Assembly: GCA_963796105.1 (NCBI GenBank)
Contig: CAWCKJ010000010.1
Coordinates: forward strand, 39,620 to 103,619
DNA length: 64,000 nt
DNA from: a candidate division FCPU426 bacterium
GTDB taxonomy: Bacteria > Oederibacteriota > Muellerivitia > Muellerivitales > Muellerivitaceae
Reading direction: 5' to 3'
Position 1 is the first letter of the stretch. The number at the start of each line of letters is the position of its first letter. The notes beneath the pieces were generated by a model, which was not told the DNA's origin, made no database searches, and was given only the letters and a program-made list of their open reading frames with translations. Below, one piece after another: positions 1 through 64,000 of the stretch. Both the position numbers and the translations under genes were made by a program.

Positions 1-255
1 GCCTGGGTATAACCGGGAAGGAAAAAGCCTGAAATTAAAATAGTGAAAAACAGGGAATTAAAAATCTTCGTTATCATAATGAAGTTTATGCTATCGGGGG
101 TTCAGGCGCGGGTCAACCTAAAAGGATTACGGGATTGAGCGCATTTTCTTAAAGAAAGGAAGAGGCGGGCCTTTTTAACTAGTCAGACAGTGGAAACGCG
201 ATGAATGAGCTTGGCCCTTAGCCGGCTAAACTCGCTGCGAATGAAAAGTTTAAAC

Positions 256-741
256 TCAGGCGCCTTCCATCCGGCTTTGGCAATTGATACAGCGGGTCGC
301 CCAAGGAATGGCTTTCATTCGGGCCATGGGAATGGATTTTTTGCAGACTTCGCAAGATCCGTAAGTCCCGTCCGTCATATGCGAAAGAGCCTTCTCAATC
401 CTCTCCAACTCAATCCGGTCGTTTTCCATCAGGGTGAGGGAAAGGTGCTGTGTGAGTTCCCCGGAGCCGTGATCCGCCATGTCGCCCGGTACATTTTGGT
501 TGTCCGCGATTTCCTCGCGGAGGTCCATCTCAAGATGATTGACCTGGCCGGTAATCTCATTGCGGCGGTCCTGTAATTTCTTGAGAAGGGGAACATAAGC
601 CGGGTCGATTTTAAGTCTTTTCTTCGGGGCTGGTTTTACCACGGCTGTTTTGGGAGCTGATTTTGCCGCCGCTTTCGGGGCTGGTTTTTTGGTTTTTTTC
701 GCGGAACTTTTCGAGGATGTCTTTTTTTTGGAACGAGCCAT
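256..741 (-). CDS. DksA/TraR-family C4 zinc-finger protein with ~55-aa lysine/alanine/proline-rich N-terminal extension
   Basis: C-terminal CEVCKK-x17-CINCQ (CxxC-x17-CxxC) zinc finger typical of DksA/TraR. Preceding coiled-coil region has an acidic tip (GDMADHG). N-terminus is low-complexity KKxAPK repeats resembling histone H1 tails. Confidence 0.7.
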   Translation of the reverse strand: MARSKKKTSSKSSAKKTKKPAPKAAAKSAPKTAVVKPAPKKRLKIDPAYVPLLKKLQDRRNEITGQVNHLEMDLREEIADNQNVPGDMADHGSGELTQHLSLTLMENDRIELERIEKALSHMTDGTYGSCEVCKKSIPMARMKAIPWATRCINCQSRMEGA

Positions 742-979
742 GGTTCCCTCCGGGTGCTATTAAAGTGGTCTAAAGCGCTTGCGATGAAATGGATGTTGAA
801 AAGGTATAGAAGATTATCGAAGGCTCTCTGAACTGTCAAGAATAAAGGAAATCTTTATTATCCGGAGGCTGTGGAATCGCTGACCGGGAAAAAGCCGGGC
901 CATCCTGTTTGAAAATGGCCTACAAAGGCTCATTCGAACGGCCTATACTTAGAGCAACCTTAAAATAAAGGAGCGCCTC

Positions 980-1549
980 ATGGCCATGGGTATTGTGCTA
1001 GTGGTTTTGTTTTTCATTTTAGGAATCGTCGTTCTTTTGGCGCTTTATTTCATCTCGGTCTACAACCATTTGGTTCGTTACAGGGTGGAGGTGGACGACT
1101 CCTGGAGCCAAATCGACGTCCAACTTAAACGACGGCACGATCTCATCCCCAATCTCGTGGAAACAGTCAAGGGGGTCATGGATTTCGAGAAGAACACCCT
1201 CACCCAGGTCATGCAGGCACGCGCCAGCGCCATGGGCGCCTCCAACATGGCCGACCGAATGAAGGCGGAAAGCGACATCACCAACGGCATGGGGCGGCTC
1301 CTGGCCGTCTGGGAAAATTATCCCGCCCTGAAATCCAACGAGAACGCCAAACAGCTCCAGGAGGAGCTCACCTCCACCGAGAACAAGATCGCCTATTCCC
1401 GGGGCCATTACAACGACGTGGTGGCCAATTTCAACACGATCGCCCAGCAGTTCCCGTCCAATCTCATCGCGGGTCCTTTTCATTTCCAACCCAGGGAATT
1501 CCTGAAGGCGGCCGACTCGGATAAGGAAGTCCCGCAAGTCAAACTCTGA
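980..1549 (+). CDS. LemA family protein
   Basis: N-terminal TM helix followed by the LemA-type conserved core (YNxLVxxRxxVDxxWSQIDVQLKRRxDLIPNLVETVKG...). Confidence 0.8.
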   Translation: MAMGIVLVVLFFILGIVVLLALYFISVYNHLVRYRVEVDDSWSQIDVQLKRRHDLIPNLVETVKGVMDFEKNTLTQVMQARASAMGASNMADRMKAESDITNGMGRLLAVWENYPALKSNENAKQLQEELTSTENKIAYSRGHYNDVVANFNTIAQQFPSNLIAGPFHFQPREFLKAADSDKEVPQVKL

Positions 1550-1594
1550 TTCCGACCGGAAGCTTTATAACGCCCGATCAGGACCGAGGCAGGG

Positions 1595-3283
1595 ATGTTT
1601 TATTCTTTACCCGCTGAAACAGTTTTCGAGGCCAAACAGCGCACTAAAAGAGCGACTTTTCTCCTCTTTTTTCTTTTGATCGTTCTTTATGTTTTCTTCG
1701 CGGATTTGATGGCCCTTTCCGTATATTTAATGCTCAAGCTCAGGTTCACCGCGAGAATCGGCTCGGATCTTCCCGGGATCATGATCTTCACGACTTTGAC
1801 CGCGGCCGTGGTCGCCGCAGGCCATTTCATGTATGTCCGCAACAAATCGCTCGAGGATATGCTTTCTCAAATCCAGGCCCGGCCCGCGGATCCCGGCGAT
1901 ACTTACCACGACCAATTCATCCATATCGTGGCGGAGGCAGGGGCCGCCACCGGCATCCGAGGTATTCAGCCCGTGGTGCTTTCCACGCCCGGGTGCAACG
2001 CCTTTTCCTTGCAGGATTCCCGGGGCGGTTCAGCCATCGGAGCCACCGAGGGGCTCTTGTCCAAGCTGACCCGCGGGGAGCTTTCGGCCGTCGTCGCGCA
2101 CGAGGCCGCGCACCTTCTGCATGAGGACACGAAACTCGTGACAACCGCCAGCTTCTTGTTCAGTGTTTTCGGGGACATCCATTCGGCCCTGGGGCGGATT
2201 CTTTCCTCAGGGACTTCCGCGCGGATAGCCGACTACGGGAATTCCTATGGAAAGCGCATTGGGGGTGGAGGCGGTTCCCTGATCATCCTGGTCCTTTGGC
2301 AGATTTCAGGTGTGGGCTACTTCTTGACCAGGCTCATCAGCATGGCTATATCCAGGGAAAGGGAATACCTAGCCGACGCGGACGGGGTCCAGATGTGCAA
2401 GGACCCCCTATCCCTGGCGGAGGGGCTTTACAAGATTTCCCATCGGTACCGGGGGGACATGCCGGACACCTATTCCGCGGTTTTCATCATGGACCCGAAC
2501 CAATCGGAATTAGCCGAGCAGGAAGGGTTATTGCCTGATCTTTTCAGCACCCACCCGCCAGTCTCCAAGCGCTTGACCAAGCTCCTGAATTGGGCGAAAT
2601 CGGACGTGAAGACCCTTCAGGAAGCGGTGGAGCGGGAGGAAAAAGCCGCCCCGGCTCCGGGATCCCCCGTGGGAACCCCGCTCGGCGATAAAGAGCCGGC
2701 GTTCATGACATTCCAAAACAACCAGTGGATGGGGCCCTATACCCCCCTCCAGCTTCTGACCGCGGGTATCATCACGCCCTCCTCGTGGGTATGTCCGGCG
2801 GGAAGCCAGGAAGTGACCAAGGCCTCGGAAACAGCCGAGTTGCTCCCGCTATTTCAAAAACAGGTCCAGGGGGCTGTGACCCAGCAAGCCTGCCCCCGTT
2901 GCAAGGTTCCCCTGATGGAAATCCATATGGAAGGAGCGGAAGCGGAACAATGCAGTTACTGCAAGGGCCATCTCTTAAAGGGCGGAGTCTTGGAAAGGCT
3001 CATCACCCGGGAGGAAATAACCTTTCTTCCCGAGGATATTCGGAAGGCCCGGATTTGGCGGGACGTCCAAAAAGGGCCCCTCAAGGACCGGGACCCATTT
3101 CCGGATATCCAGTGCCCATTTTGCGAAAGTCCCATGGGAAGGAGCATCCACTCCATCCTGACCCAGGTGGTCATTAACCATTGTTCGGACGATCAATGCG
3201 GAGCAATCTGGTGCGACGGGGGGGAACTGGAAACCATCCTTATGCTCATCCAAGATGCACACAGCGGCGCCGGGAAAGTGTAA
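1595..3283 (+). CDS. M48-family (HtpX-like) zinc metallopeptidase with C-terminal DUF4339-like segment and two zf-TFIIB-type zinc ribbons
   Basis: N-terminal TM helices. HEAAHLLHED (HExxH) and STHPPVSKRL motifs typical of HtpX/M48. C-terminus carries WMGPYTPLQLL (DUF4339/GYF-like) and two CPxC...C..C...IWCDGGELE zinc-ribbon modules. Immediately downstream of lemA, a common pairing. Confidence 0.8.
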   Translation: MFYSLPAETVFEAKQRTKRATFLLFFLLIVLYVFFADLMALSVYLMLKLRFTARIGSDLPGIMIFTTLTAAVVAAGHFMYVRNKSLEDMLSQIQARPADPGDTYHDQFIHIVAEAGAATGIRGIQPVVLSTPGCNAFSLQDSRGGSAIGATEGLLSKLTRGELSAVVAHEAAHLLHEDTKLVTTASFLFSVFGDIHSALGRILSSGTSARIADYGNSYGKRIGGGGGSLIILVLWQISGVGYFLTRLISMAISREREYLADADGVQMCKDPLSLAEGLYKISHRYRGDMPDTYSAVFIMDPNQSELAEQEGLLPDLFSTHPPVSKRLTKLLNWAKSDVKTLQEAVEREEKAAPAPGSPVGTPLGDKEPAFMTFQNNQWMGPYTPLQLLTAGIITPSSWVCPAGSQEVTKASETAELLPLFQKQVQGAVTQQACPRCKVPLMEIHMEGAEAEQCSYCKGHLLKGGVLERLITREEITFLPEDIRKARIWRDVQKGPLKDRDPFPDIQCPFCESPMGRSIHSILTQVVINHCSDDQCGAIWCDGGELETILMLIQDAHSGAGKV

Positions 3284-3345
3284 AATAAGACTGGCCTAGA
3301 TTTAGATATGAAATACAGAGCAAGACATGGATTGAAAGGAAGCGT

Positions 3346-3723
3346 ATGCCGGAAGCTTATTTGGAAAACGAGAAGCGCGTCGATCCCCGGTTCGCCGTGA
3401 GAATTCCCATCCTCTTCAGGGAAATGGACAATAAGGACGAAATCAGGAGCCTCCTGGACCCCTATAAGAAGGAAAGAAAAGCCCACACGGTAAATGTCAG
3501 CATCAGCGGGATGTGCCTGGTCGCGGGGATGGCGCTCAAGATCGGGACCGTCTTGAGCCTTGAGATATTGCTTCCCGGCTCTATGAAAATGCTGAAAGCG
3601 GTGGCCGAGGTGGTATGGTCGAAAGAGGCGAGCGCGGGAATCCGTTTCCTGGCCATGAAGGAAAACGACATGGTCTCCTTCAAGGCTTACCTCGACGAGG
3701 TTTCCTCCGGAAGCAACCCATAA
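3346..3723 (+). CDS. PilZ domain protein (putative c-di-GMP receptor)
   Basis: RxxxR-like motif (RVDPRFAVR) near the N-terminus and N-V-S-I-S-G ([D/N]xSxxG) motif. The ~120 aa size is typical of stand-alone PilZ proteins. Confidence 0.55.
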   Translation: MPEAYLENEKRVDPRFAVRIPILFREMDNKDEIRSLLDPYKKERKAHTVNVSISGMCLVAGMALKIGTVLSLEILLPGSMKMLKAVAEVVWSKEASAGIRFLAMKENDMVSFKAYLDEVSSGSNP

Positions 3724-3755
3724 TATTAAGCCGGCATGAAAGACACCCAAATTAA

Positions 3756-4484
3756 ATGAGCGTGATTTTTTACACCTTCTCCATCTCCTTGTTTGACAGT
3801 CTCTCTACCACCCTTCAAATCATTATCTTCGTCCTCCTGCTCACAACCACTCATCCGATCCGAAACGCCCTTTTTTATCTGGCCGGGTTGAGCGGGGCCT
3901 ATTATTTTTGCGGCTTCGCCGGATACTTCGCGCTGGATGATTTGCGGCTGTTCCTGAAACAGTTTTTCCCGTCCATGGATTCCATATCCAATCCGCTTTA
4001 TTACCAATCGGAATTATTGACGGGCGTGGTCATGGTCGCCATCGGGATTTGGTATTACTTCAGGAAGAAAAAGGCCCCGCAGGGCAGGGCTGAAAACATG
4101 ATTATCTCGAGACTCAAGACTATGAACAGCCTCTTCGCCTTTGTGGCCGGCGCTTTCATATCGATTACGTCTTTTCCTGTTTCCATCCCCTATTTGATAG
4201 CCTTGGGCAAGTACTCGACGCTTCAACTGGAGCTTCCGGCGTTGTGCGGGTACATCCTGCTTTATAACATCGGCTACGCCTTGCCCATGGTCCTCATCTT
4301 GGCCATTTACTTGGTCGCCCGCAGGAATACCGATGACTATCACGACGCCTTGCATGAGAAAGCCAGGATGCTGAATGTCCACCTCACGACCTGGACCTTC
4401 ATTGGCTTCGGGATCTTTTCCATGATTGACGCAGGGTGCTACTTCACGTTGGGCCATGCCTTGGTCAAAGGAAGGTATTTTTAA
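3756..4484 (+). CDS. hypothetical polytopic membrane protein
   Basis: About 6 predicted hydrophobic helices. No recognisable catalytic motif. Confidence 0.4.
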   Translation: MSVIFYTFSISLFDSLSTTLQIIIFVLLLTTTHPIRNALFYLAGLSGAYYFCGFAGYFALDDLRLFLKQFFPSMDSISNPLYYQSELLTGVVMVAIGIWYYFRKKKAPQGRAENMIISRLKTMNSLFAFVAGAFISITSFPVSIPYLIALGKYSTLQLELPALCGYILLYNIGYALPMVLILAIYLVARRNTDDYHDALHEKARMLNVHLTTWTFIGFGIFSMIDAGCYFTLGHALVKGRYF

Positions 4485-4516
4485 TAATCTGATTGTTTTT
4501 ATATCGAGGATAGGAG

Positions 4517-4951
4517 TTGCGGATGAACAGCCAGTGGGTTTTCATTTCTTTGACGACCATTTTTTACGGACTATTTAATATTTTCACCCGGGCCGCGGGA
4601 CCTAAAATCGGCGGAATCCTGGGGCCCTTGCTTTTGGAGGGTTTCGCGACGGCGCTTCTTTTGATGTTTTTTCTATGGAGGAGATTCAACGGGTCGGTGG
4701 AATCGGCGACTTCGCTGGGAGTCGCCTTTTCCATGGCCGCCGGGTTTTGCGCCGCCGCGGGTTCCGTGGCTTTTTTCATCGTCTTCTCGAGGGGCGGACA
4801 GCTTTCGGTGGCAGGCTCCTTCGTCCTCATTGGAAGCACCTTGCTGACGATCCTGGGAGGGTTTTTCTTCTTCAAGGAACCGCTTTCATCCACCCGCGCC
4901 GCCGGGATCCTTTTGGGGTTGATCAGCCTCTTTCTTTTGCGGATGGAGTAA
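4517..4951 (+). CDS. small 4-TM membrane protein (DMT/EamA-like half-transporter?)
   Basis: Four hydrophobic segments in 144 aa, glycine-rich helices. Family assignment is tentative. Confidence 0.35.
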   Translation: MRMNSQWVFISLTTIFYGLFNIFTRAAGPKIGGILGPLLLEGFATALLLMFFLWRRFNGSVESATSLGVAFSMAAGFCAAAGSVAFFIVFSRGGQLSVAGSFVLIGSTLLTILGGFFFFKEPLSSTRAAGILLGLISLFLLRME

Positions 4952-5003
4952 TCGAATTGGGTATTATGATTGACCGGGATTTTGTATAAAATTAACTTAT
5001 TGG

Positions 5004-5723
5004 ATGAGAGGGATGGTAAGAAAAATGATCAGCATAAAAAACACATGGGTTTTGTTGACCGGCGCCAGCCGGGGCGTGGGAGTGAGAGTCGCCAGGGCTT
5101 TGGCGGATCAAGGCTGTAAATTGATTTTGCAAAGCAGGAATTTAGAGGGCACGAAAAAATTGGTGGAGGAACTGAAGGCCAAGGGAGTCGAGGCTTATTC
5201 GATCGCGGCGGAGTTGTCCGACCTGAGGCAAGTGGAGCGTTTAATCGCCGAGGCCCGGCGCCTGTCGGGGGACCATATCGACATTCTTTATAACAACGCG
5301 GCGATCATGGCGAAATATCACGAAGATAAATACGGGGCCACCGCTGATGAATATGTCATGAGTTTCCTGGTGAACGTGACCGTGCCAGCCCTGATCTGCA
5401 ACGCCTTTATCCCCAAAATGGTAGAGAGGGGCTGGGGCCGTATCGTGAATGTGACTTCCGGTATCGCCGATCAGCCGCAGTTGATGCCCTATAGCTGTTC
5501 CAAGGCCGCGCTGGACCGCTATGTGCGGGATCTTGTCACGACCCTCGCTGGGACGGGCGTGCTCATCAATTTAATGGACCCGGGATGGCTCAGAACCGAC
5601 TTGGGGGGGCCGCAAGCTCCGAATGATCCTGATCGGGTTTTGCCGGGGGCCCTTGTGCCGGTACTATTGGAAGAGAAGGAAGGTAGCGGAAAACTTTACC
5701 GCGCCATGGATTATGCCAAGTGA
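5004..5723 (+). CDS. short-chain dehydrogenase/reductase (SDR) family oxidoreductase
   Basis: TGASRGVG Rossmann motif, NNAA and Y-x3-K (YSCSK) catalytic motif. Confidence 0.8.
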   Translation: MRGMVRKMISIKNTWVLLTGASRGVGVRVARALADQGCKLILQSRNLEGTKKLVEELKAKGVEAYSIAAELSDLRQVERLIAEARRLSGDHIDILYNNAAIMAKYHEDKYGATADEYVMSFLVNVTVPALICNAFIPKMVERGWGRIVNVTSGIADQPQLMPYSCSKAALDRYVRDLVTTLAGTGVLINLMDPGWLRTDLGGPQAPNDPDRVLPGALVPVLLEEKEGSGKLYRAMDYAK

Positions 5724-5766
5724 GCTGTGAGTTTAGCGGACGCAATATTTTGAACAGGAGAAACAC

Positions 5767-7884
5767 ATGAGAAAAATTTTTGGATTGATGGCGGTACTCT
5801 TATTCCTTTCACCCGCGGTTTTCGCGGCGGTGGTGGAGGATTGGACCGGGGTGCAAGCGGCGAATACCGGCACCTATATGGACAGCAACGGCTCCAAGAT
5901 CGATTTTGCCGTGGACGCGGGGCCCAAGAGCGGGCAGAAGGCCCTGAAACTGACCTCCAATCTCATGCAGAGTGGCTATTGCGGCATCTGGCACAATTTC
6001 ATGGCGGACCTGTCAAAAGGGGCGAATTTGAAGTTCATGGCCAAGTCCACGCTACCGGGAGACATCCAAGTCGCTTTGAAGGACGCCTATAACGTTCAGT
6101 ACATCGCCAAGGCGCAGGTCAGCACGGATTGGGCGGAAATCTCCATCCCGCTGGCCAGTTTCCGCAAGGACCCCTATTACACCCCTCCTGACGCCATTAC
6201 GGGACATTTGATGGACCTTAGCAAAACTTCTGGGATGAATTTCGCCCCTCAAATGGCGGGGGCGGCGGTGCTTTTGTTCGGGCAGGTCGAGACGGACGGG
6301 ACGGCCGCGGCCGCCTCAAGCGCCCCAGCACCCGTGACCGTAACCAAGGATCTCGAGTTTGTCGTGATGCCGGACCAAGTGCTCGGGCCCATCAGCCCCT
6401 ATATCTACGGCCTGAACAGTCAGGATCCAACAGGCATGAACGCGACCGTCCGCAGGCTGGGCGGCAACCGCATGACTGGATACAACTGGACCAACAACTA
6501 CTCCAACGCCGGGACCGATTGGAAGAACTCCAGCGACGATTGGCTCTGCGTCTCTCCGGTTAAATACGCCGATTGCGACCAGCCTGGCGCTCTTTACCGG
6601 CATTTCGTGGAGGACAACCAGAAAGCGGGGCTGGAATCGCTCGTCACGATCCAGATGGCGGGCTACGTGTCCGCCGATAAGAAGGGCGAGGTATTGAAGG
6701 AGGAGACGGCCCCGAGTCCCCGCTGGGCCAAATTGGAGTTCGCGAAAAAAGAAGACTACACCCTGACACCCAGTCCGGACAGCAAGGTCGTCTATGACGA
6801 CGAGTTTGTCAACTACCTGGTCCAGACCTTCAAGTCGGCCTCCAAGGGTGGCATCAAATTCTACGACCTCGACAACGAGCCCGCCCTTTGGTGCGGCAAG
6901 CACCTCCGCATCCACCCGGACAAGCTCACCTATCCCGAGATCTTTGATAAGTCGGTCCAACTAGCCCATGCCATCCTCAAGGTGGATCCTACAGCCATGA
7001 TCTTCGGGCCGGTGGCATATGGTTGGCAGGAGTTCCTCAGCCTCCAGGAATCGCCGGACTACGTGGAAATGAACAAGACCTATGGTTCCTACCTCGATTA
7101 CTACCTGGCCCAGTTCCAAGCGCAGGAAAAGAAGGACGGCCAAAGATTATTGCACGTGCTCGACCTCCATTGGTACCCAGAAGCCCAGGGCGGGGGAATG
7201 CGCATCACGGAGAATGATGTCACATCCGATTCCATCGATGCCAGGGTCCAAGCGCCCCGTAGTCTTTGGGACCCCGATTACATCGAGAAAAGCTGGATCA
7301 CCCAGTGGTCCACGCACAACAAGCCCATCCGCCTCATTCCCTGGGTCCAGGAGAAGATCGACAAAAATTATCCCGGGACGAAGCTTTCTTTCTCGGAGTA
7401 TGACTACGGGGGAGGAAACCATATCTCCGGCGGGATCGCCCAGGCGGACGTGCTGGGGATTTTTGGAAAAACAGGGGTTTATATGTCGAACTACTGGGGG
7501 GACCTGAATCCCTATAACAAGGCGGCTTTCAAGCTCTACCGCAATTACGACGGCAAAAACGCGGCCTTCGGCGGAACCTCCGTCTCAGCCACGGCAGGGG
7601 ATGTGGCTTTGGCCTCCATCTACGCCGCGACAGACCCCTCCCAGCCCGGTACCCTCTGGCTGGTGGTCCTGAACAAAAGCCAAAAGGACTCCATCCATGG
7701 AAAGTTCAAGTTCCAAGGAAAAGACGCCCACAAGAAATATGTCTGTTACGGGTTCGACGGCAAGTCATCGGAGGTCCAGAAGATCAAGGAAGGGGGGATC
7801 GACAAGGACCATTTTGAGTATTCCCTCGCACCCCTATCCGCCACCTTGTTCGTATGTAAGGGAGAGAATAAAACTCAAAAGTAG
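5767..7884 (+). CDS. secreted glycoside hydrolase, clan GH-A TIM-barrel (GH44-like), with N-terminal ~190-aa beta-rich domain
   Basis: Signal peptide. RLGGNRMTGYNWTNN and LDNEPALW (NEP catalytic acid/base motif of clan GH-A). 705 aa. The family call is from memory of motifs only. Confidence 0.5.
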   Translation: MRKIFGLMAVLLFLSPAVFAAVVEDWTGVQAANTGTYMDSNGSKIDFAVDAGPKSGQKALKLTSNLMQSGYCGIWHNFMADLSKGANLKFMAKSTLPGDIQVALKDAYNVQYIAKAQVSTDWAEISIPLASFRKDPYYTPPDAITGHLMDLSKTSGMNFAPQMAGAAVLLFGQVETDGTAAAASSAPAPVTVTKDLEFVVMPDQVLGPISPYIYGLNSQDPTGMNATVRRLGGNRMTGYNWTNNYSNAGTDWKNSSDDWLCVSPVKYADCDQPGALYRHFVEDNQKAGLESLVTIQMAGYVSADKKGEVLKEETAPSPRWAKLEFAKKEDYTLTPSPDSKVVYDDEFVNYLVQTFKSASKGGIKFYDLDNEPALWCGKHLRIHPDKLTYPEIFDKSVQLAHAILKVDPTAMIFGPVAYGWQEFLSLQESPDYVEMNKTYGSYLDYYLAQFQAQEKKDGQRLLHVLDLHWYPEAQGGGMRITENDVTSDSIDARVQAPRSLWDPDYIEKSWITQWSTHNKPIRLIPWVQEKIDKNYPGTKLSFSEYDYGGGNHISGGIAQADVLGIFGKTGVYMSNYWGDLNPYNKAAFKLYRNYDGKNAAFGGTSVSATAGDVALASIYAATDPSQPGTLWLVVLNKSQKDSIHGKFKFQGKDAHKKYVCYGFDGKSSEVQKIKEGGIDKDHFEYSLAPLSATLFVCKGENKTQK

Positions 7885-8031
7885 TGAACTGGCGACCCGA
7901 AAGGGCGCACCTTAACTGACTTCCAATGTGATTTTTGCGTTTTTTGGGTGTTAATATAGGGGCCTGACTTTGAATCTATTCTTTCGATGTAATATACTTT
8001 TAATGAAAACAATTGATTAAGGGGGCGCCAA

Positions 8032-8235
8032 ATGGATTTAAAAGTCCTGCTGGAACCAAGTGAAGAAGGTGGTTATACGGCTCTTGTTCCCGCTCTTCCA
8101 GGATGTATTTCTGAGGGTAAAACTAAAAGAGAGGCACTGAAAAATATCCGGGAAGCCATTAGTTTGTATTTGGAGCCGGTGGATGATGATTTGTTGGCCA
8201 GTCCAAACGCAATAATTGAAAAAATCGCCGTTTGA
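8032..8235 (+). CDS. hicB: HicB-family antitoxin
   Basis: Small (67 aa) UPF0150/HicB-like sequence (YTALVPALPGCISEGKTKREALKNIREAI). Overlaps the downstream hicA start by 4 nt. Confidence 0.7.
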   Translation: MDLKVLLEPSEEGGYTALVPALPGCISEGKTKREALKNIREAISLYLEPVDDDLLASPNAIIEKIAV

Positions 8236-8462
8236 GCAAGGTTCCTAGTCTTCCTTATCATCGTATTGTTTCATCCCTCCAAAGATTGGGTTTTGTCGTG
8301 GTGCGTCAAAAGGGAAGCCATATCAGGCTGCAGAGATCAACCCCTGATGGGGAAGTCATCAAAATCACAGTGCCTGCCCACCAACCTGTTTTGAGATCTA
8401 CCTTGGCGCACATCCTAAAACAAGCGAAAGTTGGACTTGAGGATTTTTTAAACCACATTTAA
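8232..8462 (+). CDS. hicA: HicA-family mRNA interferase toxin
   Basis: YcfA/HicA-like fold signature (LGFVVVRQKGSHIRLQR). 76 aa. Confidence 0.75.
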   Translation: MSKVPSLPYHRIVSSLQRLGFVVVRQKGSHIRLQRSTPDGEVIKITVPAHQPVLRSTLAHILKQAKVGLEDFLNHI

Positions 8463-8520
8463 GACCGCTTGGACAGTCCGCCAAGGCTGGTCACCCGATG
8501 CTTGCGCTAAGGGGGCGGAT

Positions 8521-8635
8521 ATGGGAATCAAATTTTCCGGGGATATCAGGCCGGTGACCGATTTGAAGCGAAACACCCGCAGTCTATTAGACCAAATCCA
8601 TAGAACCTGCCGTCCGGTTGTGTTAAGGATGATAA
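8521..8635 (+). pseudogene. truncated Phd/YefM-type antitoxin N-terminal fragment
   Basis: N-terminus (VTDLKRNTRSLLDQIHRTCRPVVL) matches the Phd/YefM antitoxin N-terminal pattern. The reading frame runs into the duplication junction at 8636 and loses sense. Confidence 0.4.
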
Positions 8636-9083
8636 GATCGCCCAGGCGGACGTGCTGGGGATTTTTGGAAAAACAGGGGTTTATATGTCGAACTATTGGG
8701 GAGACCTGAACCCCTATAACAAGGCGGCTTTCAAGCTCTACCGCAATTACGACGGGAAAAACGCGACCATCGGCGGAACCTCCGTCTCAGCCACGGCCGG
8801 GGATGTGGCTTTGGCCTCCATCTACGCCGCGACAGACCCCTCCCAGCCAGACACCCTTTGGCTGGTGGTCCTGAACAAGAGCCAAAAGGACTCTATCCAC
8901 GGAAAGTTCAAGTTCCAAGGAAAAGACGCCTACAAGAAATATGTCTGTTACGGGTTCGACGGCAAATCACCGGAGGTCCAGAAGATCAAGGAAGGTGGGA
9001 TCGACAAGGACCATTTTGAGTATTCCCTCGCGCCCCTATCCGCCACCTTGTTTGTTTGTAAGGGAGAGAATAAACCTCAAAAG
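8636..9083 (+). pseudogene. duplicated 3' fragment (last ~147 codons) of the glycoside hydrolase gene
   Basis: About 97% nucleotide identity to 7434-7881. Predicted 145-aa ORF 8652-9089 is near-identical to the C-terminus of the 705-aa hydrolase. Confidence 0.75.
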
Positions 9084-9298
9084 AAATAAATCTATGCGGT
9101 GAGGTCTTAACCCAAACGGGGTGGGTTAACTTTGAAAAAGTTATTTGAAAAGTACTTTGCATTGCAAAGTAACTGTAGTTTCAATCAAAAACACAAATAA
9201 CCCGAGAATAAATATGTACTGTTATCCGTAAAAATCCGTATTATTCCCGGAATAAACCGAATCATCCAATCGCATCTTTTGTTATTATTGTTTAATCA

Positions 9299-10153
9299 AT
9301 GGAAAATAAATTCAAAACTTTTATCAACAAAAACTTTGGAATTGGTTTAGCCATTGTGATTGCCACTTCAATATTTTGGGGTCCTGTAAATTAAAATTTT
9401 TCTAAAAATTTAGAGGCAAACCAAAGTTCTCAAGATGAGTTTAGCAGGGGTTTTATATTTCGTTTCAAGAACGAACCTCTGGAAAAAATAAAACCTCTTT
9501 TCGCCCCTGATATTCGTAATCAATTCATCAACCTTTACCCCAAGATGACCGATATCTTGAATAAAATGGGTGAAATCCAATCCGTCCACTTGACCGAAAA
9601 CGAAGATGTCAAAGATAAGTCGGGCCGAGTTCTCGGAAAAGGCCTGAGATATTATGCGGATTTTAAAAAAGGCTCAATCATCATCCAAGTTGTAACAGCC
9701 CCTCATGGGGAAAGTTTTCAAGTCAATGGAATGTATTTCAATGGGGCTAAGTATAGATATGATGAAATATTTCCATTTCATTTCACGAACCGCAATTGGT
9801 TGCAATACGTTTTTCTTTTCTTTGCTTATGGTCTTTTTCTTTTTTGTGCGATCACATTCATTAAATGCCTGCAGAATGAGATGATCGGAGGATGGGAAAA
9901 AGCATTTTGGTTAGTAGCTATTTTATTTGGGTCCATCAATTTAAACATGTTTTGGCTACCGCCATCGCAAGGTTATTTTTCAGTGGGTGACAATACCGAC
10001 ACGGCATTAAATATCAAGTTTTTAATCTTATTCCCTTCGGGAATTGTAAAAGTTGGTCTTTATAACCCATGGAGGGTTTGGATTTCAATTCCTATTGGAT
10101 TAATGGCGTATAATTCGAAAAATATTTTCCGAAAAGAGCCGAGCAATAAATAG
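9299..10153 (+). pseudogene. hypothetical membrane protein gene interrupted by an in-frame TAA (31-aa N-terminal TM peptide + 202-aa ORF 9545-10153)
   Basis: ATG at 9299 opens a frame encoding a TM helix. TAA at 9392. The same frame then stays open for 50 sense codons in about 30% GC DNA before the annotated ATG at 9545. The 202-aa product has about 4 TM helices. No known family recognised. Confidence 0.4.
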
Positions 10154-10332
10154 AGACCCAGAATGAGCATTGGAAAAGGGGTCTGATCCCTTTATTGTGG
10201 CACCTAGTAATTTGCCAGCTCGTTAATCCTCATGCCCAGGCTGCAATAACAAATAGTTGTTTTCACGCAACCTTTTTGGGCTTGGCGCGTATTAACTTAT
10301 AGCAACAAAACAATAAAGGCGGATTCAACCAA

Positions 10333-11079
10333 ATGGAAAACATGAATTATTACCTATACGCGGCGGCGGTGATTTTGACCCTGCTTGAGATTTGTTTTCG
10401 CTGGGCCATTCCGGCGGTCCGGCGGAATCCATCCTTGGGGGCATGGGTGGAAACGGTGGATTCCCTTTGGGTGGCTCTTCTGCTGGCCCTGGCCCTCAAA
10501 GCCGTCCTACTCCAGCCTTTTGTGATACCTTCCGGCTCTATGGAAGACACCCTAAAGATTGGGGATTATATCCTGGTGAAAAAATACGAGTACGGCTACT
10601 CGATTTGGAACAGCACCAAAAGGTTCCTTGAATTCAAAAAGCCCCAAAGAGGCGATATCGTGGTTTTCGTCTTTCCCAAGGACCATACCAAAGATTTCGT
10701 CAAACGGTGCGTGGGGACACCGGGGGACATCCTGGCCTACAAGGACAAGGAGCTTTACGTGAACGGGGTGAAGCAAGTGGAGCCTTACGTACAGCATATC
10801 GATCCCCGGATCTTGAAAGCGGGGGACCCGCTCGAACCGGTTGGGGATGAGGAGTCGCCCACGGCGGATGGGCTCAGGAGCAGTCGGGATAATTTCGGGC
10901 CTGTCACGGTGGAAGCGGGCCATTATTTCATGATGGGGGATAACAGGGACAACAGCCTGGACTCCCGTTATTGGGGCCAATTGGATGAGAAACTCGTCAA
11001 AGGGAAAGCTTGGATGATCTACTGGCACTCGAAAAACTTCCATCCCGAATTCAGCCGCATGTTTAAAATAGTCCATTAA
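10333..11079 (+). CDS. lepB: signal peptidase I
   Basis: S26 motifs PSGSMEDTL (Ser nucleophile), VKRxxGxPGD and GDNRDNSxDSRYWG. Confidence 0.9.
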   Translation: MENMNYYLYAAAVILTLLEICFRWAIPAVRRNPSLGAWVETVDSLWVALLLALALKAVLLQPFVIPSGSMEDTLKIGDYILVKKYEYGYSIWNSTKRFLEFKKPQRGDIVVFVFPKDHTKDFVKRCVGTPGDILAYKDKELYVNGVKQVEPYVQHIDPRILKAGDPLEPVGDEESPTADGLRSSRDNFGPVTVEAGHYFMMGDNRDNSLDSRYWGQLDEKLVKGKAWMIYWHSKNFHPEFSRMFKIVH

Positions 11080-11118
11080 GATTCAACCGGGACCTTGCCC
11101 GGAGACCGGGTTTGACAG

Positions 11119-11697
11119 ATGGGTGAATCAAAAACCTCGAGCCAAGGGTCGTCCTTGGAAGACCAGGAAATTATCCGGAAAGTCAAAGCGGGGGACCGGG
11201 AGGCTTTTTCCGCGCTGGTTGAAAAATACCACCGTCCCCTTTTGAACTTCATTTACCACCTTCTCGGAAACCCATCCATGGTGGAGGATGTGGGGCAGGA
11301 GGTTTTCCTCAGCGCTTACCAATCCCTCGGCCGATTCGACCCCGAAAGGGGGACGCCCTTCTCGGCCTGGCTATTCACGATCGCCCGGAACAAGGTTTAC
11401 AGCGAGATCCGGAAGAAACGCCCTTTTTTGTCGTTGGAGGATTTTTTCCACCTGCCGGGGAGGGGAAATAATCCTGAGGAAAACCTTCTTGAGAAAGAGA
11501 GGGTGGAGGCCATCAGGGAGTGCCTGAATATCCTGCCTGAGAATCACCGGCGGGCGTTGATGAAACATTTAGAGGGATTCGCGCAGATTGAACAGGCCCG
11601 CAGGGACAAGATCCCGGCAGGCACGGTGAAAGCCCGGTTCTTTCGGACGAAACAAGTTCTCAGGCTGATACTGGAAAAACGATTCGGAGGTTTGTGA
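11119..11697 (+). CDS. ECF-type RNA polymerase sigma-70 factor
   Basis: Sigma-70 region 2 (FLSAYQSLGRFDP...FSAWLFTIARN) and region 4 HTH. 192 aa. Confidence 0.85.
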   Translation: MGESKTSSQGSSLEDQEIIRKVKAGDREAFSALVEKYHRPLLNFIYHLLGNPSMVEDVGQEVFLSAYQSLGRFDPERGTPFSAWLFTIARNKVYSEIRKKRPFLSLEDFFHLPGRGNNPEENLLEKERVEAIRECLNILPENHRRALMKHLEGFAQIEQARRDKIPAGTVKARFFRTKQVLRLILEKRFGGL

Positions 11698-11698
11698 C

Positions 11699-11872
11699 AT
11701 GGAAGAATTTAAGCCGTCGGAAGGTTTCGTAAGACTCGTCATGAGACGGATCGCCGAAACAGAGGAACAAGCTAAAAGGTGGGAATATAGTTTGCGCTAT
11801 AGGTTTATCCGCTTGGCCCTCGCTGGTTCCGCCTTGTTGGGATCTGTTCTCATGGCCAATCCTTGCCACTAA
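11699..11872 (+). CDS. putative small membrane-anchored anti-sigma factor (57 aa)
   Basis: Starts 1 nt after the sigma factor stop. Charged N-terminus followed by one TM helix (FIRLALAGSALLGSVLMA). Below the 60-aa ORF-track cutoff. Function inferred from position only. Confidence 0.3.
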   Translation: MEEFKPSEGFVRLVMRRIAETEEQAKRWEYSLRYRFIRLALAGSALLGSVLMANPCH

Positions 11873-11977
11873 TCACTGAGGCAAATAAATCGACTTACTT
11901 TCATTTCGGTAACCGAATTTTTTTCAAAAGACCCCCTTTCCCCCCATCCTCTTGGTTGTAATTCCAATCAAATATTT

Positions 11978-13633
11978 GTACTACCTGAATTTTGCACCGA
12001 GTTTACCGATTCCGTGGCCAGATCGGCCTGAATCGGGACCCGACAGTGGCCATTTTCATCAGAAGTGAACTTATGTGCAAAGAATTTTTTGCACCAAGCC
12101 ACTTCTAGGCCGCCCTGGGTCTTTCCAATCGTTTTCGATCAAGGTATTTGAGGAAACCCAATAGGCCCGCTGTCCTATCATCATGGATTGAATACCTCAC
12201 CACATCCCGATGGCCGTGATACTGGATTCGGGCGGCTACAAAGAGCATCTTCAAACGTGCGATCCGAAGGGTATGGTCCGGCATGGTGATCTGTTCCTTC
12301 TCCTGTGGCTTCTTTCCCGGTCGCTTTTCTTTTCCACAATGGCCCACCATTAGTTTCATCCACCTCCAGAGGTTGTAAGCCAGCATCACGATCTGGAAAA
12401 AAGCATGGTGGCTTTGGAAACTCTTAGAGGGAATTGCTAATAACCCCTCCCGTTGCGCCTCACCAATCAGGTTTTCCACATCCGCGCGCAGGTCGTATTC
12501 CTCAACCACCCGATGGGGTGCTCCCAGACAGTTGGTCGCGAAGATTCGGTAGACATATCCTTCCATTTCAGGAAGGCTCAATTGTTTCTCCCGCGCTTTT
12601 TCATCCAGCGTCCTCATCGCCACAAACCGGACTGGTTGTTGCCAGCCTATGGGTTGATGGACACATTCGTTGTATTCGTGTTCTCCATGGCGGTACCAAC
12701 CCTTTTTCGTGAAAGGCGGGTCATGCCGCTTGTTCCCGAAGATGAAAGAAAACCCTTCTTTTTCACAGGCTTTCACGCTTTCCCAGCCGATCATTTCACC
12801 GTCACCGCGCACCAGAATCGTCCGGACACAGGACGGCAAGAGTCGCCGGAATTGTCTAATTTGGCGGGCCACTTCCTCAGAACTAAGGGTGGTTCCGCGT
12901 CTTTGGGTTCCGCACAAATATTCCCGGGTTTCCTGGAGAAAACACAGAATGGGCCTCAGTCCCTTCTTGCCCCGGTGCTTGGGGTTGTATCCTTTTCGGC
13001 TTCCCTCGATATTTCCGTAGACCGTTGCGGTGGTGGTATCGATGTTGATCTCCACCTTCTTGGGGGCATATTTCACCTGTCCCCAAACCTTGGCCCGTAA
13101 CGCCCCACTCAGATTCAGCAACGATGCCGACTGCCCGATCCCCAGCGACCTCAGGTATCTCCAAAAAGTTGTCACTACCGGCAACAAGGGAACCCGCAGT
13201 AAACCGCACAGCATGACCTCACCCCGCAGGTAGGCAAAATGGCCAAGTCTTTGGAACCCGATGAAAAGAAGCATTAGGATGCCGCTTACCATCCGGTAGT
13301 GGCCCAAATTCGGAAGGCGTTTAGGTGCGGCATAGTGTTTTTTGAATTCCCGCTCAAAATCAAGAAGGTCGAACATCTTCGCCAATGCCAACAATCCGCC
13401 AAAAGCTGTTAGGCGGTCTTCGCAAATACCTACGGGAGTATTGGCCGTAATCTTGGGCGCGATTCTCCCGTTTCGATTGGCTTTTTTCTGGACTTGCGGG
13501 TTTGATTTCTGAGGCGTATCTTGACGTTTCACCATCTGGGGGACCCTCTTTTAGGATGAGTTGGCTTCGCAACCCTTATCCTATAATGGTTTCCTAGATG
13601 GTTTTTTTATTAGGCGCAAAATTCAGGTACTAG
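11978..13633 (-). mobile_element. IS1380-family-like insertion sequence (transposase CDS 12105-13535, minus strand)
   Basis: 476-aa DDE transposase with an IS1380-like N-terminus (RLTAFGGLLALAKMFDLLDF). Imperfect ~20-bp terminal inverted repeats: gtactacctgaattttgcacc at 11978-11998 and ggcgcaaaattcaggtactag at 13613-13633. Confidence 0.55.
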
Positions 13634-13671
13634 TTATAGAGTTTCAATTTAATCCCGTATAAGGAGCAGTC

Positions 13672-14745
13672 ATGAATCTTTTTTCCCCTTTCAAACTAGG
13701 CAAGCTGGAAATCCAGAATCGAATGGTCATGTCCGCCTTGACCCGGTGCAGGGCTGTCGAGGGAAATGTCCCAAACCCCCTGGCTGTGACTTATTACACC
13801 CAGCGGGCTTCCGCCGGGTTCATTCTCACCGAGGCCACCCAAGTGACTCCCATGGGGCAGGGTTATCCCAATACTCCCGGTATCCATTCCCCCGAACAGG
13901 TAAAGGGCTGGGCCAAGATCACCGACGCGGTGCATAAAGCGGGGGGGAGGATATTCCTCCAACTCTGGCACGTGGGCCGGGTTTCCCATTCGGATTTTCA
14001 CGACGGCAAACTGCCGGTCGCGCCATCGGCCCTTCCGGTGGTGGGACAGCTTTACACGCCCAAGGGGTTGAAGCAAATTGAGACGCCCAGGGCCCTGGAA
14101 CTTTCGGAGATACCCGAGCTAGTGGCGGCCTTCAAGAAGGGGGCGGAAAACGCAAAGGAGGCTTGCTTTGACGGGGTGGAGATCCATGGGGCTAACGGAT
14201 ACCTCCTGGAGCAATTCACCAAGGACGGCACCAACCATCGAACAGACGCCTACGGGGGAAGCCTGGAAAACCGACTGCGCCTGCCTTTGGAAGTGGTGGA
14301 TGCGGTCGTGAGCGTTTGGGGCCCCGACCGGGTGGGTTACAGGATCTCGCCTTATTTCGACCATTATTCCATGTCCGACTCGAATCCCGTGGCTACCTAC
14401 ACCCTATTGGCCCAGGAACTCAACAAGCGCAAGCTGGCTTTCCTGGATGTGGTGGAGGGGGTTTCTGGACCCAGGGTCCCACCGGCGGGATCCACTTTAT
14501 TGACGCCGATTGTGCGACAGCACTTTCACCAGGCCCTGATGGTCAATGGGGGCTATACCGCCCAGTTGGGAAACCAGATCATCGAAAAAGGCGGGGCGGA
14601 TCTGGTGTGTTACGGGACGCTCTTTCTCGCCAACCCCGACCTTCCCGAGCGGTTCAGGAAGAACGCTCCGCTAAATGAGGCCGATCCAACCACCTTTTAC
14701 GGGGGTGCTGAAAAGGGTTATACGGACTATCCCGCGTTAGTGTGA
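13672..14745 (+). CDS. NADH:flavin oxidoreductase, Old Yellow Enzyme family (NemA-like)
   Basis: OYE N-terminal signature (FSPFKLGKLEIQNRMVMSALTRCRA), HGANGYLLEQF and other TIM-barrel FMN-site motifs. Confidence 0.85.
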   Translation: MNLFSPFKLGKLEIQNRMVMSALTRCRAVEGNVPNPLAVTYYTQRASAGFILTEATQVTPMGQGYPNTPGIHSPEQVKGWAKITDAVHKAGGRIFLQLWHVGRVSHSDFHDGKLPVAPSALPVVGQLYTPKGLKQIETPRALELSEIPELVAAFKKGAENAKEACFDGVEIHGANGYLLEQFTKDGTNHRTDAYGGSLENRLRLPLEVVDAVVSVWGPDRVGYRISPYFDHYSMSDSNPVATYTLLAQELNKRKLAFLDVVEGVSGPRVPPAGSTLLTPIVRQHFHQALMVNGGYTAQLGNQIIEKGGADLVCYGTLFLANPDLPERFRKNAPLNEADPTTFYGGAEKGYTDYPALV

Positions 14746-14768
14746 AAAAACTGGCATTTTGGGAGGCT

Positions 14769-14828
14769 TCTACCGGCATGGGGATGTCGCCTACTGGCAT
14801 GACCGGCGTTTGTTACCGGCATGGGGAT
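14769..14828. repeat. left remnant of 43-bp-period tandem repeat array (CTACCGGCATG-based A/B half-units)
   Basis: The sequence ctaccggcatggggatgtcgcctactggcatgaccggcgtttgttaccggcatggggat is directly continuous, in register, with the array resuming at 16130 once the IS3 element is removed. Confidence 0.8.
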
Positions 14829-16129
14829 TGGTGTGCGCCCCAAACCTTGGACAGTTTTTACTCCAAGTTGAGAATAGGTTTTCCGGCGATTGGTTTGAGT
14901 GACTTTAAAGCCTCGAACTCCTCAGGCGGCATGTAGCCGATAGAAGAATGCAACCGTTTTTTGTTATACACCTCCTCGATGAAGTATGGAAGTCTTTGAA
15001 GCACTTCCTGATAAGTTTCGTAATTGAATAGATGCACCTCCTCATATTTCAAGGTTTTGAAAAAGGATTCCGCATTTGCATTGTCGTAAGGGTTGCCTGT
15101 CCTGGACATGCTGATCCTTAATCCTTTGGACTCAAGCAGGGCCACGTAATCCCAGCAGGCATATTGCACCCCTCTGTCTGAATGGTGGATGCATCCCGGA
15201 AGAGGATTCCTTTCCTCTAAAGCCATGCGTAAAGCCGAAAGCGACAACTCCCGATCCAGTCTCTTGGAAACCGCCCACCCGATCACCTTTCTGGAAAAAC
15301 GATCCAGAATGGCCGCCAGATAAACAAAGCAAGTGAGGATTCGGATATAGGTAATATCCGCCACCCACACTTGATTGACAGCAGTTTCTGCCACCCTTTC
15401 CAAGAGGTTGGGGAACACCGGCAGGTCGTGATTGGATTGGGTGGTTTGGATCTTGAACCTTTTCCCCCAAATAATAGGGTAAAGACCGTATTTCCTTACC
15501 ACCCGCCGAATCCGTTTGGCGTTAATCCTTAATCCCTCCCGTAAAAAGTGGTGGTAGAGCCTCCGATAGCCGTAGTAGGGGAAGGTCAATCTCACCTGCT
15601 CGATTCGGTTCTTTAAGTCCAAATCTCTTTGTTCCTGAATCTCCGGTTCACTTTTAAGTGCAGAATAATAGGTACTTCGAGGAAGCCCCATCATTTGGCA
15701 TCCTCTTGAAATTGAGCCAAATTCCTTGAGGTGATCACGGAGGTATCGAGCTTTCTCTGGTTTTCCGCGTATTTTTGGAATTTTTTTAAAAGGTCTATCG
15801 CCATGATCAATTCCCCAATCTTGGCTTTGAGTTTCTCATTCTCTTTTTCCAATATTTTTTCGTGAAGGGAAGGTTTTTCAACCAAGGTTCCTTGGCGATA
15901 TTTATCGCGCCAACGGGTTATAACGCTTGGATTGAGCTGGTATTGACGAGCAGCTTCATTGAGCGATAGGCCAGTTTCTACCTCGTGGACGACTTGTTCT
16001 TTGAAATCAATACTGAACTTCCGTCTTATTTTACCCATTTGGAAATGCTCCTTTGGGGGGTTACCCCTTGAGCCGTTTCCCTATTCTCTATTTTTTGCTT
16101 CAACTGTCCAACTTGTAGGGCGCGTTCCA
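14829..16129 (-). mobile_element. IS3-family insertion sequence (orfA 15691-16038, orfB/rve integrase 14858-15694, minus strand)
   Basis: OrfA is an HTH transposase. OrfB has the DDE integrase core. orfA stop and orfB start overlap as ATGA. ~45-bp imperfect terminal inverted repeats begin TGGTGTGCGCCCC (14829) and TGGAACGCGCCCT (reverse complement, ending 16129). 3-bp direct duplication GAT at 14826-14828 and 16130-16132. Confidence 0.85.
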
Positions 16130-16515
16130 GATACCGCCTACCGGCATGACCGGCGTTTGCTACCGGCATGGGGATGCCACCTACTGGCATGACCGAAGTT
16201 TACTACCGGCATGGGGATGTCGCCTACTGGCATGACCGGCGTTTGTTACCGGCATGGGGATACCGCCTACCGGCATGATCGGCGTTTGCTACCGGCATGG
16301 GGATGTCGCCTACTGGCATGACCGGCGTTTGTTACCGGGATGGGGATACCGCCTACCGGCATGATCGCGTTTGCTACCGGCATGGGGATGTCGCCTACCG
16401 GCATGAGCGGCGTTTGCTACCGGCATGGGGACGCTGCCTACCGGCATGACTGACTTTTCCTACCGGCATAGGGATAATCTCCTACCGGCATGTAGATTTC
16501 ACCTGCTGGCAGAGC
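16130..16515. repeat. tandem repeat array, 43-bp period = alternating 22-bp A (CCTACCGGCATGACCGGCGTTTG) and 21-bp B (CTACCGGCATGGGGATGTCG) units, ~9 periods, degenerating at the 3' end
   Basis: CCTAC(C/T)GGCATG start positions 16137, 16180, 16223, 16266, 16309, 16352, 16394, 16437 (spacing 43, one 42), then 22/22/21-bp half-units. Confidence 0.85.
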
Positions 16516-16537
16516 CGTCTCTTTGGAACAAGGGGTC

Positions 16538-16668
16538 GATTCCGACAGGGCCTCCGACAGGTTGACCGGCCATTCCGACAGGGGCTCAGCCTTTCCGACA
16601 GGGCTTCCGACAGGCTGACCGTCCATTCCGACAGGGTTTCCGACAGGCGAACTTCCCTATCCGACAGA
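16538..16668. repeat. second tandem array: 9 copies of TCCGACAGG with alternating 12-bp and 20-22-bp spacing (33-bp super-period)
   Basis: TCCGACAG at 16541, 16553, 16574, 16594, 16606, 16627, 16639, 16660. Immediately abuts the first array. Confidence 0.8.
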
Positions 16669-16847
16669 ATTCATGGGATCATGGGTGGATTTCATGGGGT
16701 CAACAGATTAGTTCTTGGGTATATGGGATTTGGAACCCCTGGGTCTTATTTTGCCTGCAATTGCCCTAAAAACTTCAGTATTTCATGGGTTCAAGGCCAG
16801 AATTAACGGGGATAAGCCATTTGCTTTTCTGGTAACATGCTGGCCTT

Positions 16848-17891
16848 ATGGAAATCCTACTACTCAGACTCGACCGGATCGGGGATTTTATCCTAGGGAT
16901 ACCGGCTTACCGCGCCCTCAGGGAGGCGCACCCCGATGACCGTATTTCGGTGGTGGTCCCCGCTAAAGTGGCCGAACTGGCCGAAGCCTGCCCCTATTTC
17001 GATGAGGTCTTCCTGTTTGAGGCCCATTGGTTGGAACCAGGAGCCCCGCTCCTGAATCGTTGGAAATCCGCCTTGAAACTCATCCGCTTCCTGCGCTCCA
17101 TGCCTCTAGATATGGTCATGGATTTCCGATACCAAAGCCGTCTGGATCCCCTGGTGGCCGGCCTCTCAGGCGCCAAAATGCGGATCGGCTATAACCAGGG
17201 ATGGGTCAGTTGGTTCTTGTCCAAAAAGGTTTCCCAGCCTCCCAAGGAATTCCACCAGGTGGACCGCAACTTGCACCTGCTGGACGCCATCGGCATCCAG
17301 GCGAAGGACCGGCACTTGGAAATATGGGCGGATGAAAGGGATAAGAAAACCGCCGAAAACCACATGCCTGCCCAGGAACTGCTTCCGGGAATCCCCACAA
17401 TCGCGATCCATGTGGGAGCGGCAACGCCTTCCAAGAAATGGATGGAGGAAAGCTTTTCCAACCTCATTTTTGAGCTTCATGCCAACACCCAGGCCGACAT
17501 ACTGGTCCTGGGCGGGGAGCATGACCAGCCCTCCGCCCATGAGATAGTGGACGGCTTGAAATGTCCCTGCGTGAATCTAACGGGAAAGTTGACCCTGCGC
17601 CAAATGGCCGCGCTGATTAAGGACTGCCAGGTCTTCATCGGCTGTGACTCAGGCTCCACCCATTTGGCTGCCGCCTGCGGGGTTCCGGTGGTCTGCTTGT
17701 TTTCGGCGGCCAATGAGGAAAATATCTGGAGGCCCTGGGGGCCCAAGGTGAAGGTCATGACCGCCCATCCTGATTGCTCACCCTGCCGGAGCCACGAGTG
17801 CACCCGCACCGACGGCTATTTCTGCATGAACGAGATCAAGGTGGATGAGGTGGTGGCTGAGGTGAAGGCCCTGCTGACGGGACAGGCTTAA
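16848..17891 (+). CDS. glycosyltransferase family 9 (ADP-heptose:LPS heptosyltransferase-like)
   Basis: GT9 N-terminal motif (ILLLRLDRIGDFILGIPAYRALREAHP) and C-terminal GxDSGxxHLAAA motif (GCDSGSTHLAAACG). Confidence 0.8.
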   Translation: MEILLLRLDRIGDFILGIPAYRALREAHPDDRISVVVPAKVAELAEACPYFDEVFLFEAHWLEPGAPLLNRWKSALKLIRFLRSMPLDMVMDFRYQSRLDPLVAGLSGAKMRIGYNQGWVSWFLSKKVSQPPKEFHQVDRNLHLLDAIGIQAKDRHLEIWADERDKKTAENHMPAQELLPGIPTIAIHVGAATPSKKWMEESFSNLIFELHANTQADILVLGGEHDQPSAHEIVDGLKCPCVNLTGKLTLRQMAALIKDCQVFIGCDSGSTHLAAACGVPVVCLFSAANEENIWRPWGPKVKVMTAHPDCSPCRSHECTRTDGYFCMNEIKVDEVVAEVKALLTGQA

Positions 17892-17904
17892 AAAATCAAA
17901 AAAA

Positions 17905-17995
17905 TTCATTTTCACCACAGTGGCGCTTCGCGCCGCACAGAGGCATAGAAAGACTTACACTAATTGGGGGAAAATCAAGAGGGCGAAAACCATGA
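17905..17995 (+). repeat. ~85-bp dispersed element copy A (TCACCACAGTGGCGCTTCGCGCCGCACAGAGGCA...AAAACCATGAATGRAARAGAATT)
   Basis: Near-identical copy at 18262-18350. Contains a GGCGC-TTC-GCGCC hairpin and ends in an RBS-like sequence plus ATG. Confidence 0.7.
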
Positions 17996-18072
17996 ATGGA
18001 AAAGAATTTATACTAGAACTTAACTCAAAATACCTACTGAACGGACGACAGCAGATTCCCCCCTTTGAAAAA

Positions 18073-18158
18073 TGGGGGGAGGGGGTATTAGCTTTTGTTG
18101 TGTAACACCCAGAGGCTAACTTCCCCTCTATCCCCCTCTTTCAGAGGGGGAAGGTTAT
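18073..18158 (+). repeat. REP/MITE-like element copy 1 with CCCCCTC-TTTC-AGAGGGGG hairpin
   Basis: Second copy at 21893-21973 in the same orientation, about 80% identity (GGRGGKGGGTATTAGC...AACTTCCCCT..ATCCCC.TCTTTCAGAGGGGGAA). Confidence 0.7.
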
Positions 18159-18261
18159 AAAAATCAGTAAACCGCAGGTGCTTTGTAAATAGGCATACGA
18201 CATATTGTTCGTGGTTCGCCGAATAAACAAAATTGATTTTGAGATAAGATCTATTAAAACT

Positions 18262-18350
18262 CCATCTTCACCACAGTGGCGCTTCGCGCCGCACAGAGGC
18301 ACAAAAAGACTTTCAGCATCTGGGTGAAAACCATGAATGAAAGAGAATTT
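18262..18350 (+). repeat. ~85-bp dispersed element copy B, immediately upstream of lipoprotein gene
   Basis: Aligns with 17905-17995. Confidence 0.7.
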
Positions 18351-18358
18351 TCAGCTAA

Positions 18359-18997
18359 ATGAAAATCCATTTAATCATAAAAGCCCAATGGCTTATTTTG
18401 ATCCCCCTTATTCTCCTGATGGGCTGTGGTTCCGATAAAAGGACCGCCTTGGATTATCTCCCCGTCGAAAAGGGGCGCGAAACCAAGTTCGAATCCCTCG
18501 GCATGATGGAGGGCGAGAAAAACGTCATCCAGAGAAAATTCTCGGAGAGGAATGAAATCGCGGGGGGAGTCCTGGCGGTCGAGGAGCAGATTACCAAAGT
18601 TCATGGGGCTGAAAGCCGAAGCGTGAACACTTATGAGATTAAAAAGAATAAAGTGGTTCGGATTACCCTGGATTTCACGACTCCCGAGGGATCGAGCCGC
18701 CATACCGATACGCTTTTCACTGTTTTTGAATTACCTGGAATATTCGGAAAAGCGACTTGGACCAACAAGGGCGGGGATGTCACCATGAAATATTCCGCCA
18801 AGTACGGAAGCACCCAAACCGATGTTAAGAATTATCCGGATTGCCTGGTGGTGGATATGGAAAGCCAGAAAGTCAAATCGCCCGTTAGGTACCGGCAATA
18901 TTACGCCAAGGATGTCGGATGGGTGAAAACCGTGAAGATAGATGAAAAGGGGAATGAGTTGATAGATCCCGCCAACATGACCAGGGTCGAGCCTTAA
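18359..18997 (+). CDS. hypothetical lipoprotein
   Basis: Signal peptide with lipobox LLMGC|GS. No recognisable domain. Confidence 0.5.
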   Translation: MKIHLIIKAQWLILIPLILLMGCGSDKRTALDYLPVEKGRETKFESLGMMEGEKNVIQRKFSERNEIAGGVLAVEEQITKVHGAESRSVNTYEIKKNKVVRITLDFTTPEGSSRHTDTLFTVFELPGIFGKATWTNKGGDVTMKYSAKYGSTQTDVKNYPDCLVVDMESQKVKSPVRYRQYYAKDVGWVKTVKIDEKGNELIDPANMTRVEP

Positions 18998-19548
18998 ACT
19001 AACAACAACTCATCATCGGGCGTGAGGAAACGCCATTTGCCCGATTCCACATCCAGGTTCAAGCCGCCGATCCTGATTCTTTTCAATTCAAGCACCTTCA
19101 AGGGTGTCTTGAATTTCGGGTCTTTCATGGTCCCGAACATCCGCCGGATGTGACGGTTCTTGCCCTCGCCCAGTACCACCGCCAGCTTGGTCTTGTTGCC
19201 CCCGCCCCCGATGATGGTGACCTGGTAAGCCTTAAGAATTTCCTCCGAGTTTTCCACGCCCTTCAAGGCCATTTTAATATGCTCCGGGGTGACGATGCCC
19301 CGAACCAGGACCTCATAGGTTTTCAAGCATCCGCCGGGTTGGGTCAGCTTGTCCGCGAGCTTGGTGTTGCGGGTGAAGAGAAGCAGACCCTTGGAATCTA
19401 GGTCCAGCCGTCCCACGGGCTTCCAGCCTTCGGCGTAGGCCCATTCAGGCAGGAGCTCATAGACGATCTTGCGGTCCTTTTCATCGGATCGGGTGACTAC
19501 GTAGCCCTTGGGTTTGTTGAGCATGAAGATTTTAGGTTTGGTTTCCAT
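18994..19548 (-). CDS. rRNA pseudouridine synthase, RsuA/RluE family (no S4 domain)
   Basis: Catalytic GRLDxDSxGLLLxTxN motif (GRLDLDSKGLLLFTRN) and KxYxV motif (KTYEVLVRG). Confidence 0.8.
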   Translation of the reverse strand: METKPKIFMLNKPKGYVVTRSDEKDRKIVYELLPEWAYAEGWKPVGRLDLDSKGLLLFTRNTKLADKLTQPGGCLKTYEVLVRGIVTPEHIKMALKGVENSEEILKAYQVTIIGGGGNKTKLAVVLGEGKNRHIRRMFGTMKDPKFKTPLKVLELKRIRIGGLNLDVESGKWRFLTPDDELLLV

Positions 19549-19619
19549 GAGTTTTTCCTATTGAAGCCTGTTTTTAAAATGATATCATTATTTTAAAGAT
19601 TGATATCAAGGAGAATCGG

Positions 19620-19865
19620 TTGAAAAAGAAGCGAACCATCATCAGCCTGGCGCCCGACGACAAGAAATGGCTGGACCAGGAAGCCAAGCAGACCCGCCAA
19701 ACCATGACCCAAGTGGTGCGGGAAGCCATTCAGGAATACCGCGTGAAAAAAGAAGAGCAAGCCAAGCCGACATTCAAGGAGCTCTTGGAGCGCACCCGCG
19801 GAACCTGGCCGCACAAGGGAGACGCTTTGGATTATATCCGCAAAATCAGGGAAGATAGGATTTGA
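19620..19865 (+). CDS. vapB: ribbon-helix-helix (CopG/VapB-like) antitoxin
   Basis: 81-aa protein with an RHH-type N-terminus (RTIISLAPDDKKWLDQEAKQTRQTMTQVVREAIQEY). Start of the downstream PIN gene overlaps its stop. Confidence 0.6.
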   Translation: MKKKRTIISLAPDDKKWLDQEAKQTRQTMTQVVREAIQEYRVKKEEQAKPTFKELLERTRGTWPHKGDALDYIRKIREDRI

Positions 19866-20239
19866 ATTCACTCGAATATTTGCTGGATTCGGTCATATTG
19901 ATTGATCACCTCAAGTCTATTCGGGAAGCGGGTTTGTTTTTGGACCAGAACGAGTGGAAATGCGCCATCTCAGTAGTGACGCGGGCTGAGGTTTTGGTAG
20001 GAGTTCAAGATGAGGCGTTCCAAAAAGTCGGACAATTCTTGGAAAAGTTTCCAGTCTTGAATATTGATGCCGCTGTCGCGGATAGGGCGGCTCGGTTGCG
20101 ACGCCAATATGGTTGGAAACTTTTAGACTCATTCCAGGCCGCGATCGCTCAAATCCATTCGTTATCGTTGGTGACGCGAAACACGAAGGATTTCTCGCCG
20201 GTACACCACACATTCGTTACGGTCCCTTACAAGCTTTAA
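19862..20239 (+). CDS. vapC: PIN-domain ribonuclease toxin VapC
   Basis: PIN acidic residues in LLDSVILIDHL, conserved Asp positions and a C-terminal TRNxKDF motif (VTRNTKDF). Confidence 0.75.
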   Translation: MNSLEYLLDSVILIDHLKSIREAGLFLDQNEWKCAISVVTRAEVLVGVQDEAFQKVGQFLEKFPVLNIDAAVADRAARLRRQYGWKLLDSFQAAIAQIHSLSLVTRNTKDFSPVHHTFVTVPYKL

Positions 20240-20362
20240 CGAATTGTAAATAAACTTCTCTCGCCCCATGCCAACCCAATTAACCGTTCCAAAGAAGGTC
20301 GGTATGCATTGGATTCCTGGGATGCAGGGGATTTAATAAATCCGAATTCTAAATTCTTAATT

Positions 20363-21637
20363 TTAAATTTTAAATTGTTGAAGGGCTTCCTTGAAGACTT
20401 TGCCCAAACGGCTGATGCCTTCCCGGATCTTGCCCTTATCCACCGCGCAATAGGTCAGGCGTAGGGTGTTCAAACCCTGGCCCTCTTTCGTGTAAAAGGC
20501 GGTGCCCACCACATAAGCTACCTTGGCCGCTAAGGCTTTCTCGAAGAGGGTGACGGCGTTAAGCCCTTCCGGCAATTCGGCCCAGAGGAAGAACCCACCC
20601 AAGGGATGGTTGTGCCGGATTTGCGGGGGGAAAAATTCCTTGATGGCGGACATCATGGCGTCCCTCCGGCCCTGGTAGGTGCTGATGAGTTTCGCCAGGT
20701 GGTCCTTCAGGTGGCCGCCTCGGAAGAAGTCCGCGGCTATGACTTGGGACAGAACGTCGGTGCAAACGTCTGCTGTTTCCTTGGCCATGGTCATGCGGGC
20801 CACGAGGGCGGGATCGGCGCAGACCCAGCCCAGCCTCATGCCGGGGGAGGCGATCTTGCTGAAACTGCCCAGGTAGATGACACGCCCGTCGGTGTCGAAG
20901 GCCTTAAGGGGCTTGATGGGTTTGCCCGTGAAATTCAACTCGCCGTAGGGGTTGTCCTCGACGATCAAAACATCATGCTTGCGGGCGACCTCCAAGAGCT
21001 GGGCTCTTTGGGCCTCGGGAAGGGTGGACCCGGCAGGGTTCTGGAAAGTGGGGATCGTGTAGATCAACTTGGGTTTGGGGGAGGCTTTCGAGAGGATCTC
21101 ATCCAGCCGCTGGATATCCATTCCCGTTTCGCCGCAGGGAACCGGCATGAACTCAACCGAGAAGTTGCGGAAGCAAAGAAGGCCCCCTAGGTAGCTGGGC
21201 TCTTCCACCGCCACGGCATCGCCGTGATTCAGCAGGGTGAGACCGGATAAGAAAAGCCCCTGCTGGCTTCCGGTCGTGATCAAAATGTTATCAACGGTGC
21301 ACTGAATGCCTTGGCCTTTCAGGTAATCGGCCACCGCTTCCCTCATGGGTTTCCAGCCGATCGTCTCGCCGTATTGAAGTGAAAATTTGCCCTGCTCCCG
21401 GATGACCTTGGAGGCGATATCGGCCAGGAGATCCTTGGGGAACAGTTCCGCGTCGGGGGTGCCGCCCGCGAAGGAAATGATGTCGGATTGTTGGACCAAT
21501 TTGAGAAGCGCGCGGATGACGGAGGGCTTCATCGAGTTGGAAACGTTGGAAAAACGGTGGTCGTAATCCATAGCTGGCTCCATGGGGAATTTCCGGGTTG
21601 GGTCAAAACCGGTCTTCCAAGATACCGGCAACGTCAT
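20363..21637 (-). CDS. PLP-dependent aminotransferase, class I/II (fold type I)
   Basis: SFSKIASPGMRLGW (PLP-lysine motif) and general AAT-like architecture. 424 aa. Confidence 0.8.
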   Translation of the reverse strand: MTLPVSWKTGFDPTRKFPMEPAMDYDHRFSNVSNSMKPSVIRALLKLVQQSDIISFAGGTPDAELFPKDLLADIASKVIREQGKFSLQYGETIGWKPMREAVADYLKGQGIQCTVDNILITTGSQQGLFLSGLTLLNHGDAVAVEEPSYLGGLLCFRNFSVEFMPVPCGETGMDIQRLDEILSKASPKPKLIYTIPTFQNPAGSTLPEAQRAQLLEVARKHDVLIVEDNPYGELNFTGKPIKPLKAFDTDGRVIYLGSFSKIASPGMRLGWVCADPALVARMTMAKETADVCTDVLSQVIAADFFRGGHLKDHLAKLISTYQGRRDAMMSAIKEFFPPQIRHNHPLGGFFLWAELPEGLNAVTLFEKALAAKVAYVVGTAFYTKEGQGLNTLRLTYCAVDKGKIREGISRLGKVFKEALQQFKI

Positions 21638-21892
21638 GAGACATCAAGCGTGGAGGAATAAGCAAACTTCAAGTATTCACCTCAGAGACGCAGAGACTCA
21701 GCAAAAAAGAACGTATTTCACAACAATCTGAAATAATACTTAGCCACGGATAAGTGGGATTCATTGGATAAAAAAAACATCTCAACTTTGGCAAATTCCG
21801 AAAAGCATGTTCCTAGTGATGATGATTCCCCTCCTTGAAAAAGGGCAGTTCGGTTTGTGGGTAACATAGGGGTTTTTCCCTATGAGCGCCTT

Positions 21893-21973
21893 TGGGGAGG
21901 TGGGTATTAGCCGTTGTAAGGACGTTACGGAAAAACTAACTTCCCCTAATCCCCTTCTTTCAGAGGGGGAAAC
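21893..21973 (+). repeat. REP/MITE-like element copy 2
   Basis: See 18073-18158. Hairpin CCCCTTC-TTTC-AGAGGGGG. Confidence 0.7.
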
Positions 21974-22057
21974 GCGAGTTGACCCGCGATTTGTCAAAGT
22001 GGGGTATTAAATCAATTTTCTTGGCTGGGTCTTTGGGTCCCTGTGGTTAAATTTGGT

Positions 22058-23464
22058 TTATAAGCTTTGAAATATTTTGTCGGCGGCGGTTTCGCCCGCG
22101 GCGATGGCGTCCGGGATGCCGATGCCCTTCAGGCCGTTTCCGGCGATATATAGCCCCTTGGTCTCATCGGCTTTGTGTGTGAGGCGTTCCACCAGATCCG
22201 CGTGGCCTGGACGGTAATAGGACATGGAGGAACTATATTGCGCCAGGTGGTGGACCATCGGCCTGTTGCGAAGTTTCAAGAGAGGCGAGAGCTCGATCAA
22301 TACATCCTCCAGAAGGGCTTCCTCCCCCTCCTTTTGAGCCACAGCGACCGCGTCATCCCCGAGGAAAGCCCGTAACAACACTGTTCCTTCGGGGGCCCGG
22401 CCTGGAAATTTTTGGCTTGCGAAAGAGCAACCCACGATCATTCTTTTTTCCTTGGAAGGGACAACGAAGCCAAATCCATTTAAGGGGTGCCCCACATCCT
22501 GACGCCGGAAACCGAGGTTCAGGGTCGCGGAGTCGTGCGCTGGTATTTTTTCCAACAGGCCATCCCAATCAGGGTCCAGGTCTTTCAAGAGAGGCCGCAT
22601 TTTGGACGGCTGAATGGCCAATACTACCTTATCCACTTCCCGTGTATGGCCTTGGGAGGTAATCTGCCAGGTGCCGTGACCGCTGGGGATAAGGGACTCC
22701 GCCGGGTGCCTCATCCAAAGGCACTCAGGGGGAATCTTGGAAGCCATTTTCTCCGCGAAGGACTGCATGCCTTCCTTGAATGAAACAAAGAGGGAATAAC
22801 GGGCCCCTGAGACGCGCGGCTGGGAATGCAGACGCTTGGCCGCCATGGCCTTCAACAAGGAACCGTACTTGATTTCCATTTCCTTGAAACGGGGAGCGCA
22901 GGTATCCAAACTCAAATCAAAGGGGTCGGCGTTATAAACCCCGCCCATGAGGGGCTGGGCCAGGTAGTCGAATACTTCCTTGCCCAGGCGCCGGGTGACG
23001 AAATCCCCGATACTTTCATCCCCAGGTTCCTTGCGAACAGGAACGAAGGTCTCGAGGCACGCCCTGAGTTTTCCCCGGATGGAAAGCAAAGGCGTGGTCA
23101 TGAGGGGAGTGAGACGGGAGGGAGCCATCAGGTAGAAGCCCTCGGGGATCGGGTGGATCTTTTCCCCCTTGAGGATGAAGGATTGCTTGATATCCGGGTT
23201 GGTCCCTACAAGCTGGTCATCCATGCCCATTCGCTTGACCATGGCCATCCCAGCCGGTTTCTCGGTAATGAAGCAATCGGGGCCTTCCTCCATGAGGAAC
23301 CCGTTTTTACGGGCTGTCCCCAGGGTGCCCCCGGGTTTACCCGCGCCATCCAGGATGTTCAAATCCAGATGGAGGTCCTTGCCTTGTGAAAGTTCCAAAA
23401 GGCGGAGCGCCGCGGCTAAACCGCTGACTCCCGCCCCGATGATTGCGACTCGTAAAGAGTTCAA
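22058..23464 (-). CDS. hemY: protoporphyrinogen/coproporphyrinogen oxidase (HemY/CgoX-type, FAD-dependent)
   Basis: N-terminal FAD dinucleotide-binding motif VAIIGAGVSGLAAALRL. About 470 aa after trimming. Start proposed at TTG 23464 with AGGAAA about 10 nt upstream. The 549-aa ORF in the track runs upstream through the IS4 end and is probably an artefactual extension. Confidence 0.7.
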   Translation of the reverse strand: MNSLRVAIIGAGVSGLAAALRLLELSQGKDLHLDLNILDGAGKPGGTLGTARKNGFLMEEGPDCFITEKPAGMAMVKRMGMDDQLVGTNPDIKQSFILKGEKIHPIPEGFYLMAPSRLTPLMTTPLLSIRGKLRACLETFVPVRKEPGDESIGDFVTRRLGKEVFDYLAQPLMGGVYNADPFDLSLDTCAPRFKEMEIKYGSLLKAMAAKRLHSQPRVSGARYSLFVSFKEGMQSFAEKMASKIPPECLWMRHPAESLIPSGHGTWQITSQGHTREVDKVVLAIQPSKMRPLLKDLDPDWDGLLEKIPAHDSATLNLGFRRQDVGHPLNGFGFVVPSKEKRMIVGCSFASQKFPGRAPEGTVLLRAFLGDDAVAVAQKEGEEALLEDVLIELSPLLKLRNRPMVHHLAQYSSSMSYYRPGHADLVERLTHKADETKGLYIAGNGLKGIGIPDAIAAGETAADKIFQSL

Positions 23465-23569
23465 TGTGTTTATGTTTCCTTTCACTCTTGTCCTAAATAA
23501 AGGCCTAAAAAAAGACGCCTCCGATTGAAGTAGAATTGGGTTTGATGACAGCCCAAAGCAACGGTTACC

Positions 23570-24850
23570 AGCCGTCGCTACTTCAAACATACGGAGGCGC
23601 TTTTTTATGGTACCACCAACCAGTCTATTTGCCCAAGTGTTGAAACTCGTAGACCGAACCGCTTTTGAGCGAATCGTGCGAGAGATTGAAGCCGAAAAGC
23701 ACTCCAAGGGATTCAGTTGCTGGGATCAGTTTGTTTCCATGCTTTTCTGCCAGATGGGAGCAGCCCATTCCTTGAGGGAAATCTGTGGCGGCCTCAGTAC
23801 GGCCCTTGGGAAATTGACCCACTTGGGTCTTTGCAAAGCTCCCACTAAATCCACCTTGGCCTATGCCAACACCAAGCGTTCTTGGCGGGTTCAACAAAAG
23901 CTTTTTTACCATTTATTATCGAAGTGCCAGTTGTTGGCGGCCACCTCAAAAAGAAAATTCAGGTTTAAAAATCCTCTTTATAGCCTGGATTCCAGCACCA
24001 TCGACCTTTGTTTGTCAGTGTTCGACTGGGCGAAATTCCGTAGAACCAAAGGGGCCATCAAACTCCATCTTCTGCTGGACCATCAGGGGTACTTGCCCTG
24101 CTGGGGACTCGTAACGGAGGGAGGCACGCATGACGTGAAGGTGGCCCAAAAGCTCGATTTTCCAGTGGATTCAATCGTGGTGATGGATCGGGGGTATGTG
24201 GATTTCTTTCTTCTGGCCCGATGGACATTCCAAGGCGTGTGGTGGGTGACCCGGGCCAAGATCAACATGGCCTACGAGGTGGTGAAAAGCCTGACGGTTC
24301 CGAAAACGGGCAACGTCCTGAAGGACCAGGTGATACGGTTGACGACGTTTCGGTCACATGAAGCCTACCCTAAAGAGATGCGACGGGTGGTGGTATGGGA
24401 CGAAGACCAGAAGCGGGAGTTGGTGTTCCTGACCAACCACATGGGTTTTGCCGCCTCGACGGTGGGTGCCATTTACAAGGAACGTTGGCAGATCGAGTTG
24501 TTTTTCAAGGCTCTCAAGCAGAACCTCCGGGTAAAAACTTTTGTGGGTACCACTGAGAATGCCGTTCAGACGCAGATTTGGACAGCATTGATTGCCATGC
24601 TACTGTTGAAGTTCCTTCAATTGAAGAGCCGGATCGCCTGGAGTTTATCCCACTTGGCTGCCATGCTACGGATGAACCTGTTGACCTATCGTGATTTGTG
24701 GGCCTGGTTGGATGCACCGTTCCTAGTGGCGAGACTGGAACCCTTGGAAAAGCAGATGGAATTAATACATTCTTAATTTGGACAGCATCAGGACGAAAGA
24801 GGGGGGCTTATCCCAGAAAATTCACGAGCCTGTCCTAAATCGCTTGTTTT
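23570..24850 (+). mobile_element. IS4-family-like insertion sequence (transposase CDS 23607-24776, plus strand); boundaries approximate
   Basis: 389-aa DDE_Tnp_1-type transposase with DRGY and ERWQIELFFKALKQ motifs. Terminal inverted repeats could not be defined by eye. Confidence 0.5.
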
Positions 24851-24905
24851 CCTGGGAGGTTCAAAGACAAATAGGTTTATCTAGGACAGCAGTGGTTTCC
24901 TTTAA

Positions 24906-25886
24906 TTAAAACTTCAAATCCGAGGCTTCCTCCACGAGGGAAACCAGCATTCCAATGAAAGAAGGGCGGGTGCCAACTGTTTCCGCCCGGACCATATTGA
25001 TCCCGACTTTTTTGGCGCGGGAATAAGCCAGGATGTCGATGTCATAAAGCACCTCGGCGTGATTCACTAAAAAGCCGATGGGAGCCACTACGCAAGCCTC
25101 CAACCCTTCCTTGGAGCGGCGCTCCAAGAAATCCCCCAGGTCCGGTTCCAACCAGCGGTCCTCCGGACGTCCGGAGCGGCTGGTATAAGCCAAGTGGAAA
25201 TAGGGCCATCCCAATTTTTCCTTCACAAGGCGGGCGGTTTCCTCGAATTGGGCCACGTATGAGGATTGGTTGGCGACCGCGCTGGGAATGCTGTGGGTGG
25301 AGAAGATCAACTCGGCCTTGGCGGCTTTTTTTTCCCTTGGAAGCAGTTTTGATATGGCGATTTTGATTTCCTGCTCTATGGCGCGAATAAAACCTGGACG
25401 GTTGTGCCATTCGGGGGCATAAACCACCTCGGGAACGGATTGGCCCGCGGCTTTAAGCGCGTCCTTCGCCTCGTCCACTTTCAGGATGTATTTTGTGAAT
25501 GACACCTGGCTTCTAAAGGGAGCCATGATGATGGCGAATATATTTTTTTTACCTTCTCGGGAAAGACTTTCCAGGGTTTTGGAGATCGTAGGGGAAGAAT
25601 GGGCAAAGCCCACGGTGACAGGGATATCCATTCCCCGCGCCTTCAAGAGTTTTTGGAGGCAGGCGGCTTGGAATTGGGTGAGTTGGCTGTAAGGGGAGAA
25701 ACCTCCGATTTGTTTGTATTGCTCGACGACTTTTTCCAGTCTCTCGTGGGGAATGTTGCGCCCTCGCGTGACATCCTCCAGGAAGGGAAGGACATCCTCG
25801 GGTTTTTCGGGACCGCCGAAGCCGATCAGCAGAACGGAGTCAAATTTAATTTGGGTCAAGTTCATTTCCTGTAAAAGATAAAACAT
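24906..25886 (-). CDS. hemH: ferrochelatase
   Basis: VLLIGFGGPEKPEDVLPFLEDVT N-terminal ferrochelatase signature and conserved His/Glu region. 326 aa. Confidence 0.85.
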   Translation of the reverse strand: MFYLLQEMNLTQIKFDSVLLIGFGGPEKPEDVLPFLEDVTRGRNIPHERLEKVVEQYKQIGGFSPYSQLTQFQAACLQKLLKARGMDIPVTVGFAHSSPTISKTLESLSREGKKNIFAIIMAPFRSQVSFTKYILKVDEAKDALKAAGQSVPEVVYAPEWHNRPGFIRAIEQEIKIAISKLLPREKKAAKAELIFSTHSIPSAVANQSSYVAQFEETARLVKEKLGWPYFHLAYTSRSGRPEDRWLEPDLGDFLERRSKEGLEACVVAPIGFLVNHAEVLYDIDILAYSRAKKVGINMVRAETVGTRPSFIGMLVSLVEEASDLKF

Positions 25887-25904
25887 ATTTTAGCTGGAGG
25901 ATGT

Positions 25905-26115
25905 ATTTGTCATTGCGAGGAACGAACTTTGTGAGGAAGCAACCACAGTTCATTGGTGGTTTTTGTTTTAAACGGTCAGACAAATCAACCTTGCCGGCAT
26001 ATTAACAACCATTAACTGAGGTTGTGCTGGGACCTTTGGCCCTAGCATGGTTGGCTGGAAGCCAACCACTTCAAGTCTGTCGCTAAAACCAATGAAAGAC
26101 GCTCCTCGCAATGAC
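25905..26115. repeat. ~210-bp element bounded by 17-bp inverted repeats (TGTCATTGCGAGGAACG / CGCTCCTCGCAATGACA) with internal hairpins
   Basis: 16 of 17 positions are complementary. Internal stems GGTTGGCTGGAAGCCAACC and AACCAC...GTGGTT. Lies between hemH and hemDE. Confidence 0.5.
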
Positions 26116-26222
26116 ACCTAAATACATCTTAACTTTTTGTCTAGGGTATTAACTATATAATTACCTTTTTAAATCCCATGAATCCCGTGTATCCGTGGCA
26201 AAATTTATTCCGTGATTCGTTT

Positions 26223-28139
26223 TTAAAGCTTAAAAGTTTTAACCGTATCGATCAAGGCGCGGACATTTTCCATGGGTGTCTCAGGCAGGATGCCGTGTCC
26301 CAGGTTGAAAATGTGTCCTGGCCTGCCGTTGACTTTCCTGAGTATTTTCTCGGCTTCTTTACGCACATTAAGAGGATCGGTTAAAAGAACTTCGGGGTCC
26401 AGATTACCCTGGATCGCCACCTCGCCCAATTGCTTCCAGGCCTTGGCCAAATCCACATGGCAATCCACGCCGATCACTGTGGCGCCGGTTTTAAGGATAT
26501 CTGGGTAGAAGGGTTCGGTATGAATTCCGAAATAAATAATGGGCACACCAGGCTTCAATCCGCTGATGAGGATTTGAAGGAAGGGAAGGACCAGGCGTTT
26601 GTATTCATCGGGGGTCAGGATGCCCACCCAGGAGTCGAACAATTGGAGGGCTTGGGCACCCGCATCCACCTGGGCGTTCAGGTAGGAAACAGTGGCCTTG
26701 ACGATCCGGATCATGAAATCATCCCAGGCCGATATGCCCTCGCTTAAAAGAGTTCGGGTCTGCGCGAAATCCTTGGAGGCCCCGCCTTCCAGCAAATAGG
26801 AGGCCACCGTGAAGGGGGCGCCGGCGAAGCCGATCAAGGGAATGTCGGGTTTTAAGCGGGACCGGATGATCCTCACGGCTTCCATGACATATCCCAAATC
26901 CTTCTTCGCGTTGACTTCCCGGAGGCGCTTGAGGTCGGAGGAGCCCCTGAAGGGATTGCGGATGACAGGCCCCCCTTTCTCGGCGAACTCCAATTGGAAA
27001 CCTAGGGGCTCGGTGATCAATAGAATATCGGCGAAAAGAATGGCGGCGTCCACGCCGAGGACTTCCTGGGCTGAAACCGTGGCTTCCGCGGCGAGCTCCG
27101 GCGTTTTGCAAAGCTCCAGGAAAGAGACTTTGGATCGTATTTTCTGGTATTCGGGAAGGTAGCGGCCAGCCTGTCGCATGATCCAAATGGGGGGGCGGTA
27201 GGCCGGCTCCCGGCGGCAGGCTTTCATGAAAAGATTATCCGGAATTCGGAAAGGTTTCTTGGGGGCGGCTGACACTTCCAAAGTCATGTGGCTCTTGAAC
27301 TCGTGCAGTTCCTGGCCCCTTCGAGCGGCTTCCCTCACGAGAGACGCCATGTTGTGCTGGTCCGGCTCGAAATCGACCGTGAATCCGTGGCCCTGGAGGG
27401 TTTCCGTGACGGAAGTGCCCACGGACCCGACCACCACGCGGGGGAAAGCCGCCATCAGGGATTCCAGGCGGCCTAGATTCTCCGCGAGTTGAACCAGGTT
27501 GTGGACCTGATACCCGCTGGTAAAGAGGGTGATCGCGACTTTGCCCTTGATGATGGATTCGATCAACTGGACCAGGGGTTTGGTGTTGTCGGGCAGGGCC
27601 CAGAGCTGGATGGGAACACTTTCCACTTCTTTCGCGCCCAATGCGCGGAGATTCCTCAACAAGTCCAAATTGGAAAAACCGAATTCCTGGACCGCCACCC
27701 TTTTGTCTTTCACGTCCGCGAGCGCGGAGGGAATTTCCCTCCAGTTTTTCAGCTCTGGAATTTTGATGGAAGCCTTTAATCCGTATTCAGCCAAAACCTT
27801 GGGGAGGTGGGGGTCGCAGGACACCAGGACACAGCGTTTGAGGGCCTTGGTGATATGACTCTGGGGAAACTGGGCCTCCAAGGCCTGGAAAAAAGCGCGT
27901 GTGCCGGTTTCGGAAACGAGAACCAGGATGTCAATGAGCCCTTCCCGGAGACGCTCAAAGAAGACGTATGCTTCCTTGTTTTCCTCCGGATGCATTTCCC
28001 TCATGGCGGGGGCAATCAAGGGTTTGCCGCCGTGATGGAGGATCAAATCCTCCATTTCCTTGGCCATGAGGCTCTCGAAAGCCGCCACTGTCAAGTTCCT
28101 AAAATTGTGCTTTTCTTTGGATTGGGACGGTCGCGTCAT
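26223..28139 (-). CDS. hemDE: bifunctional uroporphyrinogen-III synthase (HemD) / uroporphyrinogen decarboxylase (HemE) fusion protein
   Basis: C-terminal half carries the URO-D signature PPIWIMRQAGRYLPEY. N-terminal ~260 aa shows the two-lobed HEM4 pattern (DILVLVSETGTRAFF ... ITLFTSGYQVHNLV ... VVGSVGTSVTETL). Single uninterrupted reading frame. Start trimmed to ATG at 28139. Confidence 0.7.
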   Translation of the reverse strand: MTRPSQSKEKHNFRNLTVAAFESLMAKEMEDLILHHGGKPLIAPAMREMHPEENKEAYVFFERLREGLIDILVLVSETGTRAFFQALEAQFPQSHITKALKRCVLVSCDPHLPKVLAEYGLKASIKIPELKNWREIPSALADVKDKRVAVQEFGFSNLDLLRNLRALGAKEVESVPIQLWALPDNTKPLVQLIESIIKGKVAITLFTSGYQVHNLVQLAENLGRLESLMAAFPRVVVGSVGTSVTETLQGHGFTVDFEPDQHNMASLVREAARRGQELHEFKSHMTLEVSAAPKKPFRIPDNLFMKACRREPAYRPPIWIMRQAGRYLPEYQKIRSKVSFLELCKTPELAAEATVSAQEVLGVDAAILFADILLITEPLGFQLEFAEKGGPVIRNPFRGSSDLKRLREVNAKKDLGYVMEAVRIIRSRLKPDIPLIGFAGAPFTVASYLLEGGASKDFAQTRTLLSEGISAWDDFMIRIVKATVSYLNAQVDAGAQALQLFDSWVGILTPDEYKRLVLPFLQILISGLKPGVPIIYFGIHTEPFYPDILKTGATVIGVDCHVDLAKAWKQLGEVAIQGNLDPEVLLTDPLNVRKEAEKILRKVNGRPGHIFNLGHGILPETPMENVRALIDTVKTFKL

Positions 28140-28257
28140 GAAATGCAGTATAAAAGTGAAAAAAATGAAAATCCACATAAGCTTAGTGCGGGTATAATAG
28201 AAACAGGCTTGGTCATACGGGTCAAAGTCGTCATTTTTACAAACCAGCCGTATAGAG

Positions 28258-29619
28258 GTGAATATGAAGTGTCCTGGCTGCGGCTTTGAGCAGGCGGATG
28301 GGCGCATCGATTGCGACCGTTGCGGCCTGGTCTTTGAGAAATGGCATCAAAGGCATCCGGACCCGGTTCCCGCGGCGGAGAATCCGCCAGCTGCGACCGA
28401 AGGGACCCCAGCCCCTGCGGCACCCACTCCTCCGAAGCCCGTTCCCGTGGAACCTGCGGCGAAGCCAGAGCCTGTTACCGCTCCCGTGCCCGAGAAAAAG
28501 CCGTCGAGCCCTATCCCCGCTGAGAAAAAAGAGGAAAAGCCGGCCGTTGCGATATCCACGCAAACTCCCGAACCTAAGATATCCGCGCCCCCTGTAATTA
28601 TTCCTGAACCCGAATTTGAAAGTGAACCGTTTACCCCGTCGGCGCGTCAATCTCATTCGGGAATGAACAAAAGGATCATTTCTTATCTCGGGGTAGGAGT
28701 TGTACTGGCCATACTCATATTCATTGTCTCGAATTACCTCATCACGGAAAACGGAAAGCAGGGACCCCGCTGCCTAGTAACTTGGGGCGAGAACGGGGAA
28801 GACCAGGGGCAAATGGACTCGCCGATCGCGGCGGCTGTGGACCAGGACCGAAACCTATACGTTTCAGACCAGGGCAACAACCGGATCCAGAAATTCGATT
28901 CCAACGGAAAATTCCTTCTCTCCTGGGGAGGGTCCGGGACGGCAGCCGGAAAATTCAATAATCCGGTCCAATTGGCCGTGGATACGAAAAATTTCGTTTA
29001 CGTCGTGGATGGCGGCAACCACCGCGTGCAGAAATTCGACTTGAACGGGGTTTACCAGACGGTCTGGGGCGGATTCGGCTCCGACCCCGGCCAGTTCAAC
29101 CAGCCCTGGGGTTTGGCGATCAGCCTGAAGGACCAGATTTACGTGACGGATCAAAACAACCACCGAGTGGAGGAGTTCGACGCGGACGGGAAATGGATCA
29201 AGACCTGGGGCACCAATGGAAAGGACCAGGGTAATTTTATCCAGCCGCGCGGGATCGCGGTGGACGCGGACGGGAACGTTTATGTGGGGGACAACAACGA
29301 GAGGATCCAAAAGTTTGACGCCAATGGGACCTTTGTCGAGCAGACCGGGAGTTTCGGGCAGGAGCCGGGACAATTCCACAAAATCCAGGGTTTGGCCGCG
29401 GATAAAACCGGGCGCCTATACGTGGCTGACGGCGGGAATTACCGGGTCCAGGTTTTTGACGCCCAATTGAAACCCTTGACCGCCTGGGGGCATTTAGGCG
29501 AGAAGCCGGGGTTCTTCAACTTTCCCGGCGGAATCGCGGTGGACTCGAGCGGGTTCATCTATGTCACGGATTATCAAAACGACAGGGTCCAGAAGTTCGC
29601 TGAACTCGTCATCAAATAG
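28258..29619 (+). CDS. NHL-repeat beta-propeller protein with N-terminal double zinc ribbon, Pro-rich linker and one TM helix
   Basis: CPGCGFEQADGRIDCDRCG zinc ribbon. PAPAAPTPPKPVPVEP linker. TM segment GVGVVLAILIFIV. At least 6 NHL repeats (NNRIQKFDSNGKF, NHRVQKFDLNG, NHRVEEFDADG, NERIQKFDANG, NYRVQVFD, NDRVQKF). Confidence 0.75.
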   Translation: MNMKCPGCGFEQADGRIDCDRCGLVFEKWHQRHPDPVPAAENPPAATEGTPAPAAPTPPKPVPVEPAAKPEPVTAPVPEKKPSSPIPAEKKEEKPAVAISTQTPEPKISAPPVIIPEPEFESEPFTPSARQSHSGMNKRIISYLGVGVVLAILIFIVSNYLITENGKQGPRCLVTWGENGEDQGQMDSPIAAAVDQDRNLYVSDQGNNRIQKFDSNGKFLLSWGGSGTAAGKFNNPVQLAVDTKNFVYVVDGGNHRVQKFDLNGVYQTVWGGFGSDPGQFNQPWGLAISLKDQIYVTDQNNHRVEEFDADGKWIKTWGTNGKDQGNFIQPRGIAVDADGNVYVGDNNERIQKFDANGTFVEQTGSFGQEPGQFHKIQGLAADKTGRLYVADGGNYRVQVFDAQLKPLTAWGHLGEKPGFFNFPGGIAVDSSGFIYVTDYQNDRVQKFAELVIK

Positions 29620-29648
29620 TTAAATACCTCACGGCCGAAAAGTTCCCG

Positions 29649-30320
29649 GTGATTTATAACCGCGGTTCATTCAGGTTCTTCTCCAAAAAGAAATTTCGAT
29701 TTTTTGCGCCTTTCGGGATTAGGAATAATGATTTGAGCAAAATCGGAAGAGTTTTTATTCAAGGAATCGGTCTCGGGCTTGGTGTCGGTTTGTGCCTGGC
29801 GGGGGCCTTGGCCCTGGTTTTCAGGTCCGTCCATGGAGTCGGTCCCCAGGACCAACCTGGAAACTACAACATATATTTCCTAGTGGTGGGTGCGGTGATG
29901 GGTTTGTTGGGGGGTTGGTGCCTGTCCTTGCATCTGGTTTTAAACCAGCTCTTGAGCTCCCTTTTTCTTCAAATCTCCCTCCTGGTTCCCATGACCACTT
30001 CCCTGATCGGCCGGGAATGGGCGGACAAAATGGAAATATTTTTCAAGGAAGTCCTAAGCCCCTTGCCGGCTTTTTTTGGAAGGGCGGTCAAGTTTTTCCT
30101 GGTAAGGCGTTTCGAGAATTACCCCAGGATCAACCGGGCCATTTCCAAGGCCAAGAAGAAACAGAACCTTCCGGCCTATTCGCCGGAATGGATGGCCCGG
30201 GTAGTATTGCATTACTTCCTGGAGCCTTTATGGGTCTTTTTTTACGCCGCCTATACCATCTTATTTTTGATCGCCCTCTTATTTTTATCCTTTCCATTCG
30301 CCAGGGAAGGATGGCGGTGA
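29649..30320 (+). CDS. hypothetical membrane protein
   Basis: Several hydrophobic helices. No recognised motif. Confidence 0.4.
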   Translation: MIYNRGSFRFFSKKKFRFFAPFGIRNNDLSKIGRVFIQGIGLGLGVGLCLAGALALVFRSVHGVGPQDQPGNYNIYFLVVGAVMGLLGGWCLSLHLVLNQLLSSLFLQISLLVPMTTSLIGREWADKMEIFFKEVLSPLPAFFGRAVKFFLVRRFENYPRINRAISKAKKKQNLPAYSPEWMARVVLHYFLEPLWVFFYAAYTILFLIALLFLSFPFAREGWR

Positions 30321-30429
30321 AAAGCATGGTTGTTGGTGCGTGCCTTCCGGTTTGTTATCATGCCAAACAGGTTTCTTCCCTGTAAAAGCAAAAGCCTCAA
30401 AATTTCAATAATAGGTTGAGGAAATATTC

Positions 30430-31236
30430 TTGGGATCACCCCATTACGAAAAATGGAAAAACGCCCAGTCCCATTGGGATGATGAGGATTTTTTAAAGTC
30501 CCTCACGGCCCTGATGAGGCTCCGCTACAAGCGCCTGGACGAGAAGGTCTATGGGGTTTTTGAGGCCTTCAAGCAAAAACGTTTTTCAGAGCCTGGAAAT
30601 AACAAACAACCTCTTTTGGCGGATATTGGTTGCGGCAGGTCCGAATTCGGGGCTTTCCTGAAAGCGAAATGGGATAAGGATGCGTCCTTGAAAAACACCC
30701 CCTGGAATTACCTCGGGATCGAGCCGTCCATGGAACAATTGAAACACCGCGATATTGACACCCTTGGATGGGGTTTCATCCAGGCCCTGGGGGAACAGGT
30801 GCCGTTGCCGGATATGTCCTGCGACGGGGTTCTGGTCAAGGAAGCGCTCGACCACTGCTACGACCCCCTGGGGGTTTTCCGCGAGGCGGGACGGATCTTG
30901 AGGCCCGGGGGCGTTTTGGTGGTGACGCTGACGAACGACAAGAGCTATTTCAAACGGCTTTTTCCCGGTATTAACCGCAAGTTGAAGGAAAAACAAACCG
31001 ACCATTTATTTTTTTTCGGGCCGAAGGACCTGGAGAAATTGGCCGCGGAGGCGCGGTTTGACAGCATCCGGGCCCAAACCTATAATTACCTGAAATTGCC
31101 GCGCTTCTTGGAAAAACTCATGGGCTTTTTGGGGGAACCCTTGAACGGGTTCCTGCTGGATTTAACGGATGGCGCCGGCGAGGCCCTCTTGCCTGGGTTG
31201 GGCGGCGGCATCCTTCTGAAAGCCTTCAAAAAATGA
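30430..31236 (+). CDS. class I SAM-dependent methyltransferase
   Basis: Motif I LADIGCGRSEFGA and motif II/post-I acidic residues. Methyltransf_11-like, 268 aa. Confidence 0.7.
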   Translation: MGSPHYEKWKNAQSHWDDEDFLKSLTALMRLRYKRLDEKVYGVFEAFKQKRFSEPGNNKQPLLADIGCGRSEFGAFLKAKWDKDASLKNTPWNYLGIEPSMEQLKHRDIDTLGWGFIQALGEQVPLPDMSCDGVLVKEALDHCYDPLGVFREAGRILRPGGVLVVTLTNDKSYFKRLFPGINRKLKEKQTDHLFFFGPKDLEKLAAEARFDSIRAQTYNYLKLPRFLEKLMGFLGEPLNGFLLDLTDGAGEALLPGLGGGILLKAFKK

Positions 31237-31255
31237 ATTCTGTAAAAAGGAAAAT

Positions 31256-31417
31256 ATGAACCCCGAACTTTTGAATATCCTGATCTGCCCCGCCTGCGGC
31301 TCCTCCGTGCGCGAGAAAGACAATTCCATCGAATGCACCGACTGCAAGAACCGGTATCCCATCATCGACGGAATTCCCGCCCTCATTGTGGAACGTGCGG
31401 AAAAACCCAAGTCCTGA
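31256..31417 (+). CDS. Trm112-like (UPF0434) small zinc-ribbon protein, 53 aa
   Basis: LICPACGSS...CTDCKNRYPIIDGIPALI matches the Trm112/YcaR pattern. Below the ORF-track size cutoff. Adjacent to a methyltransferase. Confidence 0.6.
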   Translation: MNPELLNILICPACGSSVREKDNSIECTDCKNRYPIIDGIPALIVERAEKPKS

Positions 31418-32522
31418 TCCCCTTAAAATCGGGATCGATGCCAGGCTGGCATTCCACCGCGGCGTGGGGACCTATGCCGCCAACCTGATCATCGCCCTTT
31501 CCCAAACGGACCGAAAAAATAATTACTGGCTTTTTAACGCCCTGCCGCTGTTAAAAGAAAAGGTCAAAAATCCGAATTTCCAATGGGTGGATTTACCCGC
31601 GGCCAATCCCGCCTACTACGAGCAAATCCAGCTGCCCCGTGCCGCCCGCGGGAAGAATCTGGATTTCCTGCATTACGTGGACAACACGGGTACCTTGGTG
31701 GACCGCTTTCCCTATGTCCTGACCCTCCATGACGTGATGCACGAAAGATCCTTGAGGGAAGTGCGGGTCAGGCCGACCTTCCGCCAGCGCCTGGTTCACC
31801 TTTACAAGAAATGGACGACTCCCCGATCCGCGGTGAGGGCCAAGACCCTCATCACTATCTCGGAATACTCCAAAAGAAGCATCACGGAAAAAACCGGCGT
31901 TGAGCCCGACAAAATCCACGTGATCCCAGAGGGCGTGGACCGCGAGATTTTTGTTTTCTCGAAAAGAAAGCGGTCAAAGCTCTTCAAGATCCTAGTCCAA
32001 GGAGCCACGGATGAAAGGAAGAACCTGACGAATATCCTCAAGACGGCCTGTTTATTGCGGGACATGGGAAAACACTTCCAATTGGTCGTGATCGGGATGG
32101 ACCTGGAGGAAGTGAAGCGATCCCATTACCTGGATCAAACCATCGAGATGGGGCTTGGGCCCCAAGTGGAATGGGCGGGAAACGTGCCCTTCGAAGTTTT
32201 GAGGAACATCTACTCCGAGGTGGATTTGTTCCTTTATCCTTCCCGCATGGAGGGATTTGGCCTGCCCATATTGGAAGCCTACGCGACCGGGGTCCCGGTC
32301 ATTACCTCCAACCAAACGGCATTGCCGGAAACCGCGGGGAACGCCGCTCTTTTGGTGGACCCCGAGAGCCCGGAAAGCATTTGCGGGGCGGTGAAAGAAT
32401 TAATGGATAATGAGTCCTTGAGAAAACGCTTAGTGAAGAGGGGCCTGAATAGGGTGGAAGAGTTTACCTGGACAAAAACGGCTCTGTTAACCAAAAGGGT
32501 TTACGAGGGTTTGGTGTTATGA
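31386..32522 (+). CDS. glycosyltransferase family 4 (GT-B, retaining)
   Basis: C-terminal EGFGLPILEA (E-x7-E) motif and a GT4 layout. The 5' end overlaps the Trm112-like ORF, so the true start may be downstream. Confidence 0.8.
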   Translation: MWNVRKNPSPDPLKIGIDARLAFHRGVGTYAANLIIALSQTDRKNNYWLFNALPLLKEKVKNPNFQWVDLPAANPAYYEQIQLPRAARGKNLDFLHYVDNTGTLVDRFPYVLTLHDVMHERSLREVRVRPTFRQRLVHLYKKWTTPRSAVRAKTLITISEYSKRSITEKTGVEPDKIHVIPEGVDREIFVFSKRKRSKLFKILVQGATDERKNLTNILKTACLLRDMGKHFQLVVIGMDLEEVKRSHYLDQTIEMGLGPQVEWAGNVPFEVLRNIYSEVDLFLYPSRMEGFGLPILEAYATGVPVITSNQTALPETAGNAALLVDPESPESICGAVKELMDNESLRKRLVKRGLNRVEEFTWTKTALLTKRVYEGLVL

Positions 32523-34264
32523 AAGGAATCTTCAGCTTTCTCCTATTAATCATGGAAGCCGGCTCCTTGTTTTTCTTTTTTCTCAATCCAGCCTCCCCTC
32601 TTACCGGGATGGAACCCCTTGGATTGTTTTTCTTGGTTTTAGTCCTCTTCGGCGGGCTCGTTTTAGTGGAAACCGCTTTGGCCGGATGGGTCGCCGGCGC
32701 AAAATGCATGAAATGTTTTTTACCCCCCGTTACTTACACCCATTTGTTTTGGGTTTTTTCCTGGGCCTGGCCCTGGGCGCGGGGCGTGAACCTTCCTGAA
32801 CCCCACAATTTAGACCAAAGAAAATTCCAGGTTCTTCTGGGGGTCATGCTGATCTCGCACTTGTTCGCCTATACCGCCTGGCTGTTAAAAAAAGCAAGTC
32901 TCAACAGCCGGCCTATTTCCAAAACTTTCGGGATAGTAGGGGCGTTCTTTTTTATCGCGACGACCCTTTGGACGGCGTCGGTTTGCGATTTGAGCGGGGA
33001 TGAGCCCCATTACCTCTTGATGGATTACAGCCTGATCCATGACGGGGATTTGGATCTTTCCAATAATTATCAAAACAAGGATTACCTGAGTTTTTACAAA
33101 AGGGGAGAGCTGGCACTGCAGGGGTTGGACTACACGGAGAACGGGAAAATTTACAGCTTTCATCCATTGGGGCCGGTTCTATTGGCGCTTCCGGGCTTCG
33201 CGATCGGGGGAAGATTGGGTGCCGCGCTGACCATGTCAATTTTGGCGGCCATGACTTTGTTCCTGTCCCTGAGGATTCTGGAGGCATTAGGGGCCCATGG
33301 ACCTCCGCTTCAAGCCGTCGGCTGGGTCGGGGTCTTTTCAAGCCCAGTGCTTATATTCTCGGGGCTTATCTATCCGGAGATTCCTACGGCTCTCTTCGTG
33401 GCATTAATCCTTTTTCTCTTTTTAAAAAAGCGCTGGGGGTGGCTGGGGGTTTGTCTTGGAATGTTACTTTGGATTCACAACCGCAACGTTCTTTTAGTCA
33501 TGCCGTTCTTGGCGGTCTTGGGTTATGAATTATTAAAAGGGAAAAATGAAAAACGGGAAAAAATATTAAGATTCACCTGGGGGTTCCTGGCGCCGACTTT
33601 TCTTTTAGCCTTTTATTTTGAAAAGATCTACGGGGTTTTAACACCATTGGGTGCCCATCATGAGTCTTTCTTCTCGCTGTTTTCGATCCAAAGATTTTTC
33701 GCCGGCTTCTTCGGCTTGATCCTCGACCAGGATTGCGGCCTCTGGTTCCATTTCCCTGTTTTTGCCTTGATAGTGACAGGCGGGATCCTCTTGAGACGCT
33801 CCAACAATCCCCTGAAAAGCCTTGTCCTGATCCCATTCTGTTTTTTTTATTTATTCATGAGTTTTTATGAGAACCTGGGGTTGGCGCCGGCGACCCGCTA
33901 TATGGTGGGGATCACTCCCCTATTATGGATGATGCTTTACCCGGCGTTCGAGAGAATCAAGGCCTGGGATTTTTGGGCTCAGTTGACTTTTTTTTCTTTT
34001 GCGGCCGGTTTTGCCGTCAACTGGCTTTTGTGCGCGGTTCCCTGGATCCGCTACAACAAAATCCAGGGAGGCAATTGGATCCTGATCATCGCTGGAAATT
34101 ATCTTCACTTACCATTGGTCCAATGGGAACCCATGTTCCAGGTCCCGGCAGTCGAGATGAAGAGCTACTTTTTGGGCGCTTTTTGGGTTTTGGTCACCAT
34201 CGCTTTTTCGGTTCTTTTCTTGAAGGCCGAGGCTAATAAAACGGGGGAAGGGAAAAACTTTTGA
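32519..34264 (+). CDS. polytopic membrane protein, GT-C-fold glycosyltransferase-like (PMT_2/ArnT-like)
   Basis: At least 12 TM helices. First loop GDEPHYLLMDYSLIHDGDLDLSNNY resembles the DE-containing loop of GT39/PMT_2 enzymes. Family assignment is tentative. Confidence 0.45.
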   Translation: MKGIFSFLLLIMEAGSLFFFFLNPASPLTGMEPLGLFFLVLVLFGGLVLVETALAGWVAGAKCMKCFLPPVTYTHLFWVFSWAWPWARGVNLPEPHNLDQRKFQVLLGVMLISHLFAYTAWLLKKASLNSRPISKTFGIVGAFFFIATTLWTASVCDLSGDEPHYLLMDYSLIHDGDLDLSNNYQNKDYLSFYKRGELALQGLDYTENGKIYSFHPLGPVLLALPGFAIGGRLGAALTMSILAAMTLFLSLRILEALGAHGPPLQAVGWVGVFSSPVLIFSGLIYPEIPTALFVALILFLFLKKRWGWLGVCLGMLLWIHNRNVLLVMPFLAVLGYELLKGKNEKREKILRFTWGFLAPTFLLAFYFEKIYGVLTPLGAHHESFFSLFSIQRFFAGFFGLILDQDCGLWFHFPVFALIVTGGILLRRSNNPLKSLVLIPFCFFYLFMSFYENLGLAPATRYMVGITPLLWMMLYPAFERIKAWDFWAQLTFFSFAAGFAVNWLLCAVPWIRYNKIQGGNWILIIAGNYLHLPLVQWEPMFQVPAVEMKSYFLGAFWVLVTIAFSVLFLKAEANKTGEGKNF

Positions 34265-35478
34265 ACATTCTTGTGTTAACACCCCTCGTACCTTTTCCGC
34301 CCCACGATGGCGACCGATTACGCCTTTATCATTTCCTCCGATACCTAAGGGGGAAAGGCCATGTGATCGATCTTTTCTGCCTGACTCGCAACAAGGCCGA
34401 TCTCGGGAAGGCCCATGAGATCAGGCCATTCTGCAGGAACCTTTACATTGAAGTTCTTTCCAATACAGATTTGTTCTTCAACTTGATCGGCGGGATTTTG
34501 ATGGGCCAATCCCTCAACATCTCCGCGTATTTTTCCCCGCGGATGAGGGAAGCCTTGAAGGACTATTGGAAAACAAATGAGGGGAAGAAAGCGGATGTGA
34601 TCCTGGCCCATCGGCTTCGGATGGCGCCTGCGGCTTTCGAGGGAAACCCCGGTAAGCCGGTGGTGCTGGAATTAACCGATTGTTTGGCGGCCTATACTCA
34701 ACAGCTCAAGGGACAGAAGGGGGCTCGCTGGTCGAGGCGTTTGGCGGCCTGGTGGGACTATTGGTTCCTGAAGACAGAAGAGCCGGATTGGGCTCAGGCC
34801 TCCCGAAAAACAACCGTGATTTCATCCCATGACGCCCAGGCTTTGCTGGAAAACGGAGCTTCCTTCGATAAAATCGAGATTGTTCCCAATGGAGTCACCC
34901 GGCAAAAGGTTTTAAATAGGAAGCCCCCGGCGATTTATCCCCCCAAAAAACCGGTTGTGTGTTTTGTGGGAAGCATGGAATACGCGGCGAATGAGGACGC
35001 CGCCCTTTGGTTTCTCGACGGGATATGGCCGCTGGTCAAACAAGGGATTCCGGACGCGGTTTTCGCCGTCGTGGGAAAAGGAGCCCGGAGGGTCTTAAGC
35101 CGGCGGCATAACGGCCGGGATATTTTCGTGACGGGATGGGTTCCAGAGGTTGAATCCTACCTGCTCAACGCCGATGTGTCGGTAGCGCCCTTGAGGGTGG
35201 CGGCTGGAATGCAAAACAAGGTGGCTCTTTCCATGGCCCTGGGTATTCCCGTCGTGGCGACCCCTTCGGCGGTGAAATGGATGTCTCTTTGCGACCGAAA
35301 GGGACTTTTGATCGGTGAAAACGAGGGGGCTTTTGCCCAGAGAGTGGTTGAGGTTTTATCAAATTCCAGACAATACCGAGCCCGTGCGGCGAAATTCAAA
35401 AATACAATCCTTCGGAATTTTAATTGGAAGGAATCAGGACGAAAAATGGAAGGCCTTTTGAAACAGGCGGTTGATTAA
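34261..35478 (+). CDS. glycosyltransferase family 4-like (GT-B)
   Basis: Glycos_transf_1-like C-terminal domain (VCFVGSMEYAANEDAA...GWVPEVESYL...GMQNKVALSMALGIPVVAT). Confidence 0.75.
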   Translation: MNILVLTPLVPFPPHDGDRLRLYHFLRYLRGKGHVIDLFCLTRNKADLGKAHEIRPFCRNLYIEVLSNTDLFFNLIGGILMGQSLNISAYFSPRMREALKDYWKTNEGKKADVILAHRLRMAPAAFEGNPGKPVVLELTDCLAAYTQQLKGQKGARWSRRLAAWWDYWFLKTEEPDWAQASRKTTVISSHDAQALLENGASFDKIEIVPNGVTRQKVLNRKPPAIYPPKKPVVCFVGSMEYAANEDAALWFLDGIWPLVKQGIPDAVFAVVGKGARRVLSRRHNGRDIFVTGWVPEVESYLLNADVSVAPLRVAAGMQNKVALSMALGIPVVATPSAVKWMSLCDRKGLLIGENEGAFAQRVVEVLSNSRQYRARAAKFKNTILRNFNWKESGRKMEGLLKQAVD

Positions 35479-35496
35479 TCAAAGATCGGGGTTCAC

Positions 35497-37386
35497 ATGT
35501 GCGGAATAGCTGGGTTCGTTCAATTTAAAGCCGGAATGCCGCTCCAAAAGCATAACCTGGAGGAAATGACAGAAACCATCGCCCATCGGGGTCCGGATGA
35601 AAGAGGATTTTTCCAAAAGGGGCCAGTGGGATTGGGAATGACCCGTTTATCCATCGTTGACGTCAAGGGAGGAAGCCAGCCCATCTCCAATGAGCGGGGA
35701 ACGGTCCATGTGGTCTTCAACGGGGAAATCTACAACCATCTTGAATTGCGGGAGCCGTTGGAAAAAGCCGGGCACCGCTTCACCACCCGGAGCGATACCG
35801 AGGTTTTGGTGCATGCCTACGAGGAATACGGGGACGCTTTTATCGGGAAACTCCGGGGGATGTTCGCCTTCGCCCTTTGGGACGAGACTTTTCAAAAACT
35901 GATCCTGGCCCGGGACCATATGGGCGTCAAACCCCTTTATTACACGACCGCCGATGGGTCGCTTCTTTTCGGCTCTGAAATCAAGGTCCTCCTCGCGGCG
36001 CCGAAAGTCAAAAGCCAGGTGGACGCCAAGCAAATCCTGACCCTCATGACGCTCCAATATGTCCCGTCCCCTGATACGCTCATCAAAGGAATCCGCAAAA
36101 TTCCCGCCGCGCATTACCTCATCTGCCAATCGGGACGAATCCTGGTTCGGCCGTTCTGGGAGCTGCCGCGGGTGGACAAGGCGAGCGGGGGATTGGTCAT
36201 CACCCGGGACCAGCAGAAGGAGTGGATCGAGAAACTGCAAACCATGTTGTTCGCTTCCGTCAAGGAGCAGCTCATGGCAGACGTCCCCTTGGGGGCTTTC
36301 CTCTCGGGAGGGGTGGATTCCTCCCTGGTGGTGGCCGCCATGACCCATCAGACAAGGCAGCCCGTCAAGACCTATTCGGTTGGTTTTGAGAAGCAGGAGA
36401 ATTTCAACGAGCTGAAATATTCCCAGAAGGTTTCCAAGTTTTTAAAAAGCCAGCACAGGGAAATCCTGGTGGACGCCCAAATGATGAACGAGCTCATCCC
36501 GAAGCTGGTGAAGTACCAGGATGACCCGGTCATTGATCCGGCGGTCTTGCCGACTTTCCTGGTATCCATGTTCGCCCGGCAGGAGGTGAAAGTGGTCCTG
36601 ACAGGGGAGGGAGCCGATGAGCTTTTCGGGGGTTACCGCAGGTATTCTTTCGACCGGTTGTCCTCCAACGTCAGGGCCCTGCCGGGGTGGCTGAAAGGTC
36701 TTGTGCCTTTTTTGACTGGAAGGATGAAGGATCCCTATAAACAGGCCTGGCAGGCGCTTCAAAAAGAGGATTTGGTGAAGAGGCATGTGGCCTGGTCCCG
36801 GCTTTGCCTGGAATCCACCCTGGATGAGCTCGCGGGGGAAAAGCTTAAATATGAAATGGAACATTCCAAAGTAGAGGAAACCCTCGAGAAAATCTTCGGG
36901 ACGGCCGAGCCTTACGGATTCGACAACCTCAACCTGATGCTATTCATGGATTTAAAAACCTGGCTTCCGGATGACCTTTTGAACAAGGTGGACCGCATGA
37001 GCATGGCGGCTTCCCTGGAGGCGAGGGTTCCTTACCTGGATCACAGGTTGGCCGAGTTCGCCTTTACCCTGCCCTCTGAGGTAAAACTGAAGGGGGGGGT
37101 GGGAAAATACTTATTGAAAAAAGCGGCTAATAAATACCTCCCCCGGGACATTATTTACCGCCAGAAGAAAGGCTTCGCCGTTCCACTTGGGCCGTGGTTT
37201 AGAAAAGAGTTGAAACCCCTTTTAGTGGATACTTTTCATTCGGAAAAATTCCAGAAAAGGGGGTATTTCGACCTGGCTAAAACCGAGGTTCTGCTTCAGG
37301 AGCACTTGGAAGGGAAGAAGGATCACCATTTACTATTATATGGCCTGCTTTTAGTTGAATTGTGGCATAAGCGATTTATTGATTAG
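35497..37386 (+). CDS. asnB: asparagine synthase (glutamine-hydrolysing)
   Basis: N-terminal MCGIAGFV Ntn-amidotransferase Cys. SGGVDSS PP-loop ATP pyrophosphatase motif. 629 aa. Confidence 0.9.
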   Translation: MCGIAGFVQFKAGMPLQKHNLEEMTETIAHRGPDERGFFQKGPVGLGMTRLSIVDVKGGSQPISNERGTVHVVFNGEIYNHLELREPLEKAGHRFTTRSDTEVLVHAYEEYGDAFIGKLRGMFAFALWDETFQKLILARDHMGVKPLYYTTADGSLLFGSEIKVLLAAPKVKSQVDAKQILTLMTLQYVPSPDTLIKGIRKIPAAHYLICQSGRILVRPFWELPRVDKASGGLVITRDQQKEWIEKLQTMLFASVKEQLMADVPLGAFLSGGVDSSLVVAAMTHQTRQPVKTYSVGFEKQENFNELKYSQKVSKFLKSQHREILVDAQMMNELIPKLVKYQDDPVIDPAVLPTFLVSMFARQEVKVVLTGEGADELFGGYRRYSFDRLSSNVRALPGWLKGLVPFLTGRMKDPYKQAWQALQKEDLVKRHVAWSRLCLESTLDELAGEKLKYEMEHSKVEETLEKIFGTAEPYGFDNLNLMLFMDLKTWLPDDLLNKVDRMSMAASLEARVPYLDHRLAEFAFTLPSEVKLKGGVGKYLLKKAANKYLPRDIIYRQKKGFAVPLGPWFRKELKPLLVDTFHSEKFQKRGYFDLAKTEVLLQEHLEGKKDHHLLLYGLLLVELWHKRFID

Positions 37387-37665
37387 TGGTTATTGGCTTA
37401 ACTTTCCTTAGCTTTACTCAAAGTTTCTAATAACACCCTGATTTATTGAATATTTTAACCTTTTTCACAACCCCGCCTAAAAAATTCGAAGAAAAGCTTA
37501 AAAAGGCTTTATTTTGAAAGCTATATTATTTTCTCAAAGAAATGACTCAGGAGTTTGCTCCATTGTTTGACGGATCTAATTCTTTCGGTTAAAATAACCC
37601 CCTTTTTGCGTGACCTCAGAAAAGAATAATTATAATGACAAACAACTGCATTAGGAGTTTTTTTA

Positions 37666-38223
37666 ATGATTAGCGTGAACGATCTCAGGTCTGGGAATCT
37701 TTGTGAATTCGATGGAACGCTTTATAGGGTCGTGAACTATCAACACGTAAAGCCGGGCAAGGGCGGGGGATTTGTCCGTCTTAAACTGAAAAATGTGGAG
37801 TTAGGGACTGTTACTGATAAAACCTTGGATAGTTGGGAAAAAGTACCGGAACCTCCAGTTGAAGAAAAGGAAATGCAATACTTGTATAAGCAGGGAGACA
37901 AATTTGTCTTCATGGACACTGGAACTTATGAGCAACTTGAGTTAACCGACGATGAGGTTGGTGAGGGAGCCCAATGGTTGAAAGAAGAAACCTCAATTGA
38001 AGTTCTTTTTTACAATGGCCGCCCCATCAGCGTGAAATTGCCCATCACGATCAACCTAAAAATCATTTCCTCCGAGCCCGGAATTAAAGGAGACAGGGTC
38101 TCCGGGGCCAGTAAGCCCGCCACTTTGGAAAGCGGAGCCACCATCCAGGTTCCCCTTTTTGTCAATGAAGGAGACGTCATTAAAGTCGATACTCGAACAG
38201 GGGAATATCTGGAGCGGGTTTAA
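37666..38223 (+). CDS. efp: elongation factor P
   Basis: Typical EF-P sequence (ISVNDLRSGN...KPGKGGGFVRLKLKNVELG). 185 aa. Confidence 0.95.
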   Translation: MISVNDLRSGNLCEFDGTLYRVVNYQHVKPGKGGGFVRLKLKNVELGTVTDKTLDSWEKVPEPPVEEKEMQYLYKQGDKFVFMDTGTYEQLELTDDEVGEGAQWLKEETSIEVLFYNGRPISVKLPITINLKIISSEPGIKGDRVSGASKPATLESGATIQVPLFVNEGDVIKVDTRTGEYLERV

Positions 38224-38234
38224 ACCCTTAACGT

Positions 38235-38834
38235 TTGAAGGCTGTGTCGTTGAATGGAAAGGAGCGTTATATGCCGACAGTTTCTGAAAATGAAGAAAGC
38301 CCCAAACCGGAAAAAAAGAAAAAAAGCTCCGGCTCGTCCAAAAGAATCAAAGTTAACCCCAAGCTTACAATTGTCCAGGATGTCATCCAGCTCATGAATG
38401 AGGCGCAGGTTAATGAACTGCATTTTGAGCAAGGAGGAGTCAAAATCCATCTCCGCAAGGGAAATGGGCCCTCATTTGAAACCTTCAAGGTGGACGGAAC
38501 AGGAGCCACTGGTCAACCCTCTGAGACCAATACAGCGTTGGATCAGCAGCTTCCGGGCCAAGCCGGATCCCCGCAAGCCCAGAAAACGGATTCGACCATG
38601 ACGATCAAATCACCTATGGTTGGAACTTTTTACCGCTCCTCCGCCCCCGAAGCCAAGGCTTTTATAGAGGAAGGCGACAAGATCGAAGTGGGGCAGGTTT
38701 ATTGCATTATCGAGGCCATGAAACTCATGAATGAGGTAAAAGCCGAAATGGCTGGAAAAGTCGTCAAAATACTCGCCCAAAATGGGCAGGCTGTTGAGTT
38801 CAACCAGCCGCTTATCAACATTGATCCCAGCTAA
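38235..38834 (+). CDS. accB: acetyl-CoA carboxylase biotin carboxyl carrier protein
   Basis: Ala/Pro-rich linker and biotinyl domain with the EAMKLMNE biotin-attachment motif. Alternative start ATG at 38271. Confidence 0.9.
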   Translation: MKAVSLNGKERYMPTVSENEESPKPEKKKKSSGSSKRIKVNPKLTIVQDVIQLMNEAQVNELHFEQGGVKIHLRKGNGPSFETFKVDGTGATGQPSETNTALDQQLPGQAGSPQAQKTDSTMTIKSPMVGTFYRSSAPEAKAFIEEGDKIEVGQVYCIIEAMKLMNEVKAEMAGKVVKILAQNGQAVEFNQPLINIDPS

Positions 38835-38900
38835 CTTAAGTTTGATCCATCGGGCTTTTGTGAGTTTCCCGATTCGACAATTCGTTTCAAAGGAATATCC

Positions 38901-40271
38901 GTGTTTAACAAGATATTAATCGCAAACCGAGGGGAAATCGCTCTTCGGATCATCCGCGCTTGCAAAGAAATGGGAATCAAGACCGTTTCTGTCCATTCGG
39001 AACCTGACGCCGATTCCCTGCATGTTCACCTGGCCGATGAAAGCGTTTGTATCGGCCGGGGTCCCAGCCGGGAAAGCTACCTTAACATCCCTGCGTTAAT
39101 CAGCGCCGCTGAAATAACCGATGCCGAAGCCATTCATCCGGGATATGGTTTTCTTTCGGAGAATGCGCACTTCGCGGAAGTATGCGCCAGCTGCCAGATT
39201 AAATTCATCGGGCCGAAACCCGAAGTCATGCGCCTCATGGGCGATAAAGTAGCCGCCATTAAAACGGCGAAAAAGGCCGGGATTCCTACGACGCCTGGTA
39301 GCGACGGAGCGGTAAAGGACGAGAAGCAAGCCTTGGAAATCGCCCGCCTCATCAAATATCCGGTCATTATCAAGGCTGCCGCGGGAGGCGGGGGAAAGGG
39401 CATGAGAATCGCACACACTGATCTTTCCCTGGCCCAGGGTTTCCAAACAGCTAGAACCGAGGCTGAAGCGGCATTTGGAAACCCCGATGTTTACATTGAA
39501 AAATATGTTGAAGAGCCCCGCCACATCGAGGTCCAAATATTGGGGGATGAATTCGGTCACATCATCCATCTGGGAGAAAGGGATTGCACCATCCAAAGAT
39601 CGCATCAGAAATTAATTGAAGAGGCCCCTTCTCCTGTCATCAACGCGCGTCAAAGGAAAAAATTAGGGAAGTTAGCCCTGAAATTAGCCAAGCATGTTAA
39701 TTATTCCTCCGCTGGCACGATTGAGTTTTTGATGGACAAAGAGGGCCATTTTTATTTCATGGAAATGAATACCCGGGTCCAAGTGGAGCACCCCGTGACT
39801 GAGTTGATCATGGGAGTTGACCTGATCCAGGAGCAAATCCGGATTGCCTCCGGCGAAAGACTTTCAGTCGATAAGGATGTTCTCCAACCCAGGGGTCACG
39901 CGATCGAGTGCCGCATCAACGCCGAAAATCCGGAGGACGGATTTAAACCCTCTCCGGGAACGATTACAACTTTCCACATGCCCGGAGGCCCAGGGGTCCG
40001 GGTCGACACGCACCTGTACCAGGGGTATAAAGTTCCGCCGTTTTATGATTCCATGCTGGGAAAACTGATCGTTCACGCACCGACCCGATCCGAAGCCATA
40101 CGGAGGATGATGCGGGTCCTGGATGAATTGGTAGTCGAGGGAATTCACACAACCAGTGGATTTCTTAAAAAAATCCTGGAAAGCGAGACATTTAGGCGAG
40201 GGGACTATTCCACGCATTTTGTTGAGAAATTCTTGAAAAATATTAGGGGAGAAGAAAGTTCGAAAAAATAG
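38901..40271 (+). CDS. accC: acetyl-CoA carboxylase biotin carboxylase subunit
   Basis: [27 protein letters not shown]-terminus. ATP-grasp and biotin carboxylase C-domain motifs. efp-accB-accC synteny. Confidence 0.95.
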
Positions 40272-40332
40272 TTTGTCGCGTTGAGCTGGGGAAATCAAAC
40301 CAACCGATTTATCGCGAAATGGAGATTCAGAA

Positions 40333-41388
40333 TTGAAAATAACAGTTTATTTTGATCCGAAAGATGTCAAGACGTCAGTTGCCCAAAATGCCACCGTGGT
40401 TTTGGCGGATGTCCTGAGAGTCTCAACGACAATCCCGGTATATCTTTACCATGGTGCAAAAGGGGTCGTTTTATGCCAAGACCCCGGGTCAGCAAAAAAA
40501 CAGTTTGAAAAATTAAAGAGGGGCGAGGGCCTTTTAGCCGGGGAAAGGGATTGGGAAAAAATCCCGGGCTTTCATATGGGCGGGTCTCCCCTGGAATCCA
40601 CCCGCGATAAAGTCAAAAATCGGATTGTATGTATGAGCTCCTTCACCCCCCTGCGGTTACTTCAGGAGGCCAAACATTTGGTATTGGGCTCATTCGTGAA
40701 TTTGACAGATGTTTATGATTCCTGTTTGCGGGCAAAACGTGATGTGGTGATCGTGTGCGCGGGCGGACCGGAAGATTCCGCCTTTGCTGGAATGCTGGTT
40801 GATTTTCTCCAAAGCACCTTAGGAGGAACACCTGTGGTTTTGGCCAAGAGCGCGAAAGACACAATTAGCTTATATAAGCCATGGCAAGGGAGATTATGGG
40901 AATTGTTAAATTCAACGCCGGATGGGAAAGGGTTGACGCTCAAGGGGTTCGCGAAAGACCTGGATTTTTGCTCGAGGTTAAACAGGATTTCAGCCGTGCC
41001 TTTATTTCAAGGCAATTTTTTTATTAAGGAAGACGCTCCGAAACCGAAAAAAACCATGGAGGCGGATGGAAAGCCTAAACCCACTTCAGCGTCTCCAAAA
41101 AAGGGAAAATCAATCAAGGTCATGGTTCCTTTGTTCCCTAAAAATCCCGAACACCCTGTTCCGGGCATCGATAAGGCCGGAGGCAAGAAGGGGCAAAATC
41201 CGGCGGATGCTAAGAAAAAAGATCAGGCCTTTTCGAAAAAGGCCCCCCTGAAGACTATAGAAAACAATCAAAAGGCCAAAAAGGCAAATGGAAAGTCGGT
41301 TCCTTTGTTCACTAAAAAATCAACGGCTACAACCGCGAAAAAAATTTCCGCCAAGCCGGTCATTAAAACCCATGGGAAGAAAAAATAG
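40333..41388 (+). CDS. ComB-family 2-phosphosulfolactate phosphatase-like protein with ~130-aa lysine-rich C-terminal tail
   Basis: The N-terminal 220 aa align well to ComB/YitC (VVLADVLRVSTT, YLYHGAKGV, LAGER, GFHMGGSPLEST). The C-terminus is low-complexity K/P/A-rich with the repeated segment VPLFPKNPE / VPLFTKKST. Confidence 0.7.
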   Translation: MKITVYFDPKDVKTSVAQNATVVLADVLRVSTTIPVYLYHGAKGVVLCQDPGSAKKQFEKLKRGEGLLAGERDWEKIPGFHMGGSPLESTRDKVKNRIVCMSSFTPLRLLQEAKHLVLGSFVNLTDVYDSCLRAKRDVVIVCAGGPEDSAFAGMLVDFLQSTLGGTPVVLAKSAKDTISLYKPWQGRLWELLNSTPDGKGLTLKGFAKDLDFCSRLNRISAVPLFQGNFFIKEDAPKPKKTMEADGKPKPTSASPKKGKSIKVMVPLFPKNPEHPVPGIDKAGGKKGQNPADAKKKDQAFSKKAPLKTIENNQKAKKANGKSVPLFTKKSTATTAKKISAKPVIKTHGKKK

Positions 41389-41391
41389 TAT

Positions 41392-41832
41392 TTGGGTTTG
41401 GGGGAGTCTGTGAAATCTTTCAATCGCCCCGTTCTCATGTTGAGAGCTTTGGACGCGAATTGCAATCGTGTTCGGGAAGGTTTAAGGGTTGCGGAAGATG
41501 TGGCCCGGTTTATCCTGAATGATTCCCGCCTTATTTCCCAATTGAAAAAACTCAGGCATGAAGTAACCGCAGTGGAGAAAACTCTTTTTATTTCAAATAG
41601 GATCAGGATCGAGGCTCGAAATGTTAAGGAGGATTTGGGCCGTAAAAATCACCTTGAGACCGAGAAGACCCGCGCTAATCTTAAAGACCTCTTGACGGCG
41701 AACTTGAAGCGCTCCCAAGAGGGCCTTCGGTCGCTTGAGGAATTTTCGAAAGCATTAGGGCATCCTTCCGCGTTAAAATTCAAAAAAATCCGTTATGCGT
41801 GTTACCAAATCGAAGAGTCTCTCCCCAGTTAA
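41392..41832 (+). CDS. hypothetical protein (predicted all-helical, coiled-coil)
   Basis: 146-aa ORF starting 4 nt after the ComB-like stop. No motif recognised. Confidence 0.4.
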   Translation: MGLGESVKSFNRPVLMLRALDANCNRVREGLRVAEDVARFILNDSRLISQLKKLRHEVTAVEKTLFISNRIRIEARNVKEDLGRKNHLETEKTRANLKDLLTANLKRSQEGLRSLEEFSKALGHPSALKFKKIRYACYQIEESLPS

Positions 41833-41902
41833 ACTTCCTCAATGGCGTTGCATTCCATATTGCCCCTGGATATGCTAAAACTTGCCTGATTGTTCTGTGT
41901 GA

Positions 41903-43780
<1,878 letters not shown>

Positions 43781-43781
43781 T

Positions 43782-43820
43782 AAAAAAGGCCTCGCCGATT
43801 AAGGCAAAGCCTTTTTTTAT
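43782..43820. terminator. putative bidirectional intrinsic terminator between thiC (+) and ferredoxin (-)
   Basis: AAAAAAGGC ... GCCTTTTTTT are complementary arms flanked by A and T runs. The loop is large, so the structure is only moderately convincing. Confidence 0.45.
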
Positions 43821-43831
43821 TTTCTGAAAAA

Positions 43832-44206
43832 TTAATTAACGAGCTTGTTCACGTCCGGCCGTTTAGGAGGATCATTCGCAGGCCGGGTCGCGACGGGAGT
43901 GTTGTTTTTGAAAGAAGGGGCCAATTGGGCGTTGATTTTCGCGTATTCGGGATCTTTATCCGCTCCCTCTGCGATGGCGCCGATGGGGCAGGCCGAATAG
44001 CAGCTGGTACATTCCGTGCATTCTTCCGGATCAATCACCATAAAGGGTTGGCCTTTGTAATCACCGGGATGGATGCAATTCACGGGACACACGTCCACGC
44101 ATTGCGCGTAAACTTCTCCTAGGCACTTTTCAGTAATAACATACGGCATCGTTCGCCTCCTTGGGCATTCATCCTCTTCCGTTAAAGAGGGGTTAAAAAT
44201 TTTCAT
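43832..44206 (-). CDS. ferredoxin, 2x[4Fe-4S]-type (FdxA-like) with C-terminal extension
   Basis: CLGEVYAQCVDVCP and CTECTSCYSACP cysteine clusters. Confidence 0.8.
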   Translation of the reverse strand: MKIFNPSLTEEDECPRRRTMPYVITEKCLGEVYAQCVDVCPVNCIHPGDYKGQPFMVIDPEECTECTSCYSACPIGAIAEGADKDPEYAKINAQLAPSFKNNTPVATRPANDPPKRPDVNKLVN

Positions 44207-44485
44207 TCACCCACTAATCATAATCTTAAAGACGATTCTTATTGTGGGACGGCAAAACGTCGTTAGTTTAGAAGAGATACCCTTTCTTTCGCAAGACCAA
44301 TTTTAGCTTTTTTCATAACAATTCAGCCTTTACGACGGGTGACTGGGGATGGTAGGTTGAGGGAGTAAAAGTTGATTTCTGGCAAGGAAATCTTTGGAAA
44401 ACGTCTTTCGAAATTCTTGAAAGCTTACCTCGGCGATCTTAAATTTTCTCTATTAAATCAGCAGAGGTAAGCGATAAAGGAAAAC

Positions 44486-45646
44486 ATGGCTTCGAAAAAA
44501 GATTTTTATGAATTATTGGGCGTTTCGCGCGATGCCAAATCGGATGATATCAAGAAAGCTTATAGAACCATGGCTAAGAAATACCATCCCGACGCTAATC
44601 CAAATAACAAAGAGGCGGAGGAGAAGTTCAAGGAAATCAACGAGGCTTACGAGATTTTGTCGGATCCGCAAAAAAAATCAGCTTATGACCAATTTGGCCA
44701 TGTTGGGGTTGGATCAGGCGGTTTTTCCGGGGGATACGGAGGGGGTTTTCGACCACAGGATTTCGGAAATGCGGCTGATTTCGAAGATATTTTTGGCGAT
44801 GTGTTCAGCAATTTCTTCGGCGGGGGAGGGAGAACCCGCTCCGGAAGGCATCAAAGCCAAGCCCAAGAGGGCGAAGACCTCCGGCATGATATGGAATTGA
44901 CTTTTGAAGAGGCGGCTTTTGGAACCACCCGTGAAGTTAAAATTCGCAAACTGACAACCTGTGAAACTTGCCATGGCTCGGGAGCTAAGGCTGGCTCAGG
45001 GCGCGTGGTTTGCGCAACTTGCAAAGGGACAGGCCAGGTTCGTCAATCCCAGGGGTTTTTTACCATCGCTAGAACTTGTAGCCGCTGCAAAGGGCAAGGA
45101 GAAATGCCAGGCACTCCCTGCCCGACCTGCCAAGGCCATGGCCGCCTGGAAAAAGACCGAATAGTTTCCGTGAAAGTTCCGGCGGGGGTGGATGAGGGTT
45201 CCCGTCTAAGGCTTCGCGGCGAGGGCGAAGCAGGCCTCAACGGCGGTCCCGCGGGGGATCTTTATATATTCCTCCATGTTGAAGCCCATGATTTCTTTGA
45301 AAGGGATGGAAGCGATCTCCATTGCGAGATTCCCATTACATTTATTCAAGCGGCCCTAGGTACAGAGATCGAAGTACCCACGTTGGAAGGACCGGTCAAG
45401 ATGAAAATTCCCGATGGGACACAATCAGGAAAGATATTTCGTTTGAAAGAAAAAGGGATGAAAAACCCTCAGGAGTCAGGCTTGGGAGATCTGTATGTGA
45501 AGGTGATGGTTGAGGTGCCGACGGATCTCAATTTTAAGCAAAGGAAGCTTTTGGAGGAATTTGAGGCTCTTTCCAACGAAACGAATACTCCCCTTCTCAA
45601 AAGTTTCATGAATAAAATGAAAATTTTTTTTGAACGAAAAAAATGA
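44486..45646 (+). CDS. dnaJ: molecular chaperone DnaJ
   Basis: J-domain with HPD (KKYHPDAN). Gly/Phe-rich region. Four CxxCxGxG zinc-finger repeats. C-terminal substrate-binding domain. Confidence 0.95.
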   Translation: MASKKDFYELLGVSRDAKSDDIKKAYRTMAKKYHPDANPNNKEAEEKFKEINEAYEILSDPQKKSAYDQFGHVGVGSGGFSGGYGGGFRPQDFGNAADFEDIFGDVFSNFFGGGGRTRSGRHQSQAQEGEDLRHDMELTFEEAAFGTTREVKIRKLTTCETCHGSGAKAGSGRVVCATCKGTGQVRQSQGFFTIARTCSRCKGQGEMPGTPCPTCQGHGRLEKDRIVSVKVPAGVDEGSRLRLRGEGEAGLNGGPAGDLYIFLHVEAHDFFERDGSDLHCEIPITFIQAALGTEIEVPTLEGPVKMKIPDGTQSGKIFRLKEKGMKNPQESGLGDLYVKVMVEVPTDLNFKQRKLLEEFEALSNETNTPLLKSFMNKMKIFFERKK

Positions 45647-46416
45647 CCTTCGTTCCCCGATTGTATTTAACTTCTCCGCTTTCTTCATCCGATCCCTATA
45701 TTTTAGATTCCTCTTCTTCCAGATATTTAATCAGGATATTACGGATGAAGGAGGGTGGGCGTTTTATGGGTTTTGACGCAATAGGTTGTTTGTATGAGAT
45801 GGAGCTGACAAAAGCGGATTCAACCCAAGCTTTAGCGAAAGTCTTGAAAGTAAAAGAAAATAACTCAAGGCTTGACCAGTTTCAAATTTCATTGGGCCAA
45901 AGTCTTCCGAAAGCGGCCAAAATGGATTTGATCCTCCGCCAAGGCACTGAAGTTGGAATTCATCGGTTTATTCCAATAGTGACGGTAAGAAGCATATCAA
46001 GACCGCAAGAATTCCAATATGAACATAAAAAAGATAGATGGAAAAAAATTATTTTGGAGGCAACTAGACAATGCGGGAGGAAAGATATCCCGCAGTTAGA
46101 TGGAGTCACTGAATGGCAACAATGCTTGGAACTTATGAAAGAGTTTGACCAAGTATTGATTCCGTATGAAAAAGAGGCCCCGGCGTTAAAAACGGTGTTA
46201 GAATCAAAACCGGCCGCGCATAAAATCCTTGTTTTGGTTGGCCCTGAAGGCGGCTGGACGAGAGAAGAAGTCATTTCAGGTGAACAATATGGGGCGACTC
46301 CAGTTCATTTGCAAACGCCTATTCTTCGGACAGAAACAGCGGGAATTGTAATCGTTTCGATGATTCAATTTTTCAAGTCTACCTATGAGACGGGAAAAGA
46401 GCCGAATGAAAAATAA
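45643..46416 (+). CDS. rsmE: 16S rRNA (uracil1498-N3)-methyltransferase
   Basis: RsmE/SPOUT family. VLVGPEGGWTREEV motif. 257 aa. Start overlaps the dnaJ stop. Confidence 0.8.
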   Translation: MTFVPRLYLTSPLSSSDPYILDSSSSRYLIRILRMKEGGRFMGFDAIGCLYEMELTKADSTQALAKVLKVKENNSRLDQFQISLGQSLPKAAKMDLILRQGTEVGIHRFIPIVTVRSISRPQEFQYEHKKDRWKKIILEATRQCGRKDIPQLDGVTEWQQCLELMKEFDQVLIPYEKEAPALKTVLESKPAAHKILVLVGPEGGWTREEVISGEQYGATPVHLQTPILRTETAGIVIVSMIQFFKSTYETGKEPNEK

Positions 46417-47284
46417 TCGTTTACTCAAAAAGACCCCTAAGGACAGTTTAAGACAATTGGTTTTCATTTTTGGATGTCCTATAAAACATTCGCTATCGCC
46501 TTTGATGCATAACGCCGCTTTTGACCAATTAGGTCTTCCTTGGGTTTATATTCCATTGGAAATCTCAGCGGACCAATTGGGTGGCGCGGTCGGAATTCTT
46601 CGGTCATTCAACGCGAAAGGGGCCAATGTCACTGTGCCTTATAAAGAAGCGGTGATACCTTGGCTTGATTATATTGAGCCGGAAGCGAGATGGATGAAGT
46701 CAGTCAATACGATTTACCGCGTGGGTAATAAACTATGCGGAGAATCTACTGACGGCGAAGGTTTCTTAAGGTCGCTTGGGCCTTGGAGGCGAAAGTTGAA
46801 AAGATCAACAGGGCTTCTTTTAGGGGCTGGCGGAGCCGGGAAGGCAATATCGGGTGCGTTGTCTCAATCGGAAGTTAAAAGATATTATATATTTGACCAA
46901 TCGGAAGAAAAAACGAGTGCTCTTGTGAAATTGGTTCAAAAACGCAATAAGAGAATTGAGGTTGACGGAGTGTCCCGGCAAAACGCGGAGAAAGTTGTCT
47001 CTGATTGCGATTGGGTTATTCAAGCTACTTCTGCGGGGTTGAAAAAAGGGGATCCGTCTCCTTTGTCGCTAAAATTTGCACGGCCCACCACTTGGGTAGT
47101 GGACTTAATTTATCATCATCCGACTTCCTTTTTGATAGAAGCAAAAGAGAGACATTTAAAATCTTTAAACGGATTAGGAATGTTACTAAACCAAGGTGTT
47201 TTGTCCTTTCAACGCTGGACTGGCCAGAAGGCTCCCCTGAAATTTATGAAAAGAGCTTTATTGAGAGGATTAATGCTGACCTGA
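46385..47284 (+). CDS. aroE: shikimate dehydrogenase
   Basis: SxSPxMHN substrate motif (SLSPLMHNAAF), NVTVPYK, and a GAGGAGKA NADP-binding glycine loop. Confidence 0.85.
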   Translation: MRREKSRMKNNRLLKKTPKDSLRQLVFIFGCPIKHSLSPLMHNAAFDQLGLPWVYIPLEISADQLGGAVGILRSFNAKGANVTVPYKEAVIPWLDYIEPEARWMKSVNTIYRVGNKLCGESTDGEGFLRSLGPWRRKLKRSTGLLLGAGGAGKAISGALSQSEVKRYYIFDQSEEKTSALVKLVQKRNKRIEVDGVSRQNAEKVVSDCDWVIQATSAGLKKGDPSPLSLKFARPTTWVVDLIYHHPTSFLIEAKERHLKSLNGLGMLLNQGVLSFQRWTGQKAPLKFMKRALLRGLMLT

Positions 47285-47388
47285 AGACCATTATGGACAA
47301 GCGTTGACTTCAATTTTTCCCGATTCTATACTTCTTTCATTAGAGTCATTAATCCGAGTAAGAATTTCCTTCCTTTTCGAGGTAATGA

Positions 47389-49143
47389 ATGCCTGAATCC
47401 ATGAAAAAGCGCCTGGGCGAAATGCTCGTGGATGAAGGAATCATTACCGAAGAGCAGCTTCAAGAGGCACTTCATGAGCAAAAGATCAAAGGCGGAAGGC
47501 TTGAAAAAATCCTGATAAGCCAAGGTTATGTAACCCAAGAAGTCATCATGGCTTTCGTGGGAACCCAACTGGGCATTCCCCACGTTAACTTGAATGAAAT
47601 TGGCGATATCCCATCTGAAGTGGTTTTTTCCGTCCCGGAATCCATCGCAATCAATCATTGCTTAATTCCTATAGTCAAAAAAGATAATAAAATTACAGTT
47701 GCCATGGCAGATCCTTTGAATGTATTTGCTATTGACGATATAAAAATGACAACTTCTTTTGAGGTGGAACCTGCAATTGCCAGCGAGACTGAAATAAGAG
47801 CGTTGCAGGCTAAATACTTTGGAACTGCCGCATCCGGTGGGGGTGGAGCTGCGGAAGCTGGCGGCGACATGCAAGAAATTATTAATTCCATGGGCGCTGA
47901 CAGTAATTTGGAGGTGATGGAAGAAAAAGATGAGGAAGTTGATATTTCTAAATTGGAAGCTGCCGGTGAGGATGCCCCAGTTGTCCGTTTAGTCAACCTG
48001 ATTTTGACTGAGGCGGTAAGGGTGGGAGCAAGCGACATCCACATCGAACCCTATGAGAAGAATTTGCGCTGCAGGTATAGGATTGATGGTGTCTTGCATG
48101 AGGTGCAATCGCCACCTAGATCATTATCAGCCGCAATTTCTTCACGAATAAAGATCATGTCTTCATTGGATATTGCTGAAAGGCGCCTTCCGCAGGACGG
48201 TAGGATCAAAATAAAAGTTTTGGGAAAAGAGATTGATATAAGAGTTTCAATTTGTCCGATACAATTTGGGGAGAAAATCGTTATGCGCATATTGGATGCG
48301 TCCAATTTAAGCCTAGATTTACCCAAGTTGGGCTTCGAAGATGATGTTCTTCCCAAGTTTGAGAAGGCAATTCTGGAACCCTATGGTTTAGTATTGGCGA
48401 CGGGGCCAACAGGGTCAGGTAAATCCACAACTCTTTACTCCGCGCTTCATTACATCAATAATCCGGATGTCAATATCTCAACCATTGAGGATCCTGTAGA
48501 ATACAACCTTCACGGCATTAACCAAGTAAATGCGAAATCTTCAATCGGTCTTACCTTTGCGGCGGGTCTAAGATCGTTTCTGAGGCAGGATCCCGATATT
48601 ATTATGGTGGGTGAAATCCGGGATAAAGAAACAGCTGAGATAGCAATTAACGCGGCCTTAACAGGCCACTTGGTGTTTTCAACTCTGCATACCAATGATG
48701 CGCCTGGCGCTGTCACTCGTATGGGAAATATGGGCGTGGAACCGTTTTTAATAACTTCAACAGTTCATTGCGTTGTTGCGCAACGTTTGATGCGTAGGAT
48801 CTGCAAAGATTGTAAAGAGGGTTATGAAGCACCCCCGGAAATATTAGATGAACTCTTGGTAAATTCTGGTTCGACTGAAACTACGATGTTGTATCGCGGG
48901 GTAGGCTGCTCGACTTGTTCCAATACGGGTTATAAAGGCCGGATGGCCATCCATGAAGTTTTACTATTGAACGAGGATTTTCGAAAAGGAATTTTGCAAC
49001 GTAAATCCTCGAATGAATTGAAGAAAATAGCCCGGGAGGGCGGTATGCAAACCCTTCGCGAGTGCGGGGTTAGGAAGGTTTTGAAGGGTTTGACTACCGT
49101 AGAGGAGCTTTTGCGAGTTGCCCATGCGGACGAAGAAGATTAA
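47389..49143 (+). CDS. pilB: type IV pilus assembly ATPase (GspE/PilB family)
   Basis: N-terminal T2SSE_N domain. Walker A GPTGSGKSTT. Asp/His boxes. Tetracysteine CKDC...CSTC zinc motif. Confidence 0.9.
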   Translation: MPESMKKRLGEMLVDEGIITEEQLQEALHEQKIKGGRLEKILISQGYVTQEVIMAFVGTQLGIPHVNLNEIGDIPSEVVFSVPESIAINHCLIPIVKKDNKITVAMADPLNVFAIDDIKMTTSFEVEPAIASETEIRALQAKYFGTAASGGGGAAEAGGDMQEIINSMGADSNLEVMEEKDEEVDISKLEAAGEDAPVVRLVNLILTEAVRVGASDIHIEPYEKNLRCRYRIDGVLHEVQSPPRSLSAAISSRIKIMSSLDIAERRLPQDGRIKIKVLGKEIDIRVSICPIQFGEKIVMRILDASNLSLDLPKLGFEDDVLPKFEKAILEPYGLVLATGPTGSGKSTTLYSALHYINNPDVNISTIEDPVEYNLHGINQVNAKSSIGLTFAAGLRSFLRQDPDIIMVGEIRDKETAEIAINAALTGHLVFSTLHTNDAPGAVTRMGNMGVEPFLITSTVHCVVAQRLMRRICKDCKEGYEAPPEILDELLVNSGSTETTMLYRGVGCSTCSNTGYKGRMAIHEVLLLNEDFRKGILQRKSSNELKKIAREGGMQTLRECGVRKVLKGLTTVEELLRVAHADEED

Positions 49144-49174
49144 CGCTTGATTTTGAAAGAAGAAAGGTGGTTTT

Positions 49175-50239
49175 ATGGTTAATATTGACACGCTTTTGCG
49201 TTTAATGTTCGAAAGAAATGCCTCCGACCTCCACATAACTGCTGGTGCCCCTCCGATGTTAAGAGTGGACGGTGTCATCACTCCCACTGAATATGAGAAA
49301 CTCAGGCCCGAGACTACTCAACAATTGATATACAGTATTTTGACGGACGAGCAGAAAGAAAAATTCGAAAAAGATAATGAATTGGATGTTTCTTTTGGGG
49401 TCGAAGGCGTAGGCCGAGTCAGGATGAATGTTTTCCAACAAAGGGGTGCTGTAGCGGCCGCTCTTAGGAATATACCCACCACTATTCGTAATTTTGATGA
49501 CCTCAAGTTGCCTGCTATTGTTCAAGATATTGTTAAATTGCCCAAAGGCCTGGTATTGGTGACCGGGCCCACGGGTTCTGGAAAATCGACGACTTTAGCG
49601 GCCATGATTGATTGGATTAACTCGAATCGTCAAAGTCATATCATCACCATTGAGGACCCGATTGAGTATGTGCACACGCATAAATCTTGTATCGTGAATC
49701 AACGGGAAGTCGGAACTGACACGCACACATTTACTTCGGCTTTAAAATATGCATTGCGGGAAGATCCGGATGTGATATTGATCGGGGAAATGCGTGACTT
49801 GGAAACGATCAATGCGGCCTTGACGATTGCAGAGACGGGACATCTGGTATTTGCGACTCTTCATACAGTGGATGCGATTCAAACGGTTAATCGCATTATT
49901 GATGTGTTCCCCGCATCTCAACAGCAACAGGTTCGGGCGCAAATATCGTTTGTCCTTCAATCTATTTTATCTCAACAGCTGCTTCCAAAGGCATATGGTT
50001 CCGGGCGTGTTGTGGCAATAGAGGTTCTTATACCAACTGCGGCAGTTCGGAATTTGATAAGGGAAGAAAAAATCCATCAAATTTATTCTGCTATGCAAAC
50101 GGGTACGGAATATGGGATGCAAACCATGAACCAAGCCCTATTTGAGCTTTATCAAAAACAACAAGTAAGTTACAACGAAATATTCTCCAGAACTTTGGAT
50201 CCGAAGGAATTGCAGCGCATGGTAAAAGGTGTCATTTAA
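49175..50239 (+). CDS. pilT: type IV pilus retraction ATPase
   Basis: PilT N-terminal signature (ASDLHITAGAPPMLRVDG), Walker A GPTGSGKSTT and AIRNLIRE motif. Confidence 0.9.
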   Translation: MVNIDTLLRLMFERNASDLHITAGAPPMLRVDGVITPTEYEKLRPETTQQLIYSILTDEQKEKFEKDNELDVSFGVEGVGRVRMNVFQQRGAVAAALRNIPTTIRNFDDLKLPAIVQDIVKLPKGLVLVTGPTGSGKSTTLAAMIDWINSNRQSHIITIEDPIEYVHTHKSCIVNQREVGTDTHTFTSALKYALREDPDVILIGEMRDLETINAALTIAETGHLVFATLHTVDAIQTVNRIIDVFPASQQQQVRAQISFVLQSILSQQLLPKAYGSGRVVAIEVLIPTAAVRNLIREEKIHQIYSAMQTGTEYGMQTMNQALFELYQKQQVSYNEIFSRTLDPKELQRMVKGVI

Positions 50240-50265
50240 TAAAATAAAAGAAAAAGGTTAATCCC

Positions 50266-51480
50266 ATGCCTCTCTTTAAATTCAAAGCTCGGAACAATTT
50301 AGGGAAGGTAACTGAGGGCACTCAGGAAGCCGAAAATGAAGCGGCTGTTGGGGCTCTATTGCGCCAGAGGCGATTAGAGGTTATTTCTGTTTCGCCCGCG
50401 AGTAGTTTTGGGGCCATTTTTGCTTCAATGCTTAAAAAAGGTGGAAATGTCAAAACCATTGACATTGTGGTATTCAGTCGACAATTCTCGACCATGATTA
50501 ACGCCGGCCTTCCTATTTTGCAGGGGTTGACGATAGTAGCGGAACAAGCCGAGAATCCCAGTTTTCGTGTCATCATGACTAAAGTCAGGGATGATATTTC
50601 TAATGGCGTCCCACTGTCAGAAGCTATGGCAAAACACCCGAAAGTTTTTTCTGCTCTTTACGTTAATATGGTTAAGGCTGGGGAACAAGGCGGTATTTTG
50701 GACGTTATTTTTGAAAGGTTGTCGGAGTATTTGGAAAAATCAGAGGGAGTAAGCCGAAAAATTAAATCCGCCATGATGTATCCCGCAGTTGTTTTTTCTG
50801 TTGCGATTTTGGTTGTGATATTTTTGATGGTAAAGGTAATTCCGACTTTCGAAACAGTATTTGCGGGTTTTGGCGCTAAGTTACCAGCTCCGACATTGGT
50901 TGTTATTGCTATCAGTCATTTTTTAACGAGCAAAAAAGCAGTTTTTATTTTGATTTTTGGAGTCGCTTTTTATGTTGCGTTACAATTATACAGAAAGACA
51001 AAAACAGGTGCGTATAATTGGGACAAAATGATGATGAGTTTACCTGTCCTTGGTGTTTTATTACGGAAGGGTGCAGTCGCTAAATTCGCTCGAACTTTGG
51101 GTACTTTGATAAAATCCGGGGTCCCAATTATGGATGGACTTGAAACAGTCGCCAAGACTTCGGGAAATTTAGTATTGGAAAGAGCGATATTCCACGCAAG
51201 AGATTCTGTGAAAGAAGGAAAAACCTTAACTCAACCACTAAAAGATAGTAATGTGTTTCCACCCATGGTGACACAAATGATCAATGTTGGGGAAGAAACA
51301 GGATCGCTAGATACCATGTTATCAAAAGTGGCTGATTTCTATGAAGATGAGGTGGATGCGGCGGTGGAAGGATTAACATCTATTATCGAGCCGATTTTAA
51401 TTGTTTTTTTAGGGGTTACCCTTGGATTTATAGTGGTGGCCATGTTTATGCCAATATTTATGTTGGGAAGTATCGTTTAA
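50266..51480 (+). CDS. pilC: type IV pilus inner-membrane platform protein (GspF/PilC family)
   Basis: Two T2SSF repeats, 3 TM helices. 404 aa. Confidence 0.9.
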   Translation: MPLFKFKARNNLGKVTEGTQEAENEAAVGALLRQRRLEVISVSPASSFGAIFASMLKKGGNVKTIDIVVFSRQFSTMINAGLPILQGLTIVAEQAENPSFRVIMTKVRDDISNGVPLSEAMAKHPKVFSALYVNMVKAGEQGGILDVIFERLSEYLEKSEGVSRKIKSAMMYPAVVFSVAILVVIFLMVKVIPTFETVFAGFGAKLPAPTLVVIAISHFLTSKKAVFILIFGVAFYVALQLYRKTKTGAYNWDKMMMSLPVLGVLLRKGAVAKFARTLGTLIKSGVPIMDGLETVAKTSGNLVLERAIFHARDSVKEGKTLTQPLKDSNVFPPMVTQMINVGEETGSLDTMLSKVADFYEDEVDAAVEGLTSIIEPILIVFLGVTLGFIVVAMFMPIFMLGSIV

Positions 51481-51683
51481 CAAAATTGTGTATTATATAA
51501 AAATATTTCGATTGTTTTCCATAAAGGGGGAATATATTAAGCAGCTAGTGGATGTTTTTTGGGCGGAGTTTTAAACTCGCAGAACTTCATACTAAACATT
51601 TACGCAAAACAAAGTTAAACAGGAGCCGTATTTTATAATAGGTTTTAAAATAAAATTCTAAGTTTTGCGATGAGGATGAAATC

Positions 51684-52784
51684 ATGAGTTTTTTTTCAAA
51701 AGGTGTTGTTGGTTTAGACATCGGAACTTCAAGTGTTAAGGTTGTTCAATTAAAACAAAATGCTGGCCAGTGGCGACTAGTTTCTATGGGAATTTCCGAA
51801 TTGCCGAAGGAAGTGCAGGAAAATGCCAATCAGGGAGCTTCGAAAAACATAATAATCGACTCCATAAAAAAACTCTTTAAAGAGAGCGGCATAAGTACAA
51901 AAAAAGTGGTGACTGCTTTATCGGGTGATTCGGTCATAATTCGCTATGTAAAACTACCTTTTATGACTAATGAGGAATTGAAGGCGGCGATTCCGAGGGA
52001 AGCGGAACAATATATCCCGCTAAACTTGGATCAGGTTGTTCTTGATTTTCAGATTTTGGGTGAAACCCAGGAAGATGGACAAAAAAAATTAGACGTATTA
52101 TTAGTTGCCGCGAAGGTTGATGTGGTTGATCAACATTTATCCCTTTTGAAATCAATTGGGTTGACGCCTTCTATTATTGATGTGGATGCGTTTGCTTTGG
52201 AAAATGCATATGAAATAAATCGAACTGAGCAGGGAGAAGAGACAATCGCTTTAATTAATCTAGGCGCATCTTTGACGACCATCAATATACTTGAGGGAAA
52301 AAATACCAGGTTTACACGTGATATTCCAGTTGCCGGAAATGATTTTACCAAAGAAATTCAAAAGGAGTTTAATTTAAAGTTTTCTGAAGCTGAAGAGCTA
52401 AAAAAGTCGCATGGCGCAATTTCCATGGAGGAAGATGATTTTAATTTATCTGCAATTACTCAAAAAGATGATCGGGTTTTGAGAATGTCAGATGTAATGA
52501 CTCCGGTGTTAAACAAACTTTTGGGCGAAATTCGACGTTCATTTGATTATTACGAAACACAATCCCGGAAGAAAACAGTTGAGCGGGTTATCCTTTTAGG
52601 GGGGAGCGCGAAATTAAAAAATGTGAATAGGTTTTTAGCGAGCAAGTTAGGCATCCCAGTAGAGAATTTCTCCGCTTTTAGGAACATCGAGGTTGGTAAA
52701 AACATTGACTCGGAACAACTATCTGAAAAAGAGGTTTATATGGGGGTCTGTTTGGGCTTAGCACTTCGGCAAACGGAATCTTAA
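51684..52784 (+). CDS. pilM: type IV pilus assembly protein PilM (actin-like ATPase fold)
   Basis: N-terminal VVGLDIGTSSVKVVQL and C-terminal ILLGGSAKL actin-fold motifs. Position upstream of pilNOPQ. Confidence 0.85.
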   Translation: MSFFSKGVVGLDIGTSSVKVVQLKQNAGQWRLVSMGISELPKEVQENANQGASKNIIIDSIKKLFKESGISTKKVVTALSGDSVIIRYVKLPFMTNEELKAAIPREAEQYIPLNLDQVVLDFQILGETQEDGQKKLDVLLVAAKVDVVDQHLSLLKSIGLTPSIIDVDAFALENAYEINRTEQGEETIALINLGASLTTINILEGKNTRFTRDIPVAGNDFTKEIQKEFNLKFSEAEELKKSHGAISMEEDDFNLSAITQKDDRVLRMSDVMTPVLNKLLGEIRRSFDYYETQSRKKTVERVILLGGSAKLKNVNRFLASKLGIPVENFSAFRNIEVGKNIDSEQLSEKEVYMGVCLGLALRQTES

Positions 52785-52787
52785 TAC

Positions 52788-53342
52788 ATGATAAGAATAA
52801 ATCTAATACCGGTTAAGGAAAAGAAGAAACGTAGAGAATTATTCATTGTTTTCTGCGTTGTGATTGTATTGGTTTTGATAGCTTTTGGTATGGCTTGGGT
52901 TTATGGTTCGCGTATGAGCGAGAAAAATAATCTCAATAAAAAGATTAAACAAGTTGAGGATGAATCGAAGGAATATGAGGAAAAAATAAACGAAGAGAAA
53001 GACCTCGAGGCCAAAGAAGCCAGTTTGGAAACATTTAAAAAGACTGTAAAAGGAGTGACGGATACACAAAGAAAAGTTCTGGTTGCCATGGATCAATTAG
53101 CTTTAAACCTTCCGGAAGGGGTTTGGCTTACTAAGGTGAGTCAAGGTCGTGATAAAGATAGTGATTTATACACTGTCGAGGGGTATTCTTATTCTGCGCA
53201 CGACTTGCAAATTTACTTGAATTCCCTCCGAAAACCAGGCGGGATGTTCAAAGATGTTCAGCTTATAACCACAGATAATATTTTATCTCTCGCTGGTAAT
53301 AAATTCAAAATAACTACAAGAGTTATGGATACCAACTCATGA
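52788..53342 (+). CDS. pilN: type IV pilus assembly protein PilN
   Basis: INLIP N-terminus (MIRINLIP), single TM, coiled-coil. Synteny. Confidence 0.7.
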   Translation: MIRINLIPVKEKKKRRELFIVFCVVIVLVLIAFGMAWVYGSRMSEKNNLNKKIKQVEDESKEYEEKINEEKDLEAKEASLETFKKTVKGVTDTQRKVLVAMDQLALNLPEGVWLTKVSQGRDKDSDLYTVEGYSYSAHDLQIYLNSLRKPGGMFKDVQLITTDNILSLAGNKFKITTRVMDTNS

Positions 53343-53884
53343 AAATCACTCCTTTACAGCAATATATAATATTGGGTGTAGTGTTTTTCGCTGGGTTAGT
53401 ATTTTTGTATTATCAATTTCTTCTAAAACCTTTGAATTCAGATATCGTGAATTTAAGAACAACTTTGGAACAAAAACAAAAAGATTTAGAAGAAGCTAAG
53501 AAAATCGTGGCTAAATATGTTGAGTTTAAAAAGCGCGCGGATTCTGTTCAAAGAGAATTGGAATACATTCAAAATAGAATCCCGAAAACAATTGACAGGG
53601 CGAAATTGATGGAGATGGTAAATTTAATCCAAGACAGGACAAGAATTGTGTTAACTAATTTTTCTTTTTCAGGAAGTCCAACATCGAAAGATTCTTGGGT
53701 GGAAATTCCAATAAAGTTATCATTCAATTCGAGTTTTAAAGGATTATTGGAATTTTTATATCAAATTAACATTTCGAATTTACTTATGATAGTTAGGGAT
53801 GTGAATATTTCCTCGCAGCTAGATCCGCTTGGAATTTATACTTTAAAAGCGGATTTGATATTAAACGGGATTCAAGCGAAATGA
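53339..53884 (+). CDS. pilO: type IV pilus assembly protein PilO
   Basis: Single N-terminal TM, coiled-coil, C-terminal ferredoxin-like domain. Synteny. Confidence 0.65.
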   Translation: MKITPLQQYIILGVVFFAGLVFLYYQFLLKPLNSDIVNLRTTLEQKQKDLEEAKKIVAKYVEFKKRADSVQRELEYIQNRIPKTIDRAKLMEMVNLIQDRTRIVLTNFSFSGSPTSKDSWVEIPIKLSFNSSFKGLLEFLYQINISNLLMIVRDVNISSQLDPLGIYTLKADLILNGIQAK

Positions 53885-54339
53885 AAATTCAAACAAAATC
53901 GAATAAAAAGATTCTTTTATTCGCCATTTTTGGAATAGGTATAACCGCGCAATATTCCGCCTTGTGCCAGCAACAAGACGTCCCGGAACCGGTTTTCATG
54001 AATTTTTCTATTCAATCTCCTTATATTCCGACTTATCATGGTCGAGATCCCTTTTACCCATTGCAACCCTATTCGTATGATATTTCTAAAAAAGTATCAA
54101 TCGCCGATTTGGATTATCGGGGGATATTAAGTTTAGGTGACAAGGATATGGCTTTATTCTCTTGGAAGCACGATGGCAATTACAGATTCTTATTAAAATC
54201 CAGAAAATTGTATTGTAGTTCAAACAGTACAAAAAGTTCAAACGAACAGGTTGTTGATGGTATTGTGGGGGACATTACTGGCACCGAAGTTGTTTTAATA
54301 CAGGGCGAGCAAAAGATTGTTTTTTCCAGAAGAAAATAA
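53881..54339 (+). CDS. pilP: type IV pilus assembly protein PilP (putative, lipoprotein-like)
   Basis: Signal peptide and small beta domain. Position between pilO and pilQ. Confidence 0.45.
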   Translation: MKIQTKSNKKILLFAIFGIGITAQYSALCQQQDVPEPVFMNFSIQSPYIPTYHGRDPFYPLQPYSYDISKKVSIADLDYRGILSLGDKDMALFSWKHDGNYRFLLKSRKLYCSSNSTKSSNEQVVDGIVGDITGTEVVLIQGEQKIVFSRRK

Positions 54340-56752
54340 AGGAGTTTTATTAATGCCAAGAAAACGCAAGAAAACGGGAACGATTTTATTTTTTGCTTTG
54401 ATGTTCCTCATGCCGTGTTTTCTTTTGTGGGCAGGTGATGCCATAGAAATTGATTTAAGTAATGAATCTTCAACATCGAAACCCACTCCAACGCAGGTTG
54501 CGGTCAACAAAATTCCTCCAAACCAAACTAAAACAAATCTTAAAAACACGGAAAGCCAATTAACAGCGGTTTCTGCGCGCAATAAAACAAAATCAATTAT
54601 AAACAAAGTTGAAATTAAGGCGGAGGGAGAACAGACCACTCTTCTTATAAAAGGAGAAGGTCTTGTCAATAAACCCGAGGTGAAAATTATTTCTAAAACC
54701 AAAATATTGGTAACTTTTGCGAATGCGAAACTACATTTACCCAAAAAAATCACCGAGAATAAAAATCGCATAAAAACAATAAGATCTGATGCTCACGGGA
54801 AATCAGCATGGATTGTTATTGACGCCAATGGGATTAAATCCGCGACTGCAGAAAAATCCGATGATGGGTTTGCGGTTATTTTGAACGCGGGAAGTAATAC
54901 TGAAATGGACGGAAAGCTTTTGGGAAAATCCGGGTTGAACAACGAATCCACCCCAACCGCACCTTCTTTGGAAAAAAGAATATTCTCCCGTTTGACGGAT
55001 TTTTCGATAAAGCCGAGCGATAAAGGGATAAAAGTTGTATTGACTTCCGACGGCCCGGCCAAATACAACATTAGAAAAATTGGCCAACCCGAAAGATTGG
55101 TTGTATGGTTCCACAATACGAAACTAGATGTTTCTGCAAAAGAGAAAATATATAAAAACGATGATTTGGAATTGAAAAAAGGGGGATTAATTTCGATCGC
55201 GTTGCGGCAAATAGGGAAAGGGTTTTCGCCCATATCAGACGTTACTTTAATGTTGATTCCCGGAACAGTCTACAAAGTCGATCGAGATTTAAATCAAGTA
55301 GTCATTTCCTTGACTTCGCCCCCTCCTTCTGAAAAATCAAGTGAAACTGAAAAAAACGCAGAAAGAAAAGGGAACTTAAACCAATTGGTTTCTATGGATA
55401 TTGAATCGGCAGATTTATCCACTGTTTTAAAAAATATAGCTATTGAGTCTGGCTTCAGTAATGTCGATTTTGTGGGAGGCGCGATATTTGGTGTTGTAAA
55501 CGAGAAGTTTAAGGATGTCCCTTTGAAAACCGCTCTGGCTATTTTATTGACGCCGGGAAATTATGATTATGAAGTTCAAGGCAATACGTTGAGAGTAGGG
55601 CCGATAGCATCTCTGAGGGCTACTAAGAGTATCATGCCACATGTAACGGAAATCTTAAGTCCCTCCGGGGGGATGAATCTCGGGCAGTTTGATAGCTTGG
55701 TAAAATCCATTCTAAAGCCAACCAACGCAATCCAAACCAGCCCTGACTCAGTCCGCAATGTATTGGTTTTAAATGGAACGGTTTCTGATATTGAAGAATA
55801 CAAGCGAGCCATAAAGGATTTAAAACTCGATGAAAACACATCCGGTGATAGAATCACGCGAGTTGTAAAATTGAATTATGCTGATCCAACGCAAATGATA
55901 CTTATTTTAAGCGCTTATTTGACTCCTGTGGGCAAAGTGCAGCAAGATCCGCGGACAAACGATCTGGTGATATGGGAAGTCGCAAGCAATATGGGGGTGC
56001 TTTTAGAGTTGATCAAGGAAATTGATGTTAAATCGCCTCAAGTGTTACTCGAAACAAACATGGTAGAAGTTCAAGATGAAAAAGATTTAAATCTTGGAGT
56101 TGATTTAGCTTTAACAAGACAAGTTGGCGATCCGCAAATAAATGCGAATTACGTTAACCCGGCAACTAATAATCCTGGATTTTTCGGGATCCAAACGCTT
56201 CGAAGCGGTATTAATCTCAGTGCTCAATTGTCGGCTGCGGAAGCCAGGAAAAAAGCGAAAATCATCTCAAGGCCCAGAGTTGCCACGGCCAACGGAGTCG
56301 CCGCGGAGATTGACACTGTCGAGAATGTCGTCATTGAAAATACTACACAAACCATCAACCAAAATGTCATAACTTATCAAACTAATTTTACACAATTGCC
56401 GTTGCCGATAAATTTAAAGGTAACACCTCGAATCACGGACGATGGAAGAATAACCACCAATATGGCTGTGACAGTAACTTCTCAAACAGGACCAGTCGTG
56501 GTTGCTCCTCAAACTGGGGCTCAGGGACCCCCGCCAACAAGCGTTCAGGACACCAATACTACGATTACAACAAAAAATGGCGAAACTATTGTTATCGGTG
56601 GTCTTGTGCGTTACACGGTTCAGGATTCCATGAGTGGAATTCCTCTTTTATCAAGCTTGCCAATTATTGGCACTCTCTTCCAGAATAGGACTTATACCAA
56701 TCAGAAAGTTGAATTGGTGATATTTATTACTCCCACCTTGCTGGAAGATTAA
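54317..56752 (+). CDS. pilQ: type IV pilus secretin PilQ
   Basis: C-terminal secretin domain (IVIGGLVRYTVQDSMSGIPLLSSLPIIGTLF...VELVIFITPTLL). N-terminal AMIN-like repeats and N0/N1 domains. Likely start at ATG 54353. Confidence 0.85.
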   Translation: MFFPEENKGVLLMPRKRKKTGTILFFALMFLMPCFLLWAGDAIEIDLSNESSTSKPTPTQVAVNKIPPNQTKTNLKNTESQLTAVSARNKTKSIINKVEIKAEGEQTTLLIKGEGLVNKPEVKIISKTKILVTFANAKLHLPKKITENKNRIKTIRSDAHGKSAWIVIDANGIKSATAEKSDDGFAVILNAGSNTEMDGKLLGKSGLNNESTPTAPSLEKRIFSRLTDFSIKPSDKGIKVVLTSDGPAKYNIRKIGQPERLVVWFHNTKLDVSAKEKIYKNDDLELKKGGLISIALRQIGKGFSPISDVTLMLIPGTVYKVDRDLNQVVISLTSPPPSEKSSETEKNAERKGNLNQLVSMDIESADLSTVLKNIAIESGFSNVDFVGGAIFGVVNEKFKDVPLKTALAILLTPGNYDYEVQGNTLRVGPIASLRATKSIMPHVTEILSPSGGMNLGQFDSLVKSILKPTNAIQTSPDSVRNVLVLNGTVSDIEEYKRAIKDLKLDENTSGDRITRVVKLNYADPTQMILILSAYLTPVGKVQQDPRTNDLVIWEVASNMGVLLELIKEIDVKSPQVLLETNMVEVQDEKDLNLGVDLALTRQVGDPQINANYVNPATNNPGFFGIQTLRSGINLSAQLSAAEARKKAKIISRPRVATANGVAAEIDTVENVVIENTTQTINQNVITYQTNFTQLPLPINLKVTPRITDDGRITTNMAVTVTSQTGPVVVAPQTGAQGPPPTSVQDTNTTITTKNGETIVIGGLVRYTVQDSMSGIPLLSSLPIIGTLFQNRTYTNQKVELVIFITPTLLED

Positions 56753-56775
56753 TTTTATCCTTGTTTGTAAATTGA

Positions 56776-56809
56776 TAAGCGTCTTTATAATAAAGACGCT
56801 TATTTTTTT
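56776..56809 (+). terminator. intrinsic terminator after pilQ
   Basis: TAAGCGTCTTTA-taa-TAAAGACGCTTA perfect 12-bp stem followed by TTTTTTT. Confidence 0.75.
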
Positions 56810-56899
56810 GCAGGATTTGTGATTCAAACCTTAATTAGAAAACCTATACACACAATTCATTAGGATTAACTTGTAGCCCGATAATCTTTTAAAAAGGAT

Positions 56900-58069
56900 T
56901 TGACCTTGGGAATTCGATTCTTAACCTCTGGAGAGTCACACGGAAAGGGTTTGATCGCCATACTGGAGGGATTTCCTTCTAACCTCGCCGTTTCAGTTGA
57001 TGACATTAATACGGAGCTCGCCCGCCGGCAGAAAGGTTATGGGCGTGGCGGTAGGATGAAAATTGAAAAAGATCAAGTGGAAATTTTATCTGGAGTGAGA
57101 AAGGGCATCACGCTGGGTTCGCCGATTGCGTTATTGATTAATAACCTTGATTATGAAAACTGGCGAAAAATAATGACCCCTAACTTAGAGGACGCTTTTA
57201 ATGCGAGTTCTGTTCAGCGACCACGACCTGGCCATGCTGATCTTCCCGGGGGTATCAAATACAACCAGAACGACTTGAGAAACATATTGGAGAGAGCCAG
57301 TGCACGCGAGACTGCCATAAGGGTTGCAGCAGGCGCCGTGGCTAAGAAATTTTTAACCCAATTTGGGATTTCCATTCAAAGCCATGTGATTCAACTGGGT
57401 GCGGTAAAGGTCAATCAACGAAAGTTACGGTTACAAAAAATCAATCAATTGGCAGATCGTTCTCCTGTGAGAATGTTGGAAGAAAATGCATCGAGAAAAG
57501 CCGTGTCTCAGATCGATCAGTCGCGGGAAAAAGGCAATACCCTTGGGGGTGTCTTTGAAATCGTTGCTACTGGGGTTCCGGTTGGTATTGGCAGCCATGT
57601 TCAATGGGATAGGAAATTAGACGCACGGTTAGCATATTCCTTGATGAGTATGCAAGCCATTAAAGGCGTTGAGATAGGCCGGGGTTTTGAAAACGCTGGT
57701 AAATTAGGTTCGGAAGTCCATGATGAAATTATGTTCACTAAAAAAAGAGGATTTTACCATTTCACTAATAATGCCGGAGGAATAGAAGGCGGAATTTCCA
57801 ACGGAGAACCTATTGTGTTACGGGCTGCCATGAAGCCGATTTCAACACTTCGGCGACCTCTTCGTTCCATCAATATTCAGACCAAGAAAATCGTCAAGGC
57901 GACTTATGAAAGATCCGATATATGCGCATTGCCCGCGGCTTCGATCATTGGAGAGGCATTATGCGCTTGGGTTTTAGCCGACGGTTTCATGGAAAAATTC
58001 GGGGGTGATTTTATGGAGGAAATCCTTAAACGCCACCAAATATATTTAAACCATATCAAACGGTACTAA
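56900..58069 (+). CDS. aroC: chorismate synthase
   Basis: GESHG and RPGHADL motifs and conserved C-terminal region. 389 aa. The start may be a TTG. Confidence 0.9.
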   Translation: MTLGIRFLTSGESHGKGLIAILEGFPSNLAVSVDDINTELARRQKGYGRGGRMKIEKDQVEILSGVRKGITLGSPIALLINNLDYENWRKIMTPNLEDAFNASSVQRPRPGHADLPGGIKYNQNDLRNILERASARETAIRVAAGAVAKKFLTQFGISIQSHVIQLGAVKVNQRKLRLQKINQLADRSPVRMLEENASRKAVSQIDQSREKGNTLGGVFEIVATGVPVGIGSHVQWDRKLDARLAYSLMSMQAIKGVEIGRGFENAGKLGSEVHDEIMFTKKRGFYHFTNNAGGIEGGISNGEPIVLRAAMKPISTLRRPLRSINIQTKKIVKATYERSDICALPAASIIGEALCAWVLADGFMEKFGGDFMEEILKRHQIYLNHIKRY

Positions 58070-58077
58070 ATTTTCTC

Positions 58078-58593
58078 ATGATTCCCCATGATAACATCAT
58101 CTTAGTTGGTTTTATGGGTTCTGGAAAAACGACCACAGGTAAAGAATTGGCGCAGTTGATCCGGTACAATTTCTGGGATATTGATCACTGGATTGAGGAA
58201 AAAAATTTCAAGAAAGTCAGCGACATATTCCGTGATGAGGGTGAAGCTTCATTTCGAATTCAAGAAAAAGAAGCTATCCAATGGTTTACAGGAAGGAAAA
58301 AATACGTAGTTTCAACAGGTGGAGGTATTTGGATTAATGAAGAGAATCGTAAGCAGCTGTTGGAATTGGGTTTGTGTATATGGCTAAAAGTATCGCCCAA
58401 ACAGGTTTTTGATAGGATCAAACATAGTTTGCCTCAGAGGCCGCTTTTGGCGAGGGAGCCGGACCCATTGAAAAAGATTACAGAACTGATGGAAATGAGA
58501 AATGTCTTCTATGAACAAACGCAATTCTCGATAAATACTGACGGAAAACAGCCCAAAGAAGTCGCAATCGAAATAGAAAAAATATTGGAATGA
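58078..58593 (+). CDS. aroK: shikimate kinase
   Basis: P-loop GFMGSGKTT, DxD and LID region. 171 aa. pilQ-aroK-aroB-type synteny. Confidence 0.9.
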   Translation: MIPHDNIILVGFMGSGKTTTGKELAQLIRYNFWDIDHWIEEKNFKKVSDIFRDEGEASFRIQEKEAIQWFTGRKKYVVSTGGGIWINEENRKQLLELGLCIWLKVSPKQVFDRIKHSLPQRPLLAREPDPLKKITELMEMRNVFYEQTQFSINTDGKQPKEVAIEIEKILE

Positions 58594-58810
58594 TCATAGC
58601 GAAATAGCTTCTCTGGTCTTTTAAAATTTATCATTGATTTTTTATATCTTCTACAGGGTTCACGGCAAAACTCATGCAATGAGGGAATATTTTATTAAGA
58701 CGTGAATTGCGACATTTTCTGAAGGTGTGAGCCGCTTTTAACTCTTGGAACTTTTTCAAATTTGAAAATTATTATTGTTTATTAGACAAAATAGTTAAAG
58801 GGCTATACAA

Positions 58811-59917
58811 ATGAAAATTGTTCCAGTGAAACTTTTAGAAACTCATTACGATATAATCATCGGCGAAAATGCATTGGCAAACTCGCATAAATACATTCCG
58901 GGAGTAATTCCCGGGAATAAAATACTCGTCATTACAACGGGAAACATTTATAAAAAATACGGGGCTAAACTCTGGGGAAGCCTGAAAAAAACAAGAAAAG
59001 CAATAATCTTTCACCTGATTCCGGACGGGGAAGTTTACAAAAACCAAAAATATTTATTTTATTTGTTAAATATGATGTCTAAAACAAGATTGCAAAGAGA
59101 TTGCGGCATTATCGCGTTTGGTGGTGGAGTGATTGGCGATTTGACGGGTTTTGCCGCTTCCATCTATATGCGCGGAATTAAGTTTGTCCAGTGTCCTACA
59201 ACCCTGCTGGCACAAGTTGATGCCAGTATCGGGGGAAAAACGGCTGTTGATTATTATGGTGTCAAAAATCTGATAGGTTCTTTTTATCAGCCAAATCTTG
59301 TATTAACCGATATAAGTGTTTTAAAAACTCTGGATAAAAGACAATTCAGGACTGGTTTGGCGGAAATCATAAAACATGGAATTATTCTCGATCCGAAATT
59401 GTTCAATTATTTGGAATTGAATCTTGATAAAGCATTAAACCGAAATCCTAAAATTTTGCTGACGATTATTGCTAGATCTTGTGAAATAAAAGCTGGGATC
59501 GTTTCTAAGGATGAGAAGGAATCGGGAATTCGGATGTGGCTAAATTATGGCCATACTTTCGGCCATGCCTTGGAATCATACTTTAAATATAAGATAGTAA
59601 CTCATGGAGAAGCGGTTGCTTATGGAATGCGATTGGCTTCTTTGGTTTCGCTGCGTTTAAACCTTTGCGGTCCTGAGGTTGTGGCTCGTCAATATGATTT
59701 ATTAAAAAGAGCTGGATTGTTTCGCAAAGTTCCCCATTTTGAGTTAAATGAAATTTATCAAAAAATGTTCCTGGATAAAAAGGCAAGAAACGGCGGAATC
59801 CAATTTGTATTGACAAGAAAAATCGGTCTTGTTAGCATTCATAAAAGTGTGTCAAAATCCGTTCTTTTTTCGGCTTTAAATCAACTTCAAAATGAATTGA
59901 GAGAGAATTATAACTGA
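58811..59917 (+). CDS. aroB: 3-dehydroquinate synthase
   Basis: GGGVIGDLTGFAA NAD-binding motif and H-x3-H metal ligands (GHTFGHALE). 368 aa. Confidence 0.9.
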   Translation: MKIVPVKLLETHYDIIIGENALANSHKYIPGVIPGNKILVITTGNIYKKYGAKLWGSLKKTRKAIIFHLIPDGEVYKNQKYLFYLLNMMSKTRLQRDCGIIAFGGGVIGDLTGFAASIYMRGIKFVQCPTTLLAQVDASIGGKTAVDYYGVKNLIGSFYQPNLVLTDISVLKTLDKRQFRTGLAEIIKHGIILDPKLFNYLELNLDKALNRNPKILLTIIARSCEIKAGIVSKDEKESGIRMWLNYGHTFGHALESYFKYKIVTHGEAVAYGMRLASLVSLRLNLCGPEVVARQYDLLKRAGLFRKVPHFELNEIYQKMFLDKKARNGGIQFVLTRKIGLVSIHKSVSKSVLFSALNQLQNELRENYN

Positions 59918-59918
59918 A

Positions 59919-61214
59919 ATGCCCAAGGACTCCCATACGTCGGAAATAAACGAACTTAAAAAAAAGATGGAAGAAAACCCGGATTCATTGGTATTTGCTC
60001 TTTTAGCAGATGCTTACCGCAAAGAAGGCGATTTAGTTCAAGCGCAAGAAATTTGTCAAAAGGGCCTCCAAAAACATCCCAACCATACAATTGCTAAAAT
60101 CGTGTTAGGCAGGATATTCCAGGGCCAAAATAAAGTTGACGATGCGTCGCTGGAATATAAACAAGTCCTTGAAGCGGATCCGGAAAATATTATGGCTCAT
60201 TCTCTTCTTGGCTCACTTCACGTCCAAAAAAAAGAATATCAAGAAGCTATTGAGGAATTCCAAAAAGTATTAACGCTGAATCCAGATGATGAGGAGGCTC
60301 CAATTGCGTTAAAGGAAGCAATCGAGAGAGCGGCGATTGAACAGCAAAATAACATTAAAACCTCCAATAAAGAAGCCGCCCAAACCAACGTGAAAAATCC
60401 AACGAAAGAAAGTAATGCCACAATAACCTTGGCAGAGCTTTACATTAAGCAAAATCATTTTGATAAGGCGATCGAGGTCTTTCAAGAGCTTTTGGCTAAT
60501 GATCCTCAAAATCTTATGCTCCGACAAAAGCTTTCGGATGCCGTTGAAAGACACCAAAAAGATTCCGCCGTAGGGCCTATAGTGACTAAGCTTAAAAAAA
60601 ATGAATTCACCCAACCGCCGGATCATAAAGAGGATGTTTTGGTAGAAGAACAAAAATCCGAGACTAAAAAGTATCCGAAGAAAAAGGAAGATGATTCTAA
60701 GTTTACAAATGAGGATATCCTACAAGTCATGCGACGTGGCGGCAAAGATGACATTATGGAGGAAGAAAAGACCATTCCGAGTATGAAGAAAAAAGATGAC
60801 CTTATGCCCGTCTCTCAAGAGGGGGCGGAAAAAAATACTAACCCTAAATGGAATGCCAAAAATAATGTTGAATTAAAGAGCATTTTGGGGGAACTGGGAA
60901 GCGTTGATGGAATCATCGATTGCTTTTTAATAGATTTGAATGGAAATCTCGTTGTTTCAACGGATGAATCAGGTAATAATGCTGTTTTGGGAAAACAAAT
61001 AAATACTATATTTGATAGTATCACTAAATCCGTTAATAAGTTAAATCAAGGGAATTCGCAGCAAATATTAATAACCTCTGACTCCGGGCACATACAGTTG
61101 GTCTCTTTTCCAGAGTTGATATTAATTGTATTGACCAATAACAAAATAAATTTGGGTTTTTTGAGGCTAACTTTAGATTCGGTCCGAAAGAAAATGGAAA
61201 AAGTAATAAAGTAG
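59919..61214 (+). CDS. TPR-repeat protein with C-terminal Roadblock/LC7 (MglB-like) domain
   Basis: N-terminal ~200 aa of TPR repeats, a K/E-rich linker, and C-terminal ~110 aa with the Roadblock pattern (GIIDCFLIDLNGNLVVST...ILITSDSGHIQLVSFPELILIVLTN). Confidence 0.6.
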   Translation: MPKDSHTSEINELKKKMEENPDSLVFALLADAYRKEGDLVQAQEICQKGLQKHPNHTIAKIVLGRIFQGQNKVDDASLEYKQVLEADPENIMAHSLLGSLHVQKKEYQEAIEEFQKVLTLNPDDEEAPIALKEAIERAAIEQQNNIKTSNKEAAQTNVKNPTKESNATITLAELYIKQNHFDKAIEVFQELLANDPQNLMLRQKLSDAVERHQKDSAVGPIVTKLKKNEFTQPPDHKEDVLVEEQKSETKKYPKKKEDDSKFTNEDILQVMRRGGKDDIMEEEKTIPSMKKKDDLMPVSQEGAEKNTNPKWNAKNNVELKSILGELGSVDGIIDCFLIDLNGNLVVSTDESGNNAVLGKQINTIFDSITKSVNKLNQGNSQQILITSDSGHIQLVSFPELILIVLTNNKINLGFLRLTLDSVRKKMEKVIK

Positions 61215-61258
61215 AATATTTTTCAAAATTTAAAAAGGGTTTAAATTAAGGTTTAAAA

Positions 61259-61618
61259 ATGGATTTTAAAAAAATATTAGAGGAAACAATTTTGAGCGTC
61301 GAAGGCGCCATTGGCGCTGGATTGGTAGGCATGGATGGAATAGTCATCGATCAAATCTCCAAAAATTCAACATTTGACATCAACGCGGTGGGCGCGGAAT
61401 ATTCAAGCATTATTAAAAACGCCTTGAAGGCTTCCTCGAATTTCGGTTTGGGAAACACTACTGAAATATTGATTACGACTGATAAGGCAACCATGATCAT
61501 GATGATGGTAGGCCAGAATTATTTCATTACCTTGGCCCTTAACCTGGATGGAAATTTAGGAAGAGGCCGGCTGGAGTTAAAGAAATCCATCCCCAAGTTT
61601 GAAAAAGAGTTAACCTAA
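61259..61618 (+). CDS. Roadblock/LC7-domain protein (MglB-like)
   Basis: 119 aa. VEGAIGAGLVGMDGIVID ... ILITTDKATMIMMMVGQNYFITLAL matches the Roadblock/LC7 fold pattern. Confidence 0.6.
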   Translation: MDFKKILEETILSVEGAIGAGLVGMDGIVIDQISKNSTFDINAVGAEYSSIIKNALKASSNFGLGNTTEILITTDKATMIMMMVGQNYFITLALNLDGNLGRGRLELKKSIPKFEKELT

Positions 61619-61620
61619 AG

Positions 61621-62460
61621 TTGGTCCATTCGGAATCAAATTTCTCTCAAACAGATCCCTTCGATCCGGAATTGTTGAAATATACCGGGATTAAAAATGT
61701 GTTTAAGTCCTGGTTTTGGAGAAGTTACGACCATTTAGGGCATATTATTCTTTACAATTTTATTTGGGCGGGCTGTCTCACTTGCTTGGATTATTTCGTT
61801 TGGAACAGGGGGTGGTGCGGCTCTTGGCAGAAGTTAAATACCCCCGTTATTTTCGTATTGTTCTTATTTAACAGCGGCATTTCAGTTGGCTGGGCCTATA
61901 TTATCTTTAAAATCATCAACGAAAGAACCGCGAATATTAAGGATTATTTTATTGGCGTTAAAAGCTATTTGATTAAGGCGTTGGGTATCACGGGAATAAC
62001 TTTCCTCCTATTCTTGATCGCATATTATGATTTTTTGTTTTATATCACTCTTTTGAATCGTCAGAATATCCTTGTTTATCTAACATTTGGTTTGACAACT
62101 TGGATTTTATTGTTTCTTGCATGCTGCACTCTCTATCAATTTCCCTTATTGTTTTTTCAGGACCCTCCCTTTTGGAAAATATATTATCGCTCTGGAATTT
62201 TAGTGATCGGAAATATTTGGCTAGCCCTCTTTATGGTTATCTTCTTTTTAATCTCTTTTAGCCTCTTTATGGCGGTGCCGGTAGCGTGGTTTTTTGGCGG
62301 TTTGGCTTATTTCTTTTCGTTCCAATGTGTAGTGCTTGAAAAGAGTTTGATTAAGTATAAAATAACATTTAGAGACAGGCCTTTGCGGGAATTCCTTCAA
62401 TTTTTAGAGACGGAAAATAACAGGGGGTGGCGTCAATTTTTCCGCCCTTGGGAGCATTGA
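61621..62460 (+). CDS. hypothetical polytopic membrane protein (DUF624/YesL-like?)
   Basis: About 6 TM helices, Trp/Phe-rich. Stop overlaps the ftsB-like start. Confidence 0.4.
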   Translation: MVHSESNFSQTDPFDPELLKYTGIKNVFKSWFWRSYDHLGHIILYNFIWAGCLTCLDYFVWNRGWCGSWQKLNTPVIFVLFLFNSGISVGWAYIIFKIINERTANIKDYFIGVKSYLIKALGITGITFLLFLIAYYDFLFYITLLNRQNILVYLTFGLTTWILLFLACCTLYQFPLLFFQDPPFWKIYYRSGILVIGNIWLALFMVIFFLISFSLFMAVPVAWFFGGLAYFFSFQCVVLEKSLIKYKITFRDRPLREFLQFLETENNRGWRQFFRPWEH

Positions 62461-62747
62461 TGAACCGACCGATAAGATGGGGCATGCTTTTTACCATAGG
62501 AATCATTGCGTATCTACTGGTCAGCGGAAATCGCGGGATATGGAATTTGTATCAAATGCACGATGAGAAAGTGAAACTGAAATTGGATGTCCAGAATTTA
62601 GAAACCGAAATTCTCAGGAATCAAATGGAATACAAATCATTTGGGAAAAGCAACTCAAGTTTCGAGAAACAGGCCCGGGAGGATTTAAACCTAATTAAGC
62701 CAGGGGAAATAGAATATAAATTCGCTTCCTCCAATGGTAACCGTTGA
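62460..62747 (+). CDS. ftsB: septum formation initiator family protein (FtsB/DivIC-like)
   Basis: Short N-terminus, one TM (FTIGIIAYLLVSG), then a coiled coil (YQMHDEKVKLKLDVQNLETEILRNQ) ending LIKPGEIEYKF, typical of FtsB. Confidence 0.55.
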   Translation: MNRPIRWGMLFTIGIIAYLLVSGNRGIWNLYQMHDEKVKLKLDVQNLETEILRNQMEYKSFGKSNSSFEKQAREDLNLIKPGEIEYKFASSNGNR

Positions 62748-62917
62748 TATCCATCCATTAAACTTAATTGACATCCTAGCATTAGCCGGTTATCTTACAT
62801 TTTCTTGAATTTTTCCTTTTAAACAGTAAAAATTATTCATATTGGTTTTTGATTTGTTTTCATGTTTTGAGCTTTAATTTTGCCTTTATGACTTGCGATT
62901 TTTGATAAAAAATGAAG

Positions 62918-63005
62918 GCCGAGATGGCGGAACTGGCAGACGCAAGGGACTTAAAATCCCTCGGGCCTAAAGCCCGTCCCGGTTCGATTCCGGGTCTCGG
63001 CACCA
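62918..63005 (+). tRNA. tRNA-Leu (anticodon UAA)
   Basis: Cloverleaf by hand: acceptor GCCGAGA/UCUCGGC, D-arm GCGG/CGC, anticodon loop CUUAAAA, long variable arm (GGGCCUAAAGCCCG), T-arm CCGGUUCGAUUCCGG, 3' ACCA. Confidence 0.85.
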
Positions 63006-63038
63006 AGAATAGCTATGGCACTTTAAGTGCCAAAAAGA

Positions 63039-63115
<77 letters not shown>

Positions 63116-63121
63116 ACGGAA

Positions 63122-63150
63122 AAGCCGCCCATGAGGGCGGCTTTTTTTTT
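63122..63150 (+). terminator. intrinsic terminator after tRNA genes
   Basis: AAGCCGCCC-atga-GGGCGGCTT stem followed by a 9-T run. Confidence 0.8.
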
Positions 63151-63208
63151 AATGTGGGAACTTTTTATAGGCCCGTTGAATTTGTTTTTCAGTCGACCTT
63201 TTTAATAT

Positions 63209-64000
63209 TTGGCATTTAACGCTAATCAAACCATTCGGAGTAAATGTTTGCGAACTTCAGCCTCGATTGCGCATTGGCTGCCTTATTTGGGGAAGTATTT
63301 AGAAAACCTCGTTCTTTTAGAAGATGGAGCATCCGAGCTTTTCAGACTATCCCTTTTGGGGAAAAAGTTAATTTCTTCCCGTTTGACGGAGCCCATTTGG
63401 GGTTATCAGGATATCCATTATCCTTTTAAACCTTTTCACGAACATCTATTGAAACAAGGTTTGAAAAAAGCGAGAAACCAGAATGTTTATGGACTCAAGG
63501 CGGATTGCGTATATTACCGGGAGGATTTGGGTAAAATACTTTTTATTATTTCCCGAGGGGTTAAAAACGGGGTTAGCGACTCAAATGTTGTTAAAGGCGG
63601 GGCAAAATATAAAGTTTCCTTTCTCATGGAAAATACGCACTCCGTCGAGGTTAAATATTTAAACCATCATTTTGATGTGAAAGTACCGCAAGTGGGCAGA
63701 TTTATATTGGAAAAAGGACTCAGGCTAAAGAGGAATCGGATAATAAAACCAGCCTTGATTTTTTGGCTGGCGAGGGATTTGACCAATATTATGGAATTAA
63801 TGATCAATCACCGGGAACTACAAAATGAGGCATTAATGGATATGTCTGAAATACGGCCCTCCAGTTTGATCAAACAATTTCTGACGAACTTAAAATCCAA
63901 CGGTCCCGGTTCAGTTGTTTGGGAATCAGCTCAAAAATTATTTTTGGAAAACCACCCAAATGAGAAAATCGTCCTGGTGACCAGCTGGTATTGGAAATTT
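63209..64000 (+). CDS. hypothetical protein, 5' partial view (runs off window end)
   Basis: Frame 2 is open from 63206 to the window end (over 260 codons) with no ATG near the 5' end (possible TTG at 63209 or 63248). Sequence is protein-like (…GYQDIHYPFKPFHEHLLKQGLKKARNQNVYGLKADCVYYREDLGKILF…). The track ORF 63244-63429 is in another frame and is probably spurious. Confidence 0.4.
   Translation, partial: MAFNANQTIRSKCLRTSASIAHWLPYLGKYLENLVLLEDGASELFRLSLLGKKLISSRLTEPIWGYQDIHYPFKPFHEHLLKQGLKKARNQNVYGLKADCVYYREDLGKILFIISRGVKNGVSDSNVVKGGAKYKVSFLMENTHSVEVKYLNHHFDVKVPQVGRFILEKGLRLKRNRIIKPALIFWLARDLTNIMELMINHRELQNEALMDMSEIRPSSLIKQFLTNLKSNGPGSVVWESAQKLFLENHPNEKIVLVTSWYWKF

Follow-up and report, generated by a model that had tools for sequence, protein, structure and literature searches.

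In E. coli, e14 and phage 21 integrate into the 3' end of icd and provide the gene with a replacement end. Duplicated gene segments are also seen in E. coli when a circular DNA that carries part of lacZ recombines by a single crossover, leading to duplications of the homologous segment of 109-950 bp that flank the insert (PMC3240628). In Rhs, CDI and T6SS effector loci, 3' displacement gives rise to orphan 3' fragments and immunity genes that lie behind the main gene (PMC5361080). Homology-facilitated illegitimate recombination is known in Acinetobacter, S. pneumoniae and P. stutzeri (cited in PMC5361080 and PMC3240628).

Here we analyse a locus of a candidate division FCPU426 bacterium in which the 3' end of a GH44 glycoside hydrolase gene is found on either side of toxin-antitoxin (TA) genes. 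The window, i.e. the whole stretch of DNA analysed, comprises 64,000 nucleotides. The arrangement is probably a recombination scar between two versions of one locus that had diverged by approximately 5%, and these versions are most likely two strains of a single FCPU426 species. A scar using the GH44 3' end as the homologous region had been put forward in a preliminary description of this DNA, and this fits the locus: a direct repeat flanks heterologous TA DNA, with one junction non-homologous. The relevant features are listed below.

5025..5723, plus strand: SDR (short-chain dehydrogenase) gene, directly 5' of the GH44 gene (Pfam adh_short, E 1.3e-38)
5767..7884, plus strand: GH44 glycoside hydrolase, secreted, intact, 705 aa, with an N-terminal CBM11-like domain (Pfam PF12891, E 2.9e-61; PF03425, E 1.8e-8)
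7434..7881, plus strand: repeat copy A, spanning codons 557-704 of intact GH44 (matches 8636-9083 over 448 bp, ungapped)
7882..7954, plus strand: 73-bp spacer after copy A, from which intact GH44 takes its TAG stop
7955..8455, plus strand: hicBA module, promoter region and both genes (homology block shared with JGI contig L010)
7970..7998, plus strand: sigma-70-like promoter candidate for hicBA (TTGAAT, 17 nt, TATACT; consensus scan)
8032..8235, plus strand: hicB antitoxin, 67 aa (Pfam PF15919, E 1e-9, 39 bits against a cut-off of 27)
8232..8462, plus strand: hicA toxin, 76 aa, TTG start (Pfam PF07927, E 3.3e-14, 53.2 bits against a cut-off of 27)
8509..8626, plus strand: truncated phd/yefM antitoxin gene (phd'), ribosome-binding site and codons 1-35 of approximately 94 (homology to contigs L018-L022)
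8627..8635, plus strand: 9-nt filler (GGATGATAA) between phd codon 35 and GH44 codon 557
8636..9089, plus strand: repeat copy B (repeat part 8636-9083) with its own last codon and stop (AAATAA), a displaced GH44 3' end
9090..10300, plus strand: AT-rich segment (composition; 36% GC against 48% for the window)
9545-10153: orphan 202-aa membrane-like ORF within the AT-rich segment
11979-13632 and 14835-16123: insertion sequences, DDE transposases with their own inverted repeats

Pairwise alignment of 7434-7881 with 8636-9083 proceeds without gaps over 448 bp and bears out the duplication reported previously, with identity dropping sharply beyond both edges. The two copies are 95.1% identical, differing at 22 positions spread over 21 codons (15 transitions and 7 transversions), in place of the approximately 97% identity and ten substitutions given in the preliminary description. 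The Gly/Asp and His/Tyr codon changes mentioned there are present as G628D and H655Y, alongside A600T, F601I, S668P and T703P. The A/B pair is the sole long repeat in the window (blastn E = 0.0). Past 9083 the identity ends, and a second hicBA is absent from the 64-kb window. A simple tandem duplication was rejected, as the DNA 3' of copy B does not repeat hicBA.

Copy A completes the whole 705-aa GH44 gene, confirming that the upstream copy is intact, and the TAG stop on this side is supplied by the spacer, i.e. by DNA beyond the repeat. The gene belongs to GH44 by sequence, with PF12891 scoring 207.7 bits against a cut-off of 25.1. Residues 207-698, which cover the TIM barrel and the C-terminal beta-sandwich, align to PDB 2yih (Cel44C xyloglucanase) with E 9.6e-145, and also match 2e0p and 3ik2 (E 1e-133 to 1e-144 for the three structures). 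The nearest GH44 in the collections searched is 88% identical at the amino acid level, the top JGI match being 79% identical. No strain-level relative is present in any collection searched, and neither an empty site nor a donor was found; hence, the event cannot be polarised.

The spacing of 754 bp between the repeats is as previously claimed, and the hicB and hicA genes reported within it both exceed their Pfam cut-offs. The two genes are adjacent and intact, with the hicA start overlapping the hicB stop by 4 nt, and thus belong to HicAB by sequence. While this complete, conserved and overlapping pair resembles known type II modules, the 67-aa HicB consists of the HicA-binding domain only and, unlike canonical HicB, has no DNA-binding domain at its C-terminus. 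In E. coli hicAB the toxin gene comes first, whereas the antitoxin gene is first here. The hicBA block displays 82.9% nucleotide identity to positions 5722-6224 of L010, where hicBA has another gene in front of it and a UPF0150 gene, instead of phd, behind it. Comparison with L010 yields dN/dS values of 0.06 for hicB and 0.065 for hicA, indicating that purifying selection acts on hicBA (dN/dS about 0.06). HicA is 89% identical to P0124. The module is complete and probably active, as predicted from its sequence; HicA would then be expected to cleave RNA and arrest growth, with HicB neutralising it. The promoter at 7970..7998 falls within the block conserved with L010, but is a candidate only, promoter-like matches in the region being no more numerous than in shuffles. 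The 73-bp spacer preceding the block shows no similarity to the DNA downstream of copy B, to the relatives or to L010, and its predicted fold is not better than that of shuffled sequence (z = -0.9).

The Phd-like frame begins at 8521, and homology to full-length 94-aa Phd antitoxins stops at 8626, at codon 35. Nucleotide identity of phd' to L018-L022 is 85.6%; in those contigs a ParE toxin comes after the 94-aa Phd, whereas here the parE-type partner is missing and GH44 sequence follows instead. phd' therefore corresponds to the N-terminal third of an antitoxin whose full-length relatives precede parE. It matches profile positions 2-29 of Pfam PF02604 (E 0.0016) with 18.6 bits; truncation of the gene keeps this score under the cut-off of 29.8. 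With 35 codons aligned and no cognate toxin gene downstream, phd' is a fragment of a Phd/YefM-family gene and does not count as a functional member; the phd module is dead.

The filler GGATGATAA is unlike both the phd homologues at that place (CCGTCAATG) and the GH44 sequence upstream of 7434 (CTCCGGCGG). The truncated phd noted previously is hence present, but with 35 codons rather than 38, codons 36-38 being filler, and its cut lies 9 nt earlier than position 8636, where it had been placed. This junction is non-homologous, with phd homology up to 8626, nine unmatched bases and GH44 repeat from 8636; microhomology between phd' and GH44 is not visible. On the other side, homology extends over the full 448 bp with sharp edges. 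Furthermore, hicBA and phd' match their nearest relatives (83-86% nucleotide identity) over the module alone and in differing contexts, one of which is an array of relB-yafQ, higBA and phd-parE. With homology limited to the module and contexts that differ, this shows both modules to be shuffled as small units. The position of hicBA and phd-parE as such units right behind housekeeping genes would fit a stabilising role of TA modules in variable segments.

We propose that version 1 of the locus would have had allele A of GH44 with a small TA array behind it (hicBA and after it phd-parE), and version 2 allele B of GH44 with the AT-rich segment behind it. Joining would require one RecA-type homologous interaction in or next to the GH44 3' end, together with one illegitimate end-join that linked phd codon 35, via the nine filler bases, to GH44 codon 557. 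Three routes can be envisaged. In route (a), a 1.2-kb donor fragment (GH44-A 3' end, hicBA and phd') would be circularised by end-joining and integrate by a single crossover in the 448-bp homology, an integration that of itself leaves one copy of the homology on either side of the insert. Route (b) would be homology-facilitated illegitimate recombination with the GH44 gene as anchor. Route (c) is the mirror case, in which copy B and AT-rich DNA would arrive with downstream homology as their anchor and be joined illegitimately to a resident phd, deleting the phd 3' end and parE. All three are equally compatible with the data and share the required geometry. Route (b) is topologically awkward, because classical events usually delete recipient DNA and do not duplicate the anchor, so that (a) or (c) would be needed. 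The incoming DNA may hence have been either the TA cassette, or copy B with the AT-rich segment.

In each case the event would leave GH44 intact with the end of allele A, hicBA complete, phd reduced to a dead stub, and the 3' end of GH44 allele B displaced as a fragment. As copy B shows no mutation that would disable it, the event would be recent. A RecA-mediated deletion across the repeats, which are 95% identical, would lose hicBA, and addiction to hicBA would presumably counter-select such excision, helping the structure persist. Copy B alone starts at codon 557, past the SEYDYGG motif, and covers the final 148 residues only. We take this motif to carry the GH44 catalytic nucleophile Glu, which copy B alone thus does not encode. 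The promoterless fragment should be inert, because it begins just past this conserved motif.

The substitution pattern between the copies bears directly on their origin. There are 16 synonymous and 6 nonsynonymous differences, corresponding to a dN/dS of 0.107, which departs from neutrality (Fisher p = 2.7e-7), with a synonymous divergence of 0.18. Derived residues occur on both copies, with H655 and S668 in copy A (outgroups Y and P/A, respectively) and D628 in copy B (G in all outgroups). The copy B frame is open throughout its 149 codons, and its end ...KPQKK* matches that of relatives L004 and L003; copy A is without that last codon. Because dN/dS is low, derived changes lie on both copies and B is intact with the ancestral end, the divergence is older than the junction, and the A/B differences are allelic, accrued while both were functional gene ends. 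Allelic differences point to two diverged lineages or to paralogues, and not to an in-place duplication. More generally, the pattern between repeat copies can distinguish "duplicated here, decaying" from "joined from two lineages", a distinction that matters when reading partial gene duplicates in metagenome-assembled genomes.

Two-strain and two-paralogue origins fit the dN/dS and polarity data equally well. The locus could thus have held two full-length, functional GH44 genes of approximately 95% identity as resident paralogues, with the TA array (and perhaps the SDR) between them; a single deletion running from phd codon 35 into the second copy as far as codon 556 would then have produced the present structure. 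Both copies having been under selection, the same low dN/dS would be expected, as would the same illegitimate junction with filler. Furthermore, the locus has been rearranged. The longest ORF of the SDR gene here starts at 5004, and the protein collection lists the 232-aa form. This SDR shares 86-87% identity with the one placed 3' of GH44 in six relatives. The order is hence GH then SDR in the relatives versus SDR then GH here, a circular permutation of the kind that tandem duplication with differential loss produces. Against this, none of the relatives' loci retrieved contains a second GH44 copy or fragment, the window holds no trace of an extra SDR or a GH44 5' part, and 2-kb direct repeats of 95% identity a few kb apart would be unstable. 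A paralogue origin also needs duplication, TA insertion and deletion, more events than the joining of two strain versions, and we regard it as rather unlikely.

A joining of two strain versions could also have occurred during assembly, with strains carrying GH44-A/hicBA/phd/parE and GH44-B/AT-rich DNA stitched together and no real molecule holding both copies. The source is a metagenome-assembled genome, in which the exact GH44 protein lies on one 174,652-bp contig (NCBI/ENA). Independent evidence comes from Logan short-read contigs of runs ERR11523656 and ERR11523672, which are 100% identical to 9002-12011 and 9002-10944. Both right-hand contigs start exactly at the first 31-mer that is unique to copy B once those in common with copy A have ended. 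Copy B is therefore truly joined to the downstream DNA, and A-type and B-type sequence co-occur in both samples. It is true that these data show only co-occurrence of A-type and B-type k-mers in the two samples, and that a chimera would account for the hicBA middle segment not being on record in short-read assemblies: the predicted 866-bp unitig (7800-8665) was not found there, and for the exact HicB sequence no sources other than NCBI and ENA are listed, an encoding contig not being on record. Support for the internal junctions 7881/7882 and 8635/8636 comes from the source contig alone. The left Logan contig ends at 7313 and not at the predicted 7463, which could reflect a variant allele.

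However, the phd'/GH44 junction offers no sequence common to both sides that could mislead an assembler, with nine filler bases in between, and both right-hand contigs break precisely where a repeat within the genome predicts. A full-length B allele in the mixture should disturb the whole of GH44, yet the left contig (L023) is 100% identical to the window over 7.3 kb, including 1.5 kb of GH44. The missing unitig may be too short to pass a length threshold; among the hicA matches, no Logan contig is shorter than 928 bp. Judging from the names of the relatives' contigs (contig_NNNN, MFD MAGs), these are probably long-read assemblies, and such reads would span 1.2 kb. An assembly chimera is thus improbable.

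The DNA around the repeats was also considered as the remnant of a site-specific integrative element that supplied a replacement 3' end (attL/attR) and was later reduced to hicBA and phd'. Integration of this kind classically gives a 3'-end direct repeat in which the element-side copy completes the gene and the native end is displaced; such elements often carry TA modules, and mostly synonymous allelic differences also occur in the e14/icd system. No recombinase lies between the repeats, however, the 754 bp holding hicB, hicA and phd' only. In agreement with the preliminary description, no transposase or integrase is adjacent (none within 3 kb): the nearest DDE transposases are 3-6 kb from the repeats, and no integrase-family match, as an intI gene near an integron gene cassette would give, was obtained among the neighbouring ORFs scanned. 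The 202-aa ORF in the AT-rich segment has no Pfam match, and the only homologue found is 60% identical and in unrelated context. With no integrase or excisionase between or beside the repeats, an insert of just 754 bp and an unusually long attachment homology of 448 bp, an integrative element is highly improbable. Its deletion must moreover end exactly at the repeat edge, failing which it reduces to an illegitimate junction as proposed above.

The preliminary view, an in-place 448-bp duplication of the gene's own end with the downstream copy drifting as a decaying pseudogene, is scarcely credible: copy B does start past the catalytic motif, cannot encode an active enzyme and carries the radical G628D at a residue invariant in five relatives, but the dN/dS between the copies rejects neutral drift of one copy (an average of at least 0.55 would be expected had either copy evolved as a pseudogene ever since they split; p = 2.6e-4), the intact copy A has at least as many derived changes as B, no stop or frameshift has arisen in 149 codons despite the synonymous divergence, and the ancestral C-terminus is kept by B and not A.

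A recombination scar between two strain versions invites a broader reading, which we consider quite unlikely: TA modules may spread between uncultured soil strains without mobile-element machinery, on short chromosomal fragments anchored by a neighbouring gene end, with addiction then guarding the repeats from RecA excision. If true, TA traffic would generally leave a footprint that can be dated, in the form of displaced gene ends like copy B. Less likely still is that the displaced beta-sandwich fragment, with an open 145-aa ORF from a GTG at 8652, is expressed and kept for a function. The locus has no bearing on GH44 enzyme function, and no new mechanism is indicated. It does provide a natural example, from candidate phylum FCPU426, of homologous and illegitimate recombination reshaping a locus, with both alleles, the junction and the filler still readable.

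Compared with e14 and phage 21 in icd, the locus likewise has a duplicated 3' end, a proximal copy that keeps the gene intact, a displaced distal native copy and mostly synonymous differences, but differs in lacking a recombinase, in the 754-bp insert and in the truncated gene at the distal junction. Rhs, CDI and T6SS displacement similarly leaves a full gene followed by a displaced 3' fragment sharing homology, with a toxin/antidote-type module between, and the same mechanism has been proposed. There, the variable part is the gene's own toxic C-terminus, and its displacement adds variety to the weaponry; here, the two ends are nearly identical alleles of an enzyme that degrades carbohydrate (6-7 aa differences), the TA pair is a separate intracellular type II module rather than effector-immunity, and there is a single fragment and no array.

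With homology-facilitated illegitimate recombination, the locus shares one homologous anchor and one illegitimate junction, captured DNA without a homologue in the recipient, and related but diverged partners. Classical events of this type replace or delete recipient DNA beside the anchor, whereas a kept anchor duplicate needs the mirror geometry or a circle, and the junction here shows filler and no microhomology. As in Campbell-type integration (PMC3240628), a heterologous insert lies between direct duplications of a homologous segment, 448 bp being within the reported range, and one copy restores the gene while the other is a fragment. In contrast, the "plasmid" here would be a 1.2-kb fragment of a sister-strain chromosome, illegitimately closed with a 9-nt filler; it has neither replicon nor selectable marker, its copies differ by 5%, and it is known from sequence alone. 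The type of event is hence already known, and the locus is an ordinary, though unusually legible, gene-exchange scar in an uncultured soil bacterium.

Copies A and B of the repeat occupy 7434–7881 and 8636–9083, and the reading frames at and between them are:

5767–7884, GH44 enzyme of 705 aa with a CBM11-like N-terminal domain, the upstream gene, of which codons 557–704 form copy A
8032–8235, hicB, above the Pfam threshold, inside the 754-bp spacer
8232–8462, hicA, above the Pfam threshold, inside the same spacer
from 8521, phd', a truncated antitoxin reading frame with a weak Phd/YefM match, also inside the spacer

Pairwise alignment of the two copies is ungapped over 448 bp, with identity dropping at once beyond both ends, in agreement with the duplication initially described. 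Their divergence is larger than the roughly 10 substitutions (~97% identity) first estimated, with 22 mismatches and 95.1% identity. The Gly/Asp and His/Tyr changes are present as G628D and H655Y, accompanied by A600T, F601I, S668P and T703P and by 15 synonymous codon changes. Comparison of the whole 64-kb window with itself revealed no other long repeat, hence chance can be discounted for the match. The longest identical run, 60 nt at the left edge, is only marginally unusual (~5% by a simple geometric estimate) and is not interpretable as a crossover tract inside the repeat.

The differences amount to 16 synonymous changes (99.5 sites) and 6 nonsynonymous changes (347.5 sites), giving a dN/dS of 0.107 (dS ~0.18). 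This departs from neutrality (Fisher p = 2.7e-7) and from the path-average of at least 0.55 corresponding to one copy having been a pseudogene ever since the split (p = 2.6e-4). Copy B contains no stop or frameshift. Only amino-acid changes were polarised, as the outgroups (five relatives, 77–83% nucleotide identity) are too diverged at third positions for synonymous ones. Derived residues were found on the intact copy A (H655 and S668, against Y and P/A in all or most relatives) as well as on copy B (D628, G in all relatives). Together with the open frame of copy B, the dN/dS and polarity show that the divergence was gained while both copies still formed the ends of functional genes. The dN/dS and the polarity of changes lead us to reject duplication in place followed by decay, and the proposal that the downstream copy is a decaying remnant does not hold. 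Judged from sequence, copies A and B are alleles or paralogues that were joined recently.

The GH44 protein is closely homologous to xyloglucanases/endoglucanases of this family with solved structures (2yih, E 1e-144, alignment to residue 698). Copy B ends in AAA TAA (...KPQKK*), and ends of the same kind (...QKK*) occur in relatives L004 and L003. Copy A stops one codon short of B, its TAG lying in the inserted DNA. A short-chain dehydrogenase (SDR) gene is located 43 bp upstream of GH44 (both within 5004–7884), while six relatives (L001–L004, L024, L025) have GH44 followed by SDR. The SDR proteins are 86–87% identical to that of the window, and GH44 and SDR are the only neighbourhood genes common to the window and these relatives. 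This circular permutation suggests either that an earlier tandem duplication was followed by differential loss, or that the two genes move together as a unit. The GH44 proteins of some relatives (L002, L003; also P0002–P0004) reach 875–880 aa with the CBM11-like N-terminal region tandemly duplicated, and window 5833–6302 matches twice in loci L002 and L003.

Downstream of copy B, an AT-rich segment with an orphan reading frame precedes lepB and then an ECF sigma factor gene. The segment 9084–10300 has 36% GC compared to 48% for the window, of which it is the only clearly deviant part. As the DNA after copy B is unrelated, a tandem duplication is ruled out. The elements on this side are:

9545–10153, orphan membrane-like ORF of 202 aa without a Pfam match
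11979–13632, insertion sequence (~1.65 kb) bounded by terminal inverted repeats of 20 nt that are 90% complementary, with a DDE_Tnp_1_4 transposase of 476 aa encoded on the minus strand
14835–16123, IS3-family element with 44-nt imperfect inverted repeats and an rve-domain transposase (14858–15694, minus strand)

Among 5.8 billion proteins, the orphan product has an identical copy and a single homologue (60% identical), which comes from an unrelated bacterium, where its gene adjoins those for TetR and PilZ. The IS3-family element appears to sit within a non-coding tandem array (14770–16492) of a 43-nt unit, which holds CTACCGGCATG twice; copies lie at 14770–14828, with 8.4 more at 16130–16492.

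The spacer carries hicB, hicA and a Phd-like frame as described. The hicBA block (7955–8455, promoter region and both genes) shows 83% nucleotide identity to the JGI contig L010, where a different gene comes before and a UPF0150 gene, not phd, after. A dN/dS of ~0.06 against this homologue indicates that the module is intact and conserved. The 38 codons previously assigned to phd are reduced to 35 by homology: searching proteins exhaustively with the 38-codon piece led to 94-aa full-length antitoxins, identical or similar to it up to residue 35 (...RPVVL), which run on as TVNGKA... where the window piece departs. Their genes lie in toxin-antitoxin (TA) arrays (relB-yafQ, higBA, phd-parE), with a ParE toxin gene next. 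DNA homology to phd covers 8509–8626 (86% identity) and ends there, and the 9 bases at 8627–8635 (GGATGATAA) match neither phd nor GH44 ahead of 7434. The junction is therefore phd codon 35/9-nt filler/GH44 codon 557, with phd cut 9 nt before position 8636, where the cut had been placed. On this sequence evidence it is a typical illegitimate join.

Window 8627–8639, comprising the filler and the first bases of the repeat, reads GAT-GAT-AA-GAT-C; the three bases that open the GH44 segment are thus also present in the filler, perhaps a trace of templated synthesis as the ends were joined. The array holding the nearest full-length Phd (L018–L022) has at least three type II modules (relB-yafQ, higB-higA, phd-parE), with identical Phd and the same arrangement in at least five metagenome contigs of different samples. 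The translation-initiation context (TAAGGGGGCG, 3–5 nt, ATGG) is near-identical in hicB (8018–8042) and phd' (8508–8532); this could be chance, or TA modules sharing an origin or host. Folding of 7882–7954 and 8456–8520 was no better than that of shuffled sequence when sought for a terminator or structured RNA, and terminator and promoter scans gave matches at background frequency. A foreign origin of the insert on the basis of low GC was dropped, given 45% GC for the insert against 48% for the window and a GC-rich GH44 (57%).

We consider the locus to be, somewhat more probably than otherwise, the scar of a recombination that brought two lineages' versions together. The core idea of the GH44 3' end as crossover region holds. 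The structure calls for a single homologous interaction within the 3' end of GH44, together with one illegitimate join. In a first route, a 1.2-kb sister-strain fragment (GH44-A end, hicBA, phd') would self-close by end-joining, followed by single-crossover integration of the circle, duplicating the homology on either side of the insert; duplications of this type (109–950 bp) predominated among the products of an E. coli assay (PMC3240628). A second route would be homology-facilitated illegitimate recombination anchored in GH44, a mechanism put forward to explain how T6SS and Rhs loci come to hold orphan immunity genes and displaced 3' regions (PMC5361080). In the mirror case, copy B and the AT-rich segment would be incoming, anchored downstream and joined into a resident phd, with the rest of phd and parE deleted. 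All three give exactly this product and none is favoured, as the closest relative in genome, protein and metagenome collections stands at 88%. Through TA addiction, hicBA would now be expected to counter-select the RecA-mediated loss of the segment between the two copies.

The nearest genomes are MAGs carrying the label candidate division FCPU426 (GH44 72–88% amino acid identity). No strain-level relative representing an empty site or donor, i.e. nothing above 88%, was found in GTDB species genomes, the 5.8-billion-protein set, JGI metagenomes or exact-protein look-ups of GH44, HicA and HicB. Two resident GH44 paralogues cut down by a deletion would yield the same signatures, and the odd order of SDR before GH44 lends this some plausibility. 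It is nevertheless an unlikely origin, since a larger number of events would be required and none of the relatives' loci retrieved holds a second GH44 copy.

An assembly chimera of two strains is less likely again. The junction has no sequence in common and contains filler, and a Logan short-read contig (L023) is 100% identical to window 1–7313, matching 7.3 kb through most of GH44 and ending 121 nt ahead of the repeat. No cause was found for this stop, with no 31-mer there repeated in the window; a gap in coverage, or a variant in the population near 7314, could account for it. For the right flank, Logan contigs reached via the orphan protein in two different runs (ERR11523656 and ERR11523672) are 100% identical to 9002–12011 and 9002–10944. 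Both start k-mer-exactly, at the first copy-B-unique 31-mer past the last one shared with A (9001–9031 = 7799–7829). Starting at the repeat edge is the behaviour of a k = 31 assembly graph; it counts against a chimera as well, and shows that copy B truly adjoins the DNA downstream of it and that A-type sequence is present in both samples. The longer contig (L014) ends ~32 nt within the left end of the 11979–13632 insertion sequence, as expected of a multicopy element. Only the flanks (L023, L014, L015) were recovered from short reads, and no such contig on record spans the two internal junctions. The predicted 866-bp unitig (7800–8665) is not on record in Logan; it may fall below a length cut-off, given that the shortest Logan contig among hicA matches is 928 bp. 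With this unitig absent, support for the internal junctions comes from the source contig. One contig of 174,652 bp (NCBI/ENA) is the single record of the exact GH44 protein. A degraded integrative element is very improbable, as a recombinase is lacking and the deletion would have had to stop at the edge of the repeat.

Read as a two-lineage recombination, the locus belongs to a known kind, that of recombination scars in which a gene end has been displaced. What makes it of modest value is its clean junction and the dN/dS argument for a two-lineage origin. Campbell-type integration is a close parallel, as is homology-facilitated illegitimate recombination, and there is a resemblance to the 3' displacement seen at polymorphic-toxin loci. 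Here, unlike at the latter, the two ends are almost identical alleles of a carbohydrate-active enzyme, and the type II TA module between them is a separate one.

Follow-up and report, generated by a model that had tools for sequence, protein, structure and literature searches.

The described systems closest to the gene examined here have an NTF2-like domain, which its product may share. DUF3887 (PF13026; PDB 4hyz), TraM of pIP501 (4ec6), the VirB8-like proteins (7aed, 8rtd_Q) and the N-terminal domain of PBP2a/PBP5 (1mwt, 6mkg) have a fold, with helices lying against a curved antiparallel sheet, that resembles the one predicted for residues ~34-150 of the product of this gene, and in PBP2a/PBP5 and VirB8 the domain comes right after a membrane anchor, as it would in the protein considered here. 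The likeness stops there, however: these systems lack the C-terminal multi-pass membrane domain predicted for the present protein, and they show no significant sequence similarity to it. From a genetic standpoint, the closest known cases are the ordinary nonsense pseudogenes of bacterial accessory regions, which likewise consist of one premature stop in an otherwise intact frame, located in a plastic region, with the residual ORF mis-called as a shorter gene. We see no material difference between these and our locus, the only unusual point being that the disrupted family is undescribed.

The locus lies in an AT-rich patch of a stretch of 64,000 nucleotides from a candidate division FCPU426 bacterium, this whole stretch being referred to as the window. 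We propose that positions 9299-10153 hold one gene inactivated by a single premature TAA, probably through a recent nonsense mutation that made it a young and ordinary pseudogene. The parts of the gene and its spacers are the following:

9090..9298, + strand: AT-rich 5' intergenic spacer, bounded by the duplicated GH44 3' fragment on one side and by the gene on the other (from the sequence)
9299..9391, + strand: codons 1-31, short basic N-terminus and transmembrane helix 1, a predicted signal anchor (homology, AlphaFold2, hydropathy)
9392..9394, + strand: premature TAA, codon 32 (aligns with Phe in most of the closest homologues; same in two Logan assemblies)
9395..9544, + strand: codons 33-82, first helices of the predicted NTF2-like extracytoplasmic domain (homology, AlphaFold2)
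9545..10153, + strand: codons 83-284 and TAG, the 202-aa ORF P0001 (gene calling, AlphaFold2, hydropathy)
10154..10332, + strand: AT-rich 3' intergenic spacer that ends where lepB starts (GC back to ~0.50 from ~10320)

The ATG at 9299 opens a 31-codon ORF, MENKFKTFINKNFGIGLAIVIATSIFWGPVN, for which the TAA at 9392-9394 is the stop. After this TAA, 50 further sense codons (9395-9544) lead in the same frame to the ATG at 9545, and the frame then extends to the TAG at 10151-10153, so that the called 202-aa ORF (9545-10153) appears in the ORF listing in frame with the 31-codon one. No ATG, GTG or TTG is found in frame between the TAA and 9545, and the frame is closed on its 5' side by a TAA two codons before 9299. 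Over the 285 codons of 9299-10153, the gene frame contains 2 stops vs 11-24 in the other five frames, and the probability of 50 open codons is ~0.025 when computed from base composition and 0.027 from shuffles. The openness of the frame after the TAA thus exceeds chance, as the sequence-only reading had held, from coordinates for the ATG, the 31-aa peptide, the TAA, the 50 codons and the 202-aa ORF that are all correct. Codons 33-82 are now untranslated unless the stop is bypassed.

Upstream of the gene, the 5' intergenic region contains two hairpins, TTAACCCA..TGGGTTAA at ~9107-9129 and TACTTTGCA-TTG-CAAAGTA at 9153-9171, the latter coinciding with the only terminator-like site reported in 9090-9298. 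Promoter calling gave no sigma-70-like site on the + strand of this region. A Shine-Dalgarno-like motif, which is present in approximately half of the window ORFs, is absent before the ATG at 9299 and also before the ATG at 9545.

The connection between the pieces of this frame comes from the relatives of the gene. An exhaustive HMMER search of 1.84 billion cluster representatives returned 66 homologues at E<=0.001, 16 of them below 1e-10, and these homologues are single uninterrupted ORFs of ~265-300 aa whose span includes the 31-aa peptide, the 50 codons that follow its stop, and the 202-aa part. The top matches are P0002 (285 aa, 1.8e-92), P0003/P0080 (269/289 aa; P0003 4.9e-61), P0004 (266 aa), P0005 (282 aa) and P0006 (299 aa). 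P0002, the best of them, corresponds to HTA77101.1 ("MAG TPA: hypothetical protein VK791_08085 [bacterium]", 285 aa) and is 54-55% identical to the conceptual product, while P0080, a protein of 289 aa encoded in the candidate division FCPU426 MAG bog_1179 (contig PLFD01000038.1), is 40% identical to it. The homologues align from the third residue past the stop to the C-terminus (query residues 3-251 aligned with phmmer), and they have 20-60 extra N-terminal residues beyond the stretch that is aligned after the stop. The match of the conceptual 284-aa product with them extends from the first residues (MENKFK..IN..F...LA....FW.P) to the C-terminus. In particular, the 31-aa peptide MENKFKTFINKNFGIGLAIVIATSIFWGPVN aligns with the N-termini of P0080, MESKFKFSINTYFWKALAVIVVSCIYWNPIF, and of P0002, MKKNKLKDAINSNFGMALAILLSTLYFWNALL, and codons 1-31 are 45-48% identical to P0002 and 42% to P0080.

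Since the homologues are uninterrupted ORFs that match all three pieces, the alignments indicate that 9299-10153 is a single gene, of which the 31-aa peptide, the 50 codons and the 202-aa ORF are the pieces. At the position of the TAA, just past the N-terminal membrane helix, 4 of the 5 closest homologues have a Phe, for which the codon is TTT in both P0002 and P0080. The sequence-only reading had envisaged that homologues might consistently appear as two genes with a stop at the same place; instead, every aligned homologue has a sense codon at the codon-32 position, and none of those aligned is split. The intact single-ORF relatives that this reading proposed to look for are the 66 described above. 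The family-invariant residues W204, P257, P265 and G267, together with 9 near-invariant columns, are all kept in the window sequence. P0002 and P0080 share with the window gene the anchor, the predicted NTF2-like domain, the membrane domain and the invariant W/P/P/G, but their genes are uninterrupted whereas the window copy has its TAA at codon 32. It is a disrupted member of the family, in which the N-terminal anchor (9299-9391) is present and homologous but cut off from the rest by the TAA.

No Pfam or NCBIfam family was matched by the 284-aa product, which agrees with the earlier statement that neither part belonged to a recognised family. Among the six closest family members, none matched a PADLOC family and a single relative gave one weak PHROG match. 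The family is undescribed, without a Pfam or NCBIfam model, and this is the sole mildly new element of the locus. A word-indexed protein search with the 284-aa product returned only the 202-aa self match, and the same type of search with the family profile gave distant members only, so that P0002 was missed with single query and profile alike; an "orphan" verdict based on this search would have been wrong, as the exhaustive HMMER search found P0002. The scan of JGI metagenomes with a single protein query gave nothing and, with a 3-sequence alignment as query, only copies of P0080 and P0002, while the genome scan with the 3-sequence alignment gave one locus. We found no relatives on phage, plasmid or viral contigs.

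Within the P0080 cluster, P0081 and P0082 share a C-terminal frameshift (…GILKIILN…), and one of them also lacks its N-terminus. These variants probably reflect indel errors that long-read assembly introduced into an A/T run, rather than biological truncations. A recurrent truncation in this cluster was considered and discarded: the short members P0081-P0083 resemble contig-end or frameshift artefacts, and their C-terminal lesion lies elsewhere than the TAA site.

The architecture of the intact protein was approached with an AlphaFold2 model built on a 24-sequence alignment (mean pLDDT 87.7, pTM 0.80). The model contains a transmembrane helix at residues 2-27, then helices 34-39, 44-58, 61-67 and 70-89 packed on a four-stranded antiparallel sheet (93-150), followed by a long hydrophobic helix (167-192), a helix at 198-209, hydrophobic strands at 214-263 and a terminal helix at 266-278. 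Hydropathy peaks are located at residues 8-31, 166-192, 202-221 and 236-254. The intact protein is thereby predicted to be anchored in the membrane at its N-terminus, to carry an NTF2-like domain on the outer side of the cytoplasmic membrane and to end in a multi-pass membrane domain, and we read it as a putative envelope protein in which the NTF2-like domain would be tethered at both ends. The proposal that the read-through frame would encode one 284-aa protein with an N-terminal signal anchor is borne out by the full-length homologues, by the AlphaFold2 model and by hydropathy. The 202-aa part (9545-10153) carries what remains of the predicted NTF2-like domain, namely the beta-sheet (residues 93-150), followed by the C-terminal membrane domain.

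Comparisons of this model with known structures gave matches at the level of the domain. Foldseek against the PDB returned NTF2-like matches only (E 0.009-0.04, probability 0.97-1.00), with TM-scores of 0.64-0.66 when normalised to the target (4hyz, 4ec6) and <=0.28 when normalised to the query, and no whole-protein structural match. A profile search of PDB sequences gave weak matches to PBP5 and to designed NTF2 proteins (E 0.02-0.1). The DUF3887 Pfam model does not match the window protein, and one relative matches it at 7e-4. PLDc_N (PF13396), which is a small membrane domain, is a lead only: 5 of the 24 family members match it weakly (best E 0.002) over a K-W-L-W-I-x-F-I-L membrane segment, and the window protein gives no match to this model at E<=1. 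Some distant members of the family begin with a lipobox-like ...GC motif in place of the anchor helix.

Apart from its TAA, the gene shows no sign of decay. It deviates from the family at 1 of 22 conserved columns, like the intact members, and its identities to the outgroups are 0.40, 0.37 and 0.33 vs 0.38, 0.35 and 0.41 for P0002. The 50-codon stretch (9395-9544), which follows the stop directly, is 0.14-0.42 identical to the homologues, and the intact members are 0.18-0.35 identical to each other over the same columns. The identity of this stretch, although lower, is thus within the range of the family, as are the region-wise identities in general. Such preservation of everything but the stop would make the mutation recent relative to the divergence of the family.

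We thus favor the following scenario. Translation from the ATG at 9299 would end after a 31-residue hydrophobic peptide, and the 202-aa ORF that starts at the ATG at 9545 would simply be what the gene caller finds in the intact rest of the frame. Any product made from 9545 would begin only after the anchor and ~48 residues of the NTF2-like domain, so that it would presumably be misfolded or misplaced in the membrane, and non-functional. The gene was probably acquired laterally and would now be in the process of being lost. It can be held against an ordinary pseudogene that low-level read-through or reinitiation could still occur, and that zero secondary lesions would also be expected under continued selection on the frame.

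One alternative is a functional split gene, in which the 31-aa membrane peptide and the product from the ATG at 9545 would both be made and act apart or together, the stop being tolerated or selected. The frame is fully intact past the stop with every invariant residue kept, an ATG is available at 9545, and the 202-aa ORF is reported by gene callers in two assemblies. However, this ATG stands 150 nt past the stop and is devoid of a Shine-Dalgarno-like motif, and Met82 is located inside the predicted helix 70-89, so that the product would be left without the signal anchor and without ~48 of the ~117 residues of the NTF2-like domain. Moreover, the 50 untranslated codons would be free to decay, and yet they are conserved as in the intact members, which fits recency better than fission, and no homologue is split. 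We consider the split gene unlikely. We likewise grant little chance to a tolerated stop in general, whether because a two-piece protein works or because low-level bypass of the TAA yields a trickle of full-length protein, although it would, if true, explain the lack of any further lesion.

Programmed read-through, or another form of recoding that would give the full 284-aa protein at some level, is less probable again and can be regarded as very unlikely. The open and undecayed frame downstream of the TAA is what speaks for it. On the other side, TAA is neither the Sec (UGA) nor the Pyl (UAG) codon, it is the commonest stop of the window, where it ends 24 of the 48 large ORFs, and UAA is the least leaky stop in bacteria. 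The stop is also missing from all homologues. The RNA fold of the 120 nt around and after it is no better than that of shuffled sequences (z -1.48, 15 of 200 shuffles as good), which argues against a structured RNA downstream. Nowhere in the window does a match attain the gathering score of an Rfam family, and under permissive settings the sole match at E<=1 in 8900-10400 is CrcZ, at chance level (15.1 bits vs a gathering score of 95). The tRNAs found in the 64-kb window are tRNA-Leu(TAA) and tRNA-Met(CAT) only, with no suppressor tRNA. A reassignment of TAA was rejected, this codon being an ordinary stop in the window (24/48 ORFs).

A sequencing or assembly artefact, with a sense codon at 9392-9394 in the true genome, would be another explanation. 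A single-base error could make TAA from TTA, TAT, TAC, AAA, CAA, GAA or TCA, and A/T runs are abundant in the sequence around it. Nevertheless, the Logan assemblies ERR11523656 and ERR11523672, which come from different runs, are 100% identical to the window over 9002-12011 and 9002-10944, TAA included. As two independent, separately assembled runs carry the same TAA, it is no one-off base-calling error and is real in the sampled population. Furthermore, the change is a substitution and not a homopolymer indel, and the six intact 284-aa alleles that are one substitution away (Leu, Tyr, Lys, Gln, Glu, Ser) were all absent (0/6) from a collection of 15 billion proteins by exact look-up. We hold an artefact to be extremely unlikely. 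In this collection P0001 is the sole member of its cluster. All three sequence copies probably come from one study or population, so that the TAA may not be fixed. Both Logan contigs break at 9002, within a 451-bp repeat that is described below.

Finally, a leader peptide or regulatory upstream ORF for a downstream membrane-protein gene, as a short ORF preceding a longer one on the same strand might suggest, deserves the least credit, since the short ORF shows homology with the first 31 residues of the intact homologues and shares its reading frame with the rest, the homology to coding sequence extends over the 150-nt spacer as well, and no terminator/antiterminator-type structure was found.

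Hence, among the pseudogene, leader-peptide and recoding arrangements that the sequence-only reading had left side by side, the first is favored, the 31 aa corresponding to transmembrane helix 1 of the ancestral protein and the TAA being ordinary, unconserved and without a read-through signal. In practical terms, the "202-aa 4-TM protein" is very probably the C-terminal remainder of a gene of 284 codons that a nonsense mutation has interrupted; the proper annotation is that of a pseudogene, and it should be taken neither for a novel short protein nor for a recoding site. The disrupted gene exposes a family that is absent from the catalogues and could be entered in them, with 66 cluster representatives at E<=0.001 and a confidently predicted layout of anchor, NTF2-like ectodomain and membrane domain. 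We would describe it as a widespread, unnamed family of putative envelope proteins, in which an anchored NTF2-like domain is predicted to be fused to a multi-pass membrane domain.

A side observation concerns the immediate vicinity of the stop. The codon that precedes it (AAT, Asn) also replaces a conserved hydrophobic residue, and the two form a hexamer, AATTAA at 9389-9394, which is the reverse complement of TTAATT (Leu-Ile). One may speculate that a 6-bp inversion at 9389-9394 could have made both anomalies at once.

The origin of the gene can be considered through its composition. The GC content is 0.31-0.40 over 9000-10350 (300-nt windows) vs 0.50-0.60 on either side, and the GC3 of the gene is 0.37-0.39 vs 0.75 for GH44, 0.67 for lepB and 0.67 for the sigma factor. 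Amino-acid composition cannot account for a local GC3 contrast of this size, and in relatives the lepB region is at ~0.55 GC. The sequence-only reading had opposed an AT-rich island to flanks of ~55% GC and deduced a probable horizontal acquisition. The opposition holds locally and for 1-37 kb; however, the whole window is at 47.8% GC, and the part at 45-64 kb equals the island in AT-richness. The core genes at 45-64 kb (dnaJ, rsmE, aroE, type IV pilus genes, aroB) have an equally low GC3 of 0.30-0.45, and low GC is therefore nothing foreign in this genome. No repeat pair brackets 9090-10320, no integrase or mobility gene adjoins the island, and no tRNA lies nearby. Relatives with a 76% identical LepB miss the gene upstream of lepB, but GH44 is missing there too, synteny being broken at this place to the point that an empty site would not be recognisable. 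The lateral acquisition of the 1.2-kb patch is thus plausible on account of the large local GC3 contrast, against which stand the lack of flanking repeats and of an adjoining mobility gene, and the equally low GC of the core genes.

The closest clade of the family is AT-rich compared to its hosts, with a GC3 of 0.376 vs 0.48-0.58 for P0080 and of 0.49 vs 0.51-0.63 for P0002. This AT-richness in two other genomes could be a property of the clade and not the mark of a recent transfer. An intrinsically AT-rich family was rejected, as distant members in GC-rich hosts show host-like GC.

Along the window, the GC3 of the genes goes down in steps, from 0.60-0.75 (1-37 kb) to 0.47-0.56 (37.6-45 kb) and then 0.30-0.45 (45-62 kb), the low-GC part holding dnaJ, rsmE, aroE, pilB/pilT/pilC/pilM/secretin and aroB. 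A 13-kb independent Logan contig (L015) spans roughly 27-40 kb of the window, as judged by length and gene order, and because it covers the composition step at 37.4 kb, this step does not look like a misjoin.

The genomic contexts of the family members are unrelated: TetR-gene-PilZ-FGE sulfatase, pdxJ-gene-recX-alaS and, in the window, GH44 fragment-gene-lepB. No partner gene is common to the four genomic neighbourhoods of the family. The P0080 gene (L005 6001-6870, PLFD01000038.1) sits in a housekeeping neighbourhood, between pdxJ plus a small ORF and recX-alaS, and has a GC of 0.37 vs 0.49 for its flanks, the same contrast as in the window. The window gene is a stand-alone unit between AT-rich spacers, in an accessory and rearrangement-prone region.

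Several features of this region concern its plasticity. A direct repeat of 451 bp, ~95% identical, is found at 7434-7884 and 8636-9089. It corresponds to the 3' end of the GH44 gene (5767-7884), which is present a second time as a fragment of 145 codons, and the homology stops exactly at the two stop codons, TAG 7882-7884 and TAA 9087-9089. The 5% divergence of the copies suggests recombination with DNA of a related strain rather than a simple tandem duplication. The two copies are separated by hicB (8032-8235), hicA (8232-8462) and a Phd/YefM antitoxin in truncated form. This truncated antitoxin is a 62-codon ORF (8521-8709), whose first ~35 residues match the Phd/YefM antitoxin N-terminus (E 0.0016) and which enters the GH44 fragment after them in another frame; it is the junction of an illegitimate recombination, and no partner toxin gene follows it. 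The transposase genes nearest to the island, beyond lepB and the sigma factor, are at 12105-13535 (- strand; DDE_Tnp_1_4 / DDE_Tnp_1) and 14858-15694 (- strand; IS3-type rve integrase with HTH_21). The toxin-antitoxin genes, the 451-bp duplication and the IS elements mark this region as plastic.

Downstream of the gene, lepB (Peptidase_S26) starts at 10333. The order lepB then ECF sigma factor (window 10333-11872) is kept in the relatives with a 76% identical LepB (L009 8001-9463 and L011 8001-9361), and what lies upstream of lepB is different in all three genomes. A 57-aa ORF after the sigma factor, possibly an anti-sigma factor, is also kept in L009.

Follow-up and report, generated by a model that had tools for sequence, protein, structure and literature searches.

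The window, by which we mean the whole 64-kb stretch of DNA that was analyzed, contains two tandem arrays of a non-coding 21-22-bp unit, about 30 copies in both arrays together, between the gene of an OYE-type NADH:flavin oxidoreductase and that of a GT9 heptosyltransferase. The features of this region, in window coordinates, are as follows.

13672-14745, plus strand: gene of the OYE-type NADH:flavin oxidoreductase, left flank (Pfam Oxidored_FMN, E = 2e-82)
14769-14828, plus strand: array 1, left fragment, with heads at 14770, 14791 and 14813, and with GAT (14826-14828) as its 3' end
14829-16129, minus strand: IS3-family insertion sequence of 1301 bp (Pfam HTH_Tnp_1 and rve/HTH_21)
About 14829-14856 and 16102-16129, no strand assigned: terminal inverted repeats of the IS (inverted-repeat match)
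14858-15694, minus strand: orfB of the IS (Pfam rve)
15691-16038, minus strand: orfA of the IS (Pfam HTH_Tnp_1)
16130-16132, no strand assigned: second copy of the target-site duplication GAT, read from the sequence (first copy at 14826-14828)
16133-16523, plus strand: array 1, right fragment, with 17 heads CCTACCGGCATG in a tract at 16133-16502 (TRF and unit table)
16540-16668, minus strand: array 2, eight units that read CCTGTCGGAA plus a tail on the minus strand, as 21-bp units and 12-bp truncated units
Within 16668-16794, plus strand: three copies of (A)TTTCATGGGNTCA, at 16670, 16691 and 16782 (five matches in the window against 1.8 expected, weakly above chance)
16798-16847, plus strand: stretch conserved with the closest relative (blastn against L127)
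16848-17891, plus strand: gene of the GT9 heptosyltransferase, right flank (Pfam Glyco_transf_9, E = 4e-37)

The first repeat head begins 24 bp after the OYE stop codon. The genes flanking the arrays are syntenic chromosomal genes in many relatives, and the arrays are located at a synteny breakpoint, adjoining an 11.5-kb insertion with IS elements. No rep, par, istAB or cas gene was found in the 64-kb window when most ORFs of at least 150 aa, including all genes flanking the arrays, were compared with Pfam. The window is ordinary chromosome.

Logan short-read contigs of run ERR11523656 matched 13600-14799 (1200 bp) and 16369-17940 (1572 bp) with 0 mismatches. They confirmed the outermost left 31 bp of array 1 (14769-14799), its last six right units (from 16369) and the whole of array 2. 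The copy number in the center of array 1 (16133-16368) and the IS junctions come from the source assembly alone and lie outside these independent contigs, which leaves some room for an artefact of long-read metagenome assembly. Such an artefact is extremely unlikely, however, since both edges were reproduced exactly and independent JGI, ENA and NCBI assemblies contain equivalent arrays. As a practical warning, short-read assemblies break at either edge of the array.

Array 1 consists of 20 heads, CTACCGGCATG, with steps alternating between 21 and 22 bp; three heads are left of the IS and 17 are right of it. The tails between them alternate between ACCGGCGTTTG and GGGATGTCG, forming A and B half-units. 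TRF on 16130-16492 reported a period of 43 bp with 8.4 copies (84% matches, score 507). The motif CTACYGGCATG, with up to one mismatch, gave 19 matches in 14770-16492 and one elsewhere in the 64 kb, against 0.95 expected by chance, and the count in array 1 was equalled by none of 100 shuffles. With the IS removed, the self-identity of array 1 was 0.76 at a lag of 43 bp and 0.69 at 86 bp, and only 0.35-0.37 at 21/22 bp. Thus, TRF, the motif count against shuffles and the self-identity agree that the tandem repeats described in an earlier note on this DNA are real. A higher-order repeat of 86 bp is also present within array 1, where units 2-3, 8-9 and 12-13 are the same. The earlier note had given the half-units as 22 and 21 bp, but the sequences it spelled out have 23 and 20 letters. 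Decay at the 3' end, which it had also described, was seen in our unit parse: it is progressive from about unit 17, and a degenerate unit, CCTGCTGGCAGAG, follows the last head at 16502-16523. As for the near-palindromic core motifs, CCGG-N5-CCGG is indeed present, but it is confined to the A half-unit. Neither period, 43 or 22 bp, is divisible by 3, and the arrays are not traversed by any long ORF. By TRF, these are head-to-tail non-coding repeats in the 10-100-bp range that defines minisatellites (VNTRs).

The IS3-family element has the termini TGGTGTGCGCC... and ...GGCGCGTTCCA. Identical transposases with the same termini were found at other sites, and one of these copies (L155) is flanked by a 3-bp GCT duplication. 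When 14829-16132 was deleted from the window, the unit GTTACCGGCATGGGGAT joined to ACCG was rebuilt, identical to units 9 and 13, and TRF detected a single 43-bp array across the junction with 9.7 copies, 85% matches, 0% indels and a score of 598. These results bear out the proposals that about 10 periods of 43 bp were present, that the IS sits inside the first array with a GAT duplication, and that its removal restores the register perfectly. The repeat is older than the IS, because array 1 is perfectly in register across the insertion site. One copy of the element (L152) lies beside a repeat element of the type found in the closest relative, but two others (L154 and L155) lie at ordinary sites, and we claim no preference of the IS for such arrays.

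Array 2 contains eight copies of TCCGACAGG, seven exact and one TCCGACAGA, starting at 16541, 16553, 16574, 16594, 16606, 16627, 16639 and 16660. Nine copies with strictly alternating spacing had been reported; we counted eight, and the spacings of 12, 21, 20, 12, 21, 12 and 21 bp break the alternation. A 33-bp super-period was detected by TRF as proposed, but for just 2.3 copies (16593-16667, score 104). A coding role for the 33-bp array was considered and dropped: a 62-aa ORF on the minus strand (16438-16626) overlaps it in part, but its frame is broken by indels and its peptide is non-repetitive. Pairs of TCCGACAGG also occur in phages in our viral scan.

On the minus strand, array 2 reads CCTGTCGGAATGGCCGGTCAA, with CCTGTCGGAAT as its head. 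This strand aligned to the unit CCTGTGGGCATGAGCCGGACGC of the closest relative, L127, with a score of 15, which was reached by 3 of 20000 shuffles, and the plus strand remained at background. By this alignment, array 2 is an inverted member of the unit superfamily of array 1. The two arrays, which had been taken as different, thus represent one superfamily in opposite orientations. The three copies of (A)TTTCATGGGNTCA downstream of array 2 probably represent either degenerate remnants with CATGGG in them or sites resembling operators close to the promoter of GT9. The conserved stretch at 16798-16847 presumably holds the ribosome-binding site and the core promoter region of GT9.

The GT9 protein of L127 is 85% identical to that of the window, and the orthologous site of L127 carries about 29 units that keep a 21-22-bp phase without interruption. 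L127, like L129 and L146 of the same clade, comes from the long-read Microflora Danica assemblies. Its heads switch by block, from CCTGTGGGCATG to CCTAGGAACAT, CC(G/T)TCGGAA and CCTGCCCGCA, and the CCT...CAT and the GCCGG-type tail are constant. When the window was compared with L127 by blastn, only 51 bp before the GT9 start could be aligned (16798-16850, to the GT9 ATG; 88% identity), and the rest of the upstream spacer was not alignable. Relatives whose GT9 is 65-72% identical have no array at all. No further array was found in the 17-21 kb around GT9 of nine relatives, nor in about 21 kb of DNA from L159, which has the same IS4-like transposase. Single heads outside arrays were also absent from about 200 kb of related DNA, so that nothing points to a regulon.

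Arrays with the head CCTACCGGCATGG were also found elsewhere, at unrelated loci in two other metagenomic lineages. In an FCPU426 MAG (L013), the array is upstream of a PIN gene and rmlDBAC. In peat metagenomes (L133/L156), it has an unknown gene on one side and a Ser/Thr kinase gene on the other; the L156 kinase has relatives that carry the label Elusimicrobiota. An extended head of 15 nt, CGCCTACCGGCATGG, is common to the window, L013 and L133/L156, and the tails there are unrelated. The heads are in sense orientation to the flanking genes in the window and L013, and antisense to both neighbors in L156; array 2 is inverted. Among three different metagenomes, unit 8 differs between L156/L133 and L157. 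The GT9 cluster of the window has a single member. L013 additionally contains irregular clusters of a short motif, GCGGTAAG, with spacings of 8-20 bp. Because L156 does not share it, a link with envelope-polysaccharide genes, suggested by GT9 in the window and rml in L013, was dropped. The proposal of a phase-variable promoter spacer for GT9 is not supported, given that GT9 relatives at 65-72% identity lack the array and that the same repeat stands beside unrelated genes elsewhere.

We also searched 185,579 species genomes for pairs of heads separated by 10-13 bp. The matches listed were mostly single chance matches and did not include the window's own genome, and only L013 among them resembled the window. 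The multi-copy matches listed (L053, L095, L092, L115, L015 and L069) were ends of one IS21 subfamily, and those in an actinomycetotal genome (L111) and in Stieleria (L114) were unrelated simple tandem repeats containing the head by chance. A metagenome scan for three heads gave six loci, of which only L133 was of the window type. In viral scans, short clusters of two to four copies of TACCGGCATG were found in phage contigs, directly 3' of a promoter-like TTTACA-N17-TATAAT site in four contigs (L118/122/123/124) and in the head-gene module of another (L119). PHROGs gave nothing informative on the contigs with these clusters, which we treated as products of the search design. BLAST with the arrays against 72,556 plasmids and against phages gave no match, and Rfam 15 gave chance-level matches only, all outside the arrays. 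The repeat family, which the earlier note did not recognise, therefore has no Rfam, plasmid or phage match. We concluded that the repeat tract belongs to an undescribed family of uncultured soil and peat bacteria. The OYE-GT9 spacer contains one member of this lineage-specific family of non-coding tandem repeats.

The unit consists of a head of 11-12 bp, near-invariant within an array, and a freely mutating tail of about 10 bp. In seven arrays, mismatches to the array consensus numbered 24/638 at positions 1-11 and 164/641 at the remaining positions (Fisher p about 1e-30; the units share ancestry, and tail indels inflate the mismatch count somewhat). Extra alleles in the same arrays numbered 17 in the heads and 100 in the tails, with 77 columns each. 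The heads are therefore about 6-7 times less variable than the tails, and the phase is the same even in arrays with different heads.

This contrast, together with the occurrence of the same head at non-orthologous loci, makes iterated protein-binding sites, one of the roles suggested earlier, the candidate that we favor from sequence comparison. Most likely, the heads would be head-to-tail sites for a sequence-specific DNA-binding protein encoded elsewhere. Because the sites recur every two helical turns, bound proteins would all lie along the same side of the helix, as they do on plasmid iterons and partition-site repeats. The array would act at the DNA level and independently of orientation, and once bound it might titrate the protein, act as an insulator, or regulate neighboring genes locally. 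Our tentative reading is that the tract may be an array of binding sites on the same face of the DNA, similar to iterons, with the evolution of a minisatellite; we regard this as possible rather than probable. Against binding sites, none of the four loci has a candidate binding protein linked to it, and the four heads of L127 would require several specificities or a tolerant protein. Also, GT9 relatives at 65-72% identity lack the array, its sequence is completely rewritten relative to L127, and an IS insertion was tolerated, all of which fits dispensable DNA.

The tract was shown to behave as a minisatellite: 43-bp and 86-bp blocks were amplified and homogenised, the edges decayed, and turnover between sister species was complete. 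Amplification and homogenisation of blocks proceeded by unequal recombination or slippage, and the IS3-family element inserted into the tract later. The main rival reading is that the tract is a functionless or selfish minisatellite, dispensable and growing or shrinking by slippage and unequal recombination, perhaps under weak mismatch repair in this lineage, with heads kept only through re-amplification of intact units. The total turnover between sister species, which leaves only the 51 bp before GT9 alignable, the lack of arrays in more distant relatives, the 86-bp higher-order repeats with decayed edges and the tolerated IS all agree with this alternative. So do the position at a synteny breakpoint next to the 11.5-kb IS-bearing insertion, the GCGGTAAG clusters of L013, which resemble plain slippage products, and the unit difference between the samples of L156 and L157. 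Neutral drift, however, is expected to spread differences uniformly, and we observed a 6-7-fold contrast between head and tail in the same phase in seven arrays, and the same 15-nt head with unrelated tails in non-orthologous arrays of genomes that are not closely related. We consider a functionless or selfish minisatellite somewhat unlikely.

Other repeats whose function is doubtful or unknown offer a comparison. Like cyanobacterial STRR/LTRR and mycobacterial MIRU-VNTR, the tract is intergenic and non-coding, occurs at several loci per lineage and varies between species; those families vary between strains as well. Units of STRR measure 7 bp and those of MIRU 46-101 bp, and these families have neither the head/tail partition, nor the continuous two-turn phase across head blocks, nor the sequence of the window. 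REP elements are imperfect palindromes in alternating orientation with hundreds of dispersed copies. The window repeats resemble REP/BIME as short intergenic repeats able to cluster, but they are direct within an array and have no hairpin signal and no solitary copies. A conserved segment alternating with a more variable one in a single orientation recalls CRISPR and TIGR arrays, the latter with two variable spacers per unit and an adjacent Nop-domain tas gene. Here, however, the tails of about 10 bp are point mutants of two consensus tails and not acquired spacers, and no cas or tas gene is nearby; the earlier exclusion of CRISPR on the lack of unique spacers was correct.

Plasmid iterons are among the known systems closest to the tract. 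The gamma origin of R6K has seven contiguous 22-bp repeats and pPS10 has four 22-bp repeats; in theta plasmids, 3-9 iterons stand beside a rep gene, an AT-rich region and DnaA boxes. Likeness to iterons lies in the direct repeats, the two-turn phase of about 22 bp (20 heads here and 29 units in L127), the conserved asymmetric core and the looser flanks. The number of units (20-29), the chromosomal context, the block-wise change of heads and the absence of a rep gene, DnaA boxes and an AT-rich region are different. The sopC site of the F plasmid consists of 12 tandem 43-bp repeats after sopAB, each with an inverted-repeat SopB site, and functions without transcription. About 10 tandem copies of a 43-bp unit in array 1 resemble it, but in contrast to sopC/parC, two 21/22-bp units with an asymmetric head make up each 43-bp unit, and the window has no par operon. 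The 22-bp phasing and the 43 bp x ~10 organization could thus suggest the iterons or the centromere of an integrated plasmid or other replicon, as an origin or a sopC/parC-like partition site. Such an origin of the tract is very improbable: rep and par genes are absent from the 64 kb, the flanking genes are syntenic and chromosomal in many relatives, and the 72,556 plasmids showed no similarity. DnaA boxes (TTATCCACA, up to one mismatch) were at chance level in the window (13 matches against 12.8 expected), with none between 12481 and 20435 and so none within 2 kb of the arrays. No AT-rich unwinding region was found near the arrays, where the lowest GC content in 100 bp was 42%.

Terminal direct repeats of IS21-family elements (L1/L2 and R1/R2) are binding sites of IstA, which requires two or more such direct repeats (PMC10122671). 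These ends are a known precedent for protein-binding sites among tandem repeats whose sequence is nearly that of the window units. In the IS21-family element detected in our scans (for example L115, L053 and L092), TACCGGCATGRRCCGGAAT forms the terminal repeats, in 4-5 copies at 23 bp. The window repeats and such ends share head-to-tail units of 22-23 bp with nearly the same sequence, TACCGGCATG-RR-CCGGAA. On the other hand, an IS21 element carries 2-5 direct repeats at each tip, the two sets being inverted, with CA termini and istA-istB between them, none of which the window shows; it has 20 and 8 units in sets that face each other.

The units might accordingly be derived from, or imitate, subterminal repeats bound by MuA, TnsB or IstA, as an amplified solo end or as a transposase decoy acting by titration or target immunity. 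Unit length (21-23 bp) and head-to-tail order match such ends, and an IS21-family element of Burkholderiales has 4-5 terminal repeats, GTACCGGCATGGGCCGGAATCAC, that share the head and the GCCGGAA tail with the window and L127; the search pattern itself did not specify this tail. This explanation would also account for the unlinked protein, the several heads, the fast turnover and the orientation independence. The resemblance came, however, from a search designed on the head, which occurred in only one IS21 subfamily, in another phylum (4 of the 124 pattern-match loci listed). Neither istA nor istB was found by tblastn with IstA and IstB of L115 in the window, L127-L132, L013 or L133. Furthermore, 20-29 copies far exceed any known transposon end, TG/CA terminal tips are lacking, and the arrays of the window face each other and not outwards. 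Descent from, or mimicry of, a transposon end is quite improbable. The more specific idea of a decoy array, in which the head blocks would correspond to different elements, is highly unlikely; if true, the array would soak up transposase or give its neighborhood target immunity, and the turnover would reflect an arms race.

Since orientation is not tied to the neighboring genes and neither RNA structure nor an RNA family was found, the tract appears to act as DNA rather than RNA. RNA folds of both strands were no better than shuffles (z = +1.22 and -1.14), and this result and the inconstant orientation of the heads relative to genes spoke against a structured RNA repeat, another of the roles proposed earlier. 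A further alternative is that the tract forms a long GT9 leader, or is transcribed into an RNA of its own, and acts as a repeated-motif RNA, such as a sponge for an RNA-binding protein. No plus-strand terminator was predicted within the arrays from OYE to GT9, the heads are sense to the downstream genes in the window and L013, and the B tails contain GGGGAUGU, which we take to be reminiscent of CsrA sites. Unlike the sponge RNAs CsrB and RsmZ, in which hairpin loops display many GGA motifs, however, the tract has no hairpin signal, and GGGGAUG occurs in the B tails of the window only; the GGA-type motif is missing from the units of L013 and L156. The lack of an Rfam family and the flips in orientation, with array 2 inverted and L156 antisense to both neighbors, also argue against an RNA-level element, which is decidedly improbable.

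Several specific motifs were considered and dropped. For a sigma-54 promoter, the spacing of TGGCAT...TTTGC in the A unit is too long by 4 nt. An ECF or sigma-70 promoter in each unit was rejected because just one weak sigma-70-like site was present (16450-16478). The CCGGTAG of an RfaH ops element is on the wrong strand, and MraZ, PhoB and Noc-type sites were dropped after inspection by eye. Restriction-site avoidance was dropped because the window shows no depletion of CATG or CCGG, and the G-runs are 43 bp apart, too far for a G-quadruplex.

To our knowledge, long phased tracts of non-coding repeats are rare in bacterial chromosomes, where useless DNA is normally deleted. This family combines a constant head with a drifting tail, the reuse of the head at unrelated loci across uncultured lineages, and the block-wise switch of heads within one two-turn phase. 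Should the heads have no role in binding, the tract would be a clean case of satellite-DNA dynamics in a prokaryote, with higher-order repeats, edge decay and library-like turnover. If they are binding sites, the tract would reveal an unknown DNA-binding system, such as a chromosomal iteron, insulator or decoy, in poorly known soil and peat bacteria, and would provide a ready high-affinity bait for discovery of the protein. On a further, unlikely reading, these would be chromosomal iteron arrays to which a lineage-specific protein family binds, building a long nucleoprotein filament that serves as an insulator or a centromere-like structure.

The repeats occupied the spacer between the OYE gene and the GT9 gene, which also held an IS3-family element.

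13672-14745: OYE-type flavin oxidoreductase (Pfam Oxidored_FMN)
14829-16129: IS3-family element, with orfA (HTH_Tnp_1) and orfB (rve) on the minus strand
16848-17891: GT9 heptosyltransferase, the right neighbour of the repeat region

Tandem Repeats Finder (TRF) reported a 43-bp period at 16130-16492 (8.4 copies, 84% matches, score 507), belonging to array 1, and a 33-bp period at 16593-16667 (2.3 copies, score 104), belonging to array 2, and no further array of this kind in the 64-kb window. The 11-mer CTACYGGCATG, with at most one mismatch, had 19 matches within 14770-16492 and 1 elsewhere in the window; the chance expectation was 0.95, and the observed count was reached in none of 100 shuffles. 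Both results bore out the tandem repeats and the 43-bp period proposed in the earlier note. Parsing of array 1 gave 20 units, each with a conserved head of 11-12 bp and a tail of about 10 bp, at spacings alternating between 21 and 22 bp, followed by one more decayed unit. The tails were of two alternating types, ACCGGCGTTTG and GGGATGTCG, which define the A and B units, and an 86-bp higher-order repeat was evident. Elsewhere in the window, a 7-bp microsatellite (AATTCTA, 4.6 copies, 20345-20376) overlapped the 3ʹ end of an aminotransferase gene (20363-21637, minus) and extended into the spacer past its stop codon.

The IS3 element began with TGGTGTGCGCC and ended with GGCGCGTTCCA, and GAT flanked it on both sides. 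When the element and one GAT were removed, a unit GTTACCGGCATGGGGAT|ACCG was restored, identical to units 9 and 13, and TRF then reported one indel-free array of 9.7 copies (score 598). Further copies of the same element terminated at identical bases, one of them with a 3-bp duplication, GCT. Array 1 is therefore older than its IS3 insertion, and the earlier reading of the insertion, its GAT duplication and the restored register stands. The flanks of two other IS3 copies (L154 at ~1590-1640, L155 at ~1620-1670) shared a segment, CCTTGGTGTNGNAACANGGATTTTCTTGNGGC, a candidate for one more dispersed repeat in this lineage.

Short-read Logan contigs of run ERR11523656 were identical to the window over 13600-14799 and 16369-17940 and ended inside array 1. 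Because the matches at both flanks were exact, the array edges and all of array 2 are independently confirmed, the central copy number of array 1 being outside this confirmation. An assembly artefact is extremely improbable.

Array 2 (16540-16668) had been described as nine strictly alternating copies of a different repeat, and neither part held. The motif TCCGACAGG was present in eight copies, seven exact and one as TCCGACAGA, at spacings of 12, 21, 20, 12, 21, 12 and 21 bp. Read on the minus strand, the array consisted of 21-bp units of CCTGTCGGAATGGCCGGTCAA type and truncated 12-bp units. The minus-strand unit could be aligned with the unit CCTGTGGGCATGAGCCGGACGC of L127, the GT9 locus of the closest relative (16 matches, one gap). 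Its score was reached in 3 of 20000 shuffles, and the plus strand scored at background level. Since this alignment lies far above the shuffles, array 2 is, by sequence comparison, an inverted member of the unit superfamily of array 1. Apart from such small counting errors, the earlier description was accurate.

Homologs of the GT9 protein comprised one at 85% identity (L127) and many at 58-73%. In L127, about 630 bp upstream of GT9 formed one unbroken 21-22-bp phase of about 29 units, arranged in blocks with different heads: CCTGTGGGCATG (11 copies), CCTAGGAACAT (8), CC(G/T)TCGGAA (3) and CCTGCCCGCA (7). CCT...CAT and a GCCGG-type tail were maintained across these units. Upstream of GT9, the window and L127 could be aligned only over the last 51 bp through the GT9 ATG, and nine more GT9 loci (65-72% identity) had no array and a different upstream gene. 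By these comparisons, the array at the GT9 site is therefore confined to two sister species and was rewritten between them.

The repeat tract lies exactly at a synteny breakpoint, because about 11.5 kb between an M48 peptidase gene and the array (3284-14768, including two IS elements) was missing from L127, which has a TPR gene in its place. The segment encodes SfLAP, SDR, GH44 glycosidase, signal peptidase, an ECF sigma factor, an IS4-like element and OYE. The IS4-like element (11978-13633) carried a DDE_Tnp_1_4 transposase (12105-13535, minus) between 20-bp terminal inverted repeats (11979-11998 and 13613-13632), and the identical transposase was found on at least nine other contigs, some above 1 Mb. 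At 8032-8462 and 8652-9089, in a low-GC (43%) surrounding, lay a HicB/HicA-like toxin-antitoxin pair, recognised by eye in the translations, and after it a 145-aa ORF nearly duplicating the C-terminus of the GH44 protein (5767-7884). Another IS4-type transposase (DUF4372 and DDE_Tnp_1, 23607-24776) lay between amine oxidase and ferrochelatase genes that neighbour each other in relatives, its frame overlapping the 5ʹ end of the amine-oxidase ORF (22058-23707). The L127 repeat blocks were punctuated (7546-7573, 7621-7647, 7869-7895) by a ~27-nt element, GGATAAACCGCCCACATTCCTGCCCGC, which recurred at another locus (L152, 226-252, minus), where it directly adjoined a copy of the window's IS3 element; the window itself lacked this ~27-nt element. 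At L152 1-200, copies of the 11-mer GTGGCACAATC, in both orientations and ~19 bp apart, clustered around an AT-rich stretch, a further short-motif array of what is probably the same lineage.

Among the matches listed by pattern scans, the head CCTACCGGCATGG also occurred in arrays at non-orthologous loci. In an FCPU426 MAG (L013), four units with this head formed a stack with arrays of other short motifs, upstream of a PIN gene and rmlDBAC. In three peat or soil assemblies (L133, L156 and L157), 12 units of CCTACCGGCATGGGTCRTTCCG stood upstream of a Ser/Thr kinase gene, beginning 5 bp past the stop of a gene of unknown function, with the head antisense to both neighbours; unit 8 varied between samples. 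A 15-nt sequence, CGCCTACCGGCATGG, was identical in the window, L013 and L133/L156/L157 arrays, and their tails were unrelated to those of the window. These genomes are no close relatives of the window organism; the sole shared protein family found was 48% identical.

Other repeats were also seen. The L013 spacer held four stacked arrays within 800 bp (7064-7830), namely GGCGGTAAAGGCGGTAAACC (28 bp, 7 copies), irregular GCGGTAAG clusters, CCTACCGGCATGGG (4 copies) and CGATAACCCG/GGGAACCCG/GAGAACT motifs, set apart by a repeated segment GGGTTCGA...CTCACCGCARGCTKGCCGGGAA. Between the array and the kinase gene, L156 (1370-1610, minus-strand reading) had four related palindromes, GTGTNCC-N5-GGNACAG (for example GTGTTCCGAGTCGGAACAG), whose GGACAG half resembles TCCGACAGG of the window. 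Four related phage contigs (L118 at 7570-7615, L122, L123 and L124) carried four (AC)TACCGGCAT(G) copies at 12/9/12-bp spacing directly after a promoter-like TTTACA-N17-TATAAT site, an operator-like layout; the genes nearby had no known function.

Heads and tails were compared over seven arrays (window A units, window B units, window array 2, three L127 blocks and L133), taking in all contiguous units, so that the contrast does not come from choosing good copies. Mismatches numbered 24 in 638 cells at unit positions 1-11 and 164 in 641 at the other positions, and extra alleles per column were 17 in the head vs 100 in the tail (77 columns each), figures to be read with the shared ancestry of the units and with tail indels, which raise the tail mismatch figure somewhat. 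The contrast kept the same phase across arrays whose heads differ, and it is consistent with the cross-genome comparison of identical heads and unrelated tails. If an amplified unit decayed neutrally, its differences would be expected all along its length; we therefore infer a constraint on the head, imposed either by a host-level function or by re-amplification of only those units with an intact head. The main rival of the binding-site reading proposed below is a functionless or selfish satellite, a possible but rather unlikely explanation: the array is dispensable in relatives, has turned over completely and tolerated an IS insertion, but a satellite accounts less well for the contrast between heads and tails and for the heads shared across genomes.

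A Burkholderiales IS21-family element from the genome scan (L053, L092, L095, L115, L015 and L069; IstA and IstB confirmed by Pfam) had 4-5 tandem 23-bp repeats, GTACCGGCATGGGCCGGAATCAC, at its tips. These terminal repeats, GTACCGGCATGRRCCGGAATCRC, were unusually numerous and finished in ...CCGGATTACGCA. The head match was forced by the search pattern; the tail match, GGCCGGAA, was not, and it matches the L127 unit ACTGCCCGCATGGGCCGGAAGT and CATGA-CCGG of the window. In IS21, such direct repeats are transposase-binding sites, two of which are required (PMC10122671), so by analogy tandem units that are almost identical can serve as binding sites for a protein. The window array itself was rejected as an IS21 end: it lacks istAB, has far too many copies and is wrongly oriented, and among the matches listed the head occurs in only one IS subfamily, of another phylum. 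A transposon-end mimic or relic is accordingly improbable.

The earlier suggestion of a structured RNA repeat was unsupported, with no Rfam family match and folds of both strands no better than shuffles (z = +1.2 and -1.1), and an RNA element is slightly less probable than a transposon-end mimic. CRISPR or TIGR arrays were ruled out by the lack of unique spacers, in agreement with the earlier note as to CRISPR, and REP/BIME by the lack of hairpins and alternating orientation. An integrated replicon origin or centromere is very unlikely: the window is ordinary chromosome (EF-P, AccBC, ThiC, DnaJ, shikimate-pathway enzymes, type IV pilus and haem genes) in which no rep, par, cas or istAB genes were found, DnaA-box matches were at chance level with none near the arrays, and there was no AT-rich unwinding region. 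Searches against 72,556 plasmids and 50,697 phage records likewise gave no similarity. Solitary heads were absent from ~200 kb of related DNA, and CATG or CCGG avoidance was not seen in the window.

The tract is non-coding, and in its 21-22-bp units a conserved head is joined to a freely varying tail. It was amplified in 43- and 86-bp blocks, decayed at its edges and turned over between species, and the IS3 insertion was secondary. Among the roles put forward in the earlier note, the sequence evidence favours iterated binding sites; a phase-variable promoter spacer was unsupported. Our tentative proposal is that the heads are putative same-face, head-to-tail sites bound by a sequence-specific protein whose gene lies elsewhere, comparable to iteron or partition-site arrays. 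They would act at the DNA level, because their orientation to neighbours is not fixed and there is no RNA signal, and the bound array might serve titration, insulation or local regulation.

The general kind is already known, as bacterial intergenic minisatellites and iteron-like repeat arrays; the present repeat family is uncatalogued. Its unusual traits are the partition into head and tail, the phase that continues across blocks differing in head, and the recurrence of a single head at unrelated loci in distinct uncultured lineages.

Follow-up and report, generated by a model that had tools for sequence, protein, structure and literature searches.

Background

The routes to heme, chlorophyll, siroheme, B12 and F430 have uroporphyrinogen III as their last shared precursor, and both uroporphyrinogen-III synthase (UroS, HemD) and uroporphyrinogen decarboxylase (UroD, HemE), like the principle of fusing consecutive steps of a pathway, are textbook matter. 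Known fusions of HemD include HemC-HemD and CobA/SUMT-HemD, and in the HemD/HemX fusion (NF005411, [quoted passage not shown]) the HEM4 domain is likewise joined to a partner from the tetrapyrrole pathway. Fusions of consecutive steps, namely CpfC-ChdC (HemH-HemQ) of Cutibacterium acnes and CysG, have been treated as clues to pathway organisation (PMC13564367; PMC7242693). A HemD-like domain is also found in the actinobacterial NnaR, together with an OmpR-type DNA-binding domain; according to PMC6277429, which cites a Streptomyces study, NnaR is devoid of HemD activity.

The present study concerns a gene in which a HEM4 domain is followed by a URO-D domain, located in a 64-kb stretch of DNA from a candidate division FCPU426 bacterium (the whole analysed stretch is termed the window, and positions refer to it). 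On balance we consider it probable that the product is a conserved two-domain protein, a UroS fold attached to a canonical UroD, which heads a hemDE-hemH-hemY cluster and would carry out the UroS and UroD steps in succession.

The hemD-hemE gene and its start

The fusion gene occupies 26223..28139 on the minus strand, as delimited by the list of open reading frames (ORFs), Pfam and NCBIfam scans and the N-termini of homologues, and encodes 638 aa followed by a stop codon at 26223-26225. In the ORF list, the untrimmed frame (26223..28307, minus strand) comprises 694 aa with zero internal stops. A preliminary description, made from the letters alone, had claimed that a single frame joins HEM4 to a complete HemE and had predicted HEM4 PF02602 followed by URO-D PF01208; the Pfam scan recovers both domains in this order, each above its gathering cut-off and with no stop between them. 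The motifs quoted there for the two lobes and for HemE (DILVLVSETGTRAFF, ITLFTSGYQVHNLV, VGSVGTSVTETL and PPIWIMRQAGRYLPEY) are all present in the translation.

The ATG at 28139 (M57 of the 694-aa ORF) is most likely the start of the gene and agrees in alignment with the N-termini of 23 homologues. The 5' extension of the frame (28140..28307, minus strand) had been dismissed as spurious from the outset, a judgement that holds, although its length is 56 codons rather than the 55 first given. Relative to the corresponding locus of an 81%-identical relative (L001), the extension carries two frame-breaking indels, one of 2 nt and one of 1 nt, and positions 28264-28307 are conserved coding sequence of a divergent NHL gene on the opposite strand. 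The segment is thus best read as a divergent intergenic region plus the start of that NHL gene. A start at the ATG at 28307 was therefore rejected, as its frame is not conserved and the codon falls within the stretch that encodes the conserved N-terminus of the neighbouring divergent gene. A GTG start (V18, the one used for the database protein P0001) appears less likely than the upstream start, because distant homologues retain, at the protein level, the GF.GL motif that precedes it. Scanning of 24700-28400 for promoters and terminators gave nothing above chance.

The decarboxylase half and the linker

The complete HemE/UroD domain (residues 301-638; 26226..27239, minus strand) was assigned on the basis of PF01208, TIGR01464 and its catalytic residues. 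The PF01208 match, at residues 357-691 in the numbering of the 694-aa ORF, scores 398.7 bits against a cut-off of 23.9 (E 2.6e-119) and spans profile positions 3-345 of 346, and the hemE equivalog TIGR01464 is satisfied with 382.6 bits against 302.95; HemE is thus complete, as had been proposed. In an alignment of 24 fusions, including that of the window, R322, R326, D371, Y448 and H615 show no variation and S503 almost none. In human numbering, the active site of UroD comprises Arg37, Arg41, Asp86, Tyr164, Ser219 and His339, in the motifs MRQAGR, F(A/S)DIL, SY..EGG, FDSW and NLGHG, and the aligned residues of the fusions would be their counterparts. Judged by its sequence, the UroD half is fully canonical, with intact catalytic motifs.

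The two domains are separated by a linker of some 15 residues (about 286-300; 27240..27284, minus strand), which was located by model confidence and by the gap-rich part of the alignment (columns ~330-400), in which the length and sequence of the linker vary among homologues. The full-length model (pTM 0.62) consists of two confident domains and a low-confidence linker, with pLDDT of 50-61 at residues 281-300 and below 50 at residues 289-296; the linker looks flexible or disordered in this model. The junction DNA (27050-27420) is clean, without a stop or frameshift. No hidden stop or frameshift, of the kind that the preliminary description proposed to look for, is seen there, and the junction itself, which had been placed at 27350-27450, moves to ~27240-27284.

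Recurrence of the fusion

Both Pfam domains are present in 120 of the 120 homologues listed (45-100% identity), most of them at 96-100% query coverage, and the HEM4+URO-D fusion extends across many bacterial phyla in more than 100 database protein clusters. The search for homologous fusions elsewhere, suggested in the preliminary description, was therefore amply rewarded. In the 81%-identical relative, two contigs, one from ENA/NCBI and one from a Logan assembly, preserve the in-frame junction, and hemH and hemY lie downstream of it. In a census of 80 species genomes that carry the HEM4 subfamily of the window, the domain is fused to hemE in 33, encoded by a separate hemD adjoining hemE in 4 and by a stand-alone hemD in 43. 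The fused genes comprise 32 that are in frame and one (L010) that is interrupted by a run of Ns. Among the loci of this subfamily, hemH follows in 26 and hemY in 23.

Separate but adjacent hemD>hemE genes do occur in some genomes (L028, L035, L039 and L075, one of them with an ATGA overlap), and an assembly or sequencing error might have merged a pair of this kind in the window. Such an error is extremely improbable: the in-frame junction recurs in every one of the 120 clusters of proteins listed, which come from many different samples and assemblers, in 32 of the 80 species genomes and on two contigs of the 81%-identical relative, and the linker reads through without a stop and can be aligned with its homologues. 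Since both domains occur in every listed homologue and the junction is kept on both of those contigs, the fusion is not an assembly artefact, and its recurrence among homologues and in the genome census makes the architecture a common one in public data.

The database family is annotated solely as "uroporphyrinogen decarboxylase". In the literature searched we found no description of a HemD-HemE or UroS-UroD fusion, which does not prove its absence from the literature. The earlier suggestion that this is not a described architecture consequently stands as far as papers are concerned, but the fusion is common in databases and in many phyla. It is new only in that annotation and the literature searched have ignored it; the architecture itself is not rare.

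Gene neighbourhood

The fusion gene stands at the head of a cluster with the order hemDE-hemH-[IS4 insertion]-hemY. The next gene downstream is the ferrochelatase gene hemH (24906..25886, minus strand; PF00762, 242.7 bits; TIGR00109, 158.6 bits against a cut-off of 124.6). It is followed by an IS4-family DDE transposase (23607..24776, plus strand; DUF4372 and DDE_Tnp_1) and by a HemY-type copro-/protoporphyrinogen oxidase (22058..23467, minus strand, start approximate; PF01593 Amino_oxidase; TIGR00562, 245.8 bits against 97.85). The IS4 element is absent from this position in relatives, in which hemY comes directly after hemH; a repeat search revealed no convincing terminal inverted repeats of the element. 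The window thus contains the same-strand late-heme arrangement hemE-hemH-hemY.

Most of the non-overlapping window ORFs that reach 150 aa were scanned, a set that stops short of the last five ORFs (56900-62460) and of long overlapping ORFs, and no second hemD, hemC or hemQ was detected. The coproheme decarboxylase ChdC/HemQ (Chlor_dismutase), a component of the coproporphyrin-dependent pathway (CgoX, CpfC, ChdC), was likewise absent from the scanned window ORFs of at least 150 aa and from the checked flanking ORFs of five related loci. The oxidase models do not separate CgoX from PgoX, and the late pathway that the cluster serves may be either coproporphyrin- or protoporphyrin-dependent.

The synthase-fold half

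The HEM4 domain (trimmed residues ~16-285; 27285..28094, minus strand) was defined by Pfam, a profile match, AF2 and Foldseek. The PF02602 match, at residues 84-324 in the numbering of the 694-aa ORF, spans profile positions 2-230 of 231 and scores 75.1 bits (E 6e-21), above the gathering cut-off of 27.5 but below the 98-129 bits of typical subfamily members. A profile built from 20 N-domains matches the Thermus UroS (PDB 3D8N) over its full length (E 2.6e-14); a single-sequence phmmer search of PDB with the N-terminal half retrieved no UroS, its matches being confined to the start of HemE. Structure prediction, which had been proposed as a check of this half, supports a two-lobed UroS fold: the AF2 model of the domain reaches a pLDDT of 91.1, and the first 12 matches of a Foldseek search of PDB are without exception UroS structures (Thermus, Pseudomonas, human and Shewanella; E 6e-14 to 6e-9), with matches beyond rank 12 weaker than 1e-4.

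A HEM4 domain match alone is no proof of UroS activity. The window domain falls below the cut-off of every NCBIfam HemD equivalog, the best being NF005568 (75.4 bits against 273) and the second best NF004584 (68.2 against 233). The canonical fusions, which score 122-154 bits, likewise miss the HemD cut-offs. With every curated HemD model below its cut-off, the fusions are named only after their decarboxylase, and hemD may as a result be wrongly scored as missing when the pathway is reconstructed in these phyla.

The NnaR-type NF005568 (PRK07239) ranks first among curated models for the window protein, for three fusions of canonical type and for three stand-alone members, in all cases below its cut-off. 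This ranking would be expected if the whole HEM4 subfamily, fused and stand-alone, were a non-housekeeping, tetrapyrrole-binding paralogue related to the N-terminal domain of NnaR. Some of its stand-alone members would fit such a role: in Nitrospirota they adjoin FGE-sulfatase and kinase genes, with no heme genes, and some are fused to an APH/AAA_33 kinase. The ordinary UroS model NF004584, however, gives nearly equal scores, and the full-length profile match is to the Thermus UroS, an enzymatically characterised protein that has been solved also as a complex with its product. The repeated fusion or adjacency to hemE-hemH-hemY is moreover what would be expected of a real pathway enzyme. We accordingly regard the paralogue as very unlikely and retain the UroS-fold pathway enzyme as the preferred reading of the subfamily.

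Divergence of the window copy

In the N-domain alignment, the HEM4 half of the window protein is 39-50% identical to other fusions and 78% identical to that of its close relative P0002. Of the 72 positions with a conservation of 90% or more among 22 other fusions (i.e., excluding the window), it deviates at 20, as opposed to 0-7 in the other fusions, whereas the URO-D half deviates at only 7 of 128. The substitutions include T76S, G77E, R108C, G109D, K111H, Y153F and Y178Q, and fall in motifs that the family consensus has in common with the Thermus UroS (TGVG.R, ARG.K, Q.YG and the Tyr of.YR.). Y178, which a weak alignment tentatively pairs with human Tyr168, hardly varies in the family (VYRW motif, aligned with PYRH of Thermus). 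It is replaced by Gln in the window and by Asn in P0002. A conserved tyrosine of UroS is implicated in catalysis according to PMC7242693, which cites Roessner 2002, and by alignment this candidate catalytic residue is absent from the window copy. Thus, the preliminary identification of HemD holds for the domain and the fold, but the curated HemD cut-offs and the candidate catalytic tyrosine speak against it, and the UroS activity of the window copy is uncertain.

The window and P0002 also differ from one another at several of the deviant sites, which suggests that constraint there is relaxed. Over the whole domain, dN/dS is 0.11, compared with 0.08 for URO-D and 0.13 for hemH; despite its divergence, the HEM4 domain is under purifying selection. 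The divergent half is consequently a candidate for a catalytic domain in the course of becoming non-catalytic. A real fusion in which the HEM4 domain of the window and of its 81%-identical relative is a folded but non-catalytic module, which would for instance bind or hand over uroporphyrinogen, or regulate or scaffold UroD, while a separate hemD resides elsewhere in the genome, would account for the concentration of changes in this half, the substituted tyrosine, the differences between the two relatives and the low Pfam score (75 bits). The HemD-like domain of NnaR would provide a precedent, in so far as PMC6277429 reports it. Such a module is possible but doubtful, as the whole-domain dN/dS is close to that of hemH and the fold is predicted with high confidence; the failure to find a second hemD in the scanned part of the window also counts, weakly, against it. 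Still more tentative, and unlikely, is a broader proposal that unites two claims: that a widespread, undescribed UroS-UroD fusion (or adjacent hemD-hemE) hard-wires the branch point to heme in several largely uncultured phyla (FCPU426, Acidobacteriota, Binatia, Thermodesulfobacteriota, Elusimicrobiota and Planctomycetota), and that the synthase half in the lineage of the window is a pseudoenzyme, serving as a tetrapyrrole-binding or hand-off module on an active UroD.

Proposed role of the fusion

Under the preferred reading, i.e., a UroS-fold domain that acts ahead of a canonical UroD, the gene most likely originated from neighbouring hemD and hemE genes that lost the stop codon between them. 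Uroporphyrinogen III would be formed from hydroxymethylbilane by cyclisation in the N-domain and decarboxylated to coproporphyrinogen III by the attached UroD, which is presumably dimeric like the UroDs of known structure. In the fusion, the two activities would be present in a 1:1 ratio and in close proximity, and we propose that the branch-point intermediate would therefore be biased in favour of heme at the expense of siroheme and cobalamin, perhaps with channelling of the substrate.

A synthase fused to the first enzyme of the heme branch would be a simple genetic commitment of flux to heme, and would offer a natural test case for the metabolic channelling of an oxidation-prone intermediate. 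The HEM4+URO-D fusion is already abundant in databases. The locus contains a genuine and fairly ordinary fusion of pathway enzymes, with an oddly divergent synthase half in the window copy.

Comparison with known systems

The consecutive-step fusions CpfC-ChdC and CysG involve other steps and other domains than the protein of the window, and have been described, whereas the literature searched yielded no description of HemD-HemE. Unlike NnaR, a transcription factor whose model, NF005568, comes nearest to the HEM4 subfamily among curated models, the window protein has an enzyme as the partner of its HEM4 domain, and no DNA-binding domain. As opposed to HemD/HemX, HemC-HemD and CobA/SUMT-HemD, the partner is UroD, an enzyme of the heme branch; a CobA fusion would tie uroporphyrinogen III to the other branch, that of siroheme and B12.

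With the UroS of Thermus thermophilus (PDB 3D8N, 1WCW), the N-terminal half shares the two-lobed fold and a profile match over the full length, but in the window this domain is fused to the next enzyme of the pathway and several of the shared motif residues are substituted. The closest resemblance is to the HEM4+URO-D family of the databases (e.g., P0003, P0059 and P0088, and the FCPU426 loci L003, L005 and L007), which has the same domain order, a length of ~640 aa, the same linker position and hemH-hemY neighbours. In FCPU426 genomes, the synteny with the window reaches as far as the flanking methyltransferase, aminotransferase and pseudouridine synthase genes. Best database matches point, like this synteny, to an FCPU426-like affinity. 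Compared to the other HEM4+URO-D fusions, the window is distinguished by an IS4 element and an NHL-repeat gene inserted in the region of the cluster.

Architecture and start of the hemDE gene

An uninterrupted minus-strand ORF of 694 aa (26223..28307) encodes a HEM4 domain (PF02602; residues 84-324, 75.1 bits, gathering score 27.5) and, in the same frame, a URO-D domain (PF01208; residues 357-691, 398.7 bits). This is the HemD-HemE order proposed in the preliminary description, and the motifs quoted there are all present in the translation. The junction DNA contains neither a frameshift nor the hidden stop between two genes that had been named as a possible pitfall. With the NCBIfam hemE equivalog TIGR01464 the fusion scores 382.6 against a cut-off of 302.95; all its matches to the HemD equivalog models of NCBIfam lie below cut-off, the top one being NF005568 (75 vs 273).

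In an alignment of 24 fusion proteins, the homologues begin about 10-15 residues ahead of a conserved GF.GL.VAAFES motif, which matches a predicted start at the ATG at 28139 (M57 of the long ORF). Upstream of this codon the DNA is conserved with that of P0002, an 81%-identical relative, yet 2-nt and 1-nt indels break the frame, and the ATG at 28307 falls inside the conserved N-terminal zinc-ribbon coding sequence of a divergent NHL-repeat gene. The 28307 start was therefore rejected, and the extra upstream codons (56, rather than the 55 first counted) are non-coding for the fusion gene, as had been supposed. The T-rich 42 nt directly upstream of the start (28140-28181, minus strand; ATGTGGATTTTCATTTTTTTCACTTTTATACTGCATTTC) are about 90% identical to those of the same relative, although coding-region dS is about 1, and carry a TATACT -10-like hexamer about 10 nt ahead of the ATG. 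No Shine-Dalgarno sequence precedes the 28139 ATG, and a consensus promoter scan did not flag the stretch, which could be the promoter of a leaderless or short-leader mRNA.

Distribution of the fusion

Homologous fusions, anticipated in the preliminary description, are common: each of the 120 listed homologues, at 45-100% identity and for the most part 620-690 aa long, has both Pfam domains, and those that are named are called only 'uroporphyrinogen decarboxylase'. The same in-frame junction is seen in P0002 on two contigs, one from ENA/NCBI and one from a Logan assembly. A fusion N-domain profile, run against one genome per species, matched at least 600 stretches. Among the matches listed, 578 encode a relative; the top ones belong to candidate division FCPU426, and further ones to Nitrospirota, Acidobacteriota, Binatia, Thermodesulfobacteriota, Elusimicrobiota, Omnitrophota, Planctomycetota, Armatimonadota, Latescibacterota and Spirochaetia. 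The 80 loci retrieved from these stretches comprise 32 in-frame fusions to HemE, 4 separate but adjacent hemD>hemE pairs (spacers 0-75 nt, one ATGA overlap) and 43 stand-alone HemD genes (~280 aa). One further fusion, in an Acidobacteriota MAG (L010), is interrupted by a run of Ns at 2594-2993; this is a scaffold gap, and a real stop was rejected. Fusions that arise from neighbouring genes usually leave such a range of arrangements. Given the 120 homologues, the two P0002 contigs and the 32 fused loci, an assembly artefact is excluded for practical purposes. Stand-alone and fused forms are mixed among the 779 clusters of a 50%-identity library that match the profile at E <= 1e-30.

The stand-alone HEM4 genes of Nitrospirota lie in a context unrelated to heme. 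They lie immediately downstream of an FGE-sulfatase-domain gene (L038, 4951-6858; L041, 4981-6861; L016, 5078-8496), and in L016 the HEM4 member is upstream of an APH + AAA_33 kinase. HEM4 is fused to such a kinase in protein cluster P0133 (816 aa), and in P0129 a GT4 glycosyltransferase stands ahead of HEM4.

Fold of the HEM4 half and the linker

A single-sequence search of the PDB returned no match for the N-terminal half. A profile of 20 fusion N-domains matched Thermus thermophilus uroporphyrinogen-III synthase (UroS; 3D8N, 1WCW) almost from end to end (E 2.6e-14). The AlphaFold2 model of the window N-domain (pLDDT 91.1, pTM 0.76) bears out the motif-based HemD call: in a Foldseek search of the PDB, UroS structures take the first 12 ranks (Thermus, P. 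aeruginosa, P. syringae, human, Shewanella; E 6e-14 to 6e-9), followed by unrelated periplasmic-binding-type folds at E >1e-4. TM-scores against the UroS structures are moderate (0.44-0.58), as expected because UroS is a hinge protein. We regard the predicted UroS fold as secure.

Both domains are also confident in the full-length model, where pTM falls to 0.62 and the linker (~residues 286-300) has a pLDDT of 50-61. Linker length among homologues ranges from ~25 to 70 residues. These features point to domains tethered flexibly and give no indication of a fixed inter-domain channel. In the alignment of fusion proteins (columns ~360-385), a conserved insert of ~20 residues, IAYSNGVDTGNW+RIDM.W, occurs in P0059, P0067, P0077, P0086, P0107, P0111 and others, which are fusions of the Thermodesulfobacteriota/'Deltaproteobacteria' type; the window clade is without it. 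The insert may form an additional structured element where the two domains meet.

A canonical UroD and a divergent HEM4

The UroD half is canonical, with the MRQAGR, FADIL, SY..EGG, FDSW and NLGHG motifs conserved in the alignment of 24 fusions, and is off-consensus at 7 of 128 family-conserved columns (other fusions 0-13). The HEM4 half deviates, in the window and in P0002 alike, at 20 of the 72 positions that are >=90% conserved among 22 other fusions, which themselves deviate at 0-7. Its Pfam score (75 bits) is below that of other subfamily members (98-129 bits). The substitutions, among them T76S, G77E, R108C, G109D, K111H, Y153F and Y178Q, sit in motifs common to the fusion family and Thermus UroS, and several of the sites carry different residues in the window and in P0002. 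Y178 aligns with the tyrosine of Thermus PYRH and, on a weak alignment to the human sequence, presumably corresponds to human Tyr168. A tyrosine of this type has been flagged as a possible UroS active-site residue (PMC7242693).

Loss of catalysis in the window lineage, with the domain persisting as a folded module for binding or scaffolding, is the main alternative to an active UroS and the less likely of the two. NnaR, whose model (NF005568) is the nearest curated one to this HEM4 subfamily, offers a precedent, its HemD-like domain reportedly having no HemD activity (PMC6277429). Against this, UroS tolerates extensive substitution and an essential active-site residue has not been identified (PMC7242693). 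Purifying selection acts on the whole HEM4 domain between the window and P0002 (dN/dS 0.11, with 0.08 for URO-D and 0.13 for hemH; dS ~1). We consider that the gene probably encodes a bifunctional UroS-UroD protein heading a hemDE-hemH-hemY cluster, and infer UroS activity from homology, fold and context. Such a protein would turn hydroxymethylbilane into uroporphyrinogen III and then coproporphyrinogen III, and the fusion would secure 1:1 stoichiometry and proximity of the two enzymes at the branch point.

Gene neighbourhood

Directly downstream of hemDE on the minus strand lies ferrochelatase (hemH, 24906-25886), followed by a plus-strand IS4-family DDE transposase (23607-24776; DUF4372 + DDE_Tnp_1) and a minus-strand HemY-type oxidase (hemY, 22058 to ~23467; TIGR00562, 245.8 vs 97.85). 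In relatives, hemY follows hemH directly, without the IS element; transcription of hemY may thus be uncoupled by the insertion. A repeat search gave no clear terminal inverted repeats for the element. A longer TTG-start hemY ORF (to 23707), which overlaps the transposase, is probably over-extended. The wider order shared with the FCPU426 loci is methyltransferase, small unknown gene, hemDE, hemH, hemY, and aminotransferase or pseudouridine synthase. No further tetrapyrrole gene was detected among the non-overlapping window ORFs of >=150 aa scanned outside 56900-62460, and no coproheme decarboxylase was found near the related clusters.

The divergent NHL-repeat gene (28264-29619, plus strand) encodes a protein with a zinc ribbon at its N-terminus (MKCPGCG...CDRCG), followed by a Pro/Ala-rich spacer and an NHL propeller of six blades. 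The N-terminus is conserved in the 81% relative; the top NCBIfam match of the protein, a ScyF-like model, is below cut-off. No counterpart of the gene was identified at the corresponding site of the FCPU426 loci; the upstream ORFs there encode a 191-aa protein without a Pfam hit and a methyltransferase. Two further mobile-element genes, a DDE_Tnp_1_4 transposase (12105-13535) and an rve integrase-core protein (14858-15694), both on the minus strand, are no more than 12 kb away from the heme cluster, in a region rich in IS elements. At ~50000-64000, G+C drops from ~0.50-0.55 to 0.36-0.43 and the GC skew stays positive throughout; type IV pilus genes at 47-57 kb (pilM/N/O, secretin, T2SSE/F ATPases) span the drop; this break could reflect horizontal acquisition or a chimeric contig.

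Comparison with known fusions

The preliminary description knew of no described HemD-HemE fusion. This stands for the literature searched, key reviews lying outside it, in which no paper describing a HemD-HemE fusion was found; it does not hold for the databases, where the architecture is already plain from precomputed Pfam domains in >100 protein clusters, the window gene being one more member. In the phyla carrying these fusions hemD may be reported missing, because the curated HemD models all score under cut-off on the fusion proteins. Known HemD fusions include HemC-HemD, CobA-HemD and HemD/HemX (NF005411). Described fusions of consecutive steps in the tetrapyrrole pathway include CpfC-ChdC of C. 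acnes (PMC13564367) and CysG (PMC7242693).
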